Notes: generated by a model from the letters alone, not told the origin. A stretch of DNA of 63,581 bases, filler included, from Neolecta irregularis DAH-3 (GCA_001929475.1; 13 parts of 13 records of this genome joined end to end with filler, not necessarily neighbours in it); one strand, 5' to 3'; shown: positions 1 through 63,581, numbered from the whole stretch's first letter. Numbers and translations are program-made.

Positions 1-395
1 TCCAATACCTTGATCAATACAATCAGATGTATTCCTTTGCCTTTTTATATCTGTCTGGACCAACCTATATATGCTACATGGTATTGTACTACATTACCAC
101 TGTGCACAGACCACTTCATGCCCTGTGCACCTGGTGCTAGTAGTACAATACCTGTAGTACTATACCGCAACAATCTTTTTCAATTTATTAAATATTCATG
201 ATCTGATTCATCAATATAGACTTATAACTAGAAATACAGTCTGAAATGGGGCTATAGAATATATTTATGTGTAAACTCTTAACTATTTGCATCATGATAA
301 TGCAATTTAATAGAACTATTCCTCTTTACTACCATCCCATTTAGTGTTGTAGATATATTTTTTATAGGTTTTACATGACACTGCTTGGTTCGGCC

Positions 396-498
396 CATTG
401 AGCTAGGCAGTTTTCTTGACACGGCATATGGGCAAAGCCCGCGGGCTCAGCCCGCGGTCCTTTCATGTGCCGTGTCAAGAAAACTGCCTAGCTCAATG
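396..498. mobile_element. 103-bp foldback/MITE-like palindrome
   Basis: 35-bp arms 396-430 and 464-498 are reverse complements with 1 mismatch; inner hairpin ccgcgggct-c-agcccgcgg at 439-457. Confidence 0.7.
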
Positions 499-584
499 CA
501 TTGTTGGGCATGGGTCGTGGGCTCGATGGGCCAAAACGGGCTTTTTCACGTGATATTCGAAAGTACTATTTAGGGCAGCCCTTC

Positions 585-1728
585 CCCTCCCCTGAATCAT
601 CCCTATCCACTTTCCTACCCACCTTGCCTGCCTGCCTCGTCTCGCTCGCCTCACCATCCAGTCTCGCCAGCCTCTCGCGCCTTGCCTGCCCGCCTCCCTG
701 GTCCCGTCCGTCCCTGGTCCCGTCTGTCCCTGGTCCCGTGTGTCCCTGGTCCCGTCTGTCCCTGGTCCCGTCTGTCTCTGGTCCTGTCCGTCCCTGGTCC
801 CATCCGTCCAGGCTGTCCCGCCCCCCCATTTCCTGTCTGTTTTGCCCGCCCCGTCCATCCCGCTCGCCTCTCCCGCCTGCCTCTCCCGTCCGTCCCACCT
901 GCCCACCTTTCCCTCCCGCCTACTGTCCAGCCCGCCTATCCAGCCCACCTCGCCCGTCCCCGTCCTGGCCATCCTGTCCGCCTCTCCCGTTCTGTCCGTC
1001 CTGGCCGCCTTGCCCGTCCTGCTCGTCCCGCTCATCCCGTCACTCACGCCCTCCCTGCCTATCCCACTCGTCCTACCCATCGAGCTTGTCCTGCCCATCC
1101 ACCACGTCCCTCCTGTCGCTCCTCTTTCTTCCCCCCTGCCCGTCCTACTCGTCCTGCGCAACCTGCGCATTCTGCCTGTCTTGCGTATCCTATTCGTCCT
1201 GTGCATCCTGCCCGTCTTGCGTATCCTACTCACCCTGCCTTTCCTGCTCACCCTGCCCGTCCTGTGCATCCTGCTCACCCGCGCCTGTCTCACGCGTCTC
1301 TCCAACCTTGCGCTCCCGTTGCCCGCCTCGCCCACCTCACGCGCCTCGCTCTCCAGTCTCGCCTGCCTCCCGTCCCGCCTATCACTCCCGTCCCTCGCGC
1401 CTCTCACGTCCCGCCCGTCTCACGTCCGTCTTACTCTCCCGCCCGTCTCGCCTGCCTCTCCCGTCTTTCCCATCTTATCTCGCCTGCCGGTCTCCTGTCT
1501 CGCCAGCTTCGCCTGCCCGCCTCTCACATCTCTCTTGCCTTGCCTGCCCGTCTCGCGCCCCTAGCGCATCTCTCACATCCCGCGCTCCTTCTCACTCGCC
1601 TCGCCAGTCCGTCCCGCGCGTCCTGTCTCTCCTCGACCATCTCGTGCATCCCGTCCTGCCTCGTCTATCCCGCACGTCCCACCAGTGCCTCCTCTTTCTC
1701 ACTCACCCGCCTGTCTTGCCCTCCCATC
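585..1728. repeat. Pyrimidine/C-rich low-complexity satellite including about 7 copies of a 16-bp unit (tccctggtcccgtctg, 696-807)
   Basis: Extreme C/T skew on + strand; recurrent ccgtcc/cctgcc/ctcgcc motifs; long ORFs in several frames are low-complexity artefacts. Confidence 0.8.
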
Positions 1729-1844
1729 CAGTGTTGTGGACAGGGCATGGGCTTATCCCGGCCCACGAAAAGCCTGTTGCGCAGAATCCGTCCCAAGGGT
1801 CAAAGTCAGGAAGAGGATGGATATAGAGTGATAGTTGATTGTGA

Positions 1845-1943
1845 NNNNNNNNNNNNNNNNNNNNNNNNNNNNNNNNNNNNNNNNNNNNTTAATTAATTAA
1901 NNNNNNNNNNNNNNNNNNNNNNNNNNNNNNNNNNNNNNNNNNN
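1845..1943. other. Artificial contig-join linker N..TTAATTAATTAA..N (also near 5317, 9968, 21019, 22662, 37544, 46581, 53291, 55082, 56694, 59606, 61249)
   Basis: Identical 12-mer with stops in all six frames embedded in N runs, 12 times. Confidence 0.97.
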
Positions 1944-3617
1944 NTTTCCATTTCCATTTCCATTTCCATTTTCCATTTTCCGTGCCCAAGTATCTCAAAC
2001 TTAACGTTCTGGCTCGTATTTGATCATAAACCGAGATGTCTGTAAAAGTTAATGTAAGTCATTAGACGCGGTGTACCGGTAAAGCTGAGAATATATCCAC
2101 AATAGTTGAGAATACTGACGCGAGAGTGTCGACTGGAGACTTCTTTGGAGGACACTCGAACCTCGAGACAAATTCCATCGAAGAGTTTTGATGCACAGAT
2201 TGTAAAGGCTCTGGCTGTACTTGCTCAACAGTCTCTTGAGACAATCGAGGAAGCGTCAAGGAGGCAATGCAATATGCGATTATCAATGCGTTGAGTAAAA
2301 GAAATATGCAATGAAGAATATTTCGGAGTTCCGGGGCGATTGTAGCCATATTGGGACTAGAGGTAGATGATCGTATACTGAGAGGAACGTTGGCTCTTTT
2401 ATAACCGCCGACGCTATCAACGCTTTTTTGCATGTTGTGCTTTGGCTGACAGCACGCAATGACATGACCTCTACCCATGCGAGTAACTGGATCGACAGGT
2501 CTCGGCCGGGCGGGAATATCCGACCTGGTAACTTTGACTCTTTAATTGTCCCTTATGTACAGATACCAACCTTGGGCACGGACGGTGACCATACTGAGAT
2601 CTCGAGGTTATATCGGGCATTCCGAATCCATACGACTTAATCTTACCCGGAAATTCCACTTCACATAGGAGCCGGAGTCTCAGCATCGTGGGAGATTCCT
2701 GTTTCTCAAGGAGCGTTCTATTTTAGTCGTTTGAATATGAGTCATTGATATCTTTGTTCTTCAGTTCAAACTCGTGCTTGACCAAACATTCAAGTATGAC
2801 TATATCTTATCATGCGTATCTAATCCGTCGTGTCATGCAAGTGTATGAGCTCACAGTATTCGTGGCAATCAACAAGTTGTCACTGCAAGCGTGGAGATTT
2901 CTCATTGTCATACAAGATTGGAAACTTTGGAGAGAATCCATGGATGACTTGTACTATTTGCCCTGACGATATAAACCATCTCGAATGATTGTGCCAGCGA
3001 TGTTGGATATGAATCGTGCACATCTCGAATTTCATTGCGGGCGCCAAAGAGACCCTGCAATAAACCAAACCTAACTCTCTTTAGCCCTGTATTGTGACAA
3101 AAAGCATAATCATAGGAAACTATTCAGTCGACATACGTAAACGGATACTAGGACGAATAAACAATTGAGCTAACCCTAACCTGCACAGGTCGCTGTGATG
3201 AAGTTTGAGATATTGACCGGGTCACATCGAGGCAGCGTGGGCCGTGGTTGTCAACAAGAAGAAATGTGATCGTCGGATTTCCGAACAATTCGTTAAACGA
3301 CACCGAAATTGAACCGGAGGAGGACCCTAATAGATTAATTACTTTCTTGTCTGGCCGATATGAAACGGCGGTTTATACACAGGTTCCTCAATCATCCAAG
3401 CTTTTAAAGAAAGTTTAACACGTAATGGGATTCCTTCCGTTGGACTGCAAATTGTTCCATCACGTGTTTGACCGCTTTGGTCCTCAGTTAGCCAAGGCAC
3501 TGTAAATTTGGGGCCAATAGAAGCTTGGACCATTTCTCATAGGATATTTGTAACAAGGTCTTTGAACACAATGAAGATGGACACGGATAAACAATAAAGT
3601 AGGGTATAACCAAGAGG

Positions 3618-3707
3618 GAGGGTGCTTGGGAAGTTATGGTGTGCGCTATAATTAAGATCCCATAAACAGGAGGGTGCTTGGGAAGTTATGGTGTGCGCTA
3701 TAATTAA
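3618..3707. repeat. 38-bp direct repeat, 2 copies
   Basis: gagggtgcttgggaagttatggtgtgcgctataattaa at about 3618 and 3670. Confidence 0.85.
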
Positions 3708-4135
3708 AATTGACTTTTTGATTTTTAAGAGCCGACCTATTGGCCAAACAGGGGTAATTTTAATTAAGTATCTCGCATCATTCAACATTTCGGATCAGTA
3801 TTGCTGGATATTCCTTTTATATAATACTGCGGTAGGAAATCTTGGGTTTCTGTATCATCGATTTGAAACCAGAAATGTTGCTTCACAATCTGGTCGCCTC
3901 ATCCACTCATTCAACTAGTCAGCAATCTAATCACTTTACCTGAATATTTGCGTACTCCCCTATATGCGAATATATTGTCGCCGGCAGCTCTGCGTAGGTC
4001 AATTCATATGCCAGGATTCATATTTAGATTCTATATGGATGTGCAAAGAAGGACAAACTAATGCGATTACACCATTTCCTTTACAAAACGAGCGAGTATG
4101 AAAACCAAAAGGAAGGAGGCGAGCCGCCGACACGA

Positions 4136-5272
4136 CTAGCGTGGAATGGATTTTGAGGATCCGCGGGGACAAGTATGATTATGTTGGCGTTGAATATTTA
4201 GTTTAGTGATATCTAGGCCTGGAGCGGCGACGTCTATTTGAAGGGGAGATTTATCTTGGCAGCACTCTACGCGCTTTGCGAGCCAATCTGATTTGATGAC
4301 CTGTGAAGCAGTCATTCGAGAAGCGGGGTCTAGGTCGAGCATGCGGGAGAGGATTACTCTTGCCGACGGGTGCATTGATGAGAGGAGACGGATTTTCTTG
4401 AGGGGGTCTTGGGAGGGAGAGGAGGACGAGGGAGGGGAGAGGGATTGCATTGAGAGGGAGAAGCGGTGGAATGCTAACGAGTGGGCGTTTGCATAGCTCC
4501 ATAAAAGCCCGCCGTTCCACATGCAGGAGTAGACTAGGGCACAGGCCCAAACGTCTACAGCGAGGGCGTTGTATTCTAGGGTAAGCGTACTAAGGCGCAT
4601 GTCATACCGGACTGGGAGAATATTTCTGGGGCCATGTAGGGGGCGCTTCCTGTTTCGCCCTTTGAGGTGCGCAGTTTGTAGACCTGTTCGTGTTCGTCGT
4701 AGGAGCCGCGGATGACGTCTGAGGTGCCAAAGTCTGCTATTTTGAGACAGCCGTCTGCGGTGATGAGCAGGTTTTCAGGCTTGATGTCTCTGTGCGCGAC
4801 GCCCTGGCTGTGCATGTACGCGACGCCTCTGGCGAGCTGCTTGAAGAGACAGTTTTTCTCGAGGGGGGTCATGAAGGCCTTTTTTATGATTGTGAACAGG
4901 TCGCCGCCTGCGCAGTATTCCTGGCGGTCAGCGGGGGAGGGCGGGGGCGGGGACGGCACCATGACCTGGCACCAGCGGTCTGAGCCAAAGAGCTGTGTGT
5001 CTTTGAGAAAGTCAAAGGTGTGGACGATGTTGTCGTGGCTGAGGCTGGAGGCGACGCTGAACTCTGAGGCGAGCTTCTGCAGGTACTTGTGCGGGTCCTC
5101 GCCCTTGCAGGGGGGGCGGAAGGCCTTGACGGCGTAGACGGCGGCGGTGTCGGGGTCGTGCTTGCGGTGGACGAGGCGGACGGTGGCGGCGGCGCCGGAG
5201 CCGATCTTTGCGGCGAGCGGCGAGTAGCGGGCGGAGAGCGACGGCGGCGGCGCGGGCGCGGGCGACGGCGGC
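4136..5272 (-). CDS. HAL/NPR-family Ser/Thr protein kinase (5' end lost in gap; 2 introns)
   Basis: [55 protein letters not shown] motifs; GT-AG introns 4921-4959 and 4576-4607. Confidence 0.92.
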
Positions 5273-5880
5273 NNNNNNNNNNNNNNNNNNNNNNNNNNNN
5301 NNNNNNNNNNNNNNNNTTAATTAATTAANNNNNNNNNNNNNNNNNNNNNNNNNNNNNNNNNNNNNNNNNNNNACCAGGAGCCGCAGACATATCAAAATAC
5401 GTTCATTCGGCTGAGGTGCTAATGCAATAACTGGAAGAGAAGACGATGCAGCCTGAATCATGTAGTGCCCAGCTAAATATTCTGGCGTTGCACCTGTTGA
5501 TTAGTACACTATATAAAAAACAAGTACCGATCAGAACTAGGCTATCAAAGACTTGAAGACCGACTTTTGTCAATTTTCCGAGTGGATTCAGGTTGACTCC
5601 CCATGGCGGAGCGCACCAAACGAGCGCTTAAAATTCGAACTTTACAAGTTACCGTATATTAAACGTGGCGTATTGTGGCGTTGCCCCAAACCTGAGCGTC
5701 AACTTTGAATTTTATACGATGACGAATTTTATAAAATGTGGAGCGCACCAAACACGCGCCTGAAATTACAATTTGTTAAAAGCCACATTTTTCGAAATTT
5801 TTCGCGAACCAAACCCACCCTAAGTCCCCAAGCACAGCGCCTCCCCGCAAGTATAAGTGAAGCGGAACAAACGTATCTGG

Positions 5881-8800
5881 ATGTCGCAATCGGGGCTTCA
5901 AGATCTCAAGAAAAACCGACTTGGGTCGCTATTGGCAGATGATCAATTTAAAGATGTAAATCTACGAAGTATGTTAGATATCGCTCGCTTCGATGATGAG
6001 GAATTTGTTAAGATGCAGAAGTATTCTGTTCCAGAGTTGAGGAGACCGCTTTTTGAACAAGTTCTGGAACAAGCAACTTGGGAAAACGTAATAAAAGGCG
6101 TAGCTCTTGGTCCAAGTTGGGTATGATTAGTTATTACGAGAAATAAAGTGACCGGCCAGAGCACTCATTGGTTCAAAATCCTTGTACGAATTCCAAAGGG
6201 ATTCGAGAAGGTCGAGCGTATTCAGTTCGAGTTTAATATGGAGGGAGAAGGAATGATCTTCAGCGAGAAAGGCGATGTTATACATGGTTTAACAGGAGGC
6301 AATGGACTTGACTGTCGAAAAGAATTCATTCTTCCTGAAAGCTGGAGAGATGGATATTGTCATGTACACAAAACCTTTCCTTCAAAACTTATCTTCTAGC
6401 TCTTCTATATCGAAACAGCTGTTAATGGAATGTTTGGTCTTTCCGATGGTATTAGTCCTCCAGACATGGGGCGGGTAATGCATGTCAATACGGCCGATAT
6501 TGTTGTCCCAAACATGCCCGCGTACAGATTATTTTGGGACTTCCAAATTATATCCGACTGCGCAATCAAACTTCCCCAAAATAGCTGGGAATCTTACCTC
6601 GCTCTCGAGATCGGCAATAAGATCCAGAATGCATTTATGTCTGGCGTTCAAGACACTCTCGAAGAATGTCGGAAGCTCGCACAAGAGTTTCTTGGGAAGG
6701 ATGTTGATAGTGACAAAGTATTCGATTCAAAAGGCGATCCAATAATTACTGCTGTTGGGCATTGTCATATCGATACTGCATGGCTCTGGCCATATGCTGA
6801 AACTCGACGCAAGATAGCTCGTTCTTGGTCTACTCAACTGGACCTCATGGACAGATATCCTGAATATACTTTTACCGCCTCGTCAGCCCAACAGTACAAA
6901 TGGCTTCTTGAAGATTATCCAGAATTGTTCGCACGCATTCAAGATGCTAATGAAAATGGAGGGAAATTCAAGCATATTGGGGGAACCTGGGTTGAGATGG
7001 ACACCAATATTCCCAGTGGAGAAAGCCTAGTTCGTCAATTCCTTTATGGTCAACGATTCTTCGAGAATTATTTTAAAAAGCGATGCGAAACCTTTTGGCT
7101 TCCCGACACATTTGGATACAGTATTGCTTTGCCTCAGATTTGCAGATTAGCTGGTGCAAAATACTTTTTTACACAAAAGTTGAGTTGGAACAATATTAAC
7201 AAGGTTTGCTCTTGTGTTGGCATTTCTTTCATACATTCAGTTTCCCCATACAACATTTAACTGGGTAGGTCTAGACGGTACCCAAGTTCTATGTCATATG
7301 GGATTAGCCCCATTATTACATTTGCTCATAATTAGACACCAGCTGAGAGTTATAACGCGCAATGTGATGTTGATGATATAATCAAATGTGTAACTCAACA
7401 CAAGAATTTGGGTGAAGACAAAACTTCATTACTTCTTTTCGGGAACGGTGACGGTGGTGGTCAGTCTCATTTCCATAATACCTTTCTGAAATTTTAGGTG
7501 GTCCTAATCTTCCAATGCTAGAAAGGCTGCGAAGATGTCGTGGTGTGAGCAATACCATTGGTGCTCTTCCACTCTCCAAAACTGGTTCCGCAGACCAATT
7601 CTTTGAGGACATTCAGAAAAATACCTATCAGGGCAGAGACTTGGTTCAATGGGTCGGTGAATTGGTTCGTTTTCTTTTGTAGTAAAACTCACTTAAAGTA
7701 CTTGGAATTTCACCGCGGCACATATACAACCCAAGCCAAAATCAAAGCTGGGAACCGACATTCAGAACTTCTCATGAGGGATATTGAGTATTTCTGTACA
7801 CTTGCTAGTCTTTTCAATCCGACGTACAAGTTTCCGAAGAAGAATATGGATGTGTTATGGGAGAAGGTTTTATTGTACTTTGTCAAACTGTCTTATTGTG
7901 CTGATCTCAGAAATCAATTCCATGATTGTTTACCTGGTAGTGCAATTGAGATGGTCAACGTTGATGTCCGCGAGGTATCTTTGTCAAAGTCCCAATATCT
8001 AAGGGGTATAGATCTATGATGAAGTCCAGGCAACTGGCAACAATATTCTCAATGAGAGTTTACGTGCCCTTGGGTTTGTAGATGACGGTGGCGAGGTTGT
8101 TGCTATCAATTCCCTAGCTTGGTCCCGCACAGAGATCATAGATATTCAATCTATAACAAGCACCTCTCCTGGTGATTCCAAACGATTCCCTTTTGTTGAT
8201 ATTAGAATAGATTCCGTAGAAAAGGCTGTTGTTTCAAGTGAACCAAAGATGGTATCTTGTCCAGGAAACACTGCAAAATTTTGTGAGTCAAAGCCTTATT
8301 GTAGTGTTGATGGTATATGCCGTTATCCTTCTCTGACTTATTTTATTTAGTCCAGAGAATTAAAGACAACGTTTTTAAGATCAAGAATGGAGTTCTAGAA
8401 GTCACTATCGAAAATGGCATAATTACAAGTATCTATGATCAACGAGTCAACAGAGAGATTGTCCCTGACGGCGCTCAAGTTGGAAAATATATGATTTATA
8501 ACGACCAGCCACTATTTTGGGATGCATGGGATACTGAAATTTATCACCTTGAAACGGGACATCCATTAACTTCCACCAAAGTCTCAGTTATTGAAAGTGG
8601 CCCTCTTCGATCTTCTATTCTTGTTGAAACAAGAATCAGTGAAAAGAGTTGGATCAAGACAAAAATTTCACTTGAGGCTTACAATGGTCAAGATGGAGCT
8701 TGGTCAATGATAAAATATGATGCTGAAGTAGAGTGGCAAGAGAATAGGAAATTTCTCAAAATCGAATTCCCCGTTGATGTCCACTCTGGAGAAGCAAATT

Positions 8801-9624
8801 ATGAATGTGCCTTCGGAGTTATCAAACGACCTACTCATGCAAATACATCCTGGGATGCTGCTAAATTTGGTATATCCACATGCTATATTTTATTTTCATA
8901 TCAATAGAGGTTGTATGTCATAAATGGGCAGATATCTCAGAGAATGGCTATGGAGTGGCAGTGTTGAATGATTCAAAATATGGCTTTGCTACTCAAGGCA
9001 ACTTAATGCGATTGAGTCTATTGAGAAGTCCAAAAGCTCCGGATGCACATGCAGATATGGGTATCTCTTTCTTTCCCACTCAAACATTGATATGAAGGTC
9101 GTCATAAATTCAAATTCGCTCTTTTACCTCATATTGGAAACTACCAGCAAGCCAATATTTCCCGAGCTGGTAAGTATATCATCCAAGAATTGAACTGAGT
9201 TGAGCCTACAATTTCAACGTACCACTTAGGGTTGGTCAAACAAAGGATATCATAGCGGTGAACTCAGCGTTGAATAGCATACTACTAGCCGGAGATCCCA
9301 GCATTATTCTCGAAACCATTAAACGAGGAGAGGATGACGAAGATATGCAGACTTCCTTGAAAAATATTCCAAAGAGAAATGGTCGAAGCGTCATTCTCAG
9401 ACTCTTTGAGACCTATGGCGGTCATGCAACTGCTAAGATTATTACGTATATCTCTCCCTCGTCACTCACTCATGAATAGGACCCTTCCTATCAAGAATGT
9501 TTGCAAAACGAACATCTTGGAAGATGACGGCGAAAAAATCAAGTTCGACAAGCACGATGCTTGTTTGGAGATTCAAATCGCCATGCGGGCATTCGAAATT
9601 GCCACAATCAGGCTCATTCTTTGA
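5881..9624 (+). CDS. AMS1: Alpha-mannosidase, GH38 (about 14 short introns)
   Basis: [77 protein letters not shown] all recovered after splicing. Confidence 0.95.
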
Positions 9625-9755
9625 ACGATCTCTTTACGAAATCTACAAATAGTCCGTGTAGGGGTCATTCTAGAAGAAAATGAGACAAGATCTAAATTAT
9701 TTATATATTACTTGATATTTTATGTAGGCTTATAAATAACATTCATTCCCCTATC

Positions 9756-9923
9756 CAGTGTTGGCAATGGGCCGAAGCCCATGGGCCTTTTTGAGGGGGC
9801 CGGACAGGGTGCGCGCACTGCTCGCCGCTGGGGTTCTTTGTGTATGCGCTGCCTGGGCTTGCATGGCCGCACCTGCCGCACGCGGCGGCGTTGGGAGCAG
9901 CGGCAGGCGGCAGTGTGTGTGGC
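9756..9923 (+). mobile_element. Left end of a CAGTGTTG-type (hAT-like) non-autonomous element running into a gap
   Basis: cagtgttggcaatgggccgaagcccatgggcc; abrupt AT-to-GC switch; near-identical end at 11964. Confidence 0.55.
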
Positions 9924-10023
9924 NNNNNNNNNNNNNNNNNNNNNNNNNNNNNNNNNNNNNNNNNNNNTTAATTAATTAANNNNNNNNNNNNNNNNNNNNN
10001 NNNNNNNNNNNNNNNNNNNNNNN

Positions 10024-11785
10024 TTCCCATCGTTTATAAGGCTGACAATTCCTCGGAGATTAGATGTATAGAGAAATGAACCTGGGTTGGGAATCATTAG
10101 ACTTGCCCAGTCTTTGATGGCAAATAAGTCGATCGCTGACTTTGCATTTTCCCGCTTCTCCTCAGTTTTCCTTCAAAACAGTGAATTTACCAAATAATTC
10201 TGTAAAACTTGTCTTGCTTTTACTGCAAGATGCTTCTCATGTTCATCGAGTTCGAAGCTTTGCTCTTCATTCAAGTCTGTATGTAGCTACAATTTGTCAA
10301 GGAGAATTTGAAGTATCATACCAGATATCTTAGCGCGTTCACAATGTTTTTCTTTCGATTGGAATATACAGTGGCACTCATTTTTTTGGATTTGCTTCGA
10401 GAGGGGCCCAGACTTCCACCATTGAGGAGCGTTTCAAGGTTATCAAAATGGCTCATTCGAGGTTTCTTAATTGTCATTCTATTTACCTGCGGAGCAGAAA
10501 TTTCAGATTGATGAGATTGTCGAGTAGGCGTATTCTTTCTACCTGCATATTGTGACGATAAATCCAGTGACTGTAGTCCGGGTGATTCATTGATTGGCTC
10601 GGTTTTTGACACTCTAAGATTCCATATATAGTTCTCTTTTCGATGGGTTTTGTCATAAATCTTGTTATCAGACTTTCCGTCAAATGATAAATCCGAGACT
10701 TTAGTTTTAGCCCCTTGAGATTTCCTGTTCCAGTCATCAGAACTTTCCTCATAGGCTCCTTTTGAACGACCTAAAGCGATCTTTGTAGTCGTGCGCTTTC
10801 CAGACGTTTGTATATTCTGGTCGTCCCAATCGGATTTTTCGACCGAGATAATCGTTTCATGGTCTCTACCAGACTTTTCATCACCGAGTCCATGGAAAAG
10901 GTTATTTCCTGCATAATTTGAACTATATCTCAAAACAGAATTTATCTGATTTGTCGTAGATGAGGGGGGTCTGTCACTGATCAGATCAAAAGTCTGAACA
11001 ATGTTAGGCTTGGGAACTTTAATGGTTAATCAATTCTTGACCATGGGAAGCATTACTCCCATCGAATGTTGTACTGGCGTATTCATTCCGGTAGAATATT
11101 CTTTTCTTTGGTGGAAGATCTCGATCTCGATCATGTCGCGTAGTCCTGCGTTTTCCATAAAGTTGTATATTCTGGTCATCCCAATCAGATTTTTCGACCG
11201 AGATAATCAAGTCATTGTCTCTACCAGACTTTTCATCACCCAGACCATGGAGAGGGCTATCTTTTGCCGAATTTGAACATCTCACAACAGAATTGATCGG
11301 ATTTGTCGTAGATGAGGTGGGTTTGTCGCTGATCAAATCAAAATTAGGCTTGTGAACTTAATGGTTAGTCAAATCTTGACCATGGGAAGCATTACTCCCA
11401 TCGAATGTTGGGGCGTATTCATTCCGGTAGAATAATCTTTTCTTTGGTGGAAGATCTCGATCCCGGCGAACATCAGTAATACTTCCTTTTGAGTCCAGAT
11501 TCGAGTGCACGAAATTGTCAGAGATTCCAGCAGCAAGATTTGACCTATCTTTTCACATGTCATCTGAATAAGCTCATTAATATGTGGATTACCACTCCCG
11601 TTGTCTGTAGGCGCTCCCTCTGAGGCTTCATCTACGTCAAGTCCAGACTTTAAACATAAGCATTCGAGGCCATTGCATTTCATCGACACTGCAACCAGCA
11701 CATGTGATAATATCACGCCGTGAAGCAGAAATGTACTTCGTGAGTTGATCAGCTTTGAACCGAAATACCTTTTTTCAAATTTCAT
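10024..11785 (-). CDS. Hypothetical spliced gene or pseudogene with an internal duplication of about 350 bp
   Basis: Consecutive minus-strand ORFs; HGLGDEKSGRD...IISVEKSDWDDQNIQ occurs twice (about 10800-11110 and 11150-11460). Confidence 0.4.
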
Positions 11786-11963
11786 CTTGTCAGCGCGAAA
11801 TCTATGTATGAGGGAAGTTAAAAAATACCTCTGAAAGGTTTTTCCGTATGAAACAAGAGAATAAAGCTTGACACGGGGCAGGTCGCTTCCGCCAGATTTC
11901 TATTTTCTAGATCTCCACATATATTACCTCCGTTATAGATTTTCCCTTTGAGACCGTCCCAGG

Positions 11964-12770
11964 GAGTGTCGGCAATGGGCCGTGGACTTAGCCCGGCCCA
12001 TTAAATGCCCACGGGCCGGGCTATATCATGTGAGATTAGATAGTATGAACAATTATATTCATTTGTATTCTTCCGTGCCGCTCCCATTTACACATCCCTG
12101 CTGCCCTACGCCATCTTCTCCTTCTTCCACTTTGTCTCCAACCTGCACTCAATCGTCCTGCCCATGGCGCGGAAGAGGATGAAGGCGAGACTGCACAGGT
12201 TGGTGTCTGCGGGGCGCGGCGATCAGTTGCTCAGGGCACCCGGGTGAGCGAGTGCATATCAGTCGGCCACTCGAGCACTACGCAGTCTGCCTACTCGGTC
12301 GCCAACTCCGCCTGCTGCTGCCCCGCTGCCTGTGTATGACCATGCCCTCCTTGCGGTCAACGCCCGCTACTCGTTCGAGATTGCCTCTCACATCACCTTG
12401 TTTGGCCTGCACTGCAACCCGGATATCGGATCCATCCGCCTTCATCCACTCCAAGGTCATCGGCAACAGCTCCTTTGGCGTCGTCTCACACCGCCCCTCC
12501 ACTCGGATTCTCTCATTCCACCTGGATCCTTTCTCGTCTCTTTTCTCCCCTATTTTCTCCCCCTACGTCTCTCCCGCGCACCGTTTTCCTCCGCCACTCT
12601 TTCAACAATTTTGGCCTCTTCGCCATCCTTGCCTACCGGGTCTCCTTGGCCCTCGACGCCCGCTACTCCTTCCATGTTTTTTGCATGCTCATCTGTATCC
12701 GCATACACCCATGCTCCACCCATTACCTGTCTGCAGTACTGCCACTATTGATTGATTGATTGATTGATGA
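11964..12770 (+). mobile_element. GC-rich non-autonomous element with hAT-like end and possible captured gene fragment, ending near (ATTG)n
   Basis: End gagtgtcggcaatgggccg matches 9756; GC island in AT flanks; KVIGNSSFGVV peptide at about 12452-12485. Confidence 0.45.
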
Positions 12771-15700
12771 TGTATTCAATCCTCATAAATCGGATTGTCA
12801 ATCGGATTGATAGATGGACACACTGACGCTTATATTATGTAAGTATGTTGCATATACAAATTTAATGGCCATTTTGACATAAGGAGTATAAAAGCCCTGT
12901 AACTCCTTACCTATAGTTTGAATGTAAATAATAGCTGTTAAATTGTTTACAGAGTTAACTCTTCCATCAACATATTAAGACAACTTTTTAGAGGTCCCCT
13001 TGCCAAACAAGTTACTCAATAAAAAATTGGAACTAGGGGCCTCAAAGGGTAGAATTTTGCTTTTGAATAATAACTCTTTGATTTGGTCATCGGTACCCTT
13101 TACTTCTATTTAGAAAAAGACACAAACGGAGGAACTAGAAGAGAAAGCTTCATTTCGCCATCCTGTTCGCTCGGTTATTAATGGAGAAAGAAAAGATGAG
13201 AGGATGCGTGTACAACCAGAATTTCGGCCCAGGTTTTCTGGAATATCCATGCATGTATTTAGCGGAACCTGTCCAGAATTTTTGCAAAACTGCAGACCAT
13301 GACTTCCCGAGAGAAGATATTAGCGCCGTCATGGTTTTGCCGGTTTGTGGAACACCGGCAAGCCTTTGCTCAAACATCTTCAGTCTCTCCAAGGGCCAGA
13401 AGTGAATGGGTTTTTTGGAATACAAAACAGGTAGCGCACCGATCATTGGACCATAACTATTTGAATTAGTAAGAAAGCAATAGTGGATGTGAATCCCCAA
13501 GTTGAACAAAGCAGTATCACAATCTCTGGGTTTCAATATAAGAGAGTAGAAGCAATGGCCTGAATGCTGCAGTTTTCAAATCTTGGGCTATATGAAGACA
13601 TACAACATAGCTCATGAATGTTATTATAAATGACCACATAGCTCAAAGTCATTCTTTTGTGGACTCCGAACGCCATACATGAGGAATCAATACGCGGCCA
13701 TCACCCGTCATCTGTAACCTCCCCTGATTGGTCACTCTCTGGAATTACATCTCGACCAACTGTCTAACCGATCCTTCAACCATTCCCTCGAATCTTGATC
13801 CATCCGGACATCTTTTAAAGCAATGATTAAACCTTTCGAAAACGAGCCTTTCCGAACAAATGTCCAGGCGATTGACAGATCCCCAGGCTCTCTCACGGAT
13901 CGCAACTCTTCCCAAATAAGAATCTCAATATTGTTGAGACTGTGAGATGTCTTGTTAGGCGATGAGACAAAATATGAGCCGTTATGATTTGTGGGCGACT
14001 ACGAATGTTCAGAGAGAATCGAGGGTGAAAAGGTCTCACCCAGAATAATCCGGTGTATAGATGTGGCGAGGAGTGATCTGGTGTGATGTGTATTCGCACG
14101 GTATTCTCCTTCGAAGTTGCAAATTCAATTACGAAAAATTCACTTCCAGGCATGTTGATACCAGGATACAATTATTTCGAGATCAATAGGTGGACGACCG
14201 AGATTTAAACAGAGTTTGGTCGCTCGTCCGCGGGCGAACCTCATGTAAATGATAGCCCGGGGCTCCGCACTTGCTATTTATAGTTAGCGAAGAACAGAGA
14301 CCGAAGCAAGTTCTTGTTTGCAGATGCCAACCCGTACTGGAAGTTTGCCATTGCGGAAAGCGACACGGAGATGAGCTAATTTGTCTGAACAGCGGCCTGC
14401 TGAAGGAGACCTAGACCTGTCTTCAAGATGGGATGGTTGCTAAAACAATGAGGTTAATTGTCTGGAAATCTAATCACCCTCATATAACTCTGCTGATTAA
14501 TCATCGTAAGCTAGATTTCTTGGCAAAATCGTTGATAATCGTGTCAACAGAACAGCAAGACTCAGCAAAACATTTCGTGATCCAAAGCAATTCCAGCGAG
14601 TGTTCTACTCAGTTGACAATGACAAAGCGGGGTTGCAAGGTTGTAATTGCCGAACCCGAGTGCATTATCGATCTATTGTGTTGACCAAACCCAACAAGGT
14701 TACTGTCTTTGGACGTGTTTCTCCAGGTTATCTCCGGGGGTGTAAACAGGCTGCCAGAAATTATAAGCTGTAATAGCATTGTTTGTAACATGTAAAATAA
14801 GGGACCTGGTAGATGCTCGGATGTTCAAGTACGAGATAATACTGCAATTCTGTAGATCATTGGTTCTGCCGATATCGTAAATAATTTAGAGCCACGAGAA
14901 ACCTGAACGAGAAGTCGAACGAGAACGTAGACCCCTGTCAAACGAATATAGGAAGCATCGAACTGCCTGGAACATGATAGCGCATAGCATAGTAAACTTT
15001 GAAAGAGAGCGATCCAGCTATTAGTTGAGATGTAATTGTGTAGCGCCTAGACCTTTTCTATTATGTAACCATTTAGCATCCATACAAGCCCTACTTGAAA
15101 CAATATTACATATTATTTTAAATTTTGATATTTACTAGCAGCGATTCCCTGTCAGCAGTTTGCCTGATCATCATGTCAGGGTGAAAAACCCTGATATTAA
15201 TCAAAAATATATTTGAGTTTTTGAGACTGATGCATCGGGTAGCTCAATTTCTGTCGATTATTTCCAGGTTAAGTAGCTTGATCGCATGGGAAATAATTCG
15301 TCAACGAATCAATCACGATAGTCAAAGTTTCAAATTGTTCACAATGCCCTGATGTCAAATTCACTGGCCAATATAGGCTCGCAGTAGGCAATGGGATGAG
15401 AAGAAACGCTACGACTGGAAAGATTCCCAGATCTCCAACTGAGTCCCGAACAAGATTGAGTCTGGATTGCTTGTTTCCTGATTGCTGATGACCAATCGCA
15501 AAAGACGGAAGCTTTACAGAAAAATAAAACCAAAGATGCCGACATCGTGGTATCTCCTCAGTGAACTATGCTTTATTTAACTTGTAATTATCAGTAACCC
15601 GGATTCACTGTATTCTCTCGCCTGTTTTCTGTAGTTTGAGAGAAAAAATAGAACAGCAAATAAGAGATAATTATACATCACGAGTGATATCTCACAAAGT

Positions 15701-15847
15701 CAAACAGTCCATAGAAGAGTGATATGAACATAATGAGCATCTTTCAAGCAGAATATATACCATAAACGGTCTATCCAATAATATATACAATTTTCCCAGC
15801 CGTCAAACCCTAAATAATTAGGGATAGTGGGCATTAAGCATGAACCT

Positions 15848-17489
15848 CTACATGACCAGGCATTCTCGACTATTATTATCAGCACCACGTTGTTCCTCTG
15901 CTTTCATCATCGTTTCAGCCCATCGTCTTTCAATCCATTTAGCGATCTCAGTATCACCGCGCAAACAAGCGCGAAAATGGGAATTGAATATATTTTGCCA
16001 GGCATAATAACACTTGAGTCTTATCCAACCTCCTTTTCTTTCGGAATTTGAGATCATGACTTCTCGAATTCCAGCCCACGTTATACGTGGACAATCGTAT
16101 ACCACCAGACGCATCTGAGAGGATAAATGGAGGAGGATTACATCGCTCAGTTCAGTGTTATCTATTTCGAGGGATATCAAGTATTGACAGGATCGAAGGA
16201 GATGGATTATTCCGTGGTCAGTCACTTCGATGCAGTAGGACAGTTGTAGATGCCGAAGATTAGGATTGTACGCAGATAATGAAAGAATTGTTTCATCTGT
16301 AATCTGAACGACATCTTCGAGGTCCAGATGAGTCAATTTGGGAATCGTTCGAAGTAGTGTTTTAAAACCGACATCTGTCAAGTTATTGCATCCGGTAAAC
16401 TCGAGTCGGGAGAGTTCTGGAACTTGATTTGCAAGGACAATCAAAGTTGCATCTGATAAGAGGAGGCATTGGGAGAGGTTGAGATGTCTCAGCGATAATA
16501 ACCGAGACATGTCACCGAGATAAGGATATGAAGGTCCTCTAATTAGTAGTTTCATATGTGTATCCGATAACCGGGGACATTCAGCGAGATGTAGACTTTC
16601 TAGGCGGCTGAGATTATGAATGCCGATAAGAATATCTGGGTTGTGCATTTCCCCAAATTCGTTCATTCGTAATTCTATTAACCCAGGGCAATTCTCGAGG
16701 ACATGAATAACCCCATTTGTAAGTTGCCTTGTCGTCGGACACCATGAGATATCCAGTGTTTGGAGAAACTTTCGTGATAACAGTGTAAAAGATGAAAATG
16801 GAATACCAGGAACCCCGGAAACATCGAGATGATGGAGACTGTTATTGACTTTAAGAATCTTGGGAAGACTTTCAGGAGCGATATAGCAGCCATCCAGATT
16901 CAGCGATATTAGATTTGTACAATATATGCCAAGTGATGCGAATTCTCTTGGAAGGAGATTATTGCACCCTCTAACAGGTAAGTAGATATACTGGGAGAGA
17001 AAAATATCACCGAAGATTTAAATGGCGGATGAAGGAACCTGCCGATTTGAGAATCCGCATAACTTCATGTCCTGGTACATAAGAATAGCCGGGTTTCAAA
17101 TTTAACAGATGACTGTTGGAATCGCTAAAGTCGGCTATCACGAAGCTTTTCCATAGGCTTCCATCATATGTCATCTCTCTCCATGTTTTGCATACCCTGC
17201 TTAATGAAATCAATTCTCGTCGGTGAACGTATGAGAATATTTGCAGAAGCACCGTCTTCGGGATAATTGCTGTCCAGTCTTTCCGGGAACGTTCATCAGC
17301 GAATGAAAATCGACTACCACTGTAGCAGACTTCATCAAGAGAGATTTCTTGAGAGCAATCTGTGTTTGATTTTGATCGGGTGTTTTTTGGATAAAATTCG
17401 TCAACCGCTTCGCGCTTACAGCCCTGAAACCGAGATGAATTCAAGAGTAAGAAATCAAAGATACGGCGGGATCGAGAGAAAATTGCCAT
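15848..17489 (-). CDS. F-box/leucine-rich repeat protein (FBXL2/20-like)
   Basis: F-box IPKTVLLQIFSY..LSRVCKTWREMTYDGSLW; cysteine-containing LRRs (LNLSQC..LSD, L.LSYC.EVTD.G); GT-AG intron at about 16971-17010. Confidence 0.9.
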
Positions 17490-18457
17490 TCGGACAAACT
17501 GCTGAAAAATTCGCGAATTAGCGAAACGGACTTGCAACAACGAATGGCAGATATCACAAAGCAGATAAGCAGCTACAAAATAACATGCATGCTTTTAGTG
17601 CTGCCTGATCTCCCTACTTCAATATTTGTTCTTGTTTATTCCATGTTTGTCTCTATAGTGGATATCATGAATCGCACGAACCGCTAATTATCACTGGTAT
17701 TGACATGGAAACAGGTGGCACGACAAGCCTGTGAAAATTTCTGCTTTGGTGATATATCTTACTTAGTTTCTCCTTCCTCCCGGCTTTCAACATGCTCCCG
17801 GGTAATCCCGGTCGTATAGAACCACGTCAGTGCTCTTAGTCCTCGCGTTTGGGTTTTCCCACATACCTAGACATCGAGGCGAAATGAGCCTGAATTAATC
17901 TGTTATGTCCCAAATTTTTCTTATTAGATAGCTCAAAAATATGCATCATCAGGATTTTGTATCTCTGCTTTTTTTACTCTTATAGACCTTTGAACCAAAA
18001 GACAGCGAACGTAAGAGTAATCCTCTTGATAGCACCTGAGATCCAATGATTCATTAGTTTCGCTTCTCATATTCGTGAATGCTAATGACTAGTAGAACTC
18101 GACAGCTTTGCGCCTCATTAGAATTGCCATGATTCCCACTATCCCATTGAAGATGACCATTGGATTAATAGTACAATAGTTGTGGTTCTAATGGATAAGG
18201 TGATCATGATAAGTCGCGGTATGGTATTCGTGATGAATGAGAAGTCAGTCATTTCTCAATTTCCAACTTTCGTGTTCCTATGTACGAATAATAAAAGGTA
18301 ATGAAGGTAAAGTGAGCCTTTTCATTCAAGATACTTGAAGGTTCATGGGGCCAAATAGAATAGATACGGCACTGTGAAGCATCGAGGTCGATCAGGCTGA
18401 ATCAATCCCTTGGTAAAGTATAGTTAGTCCACTTTAACAGATAGAATGGCTGAGTGA

Positions 18458-19003
18458 CTATTTTCTCCCTTCAACCATAATTCTAATGATTAAGCAGAGT
18501 ACGAGACTGGACTTTTTACAAGTGGTATCCAAATTTGGTCTTTATAGGAGGATCAGTGTACTTGGGCTTTGCAGCGGTGCTGACGGGAAGTTTGAACTGG
18601 AATGATCAGTGCGTTTCGTGCCTCGGCGTACTGCGGCATCTTGAAAGGGCCCGACCATTGAACCTCTGACCATCCATCCTAAATCTCCGCCGCTTCTGGC
18701 CTTCTTGGATCAAAAGGGCGGATGAGACAAAATGACCTTGTCTTGGGAAAATTCGCGGGCAACAGCATCAAAAGAGGTGCCCTGCCCGTAAATACAGCGT
18801 AACAAGGAGTCCAGTCAGACCTCTTGCAGTTTTTCCAGAGCCTGTATTGCTGTGGGATAAGCGGATGCTAGAGCCTGGGTGATGCCTATAGAATGCTTTT
18901 CGCAGAGGATATGGCGGACCTTGAGTGCTTGTGCCGGTTTGAGGGTCTGTTCTGTATCGTCTTGTGGATGAGTCTTTTGTGTTTTGATAGGTTTGGAGGG
19001 CAT
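18458..19003 (-). CDS. PIN4: Parvulin-type peptidyl-prolyl isomerase Par14/PIN4 (5 introns, first is GC-AG)
   Basis: Spliced product [72 protein letters not shown]. Confidence 0.93.
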
Positions 19004-19137
19004 TATGGATGGAGGTTGGAGGTTACCGCCATGCCAGGGGGTGTTATTTTAGCGGGCGTGTAATGGTGCTCTATGCATACAGCCCAAGGGCCTGGATAAT
19101 AACCGGGGCAGGCGACAATCCTGACTCACCGCCAAGC

Positions 19138-19968
19138 ATGGCTTCTTCCCGGCCAGTTCCCATTGGGCGTCCTGCGACTGATGCTGCGGCTCACCGCCGT
19201 ATTGTCGCACTGCATGCGCCGCTCGCCTCTGGGTTCCGCCCGCGCTACATCTCTGAATCAGCGTGGCTGCGCCCAGGTACAATATTTGCCGGCACTCAGC
19301 GGCTGCTTATTGCGGGAAACCTCGTCCACCGCAGCTGGCCAGTGCGCGTTGCAATCGAAAGCACCAGCTGGGACCAAATGAAGGTCTACGGCACGATGCA
19401 GGCCTCGGGTGTGCCCAATACCGAGAAGAAAACAGGAATCACGACTTTCTGGGAAGGCATGGCTGTTCTCTGCTGCACCGACATGACTGATACAACCGCC
19501 AGGAGAGATTATCGATTTCCATAAAATCCCTTGGAAGACCGGGAAGTGGTCGGCTAGCGAGCAGATCGATACCCTCTACTGGGGCAAATTGCCCCCCTTT
19601 GAAAGCATCCAGGTAAAGACCGAAGACGGCGTGACCTACAAAAAAATCCTCGTCGAAGAAGTCTGTCGCACCCATATATTAATGAGATGGAAAGGTGTTG
19701 TCATAGTCTACCAGCCCATGCTGAATGGCAGAAATCGCCTTCATCCAACCTTCCGAAGAAGCCGGTCTTACCATTGCTGGGTTCTACTACGTCAGCTTAC
19801 GACGCGACGACGGGGCTATCGAAGGTTCGTACCCCTTCTTTCACATCCCTCCAACTGCCTGTAGCATTTTATTACGACCCTGCATCAACTCCGTATCAAA
19901 GTCTAGTTCTCTCACCGCTAAAGTCCCAAGATGGAGGGCTGTCGTTTTCAGAGTATAGCTTTCGTTGA
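19138..19968 (+). CDS. GID4: GID complex substrate receptor Gid4/Vid24 (3 introns, first is GC-AG)
   Basis: WLRPG..F.GTQ, W.V.V.I, ITTFWEGEIIDF, ILMRWKE, GLTIAGFYYV.L.R.DG.IE.FYYDP.STPYQ.L.L motifs. Confidence 0.9.
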
Positions 19969-20163
19969 ACAGTTGAAAGAGATCAGGCACATCATCCCTG
20001 CCTGTCTTCACTGCTTTGTACCATAATTTATTACGATAGACGGCACGGGGATTTTTGTCATTCGTATTTGGTACAAAATCACCTTCAATCGCTCTCTAAT
20101 GATGTCTCTAGGTTGTCTTTGTCCTTCGACCAGATAACCGAAAATATGTTCTTGATGACCATA

Positions 20164-20400
20164 ATGAAAACTTTTCTCTTGACTATCCTCTTAATGAATA
20201 TACCGCTATCCATCTCTATCCATACTTATCCTATCTCGCCACCATTCAGTTTTCAAGGACAACATGGACGGCCTTCGATAATACAAAGGCTCCTCTTAAA
20301 TCACCTTTCATATAACGACTACGCACCATCTTCTTGGGTTCAAGCCGAAATTCTCAATTCCTAGAGCCCCAAGGATCGCTTGGAAGAGAATAAACAATGA
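20164..20400 (+). pseudogene. Possible decayed small secreted-protein gene
   Basis: Signal-peptide-like MKTFLLTILLMNIPLSIS followed by early stops; no recognisable homolog. Confidence 0.2.
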
Positions 20401-21074
20401 AATCAATAGCTTCATTATATGAACAGTCCAGAGTTTGGTCCTGGTCAAGTCGAAACGTGTTCTTTATAAGGACCGCTTGGGATCTACAAGGTCTAAATAG
20501 AACCACCTAATTGCGACATTGGGAACCCTCGTCAAAAAACAACCCTTTTTCTTGGGAAGAGGACTATAAAACAAGATTGTAAGTGCCCTTGGTCATACCA
20601 GTACACGTACACTCCCAAAGAGTTCGTGGCTTCTAGAATGTCTTCTAGCGATTGGTGAATTCTGTAATTAAGTCAATGCAAGATTACAAATCAGATCGGT
20701 CCACGGCAGTTGCCATTTAGAATAGAGATTATATTCTGAATAGCTGGTACATTCTGTTGTCAAGTATAATACACACACTCCAAAAAGTTGATATTCATAA
20801 GAATCTCGACTTTCACCTTGACTTATGATGGGCAATATGCTGAAAGAGCATTTCAATGCAGTCTCTGGTCGGCCCCAGCGTTCCAAACCACTGGACCAAA
20901 TAGACCGTCCAAATAGACCGTCCAAGTAGACTAGACCAGACCGGCAATAATTTCGGTCCAGACGGACCAGACCANNNNNNNNNNNNNNNNNNNNNNNNNN
21001 NNNNNNNNNNNNNNNNNNTTAATTAATTAANNNNNNNNNNNNNNNNNNNNNNNNNNNNNNNNNNNNNNNNNNNN

Positions 21075-22617
21075 TCCACTTGTCAACTTAAAGTCCCATA
21101 AGAGAGTTTTTACCTTCAACAAGACAAAGGCTCTCACAATGATACTGGATATCTGATGCCGAACCCCTTTGCTGGGGATCAGCTAAAGAAGTATGTTAAG
21201 AGATCCCCAGGACTGGTAGCTGAAGTATTATTATTCATGGTTAATCTAGTGCTCCTCGCAAAGGAGGGGAGGCATGTGATATGTTAGTGAATGGACTGGT
21301 ATATAATCATGTATAATAGATAGAGAAAGAGGAGGATTTAATGTGGAAAGTTGTCGGAGGACTAGACCTATACCCTAACTGGGATAAACTACTTAGTAGG
21401 GATGAGAGATACTTAGGGAAGTATTTTGGGCAAGGTTCATGTATCTTGCAAAATTACTCCATCTTTGAGGAAGCCTAAGTTCAATAATACAGCAGAAACC
21501 CAGCAATAACTCAGGACACACTAACAAATTATATAAGACATAATACAGCAAAAAGATCGGTCTCGAGAAGCTCCACTGGGATGTACAAAATTTCGCCTAG
21601 GTTACCTCATCGGTTAGTCGTCAACTGGTATCTAAGCAAAAATGTGAAAAATTTGACATTGAATGACACAATAACGGTCCAACACAGATGCCATGTTAAT
21701 ACAGCGAAAAGATCCGCCTCATCAAGATCTTCCTGACAATATAAGGTTCGTAGTATCTTGTCTACTCGGATACGGAGAGAAGTAGGAAAATGTAGGGTGA
21801 CAGGGTGGACTTAGGGAAATATTTGTAAATTAGTATGGCGCTAGTGAAAAAAGGACATTGAGTTGTCCCTGGCGAAAATCGATGGTAGGACGACCTCAGG
21901 ATATATGAAAGGGAAGTAGAGTACCTTTCTGTGGACACAATAAAATTCCATTTGTTACACATAAAATTTTGCCGGTATACTCAGTAGGTTTGCATCTATA
22001 GAGTTTGAAGTCTCAATCTTATATCTGTGTATCTTTGTTTGAGTTCGCTCATAGAGTCATAGCTACTGTGGGGATTGAGGGTGCCTAAGGAAAGACCCTC
22101 ACTGATATACATCCAAGATTTGCGAGTATACTCAGTGGTAGCTCAACAGTAGATATATAATGACTATAGATACTTAGGTGTATCTGGTCATGGTATTTCA
22201 CTGGTAACTCCCTGAAAGATACATCAAGAGTCACAGATTATACTTGGAGTGTGGTTTCTAGCAGATCAAGAGTTCCTATTATTACTGCTAAGTGATATTA
22301 GTTGAACCAGTCTGTTTAGGTACTAACCTATACAGAGATTTCATTGCCCTAGGACTGGGATAATGACACTGCCCTTTAGTGGTCTTGGGATTATTCCTTT
22401 GAGACTTTTACAGGGTTAGAGAACAGGATTTCGAACCTTGACGATTAGCGAGCACAGAAGCTCCACGTATTGTCACTAACCTGCTTCCATAGAGAGGAGT
22501 CGGTTACAGTGCATCTGGTGTCACCTGACCGCGGATCACGTGACATGCCGCTATGAGGTGGAAAACCTAAGTGATACTAAGATTAAAGGAATAAATGCTA
22601 GCTATGAAGAGAAAGCA
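21075..22617. mobile_element. Degenerate interspersed repeat, copy 1 (class unknown)
   Basis: Collinear with 55600-56400 (e.g. gacctcaggatatatga, gggattgagg, ccctaggactggg, tcctttgagactttt); no intact ORF. Confidence 0.7.
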
Positions 22618-22852
22618 NNNNNNNNNNNNNNNNNNNNNNNNNNNNNNNNNNNNNNNNNNNNTTAATTAATTAANNNNNNNNNNNNNNNNNNNNNNNNNNN
22701 NNNNNNNNNNNNNNNNNCGGGTGGGAAGACCCGCTGAGAACAACCATATTCCGCATTATGAGGGATAGATCCGACCGAGATGGTGACGACGAAGGGTTTT
22801 GAGTTGAATACTTTTGAAGCCGCCCGTGATCACGCTTTCGTACTCACACAAA

Positions 22853-23932
22853 ATGCATCAAGATCACGAATACTTTAGCTATTTAACATCATTACCTCTA
22901 TCTTCGTTAAGATCAGAACGTACAGCATTATTTGCAGAGAAAGAACAATCCACTTCCTCACAAATCGCGTTGTTGAAAAGGGAGCGCGATGGAATTGTAC
23001 GGGTAGATTCGGTGACATCAGAGTTCTATTCCTCGTTGTCCAAACTGAGGGGTCAGCTAGTCGAATTGCAGTTGTCAACGCCAAATGTATACACTGCAAT
23101 CGAAGGGTTCAACAATCGCATTGGAGATATTAATCAGAAGCGAGAGCACGCGGTGTTATTATCCCGAGCAAGTGACCGAATAGAAGATCTCCTTTCAATA
23201 CCAAAGCTAATCAATACTTGTATCTTGAACGGTTCTTATGAGGATGCTATTTCGCTATCCCATCATGTTGAAAATCTCGATGTGCGAATTCCCGGATGTC
23301 CAGTCTTGAAAACCCTCAAAAAGCAAATTGATAAAGAGATGCAAGCAATGACGGTCCATCTATTAGGTATCCTCAAAGATGGGTCAAAGCTCCAAACCGC
23401 GTTGAAGGCATGGCTTCTCTGTAGAGTTTTAATTAATATACAGGTGATTAATTTACTCAAACGGACGACAGAATTCCGAGATGACCATCTTCAATATTTA
23501 TTTCTCTTGTATCGCTGGGACTTTTTGCAATTTACAGTAAAGGGCATTCCTCCATCCGATGATGGATATAGATATCTGAAGCGGTTTATCGAGGTAATTC
23601 GAGAATACAGTTTCACGATCATTTCGCAATACAAATCAATTTTTGGCGAAGAAGCGTCAAACTCATTTAGTTCGCATATTCTTTCATTGTTTGCACTTAA
23701 TCTTGTCGACTGGATCAAGAATATGTTGCAGCATCACCTTCACAAGGTTCGAGATGTTGAATTGAAAAAAAACCTGCTGAATCAATTGTTGTATTGTTCT
23801 GGGAGTCTGGCGAGGGTGGGAGTAGAATTCTCTGGGGTAATTTGTGAATTGTTTGAGGGGTATGTTGAAGTTGTCAAGAATCACCGAGAGGTTGTTTTGA
23901 AGATGCAGATGAGCAATATAAATGAACGGTAG
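22853..23932 (+). CDS. COG8: Conserved oligomeric Golgi complex subunit 8 (Dor1 family); in-frame GC-AG intron 23408-23443
   Basis: YLTSLPL..L..E, DLLSIPKLINTCI.NG.YEDAI.L..H, YLKRFIEVIREYSFTIISQYKSIF, LLNQLLYCSGSLARVG.EF. Confidence 0.9.
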   Translation: MHQDHEYFSYLTSLPLSSLRSERTALFAEKEQSTSSQIALLKRERDGIVRVDSVTSEFYSSLSKLRGQLVELQLSTPNVYTAIEGFNNRIGDINQKREHAVLLSRASDRIEDLLSIPKLINTCILNGSYEDAISLSHHVENLDVRIPGCPVLKTLKKQIDKEMQAMTVHLLGILKDGSKLQTALKAWLLCRVLINIQVINLLKRTTEFRDDHLQYLFLLYRWDFLQFTVKGIPPSDDGYRYLKRFIEVIREYSFTIISQYKSIFGEEASNSFSSHILSLFALNLVDWIKNMLQHHLHKVRDVELKKNLLNQLLYCSGSLARVGVEFSGVICELFEGYVEVVKNHREVVLKMQMSNINER

Positions 23933-23992
23933 CATTAATTATGTGACCATCCCCTTGATGTGAACCATTTTTATCTGCTATATTTAAACCCT

Positions 23993-24877
23993 TTACAGCT
24001 TCAATGTAATCTCCCGGAGGACACTGTTATCCAGACCCAAACTCTTGATGCATTCGAGATATCTCTTGGGAGATTCTCTTCTTAAATATTTCAACATGGC
24101 GGCCCGTTTGTGCACTAGTATCCTCAACCTTCTCGCATTATGTTTATCGTGGTTTTGGGTTTTAACATGATTTCCTAAAAATATGATTTTAGTGGTCATC
24201 ACGGCAGCTGGGAATTAGTAGGGGTTATCAAGAGTTGAAAACTCACCTTGCACTTCAGGCGATCCTGTATCACCTGGCTTGCGACTAAACCTTTCGATGG
24301 CAAGTTGAATGTTTCTTAGGCGTAGAGTTTTCGTATTTGAGTTCCGCAGGTCCATAATTCGTCCAATGGCATCTCTTTTGTTGGATTCGCTATCAAATAC
24401 TGTTCTGAGATCCCCAACAATTCCCAAGTCATCCTTTGCCGCTGAGGTGACGCTCTTGTCTATTTCCTCTTGTAATGGATCAAATCGTAATGCTTTTGCA
24501 AACTTGCAAGCTTCAAAGGTTTTTCCCGCATCTGTTGCTCCTCGAATCCAAGATGTATGATTTGGCCAATATTGTGGAATGTAATTTACCGGTAGAGCTC
24601 CATCTGTTTTCTCAACTGAGAATGAATATAGATCTGATTGACGAAAAAGGGTCTCTGTAAAAGCAGTTTTAACGCCGAATATCGGATCTGATTTATTCTC
24701 GTGTTTCTTTTTGAGGATCTCAGCTCGTCTCTCTTGGTTTTTCTTGCGTCTACGAACAGCCAGGGAACTTTTGTATTTTAGGTTGAGGGAGGTGGATGTG
24801 TGGAATTGCGATTTAAAAGAGAGGAGAAAGGGAGATATGGCTGGACGAATACCTACGGTTTGAAAAACTGGAATCAT
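23993..24877 (-). CDS. MRPS28: Mitochondrial ribosomal protein uS15m (yeast Mrps28-like)
   Basis: DTGSPEVQAAV.T.KI, HDKHNARRLRILVHKR..MLKYLR; basic N-terminal presequence; one GT-AG intron. Confidence 0.9.
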
Positions 24878-24977
24878 TGTACATGAAGTTGTGTGTTTTG
24901 GAGGTTACCGCTGGAAACGCTAGAGGGAAACTTTTTTCCTGTTCAACTGATAACCGCCCGAGTCACATCAACCCAAA

Positions 24978-26598
24978 ATGCTGATTCTCGCAGAAACAGC
25001 TGCTGGTTACGCCGTCTTCAAGGCGAAGGACAAGATTTTGAAGAAACAGAATGAACTCGTTTCCGAGTTATCGACGGCACAAGGCGCCGCCAACATCTTG
25101 AAGCTGAAAAAGTTTGTGAAATTTGAAAACACCATAGATGCATTGGACAATGTAACTGCTCTTATTGAAGGAAAAGTATCTGGGAAACTGGCGAATATGC
25201 TTGGTGATTTAAAGGGGGAGAAGAAGACTAGTCTTGTTGTTTCGGATCCCAAGCTGGGTATGTATTTTCTATTTCAGACTAATAAGCAAAGGGAATGCAA
25301 TCAATAAACTACCTGGTCTTGGGTTCTCTATTATTTCAGATTCTACTACGCAGGATTTATATCGTGGGATCAGACAACATCTCTGTTCACTGATCGACGG
25401 ACTGACACCAACTGATATTTCGACGATGTCACTTGGCCTTTCGCATTCCTTATCACGTCACAAACTGAAATTTTCGGTGGATAAAGTGGATACCATGATT
25501 GTTCAAGCGATCGCTCTTCTCGACGACCTTGATAAAGAGTTAAATATATATGCTATGAGAGTGAAAGAATGGTACGGATGGCATTTCCCTGAAATGGCAA
25601 AAATTATCTCAGACAACCTTGCATATGCCCGTGTAATAAGAGTAATGGGTACATTTCAAACAAAGAGAAGGTTGTTTTACATTTAGGATTCCGTACAAAT
25701 GCCGCATCTTGCGATTTATCTACGGTTCTTCCTGAAGAGCTTGAACGTGTTATCAAAGCGACTGCTCAAGTTAGCATGGGAACCGAAATCACTGGAGACG
25801 ATTTGTTGAATATCAATCTTTTAGTGGATCAAGTTCTTTCGCTGTCAGAATATCGAACGCAGTTGTCCGAGTACCTGGTAAACCGGATGACAGCCATTGC
25901 TCCAAATTTGACTGTTTTGGTTGGAGAACTTGTTGGCGCGAGGTTAATAGCTCACGCTGGATCTCTTATGAATCTTGCTAAACAACCCGCTTCGACTATT
26001 CAGATCCTTGGGGCTGAAAAGGCATTGTTTAGAGCGCTCAAGACAAAACACGATACACCTAAATATGGACTAATTTATCATGCCAGTCTTATTGGCCAAG
26101 CCTCGACCAAGAATAAGGGCAAAATTGCACGAATATTGGCAACCAAAGCTTCGCTGTCTCTACGTGTCGACGCACTATCTGAAGATAAAGATCTGGGTGC
26201 TTCTACCGGTATTGAAAACCGCGCAAAAGTTGAAGCTAGATTACGACAACTTGAAGGTGGTCGAGATGTTATTCCGAGTATCTCCAACGGCGGGAAAAAA
26301 CAGGCGAAATTTGAGATTCGCGAGGTCAAGGGATACAATGAAGATGGCGATTCTATAATGGTGGATAAGAAACGGTCGGGGAAAGATTTGACGAATCATG
26401 AACCAAACGGGATATTAGAAACAAGAAAGAAAGAAAAGGTACGATTTTGTGAAGCTCTTGTAATTATTAGAAGCGAAAGATCGAGAAACAAGCTGGAGAG
26501 GAGAAAAAGAAAGAAAAGGTACGATTTTGTGAAGCTTTTGTAATTATTAGAAGCGAAAGATCGAGGAACAAACTGGAGAGGAGAAAAAGAAAGAAAAG
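24978..26598 (+). CDS. NOP58: Box C/D snoRNP protein Nop58 (3' end in gap)
   Basis: [80 protein letters not shown] tail. Confidence 0.96.
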
Positions 26599-27311
26599 GT
26601 ACNNNNNNNNNNACAGAGCTAGGGACCACAAACATACATGATAGTGGACTCCAAAAATTCGAATCGGAGTATTTGGATGAACCGCTCGAATTGCTGCGAT
26701 AGCACTGGTCCGCCTTAAGATTAATGGCTTTCGAATACAAAACACTACCATGTGTGTCAGTGGTATGAATGAAATATTCCTCAATCGAAGAAACAGAAAA
26801 GCTATCTATCTTAATGCTTCTGCAGAGCACATCCTCCACGCTGGCAGAAAGTTAAACTGAGCTAAAAAAGGAAGAACAGGAAGTCCCAAACCCCGGCATT
26901 AACCTCCCGACTATCGAGGATACCCTGGGGGAGAAATGATGAACAAAGAATGGGCCTCTTCTACTAATCGGGAGATGCTTTGAATTCTGAAGGCGCATAC
27001 TTGGAGGAACCGAGGAGAAGGGTTTTGAGATTTTTATCTGAAATAATAATATCTGACTTTAAGATGACTGGGCAGATCTTGTTGACTGTGAGCCTTCAGC
27101 ACGCGTATGACAAGCTCGTCCAATATAAAACTATTTGTTCTATTGATAGAATTACGCTGTAAACACGAGGTAATTACGTTCGTGTCTCACAGGGGTTTGT
27201 TTATTTATCCACGTGACAATGACGTTTACGCGAAAAAAGTGTATCACAAGATTTAAGCCTCCCTTGGCACCCTATCACTTCCGCTCCCTCATTTTGTGAC
27301 TTGATCCCACC

Positions 27312-28493
27312 ATGTCTACATCTCAGACTACAGGGAAACGAGCGTCAAGCCCTTACTTACAGAATACAAGTGCAGAAAATACTACTACACAACCGAAGCC
27401 TCACCAAAATGCAAATATGCTTCAACCGTCGTTCGCACATCAGCTCCCAACAGCTGAACAGAATCTCGGGTTCTATGGGAAAATGATCGACTCTATCGGG
27501 ACCTGCATAGGTTCTATGGGCTCAATCCCCTGCTGTTTTCTTTGTCCAAATCCATACAAATCAGGCAGATAATTTCTCCCCCAGATTTGTATTCTAACTT
27601 CGCGGCAGTCTCCGAAGGCCAGATCGGTCTGGTTTTAAAGTTTGGAAAATATGAACGAGCTGTTGATCCAGGTCTGTGTAAAGTTAATCCTTTATCCGAA
27701 CGCCTTCAAAGCGTCGATATCAAGATTCAGATTGTCGAGGTTCCTCAACAAGTACGTTGTAATATCATTGAAATTTCCTTAACAAGTAGACTTGCATGAC
27801 AAAAGACAACGTAAACGTTCTCATCAACTCAGTTATATACTATCATATTACATCGCCCTACAAAGCAACCTTTGGAATCACAAGTGTCAGGCAAGCTCTA
27901 ATTGAAAGAACTCAAACAACGCTCCGACATGTTCTTGGGGCCAGGGTTCTTCAAGTATGCATGTCCCAAAATCCTTTCCTTTAATTCATGAAGGATGTTA
28001 TTGAACGAAGAGAAGAGATTGCACAGTCAATCCAAGAAATCATCAAGGACGTTGCTGAAAATTGGGGAGTCAAAGTTGAGTCCATTCTCATCAAAGATAT
28101 CGGGTTCTCTCTTGAACTTCAAGATAGTCTTAGCATGGCTGCTCAGGCCAAGCGAATTGGAGAGTCTAAAATCATTTCTGCGAAAGCAGAAGTCGAGAGT
28201 GCAAAGTTGATGAGACAAGCGGCTGATATTCTCGCCAGTAAACCAGCTGTATACTCTCCTCGCCAGATTCTTGCTTATTCCACTAGATGCAAATTCGATA
28301 TTTAGAGGCTATGCAAGCGATGGCTAAAAGTTCTGGTTCTAAAGTCATTTTTATGCCTTCCGTTGGACATCCTCAAGACGCTGCAGATGGAAGTTCAGCA
28401 AATTTAAATCCCCCGAGGTCTAAATACGATTTCAGTAATGACTTTGACCAAACGATTATGAGTGCTACTCTTGCTGAAAATATCCATAGTTAG
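27312..28493 (+). CDS. Stomatin/SPFH (band 7) family protein (4 introns, first is GC-AG)
   Basis: IPCCFLCPNPY, VDPGL.KVNPLSE, CMTKDNV, ALIERTQTTLRHVLGARVLQDVIERREEIAQSI, AMQIRYLEAMQAMAK. Confidence 0.92.
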
Positions 28494-28720
28494 GCGTTCT
28501 AATTTTGATGAAAGTTGTTATTATACTTGTTTCTCTTCAGGTCTTTGGACCAGATTTGCTGGTATTATTTTCTGCTTATGTAATGTTCTATAATAAGAAA
28601 TCTATCTAATGTCAATGCGCTCGTGACCGCAATATAAATTCCTTCCTCCTCTCTCGCTGTACCTTGCAATTTCATTAGATCTTATTAGTAACACAATCAG
28701 AGGGGTTTCTCGCAGGATAA

Positions 28721-29039
28721 ATGTCCTCGAGCGTTGCTGAAGAGTGCACGCCCTTAAAAAAAAAATATGATAATTGCTTTAATGATTGGTACTCAAACAA
28801 GTATATCAACAAACTCTCCTTATGCTTACGATCTAGGTTTCTCAAAGCCAAAAGTTTGACTAATGAGTGCGAGGAAGAGTTTCAGGAATATAAACTGTGT
28901 GTTTTGGTCTGCGATGTTGCTGTTAGATTTTAATAAGATATAGAAAGCTATGAACACCAAGGGAATCGACAAGTTGCTGGATGACGCACGTAAAGAAGCA
29001 CCTACAGAACGCGGCGCACGGTTTAAGGACAATGATTAG
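28721..29039 (+). CDS. MDM35: Twin CX9C mitochondrial protein Mdm35/TRIAP1
   Basis: [30 protein letters not shown]..C...F.EYK.CV..A...KGI..LL..ARKE; 2 GT-AG introns. Confidence 0.93.
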
Positions 29040-29335
29040 AGTATAGCGGAATCACTATAGAGCGTGGACCAGTAGGCAGCTTTTTTTATGGCTCTGCCGG
29101 TTGAGGAACGCCCTCAGTCAAAGGTCTAAGAAACCTTTTAATAGTATCATATTACACGGCGCGTGCATACGTTAAAGTTTCCCGGGATTTGGGTAGGGTA
29201 TCATGCGGACCCGTCGGGCTCGACATTGTGGTCAACCATGACGCTTGTTTACGTCAATTTCCCTCCCTCGACTCTTAGCTAGCCATACTTAAACACCTCA
29301 TTCTCCCTTATTCTCCACTTCCCACCACGCTTAGC

Positions 29336-31839
29336 ATGGCAGAGATGTTCGAAGCAAGCAAATTGGAAACACCAAATCTTCCAGATGCTCGAATGTCTCC
29401 AACAACTGCAAATCAGATATCTCTCAAGAAATCCAGCTTTGCAATGCTGAATTCAATGAACTCTTTTGATGTCGCAGATTCTGGAAAGACATTGGATGAT
29501 ATCTACAATCGTGATTTCAGAGTCAGTCGTCTCAAGAATGCTCGTGGCTCCATGCAAGCTCGTATTACAACTTCTGCAAAGAAAACCGGTCTTCGAGCCC
29601 AGTTGGCTAGCTTGGGGCTTTCGGTAATGGGGTTCTTCCTCTCCATCAAACCATGGTTCAAATTTATGTTCTCTCTTCTCCAAGAGATTTCTTATTCAGT
29701 GGTTGCGAACCCCTCCATGTTTCTTACATGTATGCCATATATTGAATATATGCTAATTGAAATCTCAGCTCCAACCAATTTTTTGATTCTGGTTTTCGGG
29801 CTACCACATGCTGGAGCAGCTCTACTTGTTCTCGCTCCTTTGCTCTATCTTTTACTCCATAATCGATGGTTAATAAATATATACAATAAGCTGTCATCAG
29901 AGCAGGGCAACCTCTCCCTCATCAACTGGTACGATGTCAGCAGAATGGCTTGCTCACAATCAGGTCTGATCCAGAGATGTATAGTAACCAGCATGACGAC
30001 TTGATTCGACGGGCAAAGAAAACCATGTGTATGAATGTAGGTTAATTCAAATGCTCACTGCCACAGCTGCACATCGTTCTACAGCAGAAACCAAAGATAG
30101 TGCCAAGTTCAATATCGATGTTGCTCGGTGGCTCTTACTAGTCTCTGGTATCATGTATGAGAGGTATGTCTTTTTCCTTTTTCGCATCATTAATGTCCGT
30201 AGAGATACCAACAAAGCTTTAGAAGCTACCAAAGCTGTATGATCCACCTCTTACTCCATCTGCCGAATATAGCCAATCTTTTAGTATTACGAGTCTCAAG
30301 ACGACCATTCCTTGTCTTTTGCGGGACTTCGTACTCAGGAAGACATCAAAAATTTTGTTAGAAGCAAACAAGGCGACAAAGATGAAACATTTTCAATGGT
30401 CTCTAGCAATGGGAACTATCATTTTAGACCAGAGAGCCGAATTGAACAACAAACGCGCATCTGGGACGTTCATTTCCGACCTATTAGTCACATGAAACGA
30501 CTCTATAGTCCTTTTGCAGGAATCTGGTGGAATTCTGGGCAGGATCCCTTCATCATTGTTGCGTTCAAGGGAACCACTCCAGTTGATTACTCAGAATTTC
30601 TAGTTGATGCAAGCTTTCAGAAAACAGATGCTTCTGCTTTCTTATGGGGGAACTGTCATCAAGGGTTTTATGATGCAATTTTTCCGCAAGCTCGCCTTTA
30701 AAATGACAGTGATGACATATTAGAGATGCCTATGATAGTTCTTTGCATGGTGGTGGTAATGAAGAGTCGCCTTATGGAAGCCTTATCCAAGCGATTCGCA
30801 TCAAAGCCAAGGAGCTACATGCAGCCATAAAAGAGAAATATCCATATATTAAGATCCCAGTTTATGTTACTGGCCACTCTCTTGGCGCCGCTATGGGTAT
30901 ATTATATGCTTTGTATCCACGGTGACCGTTAGCTTCTTTATTCTATGCTCGGCTTTTGAAAGCTCCACATGATCTTGGACCTCTCGTTGATATACGCCAA
31001 GCCTATGTATATGGTTGTCCGGCTGTAGGTGACGTCGAATTCGCTCAAGGTAAATATTGTGACCCTTGTGAAGTTAAACATGTTAGGATTCGCTTCAGAA
31101 ATTAACTCATCGTACTCAAATCACTTCGGTCTCTGGCGAGTAATCGACGACAGCGATATTGTTACTAGACTTCCTCTCAATTTTAGTAATCCGCTCTCGG
31201 GAAGACCATCCAGAAACCCGTTCGTGAAACACGGCTCTCTCGTTGATTATTGCGTGATTGGAAACGGTGTTCGTGTCTTTGGTGACGGACGAGAACCTCA
31301 AGTTTGCTGGAAGATGCCCAGGTCGGCCAATGTATATCTTTTCCTTTATGGTCGTAACTGACGAATAGGTTTTTGAGATGTCTGATCCTACTACTGCCCC
31401 ACTCAGAAATCCTTTTAAGGGTGTTATTAACTGGGCTAAAAAGTTTATTCATGGAGGTAATGCAATGCGAGTAGAGCTCGCTTGTCCCAAGCCTATCAGG
31501 TGCATCAATGGTCCTTTGGGCTTTAAGTTGACTCTAGCAGAGATCATTTTCCTACTGAGTATTTCCGCAATCTTTCCAAATCCGAAAACTATTTCAAATT
31601 TCACGATGAATTATTTGCCAAATGATTTACATTGCATTTCTCGACTCTTCGTCAATTTCCCAAAATATTCTTATTGCATCCTTGTGTTTTTTTGGTTAAT
31701 GAATGTGTACATGATGTGGATGAAAAATATAGCAATGGAATGTGCACAACAAAATATGAATAGTATCATCAAACAAATAAGGCTGCGTTTTGCAGTCTCC
31801 TCAAAATATTTTCATGAAATCCGAAAACGTGAAATTTGA
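29336..31839 (+). CDS. Class 3 lipase-family protein with N-terminal membrane segment (about 9 introns; 3' end uncertain)
   Basis: IIVAFKGTTP, CHQGFY, YVTGHSLGAAMA nucleophile elbow, YVYGCPAVGD, RVIDDSDIVTRLP. Confidence 0.85.
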
Positions 31840-32148
31840 AATTTATTTCGCATAATTCCAAAAAACCTGCTTTGAAGTCCCTCGCCAATTTTTCAAAATG
31901 GCAATTCGTTATCACTGTTCTCCTTACATCATAAACGGGCGTGTCAAATCCGAATTCCATGAATTACCTAATTTCATGAAATTCTTGCTAGGTCGGGCTA
32001 AAAGAAGTGGCTACAAAATGCATCCTTAATAATTTATCTGCAAGTTCATGATTTCAAAGAATAGCTTCATGCCATAGTAAATATCAATCGACGAGTTCCA
32101 TTTCTCGTTTATCGATCGATGATTGCAGATTAATTGGAGGTGGTATTC

Positions 32149-33082
32149 TTAATTTGTTTTGTGCCCTTCCGGTGATAGGAATGATTCATAAGCGCTTAAC
32201 CAAGCCTGCTTCCCTCCGGTTTCTATTATGTCTCCATGGCACGGAATAACTCTATTGAACTCCCAATCAGCGACAGTACTGGCATCTCTTTTCATAGCCC
32301 TAAAAATAAGTAACAGATCCGCAAAGACCACCACACGCTTTATCTTTTGCTCCTGCCATTAGAAGCCACCTATGTAGGCGACTATGTGGGCTGAAGTGCG
32401 TATGGACAAGCCTTGCAATTCCCGAAAGAGCTGCTTCTTTCGATCCATACTGCTCTGTAGCTGGAAGGTTAAATAACTGACATCAGTCAATGAAAAACTT
32501 GACCAGGCAACCTACTAAATCTGCTTGAATTAATGTTTTTGAAGATTTGTGAAGGAATGCGATGTCCTTGTTGATATATCCACTGAAATAGGCAACTTCA
32601 AGCTAAATAATGAGTCTTAAAAAGTTAAGGTCATGCACCTCATCTTCATATCCAACTCTCTTATCATTTGAATGTTTTCCATAGACATGAGCAAATTTCA
32701 ACGTGCTTTCAATCTTCTCTATTCCATCCACTCCGACAATGAGTGCGTCAGGATATTTTTGACTATACTGTTTGACTGCACGTTAATTTCAATGTATGAC
32801 GTCATAGCTAACGGTAGAGATGATGTTCGGTATCCGGTGCAATGATATATCTCAGCTTCCCAAGCGAGTCCAGCTTTTCTTTGATGCTGTCTTCAAACTC
32901 AATTGGTGAGAAAAGAAGCACATCTCCATTGCGTAACTTGATGCTGTGGATTAGTTGCAGTGCTTTGATGCGGCATGCGCAGTGGCTCGCCCTCCGAAAT
33001 GAATAAATCCAAATCTCTCAAAAGGCCGACTGAAGGTAGCAATTTCTGGCGTGATATGTCTAAATTTTGCACCAATAGACAT
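32149..33082 (-). CDS. DUF4336/metallo-beta-lactamase-like conserved fungal protein (5 introns, first is GC-AG)
   Basis: TFSRPFERFG..HFGGRATAIKL.NG, YIIAPDTEHHL, FLHKSSKTLIQADLLFNLP, WEFNRVIPCHGDIIE. Confidence 0.8.
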
Positions 33083-33592
33083 TGTTATAGATGACGTGAT
33101 GGAAGGTGGACAAGCAAATCATTACGATCACCTCGTGGCGTTGTGTCACACCATTCACATGAAATTGATCCTACAATGAAAAGCCATGTCGAATAAACTT
33201 TATCCATTTGGTCCTCGTAGCTAATTCATCATATTTTCTTCTTTGATATTTTGCATTATAATGTTATATTAGATGATTCTCGACGCATTGAAAGAGCGAA
33301 ATCTAGCTATGTCTCATGATTCAGTCCTTAAATTAATCAAGTGTCTTCATATATATTAATCCTCAATCATTTTGCAGGCATCTTAATTGCCAGATTCCAA
33401 GCAGATGAACTTTGTTCAATCAAAAAGAAAGCTCACACAATGACTCTTTCCTCACTTCCAAGTATTTATTTCTATGAAGAGATAACTACAACAAGATCAA
33501 TGCTATCTATGCAATCCATGCCACCAAAAGAAAGAGCCGAATCCATTAATATCTCCCCATATAAGGCACGAACATGTACCAGAAAATAATTG

Positions 33593-34711
33593 TTAAAAAC
33601 GGGCCAAGTCGCTCATAGACCGTGGTGCCATGCTGGGAGGAAGACCATTTACTGTGACTAGAGGGAAAGTGGGAGTACTTCCTGAACTGTTTTCCTGAAC
33701 AAGATCTTCCTCAAGCATATTTGCAAGATCATCAAGGTCATCTTCGCTTTCATTGGCATCGGATTCTTCTGAATCATCAGATTCAGATGATGACTCCTCT
33801 GATTCTGGAGACGAGGATCTCTTAATTTTCGGTTTTCGAATCAGTGGCGCACGCACCGCCTGGGGTTCTTCTGTGTTCCTTTCAGGAATAGCATCGATAT
33901 CCATCGGAATAAGTCCACTAGGCATCTCTAGTCCGAGACCTTTAGGAGAATCTGAGCAGGTAGGCGGAGGTGTGGGCAACTTTTTGGATGAAAGTACGGT
34001 TTTCTTTCCGGTTGGTTTCCTGACTATCGGCGTTGTTTTTGGTGTATGTTGAACTGCAGCTGGTTTCTGAACTCGCTGGGCAGATGATTTCTGGGATATC
34101 GACTTGAAGTTGGAGGAACTGTTATTTTGAGGTGGACTTGCAAGTAGCTTAGTTGACTTCGTAGGCGATCGTTTGGTGCCTTGCAAAAAAGGAGATCGCT
34201 TCCCTGACTCTGTGTCGGACAAAGTTGGAGTTGTTCGAATAGGGAACTGAAGAGTATTTGATGTCTGTCGTGTCTTGCTTCGATCCTGATTGAATCGCAT
34301 AAACATATCTACAATTTCGAGCGTGAATTTCTGAAGGAATAAGCTTTCAGCTAAATGAGGATGACAAACCCCAGTTTTTGGGTCAAAAACAAGACAACAG
34401 TCAACATCTCTCCCATGAGATGGAATGCCAGATGTGAACAGATGAGGTCGTTCCGACTTGAATGTAAGAGTCAAATCAGCCTGACAAAGCACCTGTGTTG
34501 AGTTCCACTCAACATCAAAACTTTTTGGACCCCCAGACAACTTACCAGGTCGTCTGGTATCTATCGATTCGGGTTTGAAGTTATCTAGGGCCAGATCAGG
34601 CTCAAATTTTAGGAATATGGAGTGTATACATCTCACTGAAAGCAGCTTCTGACAATCACCGCCCGCTGTATCGAAAGACTTTCCCAGCTCTACAGTATAG
34701 CGAGCAGGCAT
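33593..34711 (-). CDS. EAF-domain transcription elongation factor (ELL-associated factor-like)
   Basis: Spliced SVRYNFKPESID..RPG, DCCLVFDPKTGKFTLE; S/P/K-rich middle and acidic C-terminus; three in-frame GT-AG introns. Confidence 0.75.
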   Translation of the reverse strand: MPARYTVELGKSFDTAGGDCQKLLSVRCIHSIFLKFEPDLALDNFKPESIDTRRPGKLSGGPKSFDVEWNSTQVLCQADLTLTFKSERPHLFTSGIPSHGRDVDCCLVFDPKTGVCHPHLAESLFLQKFTLEIVDMFMRFNQDRSKTRQTSNTLQFPIRTTPTLSDTESGKRSPFLQGTKRSPTKSTKLLASPPQNNSSSNFKSISQKSSAQRVQKPAAVQHTPKTTPIVRKPTGKKTVLSSKKLPTPPPTCSDSPKGLGLEMPSGLIPMDIDAIPERNTEEPQAVRAPLIRKPKIKRSSSPESEESSSESDDSEESDANESEDDLDDLANMLEEDLVQENSSGSTPTFPLVTVNGLPPSMAPRSMSDLARF

Positions 34712-35156
34712 CCCCGGAACAATCATACTAACACGAAAGGCGGTGGAAAGAAAAGCCGTGGTGGGGCAGCGGGCAATCGGAAGACCCGCCCGGCTTCCTC
34801 TTACGGAAAACACCGGAGCGGCATTAACCAGAAAGGTTCTACATTCCTGCGAAGTGTATGATTCCTTCACCGTCATACACTTCGCAGGAATGTCTATATT
34901 TAAATTATCTTTATCAAGACGAGAGAATTTGTACTCAATATCTGGAAGAGCCTTTTTTACAATTCTTTATATTTGTTTGTCACAATTTTCTCTTTAGCGT
35001 AACTTAGTTTCCAACGATTTAGGAATACCCAAGGTCTTAAGCTGTTGCAGGAGCCTGTTTCCTAAACCTTTCTAAAGCTATAAAAAGGATATCATTACAA
35101 TTGTTGCAGAGCAGCCATTAATGAAGAACAGTCATTTATCTTCAACTCATTGTTCG

Positions 35157-35260
35157 TCTTCGGTAGTATAGTGGTGAGTATATTCGCCTGTCATGGATAC
35201 AGGAAATCATATCCTCGGACAGTCTCGCGAATGACCCGGGTTCAATTCCCGGCCGGAGAG
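35157..35260 (+). tRNA. tRNA-Asp(GTC) with 32-nt intron (35194-35225)
   Basis: Acceptor TCTTCGG/CCGGAGA, anticodon stem TTCGC/GCGAA around CTGTCA, T-loop GGTTCAATTCC, downstream T-run. Confidence 0.93.
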
Positions 35261-35532
35261 TAAACTTTTAATTTTCCCTACGACCTTTCCTGACACTATA
35301 AATAAGAAATTTTCATGACAAATACACGATCGAACTCTTCTATATCAATTAGGCCATGACTAACAGGCCAATGTTGTGATTAATGTTCCTTATTTTCACA
35401 AAGCAATGGCATTCAAAAATTTTAAATCAGTTATTGTAACGATGTCTGATTTCCTGTCGCTCAATGAACTCTCTTTGTTGTCACAATTCACTTGAAACTG
35501 AGGCATGGTTGAGGAAATTGGATGATGTCTTT

Positions 35533-35709
35533 TGTAACGATATAACTGGTGTATTACCGGATATATCTTACGGATGTAGCAAGTAAAGGCCTCTAGATAG
35601 GGTATATCAAGGTTTAGCTAGCATATCTCAACCTAAGCGTCTAAGGCCCGCTGCTTAGGTTAAGGAAATCAACCCGATCTTATTTGTACACTACGCTTCA
35701 CGAATTACA
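35533..35709. mobile_element. Solo LTR, 177 bp, with 5-bp target-site duplication
   Basis: TGTAA...TTACA termini flanked by TCTTT on both sides (35528-35532 and 35710-35714). Confidence 0.8.
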
Positions 35710-35992
35710 TCTTTCATCCTCCTTCGCATAAAGCATGTGGCATTAGAAGAGTTTCACTTTGGAAGCCATTCAAACTTTTAGAATCGAGCTGTGGTCCGAT
35801 TTGCTTGAATGGCGAAGGGCAACGGAATATAGAGAGATTAATAAGCTAGTTCACGGGATTGCCTAGTCAGATAAATGTAAGATCCATACTTTAACCACCT
35901 GACTTCCGGTTTAAATTTCAAGTTACTGAATCAATATTTGGTGAATAATGAAACCAAGTCAAATTAGGATATACATATACATGAAGATTTGT

Positions 35993-37339
35993 TCAAACTT
36001 CCTGTGCATAATTGAACAACAAACTCACACTCTCTCCATTGTGTGTCCTTCTTATCGCCTCTGCAATGATTGGTGCAACATCAAGAACATCAAGCTTAGG
36101 ACAAAGCCGTTTATGCTCGTCCTGGGGAACAGTGTTACTGACAATGATTCTATCTATTGCACTCGCATTAATGCGCTCGATTGCATCTCCAGAGAGGATT
36201 GCATGGGTGACGAGACCGTAAACATAAGTTGCGCCGTTGTCTTTGAGAGTTTTAGCTGAGCGGGTAATCGTGTTAGCCGTATCTACCAGATCATCGATCA
36301 GCTAGTAGAGTATTAGTCAGTAATGATGGGATATCATACGATTGCAACTTTTCCGCTGACATCCCCTACGAGCATCATATGAGCGTTCTGACGATCGTAG
36401 ATTTTCTTAGGTCTACGTTCTTTGTGTATAAGTGCAAAGTCCATGGCTAAGGTCAGCTATATTAATGAACATTAACTTGCACAGAGTGTCGGCAATAGCA
36501 GTGGCTCTTTTGGCTCCTCCGGCATCAGGACTCACGATGACAGCGTCCTGATAATCAGGAATTTTCGTTGTGATAAATTTTTGTAGCAGTGGTTTTCCGT
36601 AGAGGTTATCGACTGGGATATCAAAGAATCCTTGGAATTGCGGGTCCTATCAAGCAATAGTTTTTATCAACGAGCAGAGTGCAAACATGTAAATCCATGG
36701 TAATGATATGATCCGCCCCAGCACAAGTCAATAGTCCAGCTACTAGGGTTCCCGCTTGAGCAACCCATTCTCTATAAATGGAATTTCTCGTCTTTGGTCC
36801 CTCGGGAAATATTCTCGGTGGATCCTCTGGAACTTCTGACTCTTTTATTCCATTCAACTGCTTCTTGGTAGCAGCACGGTCGAATTTGTCAGTCACAGGA
36901 GTTGGAGGCCGTGAGTTGAAACTATAAAAGTCTCTGTGTGTCAATTCAGGAGCTCTGGCAAGCGGGGCGCCGGCCTTCGAATATGGAATATCCGGCTGCC
37001 GAGAGTAGGGAAACACTGGAACAACAGCTGTGACCTTACTAGCCGATGCGGTTTTACATGCCGAGATTGTAATGAGAAGTTCCATTAGATTGTCATTCAG
37101 CGAAGTTTTATGACTTCCACAGCCGGGACTGACTACATAGACATCTTTACCTCGGACTGAGTCGCGTATATTGACCAAAGTTTCATTGTTACTGTTATTT
37201 CAGCAGCATTCTGGGGAATGAGCAAGTAAAACCTAAACTTGGACCGCTCAACTTGGCCTTCTCGTATACCCAGCCGGAAACAAATATCCTGAGTCAAAGC
37301 CGGGTGGGAAGACCCGCTGAGAACAACCATATTCCGCAT
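35993..37339 (-). CDS. Ribose-phosphate pyrophosphokinase with internal insertion (Prs5/Prs1-like; 4 introns, one GC-AG)
   Basis: [86 protein letters not shown]. Confidence 0.93.
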
Positions 37340-38582
37340 TATGAGGGATAGATCCGACCGAGATGGCGACGACGAAGGGTTTTGAGTTGAATACCTTTGA
37401 AGCCGCCCGTGATCACGCTTTCGTACTCACACCAAATGCATCAAGATCACGAATACTTTAGCTATTTAACATCATTACCTCTATCTTCGTTAAGATCAGN
37501 NNNNNNNNNNNNNNNNNNNNNNNNNNNNNNNNNNNNNNNNNNNTTAATTAATTAANNNNNNNNNNNNNNNNNNNNNNNNNNNNNNNNNNNNNNNNNNNNC
37601 TGCAAGCAGCACATGTGATAGAATAACAGTGTGAAACAGCAAGGCACTTTTGTCAGCTGGCAAAATTTGAAATAAACGTACAAATTTCTAAGATTCATCT
37701 CGACAGTCAAAAATATCGCCAAGAGCAAGTACAAATCTCACAAGCGCAGGCAAAATCAAGAGATTATTGAACAGTTGTCAATAGAACAAGGGAATATTTG
37801 TTGATTGTTTTTGGCAAATATAGTCTCACAGGATCGTGGAGACTAAATAGAGATAGCTATTGGTATTTCTACAAGGGCGACCTAGCCCTTCTTTTAAAGA
37901 CATTTCTAGCAGAGCTCACATGTGAAACAGCCGGTCCAAATAAAAAACTCAGTTGAGACAAGAGGAGGGACATATGTCCGCTGTGACAAGAGGAGCCTAG
38001 GAGGGTCACGAGCATGGAAAATTATCGGATAAACCAAGAGAAAGCCACTCCAGCAAAATTTACTGATAGTAAATATATGTAAAGAGGCAAGTTTATGACA
38101 GGGAGCGCAGGAAGAAGTAGAAGAGCAGCAGGCTGAGGCAGATGGAAGAATAAGAAATAAAATAATTGCTTCATAATATCCAATATCACGTGATATTCAC
38201 CTTGGTCGGGGACGGGCATCACATTTGACGAAAATTTGTTTTTCACAGACTCGGGATGTGACAAAGGGATCATGGAGAAATCGAGAAATGAAACATTGTT
38301 TACATTCGAAGTAACTTATAGAAACTATACTAATATTTCCACTCACAAACTCTACCCACAAGACGAACAAAGAGGGCACTATCTCTGCAATTGTTTAAAT
38401 TTATACATTCTGAATTTGTCAAACGTTTTCTTTGCGAGCAGTGGAATGGAGGGCCAAGGAGTTTTGACAAATGCAGTGCAAAATACCTTTTACACCATTT
38501 TCGTTATTCATTCTCGCTCTTTTTACAAATCAAATATAGTTGCATGTGATCCTCTAACCTTTATAAACTTGCGTGGAATAAT

Positions 38583-39803
38583 TCAACCGTTGTTCTAATT
38601 GCTTTACTTGCTCATTAATATCTATATTAAAACACTTTTTCGCCCAAACCTTAGCATCTTGTAATCGGACTATAGCTTCGTTACGATCATTTAAAATCTA
38701 GATGTCAAAAGACAAAAATTGGGGTTAAAGTACGTCGGCGATGATGGCGAGGTTAATGTTAGCGGTAGCGCAGGTTTGGTTACAAGTTTGATCTTTGAGT
38801 TGTCGGGGAACATTTTTAGCCTGTTGGATTGCTTTTTCAGCCCATGACTTTGCAGATTCCTGACGTTGTGCAAAGGTTGAGGAATCAGATACATCAGGGC
38901 CAGCGCCAGAGATGGTGGCGGCAATACTGTTCACTTCTCGTAAGCGTGGGATTGGAGGGATGGGGATGCGTACTGAGGTGTGCCGAGGTGCAATTTGGGG
39001 GATTGATCATGTCCAATGCTTTGAGGAAGAGCGGGGCAGCGAGACTGGTGGTTAGATGAGCCACACAAGTGGCGATACATAGGCCTATTTGTTTCTCGAA
39101 AGTATTCCGCGGCGGTGGCCATGAGCGCTATCGTCTCTTCCGTGGGCAGGAGGTGTCTATTCTGGGCGCGGTGAAGCAGCAATGTGTGTATGGCCCAGTG
39201 GAAGTGGTCGTCTGCAGCCTTGTAGTCTTTCAAGCACATGGCGATGTCTGCGAGGCTGACAGCGAGCCGAACTGCCCTGGCAGTTAACCTGTTGCTGTCT
39301 TGGGCAGATGCAGGGCGCTGAGCATCTGCGAGCAGCGATTCAAGGATGGTGCGAGCGTTACCGTATCTGCCAAGGGATTTGTAGAGGAATGCGAGTTTGA
39401 TATGGATACCGGCGGTGGTGTCTGCGCGCGGATCGAGGTTGTGGTCGTGGGCTGCCTGAATGGCGTCGTTGTAGTGGCAGATTGCGCGTGGGTAGTCGAC
39501 AGCGTGTTCCGCGTAGTAAAGTGCAAGACGCAAGTGCTTGGAAACTGCATTCAATTTCACAGGAGAAGCGGGAAATATACCTTCTTCGGGATACGGCGAT
39601 AACTTATGCCAGTAGATATAGGCTGCCCCCGACGCAGCAGCAAGACCTACGCCTGCGAGGATAACAGCGGTAGCACCATGCAGTCGGGCCTTCGAATTCG
39701 CAGAAAATGTGCGCAGACCGCGTACATCTGGTGGTCGCAGCAACCGGCGGGAGGCGAGTCGTAGTCGCACAGAGGTCATAGAGGATGGAAACACGCGATT
39801 CAT
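38583..39803 (-). CDS. Mitochondrial TPR-like membrane protein (Mgr3-like); boundaries approximate
   Basis: Arg-rich presequence, one TM segment, YPEEVSKHLRLALYY, helical repeats, A.SWAEKA..C...C.TA.INLA. Confidence 0.6.
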
Positions 39804-40094
39804 CAATAAATCTCCCTGACCCGTCTCCTCAATCTCCAGACATCCATTTCCAAATGCAGTGGTATACTTGTGATAAAATGTAGTATCTATCTTGTGCAAT
39901 GGTGATACCCTTGAAACCCTACAACCCCTTGTCGCCGTTGCTTGCCAACCCATTCCAAAGGCACCAGAATTGATACTATCATACTCGCATAAGCAAATGT
40001 CGGCATTTTTATGGGTGAAAAAGAAAGTCCTATCTATCTAAAAGCAAAGTTGGAAGAACAAAATGGTGTGACTGGATAATGTACAAAATATTTT

Positions 40095-40178
40095 TCCGAA
40101 CTGCCAGACTTGAACTGGCGACCAAAGGATGACTAAATCCATTACAGTCCTCTACGCTACCAGCTGCGCCAAGTTCGG
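40095..40178 (-). tRNA. tRNA-Tyr(GTA) with 11-nt intron
   Basis: Minus strand CCGAACT/AGTTCGG acceptor (C1-G72, A73), GAGGA-CTGTAA-[tggatttagtc]-A-TCCTT, GCCAG-TTCAAGT-CTGGC. Confidence 0.92.
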
Positions 40179-40471
40179 CTGTTGTGATAGGAATGTTAGC
40201 GGTTCATCATCAAATTCGAATATCTAGGACCAGTTTACTACGCACAATGGTTAAGTCTTCACTGGGATCAAACTGAGGGTCAAGTCTTTCTGGTATATCG
40301 CAGAACACCTAGCGATTACCGGATTGGATTCAAGTTTGTGTTTAGTTATATAGAAAAGGAAAGCATGCGATTGACGCAATCCACGCAAATCTTTCGATTT
40401 GTGTCATCAATAATGTGGACGAGACAAGAATCACATCGACCCACGATAACATAACTCAAAAGAAACCCCAG

Positions 40472-40925
40472 TCAAATATTTCCCTTCCCCCCGAATACCG
40501 TCTTCCAAGTAATAGTAATCTTCAGCAAAGAAAGCGACATATCATCCCTTAATTTCCTGTCCAGGATAATTGATCCACCGAGGTCATAGACCGCTGAGTG
40601 AAAATCTCCTAATGTCCTGAGATCTTGTGACCATGCGTTCAAGAGGTTTATATCCAGTTGATTTAAGTGGCGATCAAATGCTTTGGCGGTTCGGGTTTGA
40701 TGGGTCACTTCCCCATCCATTCTGAAAATGAATGAAAACAGAAAAAACAATATTAAGAAGGAAATATTTGGTTGATCCAGAACAATCAAGTATTCTGATA
40801 AGGCGACAATAGGGTTAGGGTTTGATGTCCCAAGAGCAGTTGAAGTGGCATATTGACAACTAGCAGTCGGCAAGAGGAGGATATAGGCAATGACAGAAAG
40901 GAAAAGAAGTTGTAGGATCGTCTTG
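40472..40925 (-). pseudogene. Possible decayed secreted-protein gene lacking ATG
   Basis: KTILQLLFLSVIAYILLLPTASC signal-like stretch in an open frame with no in-frame ATG after the upstream stop. Confidence 0.25.
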
Positions 40926-41412
40926 TTAGGGTCCTCGACAATTCTTCTATTTCATAGTTGATCAAAAGTCAGGTTGACTGGCTTTCCAAACCAGCTGTAA
41001 ATAAATAGCGCAATTGGCTGCCCATGATCAAGATGATTGGATATTGAATAACACACAATTCTGTTGACATTGGACAACACATTCCAATTAATTTGGAAGG
41101 ATGTTAATGTCTCATAGGAGTATAAAATAAATCTCCTCGATATTCAACATGAAGTGAGAGTCAAAGAAAAGGGATAGTTATAGATTCATCTGAGGATTTG
41201 TCTTTGAGTACAAACTCTCCGAAAATCCATGAAGCTGAGACGTTTTAAAATGCAATATTCAAAAGTACTCAGGCACAAACCAGCGAGTCTGTGAAATGCC
41301 CCCAAAAGCCAATAGTGTGAATGAAGGCTAATGGACGAAGGCCAAATATCTTTTGATGAAGAGGAGAGGGACTACATACATCTTTCTAACGCCTCTGTTA
41401 AGTATAACTCTG

Positions 41413-41847
41413 TTATTCATTGATGATGGCCATCAGTTCATGATCTCGGAATAACGTATACTCCTAAAGGATTAATAATCAACTGAATTACGAGGGAAGA
41501 AACGTCATCTCCGATTTTGATATTGTTTCCACCGTATTGGGGAAGCACGACACGATCCCCGCTTTTTACACCAGGGACAACGAGTTTCCCATCCTTATTT
41601 ATAGCGCCTTGTCCCACAGCGATGACAGTTCCCTCAGAGAGTTTTTCCATAGACTTTTCGGGCAAGAAAATTCCGCTGGAAGTTTTCTAGGTATTTGTTA
41701 AAAATATAATTCACGGAAATAGCCACCTGGTTTGCCTTGATCCTTTGAATAAGTACACGATCAAAAAGGGGGACAATAGATTTGACGGACTTGGCAGCGA
41801 TAGACGACTAGACCTGTGAACGGGGAGACATACTAGTGTCATACCAT
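41413..41847 (-). CDS. HSP10: 10 kDa mitochondrial chaperonin (3 introns)
   Basis: SIVPLFDRVLIQRIKA..KTSSGIFLPEK, GTVIAVGQG, GDRVVLPQYGG, EYTLFRDHELMAIINE. Confidence 0.95.
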
Positions 41848-42106
41848 TTTGATTCTGGAATGTTGAATAACTGCTGATGGTGGAAAATCTCGAAAATTTA
41901 TTCCTCAACTCCGACATTGACCTGGTGAAGTTTCTGGATACGCGAATTCATACACATCGCTCAAAATTTGAATGATATTAAGATTCCTTTTATGTAAAGT
42001 AATATTTCCATATTATTAGGTTGCACACAAATCTATCTATGAATCTGTCAACTTGCAAATGACACGCCTGTCGGGGAACTCTCGTGCGTCCAACCAGCCG
42101 TACACC

Positions 42107-42784
42107 ATGCTGCTCCAGGTTTTTGCTGGTCTATTACTGCTGACCTCTCCCTCCATTGCTCTCAAGTTTTCTATCTCGAGTTTCCCAGAATCTTCGGCAT
42201 CTTCCTATCAGAAATGCATCTCAAACTTTGTATCTGCCGATACACTTGTCGTCGTAACCGCAATTGTAACCGGTTCAAAAGGAGATGGACAGCGTGTCAA
42301 TATCGAGGTATGCCGATTGACGCAGCAATTAACTGACTTGTAGATTAAGGATATGCAAGGCAATCAGTACGGCAAACCTCGAGATGCTATTGGGGAGGTC
42401 AGAATGGCCTTTACAACTCATGATGCATCGTCGATGGATGTCTGCTTTGAGAACATTGCAATTGATGGATTACCAGGAAAGAGCCGGGATATCGAACTTG
42501 ATGTCGAAATTGGAGCTGACGCTATGGATTGGGCAGCAATCCAAAAGGCTGAGAAACTCAAACCTGTGGAAGTCGAGTTGCGTCGGCGAGAGGACACCGC
42601 CCAGGAAATCGTTGATACACTTGCATACATGCGTTCTCGAGAGCTAAAGCTACGAAACACCAATGAAAGCACGAACCAACGAGTCAAATTCTTCGGGTTC
42701 GTCAGTATGAGCGTCCTTATAGCTGTTGGAATCTGGCAAGTTATCTATCTGAGGACTTATTTCAAACGAAAGCATCTGATTTAG
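42107..42784 (+). CDS. ERV25: p24/emp24 family protein, delta subfamily
   Basis: Signal peptide, GOLD domain, EKLKPVEVELRR, LRNTNESTN.RVK.F, TM and YFKRKHLI tail; one intron. Confidence 0.92.
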
Positions 42785-42878
42785 ATGAATGGGTGCAAAT
42801 ATCAATAGTATTACTCCGTATTGAGTCAATGACCGTCAATATCCATAATGTACAACTAAAATCTCAAGTGAGCCAGGC

Positions 42879-43286
42879 TCAGTTCTCTCTCCACTGATGT
42901 GCACATTCTGTGCATTTGTAGAATGTACTTGAAGGCTCATCTGCAGACCTAATCTGCAACTGAAAGAAATATGCGCGTTGGTTGTTACAACTATCGTTTG
43001 GACATTGAGCTAAAATCAACCAGTAGAAGCATAAGAAATCATACCATCTGTTCGGTCCACGTTGTCCCAAGCCTTCTCACCCCCTAACACATCGTCGACG
43101 GCCTTCTTCTTCATCTTTTTGCGGTTATATAACTAGGTTTTAGTATCGATCTTGAGCCACCCTCGAGGTTCGTACATATCTTTCGATAGGATATTCATAT
43201 GTACAAGTTCGACACTCGAACCGATTTTTTCCTGATACGGACGGGGAAATGACAAGGTGATTTCCGCAAATTGCACAAAAATTCAT
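42879..43286 (-). CDS. RPC11: RNA polymerase III subunit C11
   Basis: FCAICGNHL, FECRTCTY, VDDVLGGEKAWDNVD, AYFFQLQIRSADEP..TFYKCTEC.HQWREN; 2 introns. Confidence 0.95.
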
Positions 43287-43534
43287 TGCTCGAGATTTTT
43301 GTTTTGAGGGTTTAGTGTGATTATGGTAAATCGAACGTTTCAAAGATGACTTGCTCAAACAAATTTGACTGGCAGTGGGATGCAAAATACTATATTTACA
43401 ATACCAAAAGGTTTTAACTGGCAAAGAGAGAAGACTACTAGGAGAAGAAGAAAAAAACACGACGGGAAAATTTCTTCCATGTTCGTGTAGTTTTTGTAGC
43501 ATGAGTAAACACCACCTGGTTTAGTGAAAGCTAT

Positions 43535-43812
43535 GCGCTTAGAAGTACGATAAGACCAATTGTTATAACTAGCCTAAGTAGACGTACTTGGCTAAGTATT
43601 TCCCTATTCCCGGCACTATATACTATTTACATCAAGCCTCATCATCCGCCCTACCGTTTCTGTGGTTGGAAAGAATATACTCGTGTATATCCTTTACACC
43701 TTGCCTAAGTATTCGTACTTGGCTAGGAATATCTAGCTTCCGCCTTTACATACTTCCCATCAAGTCACCTTGCCATATTGGTCAGATATTCCCAAAGGGT
43801 ATATCCTTACAT
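43535..43812. mobile_element. LTR-like repeat fragment
   Basis: gcgcttagaagtacgataagaccaa..ataactagcctaagta shared with 59662-59715; ends gggtatatccttaca like 46716-46729 and 59905-59931. Confidence 0.6.
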
Positions 43813-44298
43813 CTAGTCATAGGGCGCGACAATTGAGGGTGCATGTTGGCGAAGTCATATTGTCCAATTTTGCAGAGGTAACGAGTGGCGGGTCCTGAGG
43901 GAGGTCAAGTGATAATCATAGAGATAACGGGGAAAATTGTAAAAACCCTAACCCGCGGCATGGGGCCCGTCCCCAACACTGTCTACAATTTCTCCTTATA
44001 ACGAACCCAACTAGTTCCCAAAATTAGTTTGTGCGAGGTCTAGCAACGAAGTTGGTTATCCTGTATTTACCCGATCTGCCTTCACCTAACGCCAATGGAG
44101 TGATAGTCTCAACCTGTCACAACCTCCATACGTCTAGGACTTCCAGTTAAGAGGTGTGGCATGCAATTTGATTTACCTAAAAAGTATTTAACGACATGTT
44201 TCGCAAAATTGTTATTCTTCAACTAGCGCCTTGCATTCGAGTCACATCAAAAGTCTGCACGAGTTACACACAACACGCAGCGTACAACAACTCTCATA

Positions 44299-45617
44299 AT
44301 GTTGCCACAGCTCTTCTTCATCGGACTTTATACTTTTCTATCTTCAGCAATCGAGCTCGAGGGTTTCAAAGACATTACAAATGAGTTGCAACATTCGCAA
44401 GTTCTCCACTTGGGCTGGTCAGTGTACGCCATTGACATTCCGGTAGACATAGACGAGCTCGAAAGAATAAAAAAGTGTGCTAAAGCATGCCTCGACGCCA
44501 AATATGTATGCAAAGTGTTCATAGTAACCACTTTTCAAAATTTCGTGGATTGCACGTTATTTAGGATTCCGGCATCACAAATAACCACATCAGATGACCA
44601 CTATGACGGATCGTCGGTAATATTCGAGTAAGTGCTTGCGACCAATGGTAATATTTCTTATATTCTAGGACTTTTGAACCAGAACCACTTGAACCTGTTA
44701 TTGAGCGATTCTTTTATGATTATAAAATTCCAGAAAAAGATTGGGTCGACAGACTTGTTAATGGGTATGGCCTAGCATGGCACCCTGCGCATGAATATTT
44801 CTCGCGAATTATAAGAGCTTGCAAGACTGTCATGTATAGCGAACCAGCAATCGCAATCGATTTCGTGAAATGGACAGGTGATATTTCCGAGTCTCAGAGA
44901 CCAATTACCGAACTGGAGGCATTTTCTGACCAGAAGATTTTGGGGCTTGCTAAATCTTGGGAAGAATTTTCAGAGAAAACAGAAAGTTATCCATATTCAC
45001 CCTTAAAACCGAAAAAGGAACCTTCAGAATCCTTCGCCACCATTTTTTTAACTTTTCTCGATATATTTTGTCCGCATATCCGTCAAGGTACAACAACTAT
45101 TTACGATCCAATCAAACAGGTGCTTTTCATTGATAATGAAGATATACACATACTCGTCGCTTCAATCGGGCCTCATCGTTACGCGATGGTACGAGACCAT
45201 TATTCGCTAGGACAAGACTGTCCAAAGAGCAATGATGATTCAGAAGTTGTGGTATATATGACATATATTGAGAATAACCTTGATGATAAAATGAAACAAA
45301 AAGAAGCGCTGGACCTCTTTCAACAAGCAATGAAACTAAAGACGACCATGCAGTATTCCCAGGACATTTCTTACAATCTCGACGCTATCACGGACATGTT
45401 GTTTACTGTTCTAGGAACACTTATTAAGCCTGATGCGAGTTTATATTATAATCCTGGCCCGTCTGGGCAAAAGTTCTTTCGAGACCTTGTAACAGCAGTG
45501 CTATCCCACATTTATGGAAAAAAGTACGAGAGCACTCAAATGTTTTCAGCATTGAACACTGCATTACAATCGGATAAGTTTACAGACATCTCAGTCATAC
45601 CAGAAATAAATCTTTGA
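44299..45617 (+). CDS. Orphan secreted protein with N-terminal Cys-rich (PAN/apple-like) domain; 1 intron
   Basis: Signal peptide MLPQLFFIGLYTFLSSA; CAKAC..C.VF..C.LF pattern; GT-AG intron 44628-44669 joins the long second exon. Confidence 0.7.
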
Positions 45618-46167
45618 TATATTTTATAAAAGATCAGATGTGCCGGGTTTTTGTAACGGATTTTTATGTACGTTTACAAGAATGATGGATGTATATACAG
45701 AACAGACACCATATAGTTCCATACGCAGACACTCTTTGCAGGCTCTAATCTCCATCTGCTCTGTTCCCTTTTCCTGTACAGGCCACTGCATCTCAATTTG
45801 CCTCTAGACATTGAAGCTCAGAAGTATATTTCCTCCTGCCCCGATCCCAGCCTCCACACCCAAACCACCCTCCAGTGTTGTAGAAAGTGTTTTGGTGAGT
45901 TTAGTGAATTTGTTTATCTTGATAAATACTGTGGGCGGGATTCATTCTGGATTCATTCTGTTGACGGTATCTTGGCAAAAAACCCTTCATTGATACTCAT
46001 TGAGCCATCTGCATGGAAGACAAGCCTAGTACCAATTCTCTGGGATGTTGGTACAATGATTTTCCAGGAATTGCAGGAAGGATACTCAAAGTCAAATGTT
46101 TCCAATGGCAGTTATGATACAATAGTAAGCGGACATATCCTCCAGGTATACCCTCACCAATATATTC

Positions 46168-46536
46168 TCAAGTATCATGGCTGGTTCTAATGATTATATC
46201 CATACTCTTGGAATCTGTTCGTAATCGGCTTTTGTTGAGTTGAGATTGAAATAAACTTGATTGCTCGTTCTTCCCATAGTCGTTAAAGACCACGATTGCC
46301 ATGAGATCGCGAAAGAATGGTGTAATGTTTGTCGGGTCATCAAATTGAGGAATATAATCTCGCTCGACAAGTTGATGAGGCCTAAGTAATATGTCTGCCA
46401 CCTTTAGAACAAGTTTTGCTATCAAATTATTCGGATCCGTATCTTCAAAAAGCTCGCTGTCTTCATAAGTCTGAAGACGATATTTGTGACCGCCCAGAGT
46501 CATCAATTCTGAAAAGATATCGGAATACGCCAAATA
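46168..46536 (-). CDS. C-terminal fragment of a paralog of the 44299 secreted protein (truncated by gap)
   Basis: FFRDLMAIVVFNDYGK..LN aligns with FFRDLVTAVLSHIYGK..LN. Confidence 0.55.
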   Translation of the reverse strand, partial: YLAYSDIFSELMTLGGHKYRLQTYEDSELFEDTDPNNLIAKLVLKVADILLRPHQLVERDYIPQFDDPTNITPFFRDLMAIVVFNDYGKNEQSSLFQSQLNKSRLRTDSKSMDIIIRTSHDT

Positions 46537-46636
46537 NNNNNNNNNNNNNNNNNNNNNNNNNNNNNNNNNNNNNNNNNNNNTTAATTAATTAANNNNNNNN
46601 NNNNNNNNNNNNNNNNNNNNNNNNNNNNNNNNNNNN

Positions 46637-47050
46637 ATATACGTTTCTATCTAATGTCTTATTTCCCCTTCCGCCACTTGCTGTATTGGTATGGGTATAT
46701 CCAGGTAATAGCCGGGATATACCCTTACATCGTGACAGAGTACAATTCAATATAGAGCGAGACTGAAGCTGAGCGCCTGAAGTTACAAATAAGTCTAGTG
46801 TTTATTCCTAGATTACTTAGGCTAGATACAACTATATACTGCTCTTTTATATTGGCAAGGATATACCCCGGGGGTATATGTCAGCACACTCGTCTGTATG
46901 TGGTGCTGGTTGAGACTCGGGTGGGTTGCTCTGACTTAGTTACTAAGATAAGAAGTAACTGAGTATATTGAGTATCACTTTGAAGCCTGCCCTACTAGTC
47001 AGCCCAGCTAGAGGTCATAACCGAGTTCATCAAAATCAGCAACGATATCA
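46637..47050. mobile_element. LTR-like fragments upstream of tRNA-Thr
   Basis: ggatatacccttaca and ggatataccccgggggtatat motifs shared with the other LTR-like copies. Confidence 0.45.
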
Positions 47051-47169
47051 TGTACTGGTGGATGTTGATGTAGGATTGCACGTTTTACAAACCTAGCAGG
47101 ATAAGATCGAGGATTACGGGCACGAATCAAGATATAAAATTGTATGTTACTCTAGACTCCGCTGAAGAA

Positions 47170-47251
47170 GCCCGCATGGCTTAGAGGTATAGCGTCGCTC
47201 TTGTACTTGTGAGAGAAGCGAAGATCGTTGGTTCGAGTCCGACTGTGGGCA
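47170..47251 (+). tRNA. tRNA-Thr(TGT) with about 10-nt intron
   Basis: Acceptor GCCCGCA/TGTGGGC, anticodon stem TCGCT/AGCGA around CTTGTA, T-loop GGTTCGAGTCC, downstream T-run. Confidence 0.88.
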
Positions 47252-47373
47252 GCATTTTCTTTTTTATATTTCTTATATAGACCGGAGCTCTAGCTAGTGC
47301 TTTTCAATCTGACAAGGAGCGAGACTATCCAATAAATACAATGAATTTTATTTACAAGGAAATTAGTGTAAAG

Positions 47374-50300
47374 TTAACTCAAAGGCTGTAAGAGTTCTCG
47401 CATTCGCTTTAATTCCTGTGCAATAAGAATTTCCAAATTATCTCCCTCTACCATCCTTTCTTCTGCTTCTCCCAGTGGCACTATCAGATTTTTGAGATAT
47501 TTGGGATGATTTAGCAGATAATCAATATTAGTTTCTAGTTCGTCCCGTCCAAAATTGAATTCGCCTTCATACCGGCCCAACACCTGAAACAGCATAATGA
47601 TTAAGATCGTCTCATCGATACTAGCGACCGTGATCATGTGTGGTCTCTTCCATGAATCTAGAGCCAGCCGAATTTGGGGAGCAAATAGATCTAAGAGAGC
47701 AATCATATCCTTTGATACCCGACCGCACAAATGACGAAGGATATTCAAGAGTGTAGGTAATACTCCTCGGGCCCATATGCGATGCAATCGAGGTGCAGAT
47801 ATAGGAGTGACATTTCCTATCTGAAGCTTAATTCCAAGCGGACTTTCCGCTAGAAGAGTGAAAAACCCCTCGGCGCAAATTTGCTCTGCCAATATGTGTA
47901 GTGAGGATGTCTCTAGCAAAAAAAGGATGCTTAATTCTCCAGATACAGGTTCACCGTCGATTAATGCGGATTCTGCTCTTGCGAATGCTATTATGGCGGA
48001 TTTTATAGAACTGTTGTCGATAACATGTCCACAAATAGATGAATGCAAAACTTCGCTTCCCGGTATATTCAATATCGCTTTAAAGATACCTGTGACGAGT
48101 GAAATGAACCCCACGACTTCAATATCTGGCTGTTCTATCATGCGGGAAAAGAGGATTTTCGAGCTTTTAGCGACTGTAGTATCGAATAAATCGCAAATCA
48201 TCGTAGCCAAAGGGTGCAACTCGTTGCTGTCTGTCTTGCCAAAGCTATGTAAACAGGCATATAAAATCCGATACATCGTCCAATGTGCTTCAGCATTACC
48301 TTTCTTCAAGTTCGAAAGACAATTCAAAGGTGACTCATTGATGGCTGTACCTACGGATTGAAAAATAATCTTCCAATCCATAGCATTTGATCTAGCGTTT
48401 CCTGATATTGCAGATGCTTGTACAGCAAACGCAAGATCAAATGCTAATTGGGCTCGTTCGAGGAGTACCGTATGCAGAAGCACTGATAAACTATTTTCAT
48501 ATACATTTGCTTGGAGACAAATCTTTACGGTTTTGGCGAATATTGAGATAATGTTTGGGTATTTCGGGATGAACGGCCTTAACGAAGAAAGCAATAGTAT
48601 CCAAGCACGTAGGAGAACCTTGAAAATATCAGAATAAGTTGGGTGAGGTTCAACTATACCACTTGTGCATCGAGTAATGACAAGTTGATATTTGCTTGCT
48701 CGAACTCTTTTGAAAATGAATTCCAAACATTTTCTTTCCCAAGGACAAATCCAGCTACATCAATATCGTAAAAGTAATTCGGTCCATATAGCGTTTCATC
48801 GGATTCGATTCTCTTGAATTTGAGAATATTCAATCCATCCCATCTTTTGGCAACATTCTTTGCTAGGAATTCGTGAAGGGAAGCCCGGTATCCGGTTAAT
48901 CGTAAGGCGGAGCTAGATAATTCTTCTAGACGATTTTCCTTCAATAGGTGATCTAAAATCAGTTGACAAATGGGATCATCCGGTTTTGCTTGGCGAGAAT
49001 ATAGTTCCAGAGCACATAACTGAGCTGCATGTCCCGCTCGAACTAGCTGGCAGCATGAGGATGTCATTCGATCTTCGCTTTCGGTGTCTTTTATGGGTAC
49101 CTCGGGCTTGTTAAGTAAACCAACTATTTGCGTCCAGAAAGCTTGATCACTACGTTTTCCTCCGGTCGTAGATCGCCACAGATTATAAGCGTTGACAAGG
49201 AAATTCGTTACTGAACTAGAAACTCTGATGCTGCTGTCATTTTTTACTTGTTCAATTGCAATATCCACAAGAGATGGTAGAGGTGTTCTAGAAGAATCTT
49301 TCTTTTCCGATCCTCCTTCTCGGATACATTCTCCAGTTAAAAGCAACATGGCAAAACTTTGTTGTGGACGAGCAGTAACGCTACAGGCAAACCGCCAGGT
49401 TGCTGTTAGAAGTTTTACGGAAGAAAGGGGCCCTTGGATAATTACGATAATACGTAGAGATAAATCTCGAGCCTGACCATTTAAATGTGCGAATAGTGAT
49501 GGGGGTGTATTTGGCCATTCTGATTCAACGAGGGCTTCTATTAGTCGAACGATATGAAGCTGAAGATTGCTCGGTCTTGCAAGCTCGGCTGATAAGTCGA
49601 CCATAGACTCGAACAGTTCCTTCTCAAGAGAAAATTCCAAAAGACTGTTAAAATGTCAGTGGTATGATATATGGGTATATCTTTAAACCTTTTACAGCTC
49701 CTCAATTTAACTAGGGTTGAAAGTAGTTGTAAAGACTTGATGCTCCAATCGAGATTCTCACCTCTCGAAATGGCAGAAAGTAGAACACGGATACTCCTTT
49801 TCGAACCTAGTAGTCTTTCCAACACTAATTTCGACGATTCCGCCACGCCGATCGAGACTTGTGTTCCCTCATCCTGGATCCCATAAACAGAGTGGATCAT
49901 TAAAGTCCATAAATCGGTCAAACAATCGCCAAATTCTATACATTGAATGTTGTCGAGATAGTTCCAGTCGTTGAAGCTCTCAAAGACTTGGAGAAGGTAA
50001 TGAGTTACAGAAACCAGGATTTCTTTACGAATTTTGTTGCCTCGATGTTCGACCGACCAGGCAAGATTACTGAGAACGAGACGGTGAACTAATTTTATGA
50101 CTGAGATAGAAAAATCGTAACGCCTCGCTGTACACTAAATATCGGAAAATTGATTTCTATCTGGGGAGGTATACCTCGTATTCTGAGAGTATCTTTCCCA
50201 GTAATCCGGCTTCACCTCGTCGGCCAATTCCTAGGCTTCTCGAGACAATAGTCCATCGTTTATTGTCTTCCGCGCATCTTTCAAAGATCTGAATACACAG

Positions 50301-52282
50301 GCTGAGCAATGAAATCGAAACATCCTGACTAAGACTCTTCTCAAGAATATACTTTATGACATCAAAAAAATCCTGGTCCATATCTTCTTCAATGGCAGCA
50401 ATCACAGCCTCACCAGCTCGAGTAGTCATCATTTGAGAAATAAGACTTAAAATATCCTCAATCGTCCCTCTCGTTTCAGAAATAGGCATATTAATCGCCG
50501 CCTCCAAAATTCTCCCAAAATATGCCCAACAATCGAATTCAAAATCCCACATTACCACTGGAGGATTTATATCCGTGCTCAGAATACGACCTTTAGTTCG
50601 TGGCGCTAATGCCAGCTCTCCTGAACCGTCTGGTCGCCCTTTAAACACGACTAACCTTTCGTGTAAAATAATTGTTGTGATAGTTGAGAATTCATCGGAA
50701 ATAATATCATATGCCTTAAACCCCGCCGGAAGTGACTGCGTAAAACTAGGTAATTTTTGAAGGAAACGAAAAGTAGAGGATGCGTCGTGGTGGACACAGG
50801 TAATCATATTAACCAACGGTGAAAATTCATAAGGAAATCGAATTCTAGCGGAGTGCAAGAACCTCTGGGATGAGGAATTTTTCCAGAATTGAAGGGTCAT
50901 GATTTGTGAATCGTAAAGTTGGACAAAACATTTGGCGAGAGAGGATGAGAAACGGACGTATTCTAGTGACTGTCGTAAAAATTCTAATAAATTAGAAGAA
51001 AGGGATGAAAAGTGGGATATTTACCTGAAATGACAAGTTTATATCCCAAAAGCCCTTCATCAGTTTTGACTATCTCGATTACCTGACGAACAACTCCAAA
51101 TACACCAAGTTGAGTTGCTATCTCTCCTAAATTCTGGACCTGGTTACTTGAGAAAACTTGTTGTGAAAGTGTAGTATATTCCTCTCCTTGCAATTTTTCA
51201 TTTTCAATAATCAGGGATATCCGGTGTAGAGTAAAGGACCAGGCTAATAACACCGGAGCCGCAATGTTCTTGTTTCGAAGAGTGATTATTGAATTGTGAA
51301 TGTTGATAATAGATGGGATTGAATTTCCGTATAGTTCTGCTTGAGATGCATTTGGTTCTAATGTTAGTAGATATAAATATGATGTTACACAAACGTGGAG
51401 AAAATGTTTGTTCGAGAGCGAGCATTTCAATCGATATGATACAAGACAATGCTTGACAATTCTGAGCGAGGCTAGAAAGCTGTTGCGATGGAATCGAATT
51501 CTGCGAAAATCAGCTCCTTTCTAGCGGAGATGGTAATATACGGCTTGTTGATCAATCAAGAAATTTGTAGAACGCATTAAATCGAACCATATAGTCACCC
51601 TTGATGCTGAACAAGTGACGTTTTCATATATAGCTGCAAAAATAAGTTGTAGAAGAGCTTGTTGTTCGAGGAGATTCTAAATTAGGATGTGGGAATTTGA
51701 GCGAGATGATACCTGGTGATACCGCAGATATAAATCATTTTCATCTGTGGCGGCGGGTATATCGATACATCTCTTTTGTATACCATCGACGGCATCAATG
51801 ACGAAATCCCGCGAGAATTTCGATACGACTGCTTTTGCGATTTCTTGATTAGGATGTCCTTCGAATGAACTTGTTCGAAATAACAGAGTTGTAGTTTTTA
51901 AAATATAAAGCCGTTCTTGGAAGAGGAATTTTGATACTTTTTGTAAACGGTCATCTTGGTCAAGGTCGTCTAGACTATGGCATTTCATAAATGTCAAAAA
52001 GAGTCTCGCTGCTTCCGTCTCGGATAAACCACCCAATTGACCCAGTGATTGTATATCCTTTTGAATCTTATCATCCAGGACAAACTTTTCACCATCGATG
52101 AAAACATTGTCGCCAACCGAAACTTTACCAGGCGTGTTGATAAAATTTGCACAGTTTGATAGGACAGAGATTCGAGCTTCGAGGATCGATTGTAGTATAT
52201 CTGGAGATGATTCCGTACCGTTATTCAGGGCATGGAATATTGCTGAATACGGAATCAGTGGGTGATTGGCGACGGGAGCCAT
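47374..52282 (-). CDS. NUP188: Nucleoporin Nup188/Nup184 (about 7 introns, about 1,500 aa)
   Basis: Large alpha-solenoid; ERLYILK, RFPYEFSPL, YGPNYFYD, ANINLSLLDAQV.LLRAW, IWARGVLP motifs as recalled for fungal Nup188. Confidence 0.75.
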
Positions 52283-52525
52283 GGAGTGCAACGTGAACAC
52301 GGAACCTTTTTTCGACAACACCAGACTTATCACCCACCATTTTTCTATGTACAGAACCTACAGGCCAATCTCGTGAAATTATGTAACTTGGTTTTGGAAT
52401 ACCACCTGCTCCATTACCTATTTATACTCAAATCGCTTCGCTTCGTCGCGAAGCTGTGTCTCCTTGCAATATATATACAAATTTGATATTATGATTTCGT
52501 AATAAATGCAGTAATGCGAGTCGAG

Positions 52526-53245
52526 GCTATTCCTCAGGTTTGATTTTCTGGGGATGCGTCAAAGTCCGGAGACCAACAATTAGTCGTCTATTTTCGATGA
52601 CTTAAGATTAGCTTGTAAATATATTAGAAAATAAATACTGATATCCCATCTTCCGCCTGATAGACTGTCTGCTACTGTCTGAATTAATCCGTCAGCACAA
52701 ACGTTGTTCTCCTTGGGGACTTGAGAGTTTGATAATAGAGCAGACCGGATCTCATTTAGGTATTCTGTTCCTTCGAGAGTACCGGTCAGATGGTGATCTT
52801 GGTGTCTTCTGGTATCATAGCTCCTTGTTCGATCAATGTTTTATCGAAAAAAATAGCTGATACCATATAATCAAAATCGCTATAAACATACAATATCCAT
52901 AATGTAAAGTCTGATCGCCACGGACTCTATAGCTACGTCCCTCAGAATATGTTTCGTTCAAGAGTTCAATGGCATGCAACGTAGTTAACCTGGCTGCTCT
53001 GGAACTTTTCCAACTCAAAATACGTCGGATTGATCTTTCGTAATCGCGGGATGAAATCAATCGCCCGAGTAATCTTTTTGCTCCGCAAAAGATTTGGAGA
53101 TCGACGGTGCTGATGTAGAGCGTCATGTGGCCTAGGTGGTATAATGCATTTCCGGCTCGAGTAAAAGGGCCTACTGGCTGATCGAGTGAATTTTCTTTCC
53201 AGATTTCGAATGAGCGAGCGAGAATTTCTTTCCAGTTTTCTTTCC
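52526..53245 (-). CDS. C-terminal part of a fungal-specific transcription factor (5' in gap)
   Basis: LYHLGHMTLY..LQIFCGA, W..S..AR..TLHA..LL, YCMFIAILIIWSY pattern; GT-AG introns. Confidence 0.6.
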
Positions 53246-53346
53246 ANNNNNNNNNNNNNNNNNNNNNNNNNNNNNNNNNNNNNNNNNNNNTTAATTAATT
53301 AANNNNNNNNNNNNNNNNNNNNNNNNNNNNNNNNNNNNNNNNNNNN

Positions 53347-53443
53347 CGAGCCCGGCCGCGCTGCCCAGCGACACCGCCGCCGCCGCCGCGACCACGCTGC
53401 GTGTCACGGCAGGCACCTGCATGAATGCGCGCCACAGATCCAT
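53347..53443 (-). CDS. N-terminus of a derlin (Der1/Dfm1 family), truncated by gap
   Basis: MDLWRAFMQVPAVTRSVVAAAAAVSLG matches the derlin N-terminal P.VTR motif. Confidence 0.6.
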
Positions 53444-53479
53444 GGTTTCTCTTGTGGGTTGTTGGGTTCTTGGTGGGTT

Positions 53480-53620
53480 GGTTGGAGTTCTGTGGGGTTC
53501 TCTGTTGGTTGGAGTTCTCGGTTGGAGTTCTCGGTTGGAGTTCTCGGTTGGAGTTCTCGGTTGGAGTTCTCGGTTGGAGTTCTCGGTTGGGGCAGTTCTC
53601 GGTTCTCGGTTGGTTGGAGT
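53480..53620. repeat. 13-bp minisatellite (gttggagttctcg), about 6 perfect copies plus degenerate ones
   Basis: Directly visible between the divergent derlin and FCF2 starts. Confidence 0.9.
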
Positions 53621-53723
53621 CTTCAGGGTTGGGTGAGCAGTCACTTTTCTCTCGTTCTCCTCTCCATCCTCTCCTCCCTCCTCGCTCCTCCCTCCCTCCT
53701 CACCCTCACCCTCACCCTATCTG

Positions 53724-54530
53724 ATGTCCTGCAGCCCCGCCTCCCTCTCTTCGCGCACGCTCTCCCCGGCCCCGGATTCGCCCGACGACTGCGAGCTCCT
53801 CCGGCGCGACCCGCGCTTGCTCGCCCGCGCAGACATCCACCGGCTGCTTGCCATTGCAGAGAGTGCTGCCGCTCCCCTCTCTCTCAGTCCCCTCCCTGCC
53901 CTCCTCCATCCCCCCTCTCTCCCTCCCCCACATCCATCCACCGCCCGCCTGCGAGTGCCTCCCACTGCGGTATTATTTCCTCTCCTTCTCATGATGAACA
54001 TTCAATGCCGAGCACACTCAGCTCGCCGTCTTGGCCTGCTGTGCCCTGAAGGCCATTGTCATAGTTACCCTGATCTCTTGCTCTCTCCTCTCCTCTTCTC
54101 CGCTGACCCCCAGAAAATTTCTTCCTCTCGGTCAGCCACAGCCACAGCCACACCCTCCGCCACTATAGCCACAGACACTGCTGGCCCAAAATGGTTCAAC
54201 ATGCCCCGTCCCATCCTCACCCCCGCCCTCAAGCGAGACCTCCATCTCCTCCGCATGCGCTCCGTCCTCGACCCCAAGCTCTTCTACAAAAACTCCTTTT
54301 CAAAACACCTTCCAAAATACTTTCACTCGGGCCGCATCATCCATGCTCCCGCAGACCACCCCTCCCTCCGCATCCCCAGAAAACTCCAAAAGGGCTCCAT
54401 CGTGGAGGAACTGCTGCAAGACACCGATAAGCGCCAGTATTACAAAAAGAAATTCCTCCAGATTCAGGCTCTGAAAGCAAGTGGCAAAAAGGCCCATTAT
54501 AAAAAGATTAAACAGTTGCGTCGTATATAG
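53724..54530 (+). CDS. FCF2: rRNA-processing protein Fcf2; 144-nt in-frame intron 53970-54113
   Basis: TAGPKWFNMP..LTP.LKRDL.LLRMRSVLDPK.FYK, PKYF..G.II, SIVEELL.D...YYKKKF. Confidence 0.92.
   Translation: MSCSPASLSSRTLSPAPDSPDDCELLRRDPRLLARADIHRLLAIAESAAAPLSLSPLPALLHPPSLPPPHPSTARLRVPPTAVLFPLLLMMNIQCRAHSARRLGLLCPEGHCHSYPDLLLSPLLFSADPQKISSSRSATATATPSATIATDTAGPKWFNMPRPILTPALKRDLHLLRMRSVLDPKLFYKNSFSKHLPKYFHSGRIIHAPADHPSLRIPRKLQKGSIVEELLQDTDKRQYYKKKFLQIQALKASGKKAHYKKIKQLRRI
53991..54073 (+). ncRNA. Intronic box C/D snoRNA, predicted guide for LSU helix 69 Am2256 (snR63/SNORD46-like)
   Basis: C box ATGATGA 53991-53997, D box CTGA 54070-54073, guide GTCATAGTTAC 54058-54068 complementary to LSU GUAACUAUGAC; lies in the only long intron found. 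Confidence 0.85.
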
Positions 54531-54602
54531 CATGTAATACACGATTGTCTCTTCATATTATACCTATTTATTCGAGACCATGTTAATCTACAATCAGCAA
54601 AT

Positions 54603-55037
54603 TCAAACTCTCCTCACCTGATACGGAAACGGATCTGTCCCAATAATAGCTGGTATATGACTCTTTTGCTCATTCACAATATTCAAAATACGCTGCAACG
54701 CATCCCTCAGCCCCTTCTTCATATCCCTCATCAACATCGTTCGCTCTACCGTGAGCAATGCCCCCAGAAAACATACCGCTGTCGCTTCGCGTTTCAACAA
54801 TATTCAGCACAAGTATCCACGTCTCCCAGCATACTTCCTCTTCGCTCTTGCTAAACCAAGCCTTTCGAGTTCGCTTTTCCATAAACTTGACTTCAATCCA
54901 CCCCTGTGACGCAAAGTGACGAAGAAAATTAGACGTCTTCTCGCCTATCAAAGACTCGATCTCTGCATCATCAATACACACCTGTCCTTAGTCCCTGTCT
55001 AGCATCCGTTTACATATGTCAGATCTAAAAGATCACG
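54603..55037 (-). CDS. ATG101: Autophagy protein Atg101, C-terminal part
   Basis: DLLDLTYVCIDD.EIE..I, F.EKR.RKAWF..EEEVCWE.W, K.HIP.I..DPFPYQV. Confidence 0.85.
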
Positions 55038-55137
55038 NNNNNNNNNNNNNNNNNNNNNNNNNNNNNNNNNNNNNNNNNNNNTTAATTAATTAANNNNNNN
55101 NNNNNNNNNNNNNNNNNNNNNNNNNNNNNNNNNNNNN

Positions 55138-56649
55138 CAGCAAGGAAACTTAAAGATCAATATCTCTGGCTGGAAGAAAGATAACTACTATCTTCAACCT
55201 ACATAAAGGATCATCTTGATGCTCTCTATTGCCTCGAACAATCGTCAATGCAGTTTAATGATGATTGGAGATAACCTTCTCCCATTGGGGTGGTTTTGAT
55301 GGAAAACTTTTGCTTCAAAGCTCAATAACTCATTAACTACCTCGATCCAGTTTGGCAAATATAGGATGGAAATACTCAGCTCGATGACCTCTATCTGGAC
55401 GTATAAAGATTTTGGTACATTAGTATAACTCCCAATTGACAACTTTAGCAATAGTAGTTAATATCTTTCAGCAATCCAGGTTGAGTAGCTTTCCTAAGTC
55501 CACCTTTTCTTAACCACATATACATAATTATACTTCAAACATATTTCACCAACCAAGGTAAATACAAGGAAGTTAAGAATCCTTCCCATAATGGGTGGCA
55601 AGTAAATATTGCAAAAAGATCCACCTTGTCAAGAGCTACTGGTACATGTAAGGTTTATAGTACCTTGCATACCCAGATAAGTAGTTAAAGGAGGAAAGAT
55701 GGAGATGACAGAAAAGACTTAGTGAAATATTTGTGAACAAAAGTGTCTGGTGGAAAAAGGATATTGTAATGGTCCTGGCAAAAATCATGGGTAAGAGGAC
55801 CTCAGGATATATGAGAGAGAAGTACCTTTCTCTGTAATTAATACATTGTCAATTATTGCAAATTTAAACTTGCATGGTATATTTAGTTAACTTGCATCAA
55901 TAGATTACAAGATCCCTTTTATATACCTGTGTATTCTTGGGTGAGATTGGGCTATTGAATCACCTTGACTGTAGGGATTGAGGAATGCCCAAGAAAAGTA
56001 CCTCAGGTGGATACATTGAGAGCTTGAGATTATACTGAGAGGTAGTATATCTGTACTTTACTATATACTCTCTGAAAGATATATCAAGAGCTTAAGATTC
56101 TACTTGGTTATATTCTACAAGTATTACAAGAGTGTGTAATAGTTGGTTGAACATGTCTATTTGTTTGATATATAAATTTTACCACATGGGGAAATAAGTC
56201 ACCCTAGGACTGGGGTTACAACACTGCATTCATTAGTCTTGGGAGTATCCTTTGAGACTTTTGCTTAGCATTGAGAGGGTTCTATTCACATGATGGTTAG
56301 TGAGCACATAAGCTCCACATATAGTTGTTGATCAGCTTCCATTGAGAGGAACTGATTACAATGTTGGTGTGACATTGCATATCACATGTCAATGAGGGAA
56401 CTTACTTTATTATATATAGCTGACATGGCACCATACCTTACTATTCTCAATTTGTATTTACTGAGATATTAGACTTGTTCATTGTTACATGTGTTACAGT
56501 CATCTCAGTGTTACCCAAGAATCTGTACCATGTTTGTACTACTGTATCATTACATCAGTGCTACCAGGTGCAAGTACCCAAAGACCCCCAGAAGATAGAG
56601 GAACCCAACAGCAACTCAAATCTTCAAACAGAGTTGAAAACAAGCTTCT
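55138..56649. mobile_element. Degenerate interspersed repeat, copy 2 (CpG-depleted)
   Basis: Homologous to 21500-22550; no CG dinucleotide seen from about 55402 to 56649. Confidence 0.7.
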
Positions 56650-56879
56650 NNNNNNNNNNNNNNNNNNNNNNNNNNNNNNNNNNNNNNNNNNNNTTAATTA
56701 ATTAANNNNNNNNNNNNNNNNNNNNNNNNNNNNNNNNNNNNNNNNNNNNGTATTATCAAACTAGATCATATAAAAGTGAATAGAACCAATCAATCGTTTT
56801 ATACAAAATAGCTTGATGTTCTAAGCATACCCCCAGATATATCATTTGAATCTGACAGCTTAGCAACTCCATCTATCTA

Positions 56880-58205
56880 CCCCATATGATTCTTGTCCTT
56901 GGTCGGCCCTAAAGCGGATGTGAGTCCGATGATTACATCTGCGTTGACTAGTAGGTACCTCGTTCCTCCGTGTTACAGCGAATGAGAGAGCTGGATACTC
57001 CCATGTTCTTGGTGATGTCAGCTATGGCATCGATGCGGCAACCTTTGGGAAGTGGTAAATGGGCGAGGCCATGTACAACCAAGAGGGTACTTTAAAACAT
57101 GGGTCTCCCATTGATTTTGCAGATGACATCTACTACCCGACTTTAACTGTCGAACTGACCCTCAGTTTTGCGTGAGCTTGAGTCCTTGAAAGGTTTTTAT
57201 GGCAAGACTCGATTGTAAAATCCCGCACAAACGTCCTAATGGCATGTCTAAGAGCGAGATCAAGCATATGGTCATCGATACCCTGCTCAAAATGTTCAGT
57301 ATTTCCCATACGAAGAATACCATGGTCGGTAATGCACATGTTCTGGGTGTATCGGGTGGAGAGCAAAAGCGAGTCAGTATCGCCGAAATGATGGTCTGCC
57401 AAGCAACAATCTGTTCTTGGGACAATACTACCTGTGGACCGGGTATGCATCTCTTTTAATTTTGCTATTTTTACACTATAGATGCTCCACTGCTCTAGAT
57501 TACGCCAAATCTTTGTGAAAGAAATCACCATTCACCATTTACTTTATCAAGCCAAATTGATGCCATGGCAAAACAACAATTCTCTCTCAAACTTCAGGAT
57601 CGATTCCATCTCATCATTAGCTTTCTCACCTCTTTCATCGTGGCAATTATTATCGCCACTTATTTGTGAATCTGCTGAAAACCTCTTCTGGCATATTTAC
57701 CCGTGGTGGAGTTATTTTTACCACGCTACTTTTCAACTGTTTCCAAGCGTTCAGCGAACTTCCAGGCATTATCGAGGTACGATACTTTGAGTTACGAGAT
57801 TCTAATTGTAATAGGGTCGATTACTGGTTCATAAGCACAAATTGCTTGCCTTCAACCGCCTAGCAGCATTATGGATTGCTCAAATCTTTGTCGATTTGCC
57901 CTTCGCCGCCTTCCAGATTTTGAATGGTCAATCCTTTTCTTGGCGAGCTGCCAGCTTTTCGGGCTGGTGGAAAAACCGTTACATTTCACCAGAAAGAAAA
58001 TCAAGAGCGGCAACGACTGAATCAGACGCTCAACGAAAAGAAAGCTCAAAGAGTCAAGAGTAAGGAAAATGAATCTCAGCTCATTATCACGTCGAAGAAA
58101 ACTCTCACGTGGGAAACCCTGAAACACGACGTTCCGGTCGCTGGTGGTCAGCAACGATTGCTTGATGATATCTTTGGCTACGTCAAGCCTGGGCATATAA
58201 TGTAA
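56880..58205 (+). pseudogene. PDR/ABCG transporter pseudogene with internal deletions
   Basis: MILVLGRP, GVSGGEQKRVSIAEMM..CSWDNTT, TRGGVIF..LLFN.FQAFSELP, LTWE.L..DVPV.GG..RLL.DIFGYVKPG in only 1.3 kb, with stops and frameshifts. Confidence 0.85.
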
Positions 58206-58389
58206 ATTTCCTGTCTTTTAATTGATTCGCAGACCACCTAGATCTCATGTGAATACTCTCAAGTATTGGCCTTTGTATCAATTGACGTTGAGATGTCAAC
58301 GTTTCACTGATATGCATTACAACTTAATCGAATCAATCAACCTGGCTATCCCTTAGACAAGTGCGGCAACGGCGAGACCAATGCTTTTA

Positions 58390-59497
58390 GCTATGTCCAG
58401 GTCGGCCAGGACACAGGCACCGCCCTTCCCACGCCCATCTCCTCACTGGCGCCCCCCGCCCAGACCTCTCCATCAAGCCCTCGAGCTTCTCAAACAAAGC
58501 TGCCGTAATTGGCGTCTTCAATGCTACCTAACTTAACATCCAGACCTGAATTTCGAAGATATTGTCGGCTTTCCCACGAAGAAAAAGGTACGGCCTTGGG
58601 ATAGCTGAATGCAGTTGATGAAACATGATGCTCATCTTGCAAAAGCTGTGTTTTGGGATATTAAGAATCGATTATCTCGAAGCATTACAACAATTGAATG
58701 AGACGAAACCACATTCGTCTCTGTCTATAGTCGCGATAATCCGAATCTTCTGCTCGATATCGGTGGGTTTGAGGCTCGAATACTACACAAAGTCCGAGCA
58801 CAAACAGAAGAATTCAGTCAGAAACATGGCGTTTAGAGTCCCACGAATGAAGAAACGAAGGAACTAACTGCCTTTGCTTTCCTCAGAGTAAGCAAAGAAG
58901 ACGAGAGAAATTTAACAATCGCGTCCGACAAATCTTGATGTCTTCTGGTTCAACGACATTCACGAAGATCGTCAACAAATGGAACGCTGCACTAATCAGT
59001 TTATTGACTTGTTATCGAGAGGCCGTTATTACAATTCCCGAGTTGCTTGATCTTCTTGTTTGATGCGAAGCGAAGGTTCAACCGAGAGTTAAGATTGGTT
59101 TGAACTACAAGGTATCTCTTACTCAGACATTGCCAAATTCTCATCCTTGTAGATGACAAGTCATTTCCCACCAGTCATACCCTAACCCTCCCGTCCTGTC
59201 CGTCCCGCACGCCTCTCCTGCCCTGCCCGTCCGCTCTCCTGCCCTGCCCGTCCGCCTGTCTCGCTCTCCCACCCGTCCATGCCTCCTCTCCGATCCCTCC
59301 CGCCTCTCCCATCCCGCCCACCTCGCGAGCCTGGCATTGGCGATGACAGTAGCGGCATGCAGGTCTGGGTTTGGTGTTGGTGTAGCAGAGGGGAGGGGTG
59401 GGAGAGGCGACTGGACGAGAGGTCTGGGCTGGGGGCGTCAGGGAGGAGATGGGCGTGGCAAGGGCGGTGCCTGTGGCCTGGCCGACCTGGACATAGC
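58390..59497. mobile_element. 1.1-kb segment bounded by about 80-bp GC-rich inverted repeats
   Basis: gctatgtccaggtcggccagg...cagacctctc (58390-58470) versus its reverse complement at 59417-59497; no TSD seen. Confidence 0.6.
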
Positions 59498-59661
59498 ACA
59501 GTGACTGCACAACCAACACATGTATTATCAAACTAGATCATATAAAAGTGAATAGAACCAANNNNNNNNNNNNNNNNNNNNNNNNNNNNNNNNNNNNNNN
59601 NNNNNTTAATTAATTAANNNNNNNNNNNNNNNNNNNNNNNNNNNNNNNNNNNNNNNNNNNN

Positions 59662-59932
59662 GCGCTTAGAAGTACGATAAGACCAAGTGATATAACTAGC
59701 CTAAGTAAACGTACTTCTACAAAAGGGGCATAGTCCTCATTACAATTAAGACTAGGATATACTTTCTAGCTTGAGTTCCAAGAATCTCATGGGAATATAC
59801 CTAGCTTGAGTTCCAAAAGTCTAGCTAGGTGTGTCCCTTCTAACTATCTTATATACTCGTCCTTTTCAGATGCAGTAAATTCCTTCAGTCATTTATCGCA
59901 ATGGTAAGGATATACCTAGGTATATCTTTACA
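59662..59932. mobile_element. LTR-like repeat fragment
   Basis: Shares about 50 bp with 43535-43587; ends ggtatatctttaca. Confidence 0.55.
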
Positions 59933-61879
59933 ACTGCTAACCAGTGGTGGGCAAGGCCTTTACCGGGTCACTATCTTCGATAGTAATCATCTAATTAATC
60001 ATGCTGCCAGAACCTTCCATGGCAACACTAATATTTCACGCAATCCCGACTTACATGAACAATGAATGTGCAAGGAGGATGATAGGTTTCTTTGAATATG
60101 AATTCAATTAGTGACAAACTTGCATTCAACAAATCAAATGTAGGATGTGGCTGCCCAAGTCATTCACCTCAACTCTTTCACAAGTGCTCACCAAGACCTT
60201 TGCGCCATATATCATAAGCAGCCTCTTCTACAAAAGGCATATCTAAATTTGATTGCAATGAATGGATATATTCGAAATGAAGGATAAGAAATCCCACTCT
60301 CATTTTAGAACCGTGTGCTTCAAGATGAAACTGGGTAACAATGAGAAAATAAAAGCTTTCATTTGAAAGCAAGCTCCTTATATCTCAGGGTGAATTCTGC
60401 AAACATTTATTATCCAGCAATTATGCCTCTCGCTCTTGATTTTGAGGTTTCTGTTGAACTTATCAGGTTACAGCATATCTCATCTCTCAGGGTATTTCAC
60501 CAACGTTTTTCGCTATCCTTAGTTCTTCATAGAGGGTAGAATCAAGTTATTTTTCTCTCTGATTCAATTCGTTTGGATTTGCTTGGATATTGTTTATTTT
60601 CTATTTGGTTATCTTCATACAACGAATCTTCCTTATCACGAACTGAAACCGCCAAGCCACATTCATTATATCCAGGTTTGACTGTAGTGCTATTCGGTTG
60701 GAGAAACCAATCCAGCTTATCGGGCCATTCCGACAGAGGTCTTACAACTCTTAGCCCTCTTAGCCCAGATTCAGCCTGTCTTAGGTGTCCCACTGCTGTA
60801 CTGAGCAAATCCTGAATGAGCTGCGGGAGGGAGGTGAAACAGGTCAGTCACGTGGTATTCGCCCCGGCCAGTGTGCCTACTCACTTGAAACCCCAACATA
60901 GAGTAACGGCCAGACAACAAATCAACTTTTTCACCCTGAGCCTAATCACCTTGATTAGGTGACACGCCGAAGTGGACAGAAGACATGAGTATATAAGAAA
61001 ACAAAACACCCACAGTCCATAGACCTAGTTGGTGAATCAAGAGCCGAGTGCTCTGGAGATATCGGATTCCTTATTGAGCCTTGTTTGAGCATGGGAAATG
61101 TGGCGGGTTGCAATGCGGGGCACCGACAGGGCTATGTCCTAATATGTGCCGCTCGCTGAACGAGGTGCCCTCATTGCATTGTCCGCGCAGTCAGTTTCAC
61201 ATCTNNNNNNNNNNNNNNNNNNNNNNNNNNNNNNNNNNNNNNNNNNNNTTAATTAATTAANNNNNNNNNNNNNNNNNNNNNNNNNNNNNNNNNNNNNNNN
61301 NNNNAATACTACAAATCTCCTCGACCTGGGGTCTCGTGTCATCGACCATCCCGCCAGTGGACTCGGCTGGAAGGCAGACTTTGCGAAAGATACAATCATG
61401 GTGCATCAAGTGAAAACCGCACAGCTTTGGGCACAAACCTTGGATTATTTTGCCTCAAATGTTTTTGCATGGACATAGGACAATGGAAGGGTTATCCCGG
61501 GGTTATCCCGGGTTTTGAATTTTGGTACAACTGTATTTGTAGGTTTTCTGTAGACTCGAGAAGCATGGGTATGCTTCCAGCAAGTATTTAATTCATAAAG
61601 AACATCTATTGTAACATATCATCTCTTGACCAGTTTTTTTGCCAAGCACTAACTAATCCTACATTTAGTAAAGTAAAACTTTATCAATGCTCTATTAAAG
61701 GGCATGTATCCTTACAGTCTCTAATTCTGTTATGTTTATGGAAATGTTGCTCTTGAGTTAATTAAGCTCCTTTCTTGAGGTATTGCTGCTCGTCATCTGT
61801 TGTAAGCGTATACCGCTGACTTATCAATACGGAAGGATATAGTTTGGCAGTCCAGACCTAGCCAAGTTCACCAATCCTT

Positions 61880-62125
61880 CAGCTAGAAACAATATAACTT
61901 TGTCTTATTCATATCTGGGCTTCAATACTTACATCTGTTTGTGTTACAGTGGAACTACTTTGTTTCAACTGCTCAAGGGAAGCAATCTTGTCACATGCTC
62001 GCAAATTACCCTCGTCTCTCTGCCTCAACTGTATCATCACCTCATCAGTAATCAGTTTTGCTGCTTGGCTGAATACTCTTTCACAATCGGCACTCATTGG
62101 CTGGGTGGGCATACCACCATCACAC
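61880..62125 (-). pseudogene. hAT transposase C-terminal dimerisation-domain relic
   Basis: PMSADCERVFSQAAKLITD matches the hATC P.sS...ER.FS motif; surrounded by stops. Confidence 0.7.
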
Positions 62126-62259
62126 CAAATGTAAAGTTGCCTACTTTACATTTCCCCACCTCAACTCCTCCATCTTAATTATTACAATTATATTAGGATG
62201 CGAGGATGACCGAGTGCAGGCTACCTGTATGGAAGTGCTTAGCTGCCCAGGATGATGAC

Positions 62260-62625
62260 GGCGTTGCAGCGGGTGAGGGCGTCGCAGCAGGTGAGGAAGT
62301 TGCAGCTGGAGAGGGCGCTGCAGAGATGGATTCGCATCAGGCGTGGGTATGGCAGCAGGGGAGGGATTCCCAGCAGGAGAGGGTGTCGCAGCGGGCGAGG
62401 GTATCGTAGCAGGCGAGCAAGTTGGAGCCAGGAAAGGCATTGATGCGGGATAGCATCGCATCGGGCGAGAAAGTTGAAGTGGGATTTACAGCGGGCAATG
62501 GTAATGCAGTGGGTGAGGGCATTCCAGCGGGCAGGGGAGTCGCAGCAGGCAAGGGCACTGCAACTGGCCAAGCAGTTGGAGCGGGCGAGGGAGTTGGAGC
62601 GCGCAAGGGGCTGGAGCGGCGGAGA
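62260..62625. repeat. Degenerate 18-bp tandem repeat (gcagcgggcgagggagtc; PAATPS-type on minus strand)
   Basis: Periodic GEGVAA / PAATPS peptides in several frames, with frameshifts. Confidence 0.7.
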
Positions 62626-63159
62626 GCAAACGGAGGAGGGAGCTGGAATGAGGAGTCCCGATAATGTCGTATTAGGCGAAAATCCTCAGTTTAGCGTTTC
62701 TTTACGACATACCTAACACTTATCATATCCGTTATGACGGTCATATCTGGGATTAGGCCATATTCTTGATTTCGGCGGTCGACAGGTTATTGTTGAGGTA
62801 AATATTTGTGTTGTTGTTGTGATAAATTCGAGGGTTTCGAATGTGATGAGTCTGAGTAAGGAGTGGGAAACCGAGGGAAAAGGGGAGGACGATTAAAAGG
62901 GGTTTTAGACGGAAGAAAAGGGGGTTGTGAATAGCTAATGGCTTCCAGAGCCAGCTGTTTGTGGAGGGGGAAAGGAGAGTGAGGTTCCGTAGTAAAGGTA
63001 ACTTCTTGACAAGGTTGTGAAAAATGTGCTGGTACAACAAGCCGACGAGGGAGTTCTAACCACACTGAACCTACTAGATACATCATTATAAATATCAAAA
63101 ATACCACAAATTCTTAGCAATATAACTCCCAAGGAGAATTTATTCACATGTATAAGATG

Positions 63160-63235
63160 GTTTGGACCGTCTAGTGATTAGACTGACCAGACCGGGGCCC
63201 CTGGTCTGGTCGGTCTAGTCGATTAGGAACACTAG
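63160..63235. repeat. Transposon-end-like hairpin with GACCAGACC motifs (related to 20865-20974)
   Basis: tagactgaccagaccgggg/cccctggtctggtcggtcta inverted repeat followed by ggaacactagt. Confidence 0.55.
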
Positions 63236-63581
63236 TGGCAGATGGAGGGGGGATGAACACGAATTGTCTCAGTTAGCACGACTATAAATGGATGAACTAT
63301 TCCATGCAATTGTGGCTTTTCGGATTCATATTCGTCCTTCGACTTTTGTCCCTGCTATGCAGTTACCAGTTTTTTATCATCAAGGCGTTTTCAAGCCTGT
63401 CGGAACCTGCGTATTTGTCTTTTCTCTATTCTTTCTATCAGTCTTGGCCTTTCGAAATTATTTACCTGTCGGATACTATAGTTTTCATCCTCCTTCTCAA
63501 GAGTCGGTGCGTATATTCATCGGCATCCTCACTACATATGACAAATTCGGAGAGAGGTTCTATGTCAGAGAAACATACCGC

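Follow-up and report, generated by a model that had tools for sequence, protein, structure and literature searches.

In fungi, GT-AG is reported to account for 98.7% of splice-site pairs (PMC7072748), and the RNA-seq-guided annotation of three fungi gave ~99% GT-AG and 1% GC-AG (PMC4084796). Ordinary fungal GC-AG introns, which make up ~1% of introns, are of the U2 type and are removed by the major spliceosome; they start with GC, finish with AG and are short, with a branch box and a YAG acceptor. GC donors elsewhere usually have near-perfect AG|GCAAGT flanks. In Emiliania huxleyi, GC donors are reported at 56% of 241 hand-mapped junctions (PMC4028052), and in the pelagophytes GC-AG introns are reported at ~14-17% in Aureococcus and ~14% in Pelagomonas (bioRxiv 10.1101/2024.10.30.620910), an excess that the authors of these studies put down to very GC-rich genomes. 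In Oikopleura dioica and Eurytemora affinis, GA-AG is described as exceeding GC-AG, with 3.2% of supported junctions in one of them (PMC7072748).

Here, we analysed a stretch of DNA of 63,581 nucleotides, filler included (the window), from Neolecta irregularis DAH-3 (GCA_001929475.1), in which a first-pass annotation had proposed GC donors in seven unrelated genes. The introns concerned are like ordinary fungal GC-AG introns in their GC start, AG finish, short length, branch box and YAG acceptor, but they differ from them in their share of the window's introns (~5-10%) and in their flanks, which are no nearer to the consensus than those of GT donors. As far as the published descriptions go, they have in common with E. 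huxleyi and the pelagophytes the many GC donors, the unchanged AG acceptor and the fact that predictors limited to GT-AG mis-model the genes. However, the host is an ascomycete, its introns are 32-50 nt long, and the window contains 39-48% GC in 4-kb bins; with 44% GC reported genome-wide in the Neolecta genome paper, a very GC-rich genome does not apply here as the driver. The likeness to O. dioica and E. affinis, on the account cited, lies in a relaxed use of the second donor base that is specific to a lineage and amounts to several percent, although the variant here is GC instead of GA and lacks special flanks. Our literature search found no paper on GC-AG introns in Neolecta, nor on GC-AG introns in Pneumocystis. 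The words 'intron' and 'splice' are absent from the main text of the Neolecta genome paper, whose supplements may cover the annotation method.

Homology at the seven GC-AG sites

All seven stretches begin with GC and finish with AG precisely where the first-pass annotation had placed them, their lengths being 36 (PIN4), 46 (GID4), 36 (COG8), 44 (stomatin), 38 (lipase), 35 (DUF4336) and 34 nt (PRPP synthetase). As it had also proposed, the PIN4 and COG8 stretches are in frame and the remaining five shift the reading frame; the two in-frame stretches are stop-free. Both ends agree with those of U2-type GC-AG introns in 7/7 cases. U12-type donors follow the motif [AG]TATCCTT, which is present in none of the seven donors (GCATCA, GCATGG twice, GCAGAT, GCAAGC, GCATGC and GCAAGT). 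The claim that conserved protein points to a GC donor in each gene held unevenly: homology is strong in four of the seven (PRPP synthetase, COG8, stomatin and PIN4), GID4 and DUF4336 are only probable, and the lipase leans towards GC. Once the stretch is removed, these four proteins are colinear with their homologs at codon resolution; GID4 is consistent with colinearity, the lipase supports it weakly, and the exons flanking the DUF4336 site have no family match. Judged from the sequence, most of the proposed introns look genuine, homology shows the boundaries at the four strong sites, and we infer that the seven may be spliced in vivo.

The PRPP synthetase intron (36447-36480, minus strand, 34 nt, GCAAGT..CCTTAG, branch box GCTGAC) is flanked by an upstream exon that aligns with residues 133-185 of human PRS1 (E = 4e-16) and a downstream exon that aligns with residues 187-217 (E = 0.006), residue 186 corresponding to the codon split at the junction. 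No canonical pair arises when the boundary is shifted, and a GT donor could be used only at the expense of aligned residues. For comparison, a GT-AG intron in the same gene shows a like profile continuity (64-88 | 88-183). In COG8 (23408-23443, plus strand, 36 nt, in frame and stop-free, GCATGG..ATACAG), the 12 codons of the stretch have no residue in 149/149 homologs, and the stretch is the sole query-specific insertion of at least 4 residues in the open reading frame. A motif-blind search through 1798 stop-free donor/acceptor pairs gave its top score, 324.5 bits, to the placement class that contains 23408-23443; reading through scored 304.7 bits in the same profile search and ranked 432nd, a cost of 19.8 bits. 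A word-based protein search with COG8 returned no protein besides the window's own.

Intron 1 of the stomatin gene (27565-27608, plus strand, 44 nt, GCAGAT..GGCAG, branch box TCTAAC) gives, under the GC model, a junction reading PCCFLCPNPYKSVSEGQ, and only this model preserves the CPNPYK motif of fungal stomatin orthologs. A pattern search matched 33 of 34 full-length-like orthologs, and [CF]PNP[YF]K stands at that place in 33/33. Averaged over the 34 orthologs, blastp scores were 415.5 bits for the GC model, 393.8 for a GT rival of 41 nt and 371.5 for the public GT model of 98 nt. Within the top class of a motif-blind search of 1384 pairs, 27565-27608 is the only canonical-type boundary, and the same method recovered the GT-AG intron at 27955-27993 as a control. 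Counting against this site is its intron-model score of 0.2, which is under the 5th percentile of GT introns. Intron 1 of the PIN4/Par14 gene (18850-18885, minus strand, 36 nt, in frame and stop-free, GCATCA..CACAG) was compared with human Par14 chains only: exon 1 matches chain 3ui4_A as far as residue 19, and exon 4 begins at residue 46 of human Par14, so that 26 chain residues lie between the anchors, against 26 in the spliced and 38 in the unspliced model. The frame-keeping GT-AG pairs listed for PIN4 have one common donor, 34 nt upstream, within the conserved VRHILCEKH.

GID4 probably contains a GC-AG intron (19457-19502, plus strand, 46 nt, GCATGG..CGCCAG). The alignment with Pfam PF09783 reaches profile position 56 in the upstream exon and resumes at position 58 in the downstream one, and the split codon accounts for position 57. 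There is one nearby GT-AG rival, 19465-19507 (43 nt), which keeps the frame and adds one residue, and the two models are not told apart by their Pfam bits (26.9+33.2 vs 30.3+31.9). Splice signals favour GC by 752:1 with the +1/+2 bases excluded, and the rival's acceptor is GAG, found in 1/62 of our curated GT introns, which were chosen by eye from the output of our gene finder. Among solved structures, the upstream exon has no match, and the downstream alignment begins only at residue 6. A GC-AG assignment is also probable for intron 1 of the DUF4336-like gene (32944-32978, minus strand, 35 nt, GCATGC..CCACAG, branch box ACTAAT), which is required for frame as it joins the ATG exon to exon 2. 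All canonical-type solutions with a donor at most 20 nt away are GC-AG or AT-AC, and the closest GT-AG pair that keeps the frame draws on a donor 52 nt upstream. On the intron model, the GC-AG stretch scores 10.0, within the GT interquartile range (8.6-14.7). The match of this gene to PF14234 comes from its last exon only (E = 0.014), and a Pfam search with exons 1-4 gave no family match.

The class-3 lipase intron (30686-30723, plus strand, 38 nt, GCAAGC..TATTAG), the least certain of the seven, leans towards GC. An intron is required here to keep the frame, which is also kept by a GT-AG rival at 30665-30723, the one adopted by the public model P0271. At 59 nt, this rival is longer than any curated intron (32-50 nt), and splice signals favour GC over it by 105:1, the +1/+2 bases again excluded. 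Positions 1-41 of the Lipase_3 profile align through HQGFYDA (12 bits, E = 0.2), and this match is lost if the exon is ended before the G codon of HQG, a little ahead of the GT donor. A word-based protein search for lipase orthologs returned only the window's own protein, and solved structures gave nothing at the junction.

Splice signals and the share of GC-AG introns

The weakly specified 5' splice site that the first-pass annotation had suspected is borne out by the 62 curated GT introns, in which the information at +3 to +6 amounts to 0.70, 0.49, 0.31 and 0.23 bits and that at -1 to 0.34 bits. Intron length is narrowly bounded, with a range of 32-50 nt and a median of 38 in the curated set, in line with introns defined by length, and the seven GC introns (34-46 nt) lie within the GT range. 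The GC donors do lack a compensating consensus: their flank scores span the 15th to 92nd percentiles of the GT distribution, their matches to CAG|gtAAGT number 2-5 of 7 positions (mean for GT donors, 3.2), and the flanks of the two groups do not differ (Mann-Whitney p = 0.67, a test of low power with n = 7). They are weak in absolute terms, as had been claimed, but no weaker than the GT donors of Neolecta in this window. All seven have A at +3 and five have G at +5, following the local GT consensus GTA[T/A]G. The branch motif YTRAY is present in 33/62 curated GT introns, vs 27% in shuffles, and in five of the GC introns it is placed 6-15 nt before the 3' end, those of PIN4 and the lipase being without it; a YAG acceptor is found in 7/7. 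No snRNA gene was found within the window.

The first-pass share of ~9% (7 of roughly 80 introns) stands as a real excess in the window, but on a soft denominator, the range being ~5-10%. Counted over curated introns, it is 7/39 between 18.4 and 37.4 kb and 7/69 in the window. The gene finder, a rough one, called 132 GT introns, or 146 introns in total with GC donors allowed, and on its totals the share is about 7/139-153, or ~5%. Curation dropped as dubious the GT introns at 19953-20039 and 20071-20111 (GID4), 23999-24036 and 23954-23989 (an S15-like gene), 27470-27510 (stomatin), 30665-30723 (lipase) and 32166-32200 (DUF4336), together with the three of the EAF gene, most of those of the gene at 37906-40142 and every intron of a merged model at 41413-43502. 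Hidden in-frame introns at 29730-29768 and 7875-7910 imply a larger true total and a smaller GC share. At a rate of 1%, the binomial probability of at least seven GC-AG introns is 6e-6 (n = 69), 2e-4 (n = 120) or 8e-4 (n = 150); a conservative count of 5/150 has a lower confidence bound of 1.1%, with P = 0.018-0.047 at rates of 1-1.3%. We infer that the rate may hold genome-wide.

Three homology-free tests (a motif scan, a gene finder and an ORF-joining filter) fail to set GC apart from decoy dinucleotides. Coding scores from codon usage and Markov models are weak, at ~0.08 bits per codon in frame. With motifs only, introns scoring at least 10 numbered 70 for GT, 27 for GC and 17-45 for every other dinucleotide. 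When a gene finder based on dynamic programming could choose between GT and a single second dinucleotide, it called 13 introns for GC and 9-22 for each of 14 decoys. Loci that a strict ORF-joining filter could not solve with GT numbered nine for GC and 6-18 for decoys. Nine further GC candidates were not counted. The one at 58193-58232 follows an ABC-transporter fragment, but the sequence downstream is not ABC-like; those at 42033-42067 and 42387-42426 are products of gene merging across a plus-strand gene; and those at 32370-32411, 35072-35112, 39045-39084, 20305-20345, 57954-57996 and 63355-63396 are without homology support.

Alternative readings, mechanism and public gene models

One alternative accepts most of the GC-AG introns as real but takes the window for a local outlier, produced by chance and the selection of an odd-looking stretch, in a genome with a rate of ~1-2%. 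We consider this rather unlikely, although the distribution lends it weight: all seven are on two of the 14 contigs, and none of the 30 curated introns elsewhere is a verified GC-AG intron (Fisher p = 0.016). The window was moreover singled out for looking unusual, which introduces a look-elsewhere effect, and the lower bound of the conservative count is close to the usual fungal rate. Homology was, however, checked mainly in the flagged region, so the clustering may reflect ascertainment; GC introns beyond that region are undetectable without homology, which makes the zero there weak evidence. Seven sites at a rate of 1% are improbable even with the largest n considered, and the uniformly weak 5' consensus makes it plausible that C at +2 is tolerated genome-wide.

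A reading in which splicing at several of the seven sites departs from the proposal, leaving at most three true GC-AG introns, appears improbable. COG8 and PIN4 are open across their 36 nt, which could be lineage-specific coding insertions, and the PIN4 comparison was confined to human chains. However, such an insertion would need to run from GCA to CAG, to measure 36 nt, which is common among introns, and to contain a TTAAT box, and would also be the sole insertion relative to the 149 homologs, in a reading that scores worse than the spliced one. For the lipase and GID4, nearby GT donors offer frame-keeping rivals, one of them used by the public lipase model and the other inseparable from the GC model by Pfam bits; the rare GAG acceptor and the splice signals speak against the GID4 rival, and the lipase rival is overlong and drops residues matched by Lipase_3. 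A further alternative, in which the expressed introns are GT-AG and the C at +2 stems from faulty assembly or is one of two T/C alleles carried by a field-collected fruiting body, is highly improbable. The window does consist of short draft contigs chained by linkers, and the assembly is reported to have an N50 of 16 kb and to derive from collected fruiting bodies, but the reported 199-fold coverage argues against base errors; seven independent errors would be required, each at the second intron base and always T to C, and the coding sequence around the sites gives clean conserved proteins.

The reading we favour, as probably correct, is that about six of the seven are genuine U2-type GC-AG introns, that these form ~5-10% of the window's introns against ~1% in other fungi, and that intron definition lies behind them. 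They stand among very short introns with weak donor, branch and acceptor signals. The major spliceosome would pair both intron ends over a short fixed distance, and U1 base pairing with the 5' splice site would matter little for splicing. Under such conditions, T-to-C changes at +2 may be cheap and escape selection, with no need for near-perfect flanks. More tentatively, and with a little less than an even chance in our view, C at +2 may be tolerated genome-wide, with at least 5% uncompensated GC-AG introns at ordinary GC content, a tolerance that would go with ultra-short introns defined by length and might also involve changes in U1, U6, U1C or Prp8. If this is true, Neolecta would be a natural fungal model for the spliceosome's check of the second intron base. 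If the local share holds, a fungus of ordinary composition would have 1 in 10-20 introns starting with GC, uncompensated, which bears on how 5' splice sites are recognised in introns of ~38 nt whose signals are weak throughout.

The GC-AG blind spot of fungal gene predictors is matched in the window by the two public models that we examined, P0151 and P0271, in which the GC-AG introns are swapped for GT-AG alternatives. If the local share holds genome-wide, annotation damage of this kind would be far commoner than at a rate of 1%. The genome has served, as its paper reports, for work on the genetics underlying complex multicellularity, and such errors could affect inferences about gene content in that context. 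GT-only prediction damaged both models: P0151 (stomatin), which is fused to NOP58, lacks the segment with CPNPYK, conserved and rich in cysteine, and seven residues, FYDAIFP, are deleted from P0271 (lipase).

GC-AG introns located by homology

All seven stretches begin with GC and end with AG (7/7) and are 34-46 nt long. Direct reading of the sequence upheld both the coordinates and the ends proposed by the first-pass annotation, and the GC-AG sites are real features of the sequence. That all seven are genuine GC-AG introns can be stated with different strength: on homology and splice signals, those in the PRPP synthetase, COG8, stomatin and PIN4 genes are firmly predicted to be such introns, those in the GID4 and DUF4336-like genes are probable ones, and for the lipase site we just lean towards GC. 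The introns in PIN4 and COG8 had been described as in-frame, and both are indeed a multiple of three and stop-free. The other five, regarded as needed to keep the frame, all shift it; however, GID4 and lipase each have a rival GT-AG intron that keeps the frame as well. In fungi, 9.2% of the GT-AG and 13.3% of the GC-AG introns are reported to have a length that is a multiple of three and to lack stops (PMC7072748); since fungi often have such introns, the COG8 and PIN4 cases are not odd in kind.

The intron in the PRPP synthetase gene (36447-36480, minus strand) was located by alignment with human PRS1: the upstream exon matches residues 133-185 (E = 4e-16), the downstream exon residues 187-217 (E = 0.006), and the codon split by the intron corresponds to residue 186. 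Shifting the boundaries by one base in either direction gives no canonical pair, and neighbouring GT donors would remove aligned residues. In Pfam coordinates, a control GT-AG intron of the same gene is flanked by comparably continuous matches (64-88, then 88-183). In PIN4 (18850-18885, minus strand), the match of exon 1 to the human Par14 chain 3ui4_A extends up to residue 19 (E = 0.14; the VRHILCEKH motif is covered), and the Par14 alignment of exon 4 begins at residue 46 (E = 4e-9). With human Par14 as the sole comparison, 26 chain residues lie between these anchors, and the spliced model has 26 there, against 38 in the unspliced model. Among the GT donors listed, just one keeps the frame; it is 34 nt upstream and falls within the conserved motif.

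For COG8 (23408-23443, plus strand), an exhaustive profile search yielded 695 relatives at E <= 0.001. The best 150 of these were used, and the nearest among them shares just 37% identity. In a MAFFT alignment, the 36 nt account for 12 columns, all of them empty in 149/149 homologs from the best 150 of 695, and relative to these homologs the 12-residue piece is the only query-specific insertion of at least 4 residues in the ORF. We also scored, on the homolog profile and blind to motifs, the products of all donor/acceptor pairs up to 45 nt either side, 1798 of which were stop-free. Four equivalent placements share the top score (324.5 bits), and GC..AG 23408-23443 is the only one of canonical type among them; read-through reaches 304.7 bits and ranks 432 among the 1798 stop-free pairs. 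The contig that carries the sites from COG8 to PRPP synthetase spans 22718-37499 (14,782 nt), and a public source assigns two of its encoded proteins to Neolecta irregularis DAH-3.

The matches listed for stomatin (27565-27608, plus strand) include 119 relatives, the window's own protein left out, of which 34 are full-length-like (320-410 aa). A pattern search matched 33 of these 34 orthologs, with PCCxx[CF]PNP[YF]K.V directly before the SPFH domain in 33/33 (one example reads PCCIICPNPYKSVS), and NPY occurs within the first 160 residues in 31/34. The junction product of the GC model is PCCFLCPNPYKSVSEGQ, and that of a 41-nt GT rival is PCCFLYLYSNFAAVSEGQ; the public model P0151 makes a 98-nt jump from a GT donor, with loss of 18 residues. 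Over the 34 orthologs, blastp gives on average 415.5 bits for the GC model, 393.8 for the 41-nt GT rival and 371.5 for the 98-nt GT solution of P0151. The top class of the motif-blind test (1384 pairs) contains GC..AG 27565-27608, and the same test recovered a control intron, GT..AG 27955-27993 (1294 pairs). It should be noted that the GC intron scores 0.2 on our intron model, the 5th percentile of the GT introns being 4.9; this low score counts against the GC reading, though the site is fixed by homology.

P0151 (24978-28496, plus strand), annotated as 'Nucleolar protein 58' (784 aa), fuses NOP58 and stomatin across a gap of ten N's (26603-26612), leaving out both the start of stomatin and its conserved CPNPYK segment. 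Beside this gap, the lysine-rich tail of NOP58 has near-identical 32-nt GT-AG introns 80 nt apart (26439-26470 and 26519-26550, plus strand), which arose by tandem duplication or else are an artefact of the assembly.

The GID4, DUF4336-like and lipase sites

In GID4 (19457-19502, plus strand), the upstream exon ends at position 56 of the Pfam profile PF09783 and the downstream exon begins at 58, the split codon being 57. The GT-AG rival (19465-19507) also maintains the frame, adding one residue, and Pfam bits do not tell the two models apart. Its donor is GTTCTC, and its acceptor type, GAG, occurs in 1/62 of the curated introns, that is, the GT-AG introns picked by eye from our gene finder output. 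On splice signals with +1/+2 omitted, the likelihood ratio is 752:1 in favour of the GC model, which points to a GC-AG intron as the probable reading. In the DUF4336-like gene, the intron at 32944-32978 (minus strand) is required to connect the ATG exon with exon 2. Donors within 20 nt give only GC-AG or AT-AC as canonical-type solutions, the closest GT donor is 52 nt upstream, and an ACTAAT box precedes the CAG of the intron by 7 nt. Only the last exon provides a family assignment (PF14234, E = 0.014); a Pfam search gave no family match for exons 1-4.

At the lipase site (30686-30723, plus strand), the GT-AG rival, 59 nt from 30665, also keeps the frame and is the one used by the public model P0271, in which FYDAIFP is lost. 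GC-AG introns are described as not recognised by Augustus (PMC5677156), which matches the use of GT donors in P0151 and P0271. Under the GC model, the exon matches positions 1-41 of the Lipase_3 profile with 12 bits (E = 0.2), the match extending through HQGFYDA; it is gone once the exon is cut before the G codon of HQG, just ahead of the GT donor. With 59 nt, the rival is longer than any of the 62 curated introns (32-50 nt), and splice signals favour the GC model by a likelihood ratio of 105:1 (+1/+2 omitted). A protein search did not find orthologs, and solved structures were uninformative at the junction.

Share of GC-AG introns

The curated set comprises 32 GT-AG introns in the region around the seven sites (18.4-37.4 kb: PIN4, 4; GID4, 2; S15-like, 1; NOP58, 4; stomatin, 3; a small CHCH gene, 2; lipase, 9; DUF4336, 4; PRPP synthetase, 3) and 30 elsewhere in the window. 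GC-AG introns thus make up 7/39 in the region and 7/69 of the curated total (10%, 95% interval 4-20%). The share estimated previously was about 9% (7 of roughly 80), and gene-finder totals (132 GT-only; 146 with GC allowed) bring it to ~5%. GT-AG accounts for 98.7% of fungal splice-site pairs (PMC7072748), and GC-AG for ~1% in three fungi whose annotation was guided by RNA-seq (PMC4084796); the share in the window is several-fold over the fungal norm. At a rate of 1%, at least 7 GC-AG introns would turn up with a probability of 6e-6 among 69 introns, 2e-4 among 120 and 8e-4 among 150; for just 5 accepted among 150, the probability is 0.018. The true intron total is higher than counted, because in-frame stop-free introns escape ORF logic. 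Two GT-AG candidates of this kind lie inside long ORFs, at 29730-29768 (plus strand, 39 nt, in the lipase N-terminal exon) and 7875-7910 (plus strand, 36 nt), both having a branch box and running from a GTA donor to a CAG acceptor. The gene holding the latter is presumably an alpha-mannosidase, its name and the intron case being assumed from yeast motifs.

All seven GC-AG introns are on two contigs, and 0/30 curated introns elsewhere are of this type (Fisher p = 0.016). This clustering may reflect ascertainment, because homology was sought mainly in the flagged region. GC was not separated from decoy dinucleotides in three homology-free tests, and GC candidates beyond the homology-checked genes are therefore untrustworthy. 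An unnamed gene has one additional GC..AG candidate within a long ORF, at 39045-39084 (minus strand, 40 nt); its box is CTAAC, its acceptor CAG and its score on the intron model 12.8, and no homology support was found for it. GC-rich low-complexity stretches (492-1823, 4579-5316, 12183-12752, 53347-54530, 59144-59537 and 62144-62713) have several open frames on each strand (e.g. GTCCCTGGTCCC repeats) and mislead ORF-based intron searches.

Higher GC-AG shares are reported for Emiliania huxleyi (56% of 241 mapped junctions; PMC4028052) and pelagophytes (~14-17%; bioRxiv 10.1101/2024.10.30.620910), where both sources attribute the excess to GC-rich genomes. In contrast, the Neolecta genome is not GC-rich: the genome paper (PMC5309816) gives 44% GC for a 14.5-Mb assembly (N50 16 kb, 199-fold coverage), DNA and RNA both having been sequenced from fruiting bodies. 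The words 'intron' and 'splice' are absent from its main text, and a literature search found no paper on GC-AG in Neolecta, nor on GC-AG introns in Pneumocystis. The window itself is a pseudomolecule of 14 short contigs (1.5-11 kb) with N44-TTAATTAATTAA-N44 linkers at 1845-1944 and 11 further places, which carry stops in all six frames; adjoining contigs are perhaps not adjacent in the genome. Two fragments at 57059-57498 and 57924-58202 (plus strand), named ABC-transporter-like from motif reading, include the ABC signature region and a piece ending in GYVKPG. The expected Walker A continuation is absent downstream of this piece, so the fragments may represent a pseudogene or a broken contig.

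Weak donors and short introns

A compensating consensus is usual at GC donors elsewhere. Apart from GT itself, the donors of the 62 curated GT introns carry information of 0.70, 0.49, 0.31 and 0.23 bits at positions +3 through +6, with 0.24 and 0.34 bits at the exon positions -2 and -1, which bears out the proposal of a relaxed 5' splice site within the window. The GC donors have A at +3 in 7/7 and G at +5 in 5/7, and their flank scores range from the 15th to the 92nd percentile of the GT donors (Mann-Whitney p = 0.67, n=7 vs 62). Given these scores and the low donor information, the GC donors, previously called weak, are so in absolute terms but no weaker than the local GT donors, and the absence of a compensating consensus noted before stands, as no sign of one was seen.

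The curated GT introns are 32-50 nt long (median 38, n=62), and YTRAY occurs in 33/62 of them versus 27% of shuffles, the median distance of the branch A from the 3' end being 9 nt. Weak signals together with short introns fit a mechanism in which introns would be defined across a short fixed distance and U1 pairing with the donor would be relied on little. The 63,581-nt window contains no snRNA gene and, according to Rfam, three tRNA genes only: 35157-35260 (plus strand), 40095-40178 (minus strand) and 47170-47251 (plus strand). ARAGORN found two of these three, one Leu(TAA) and the other with a four-base anticodon, and the 104-nt gene at 35157-35260 may contain an intron.
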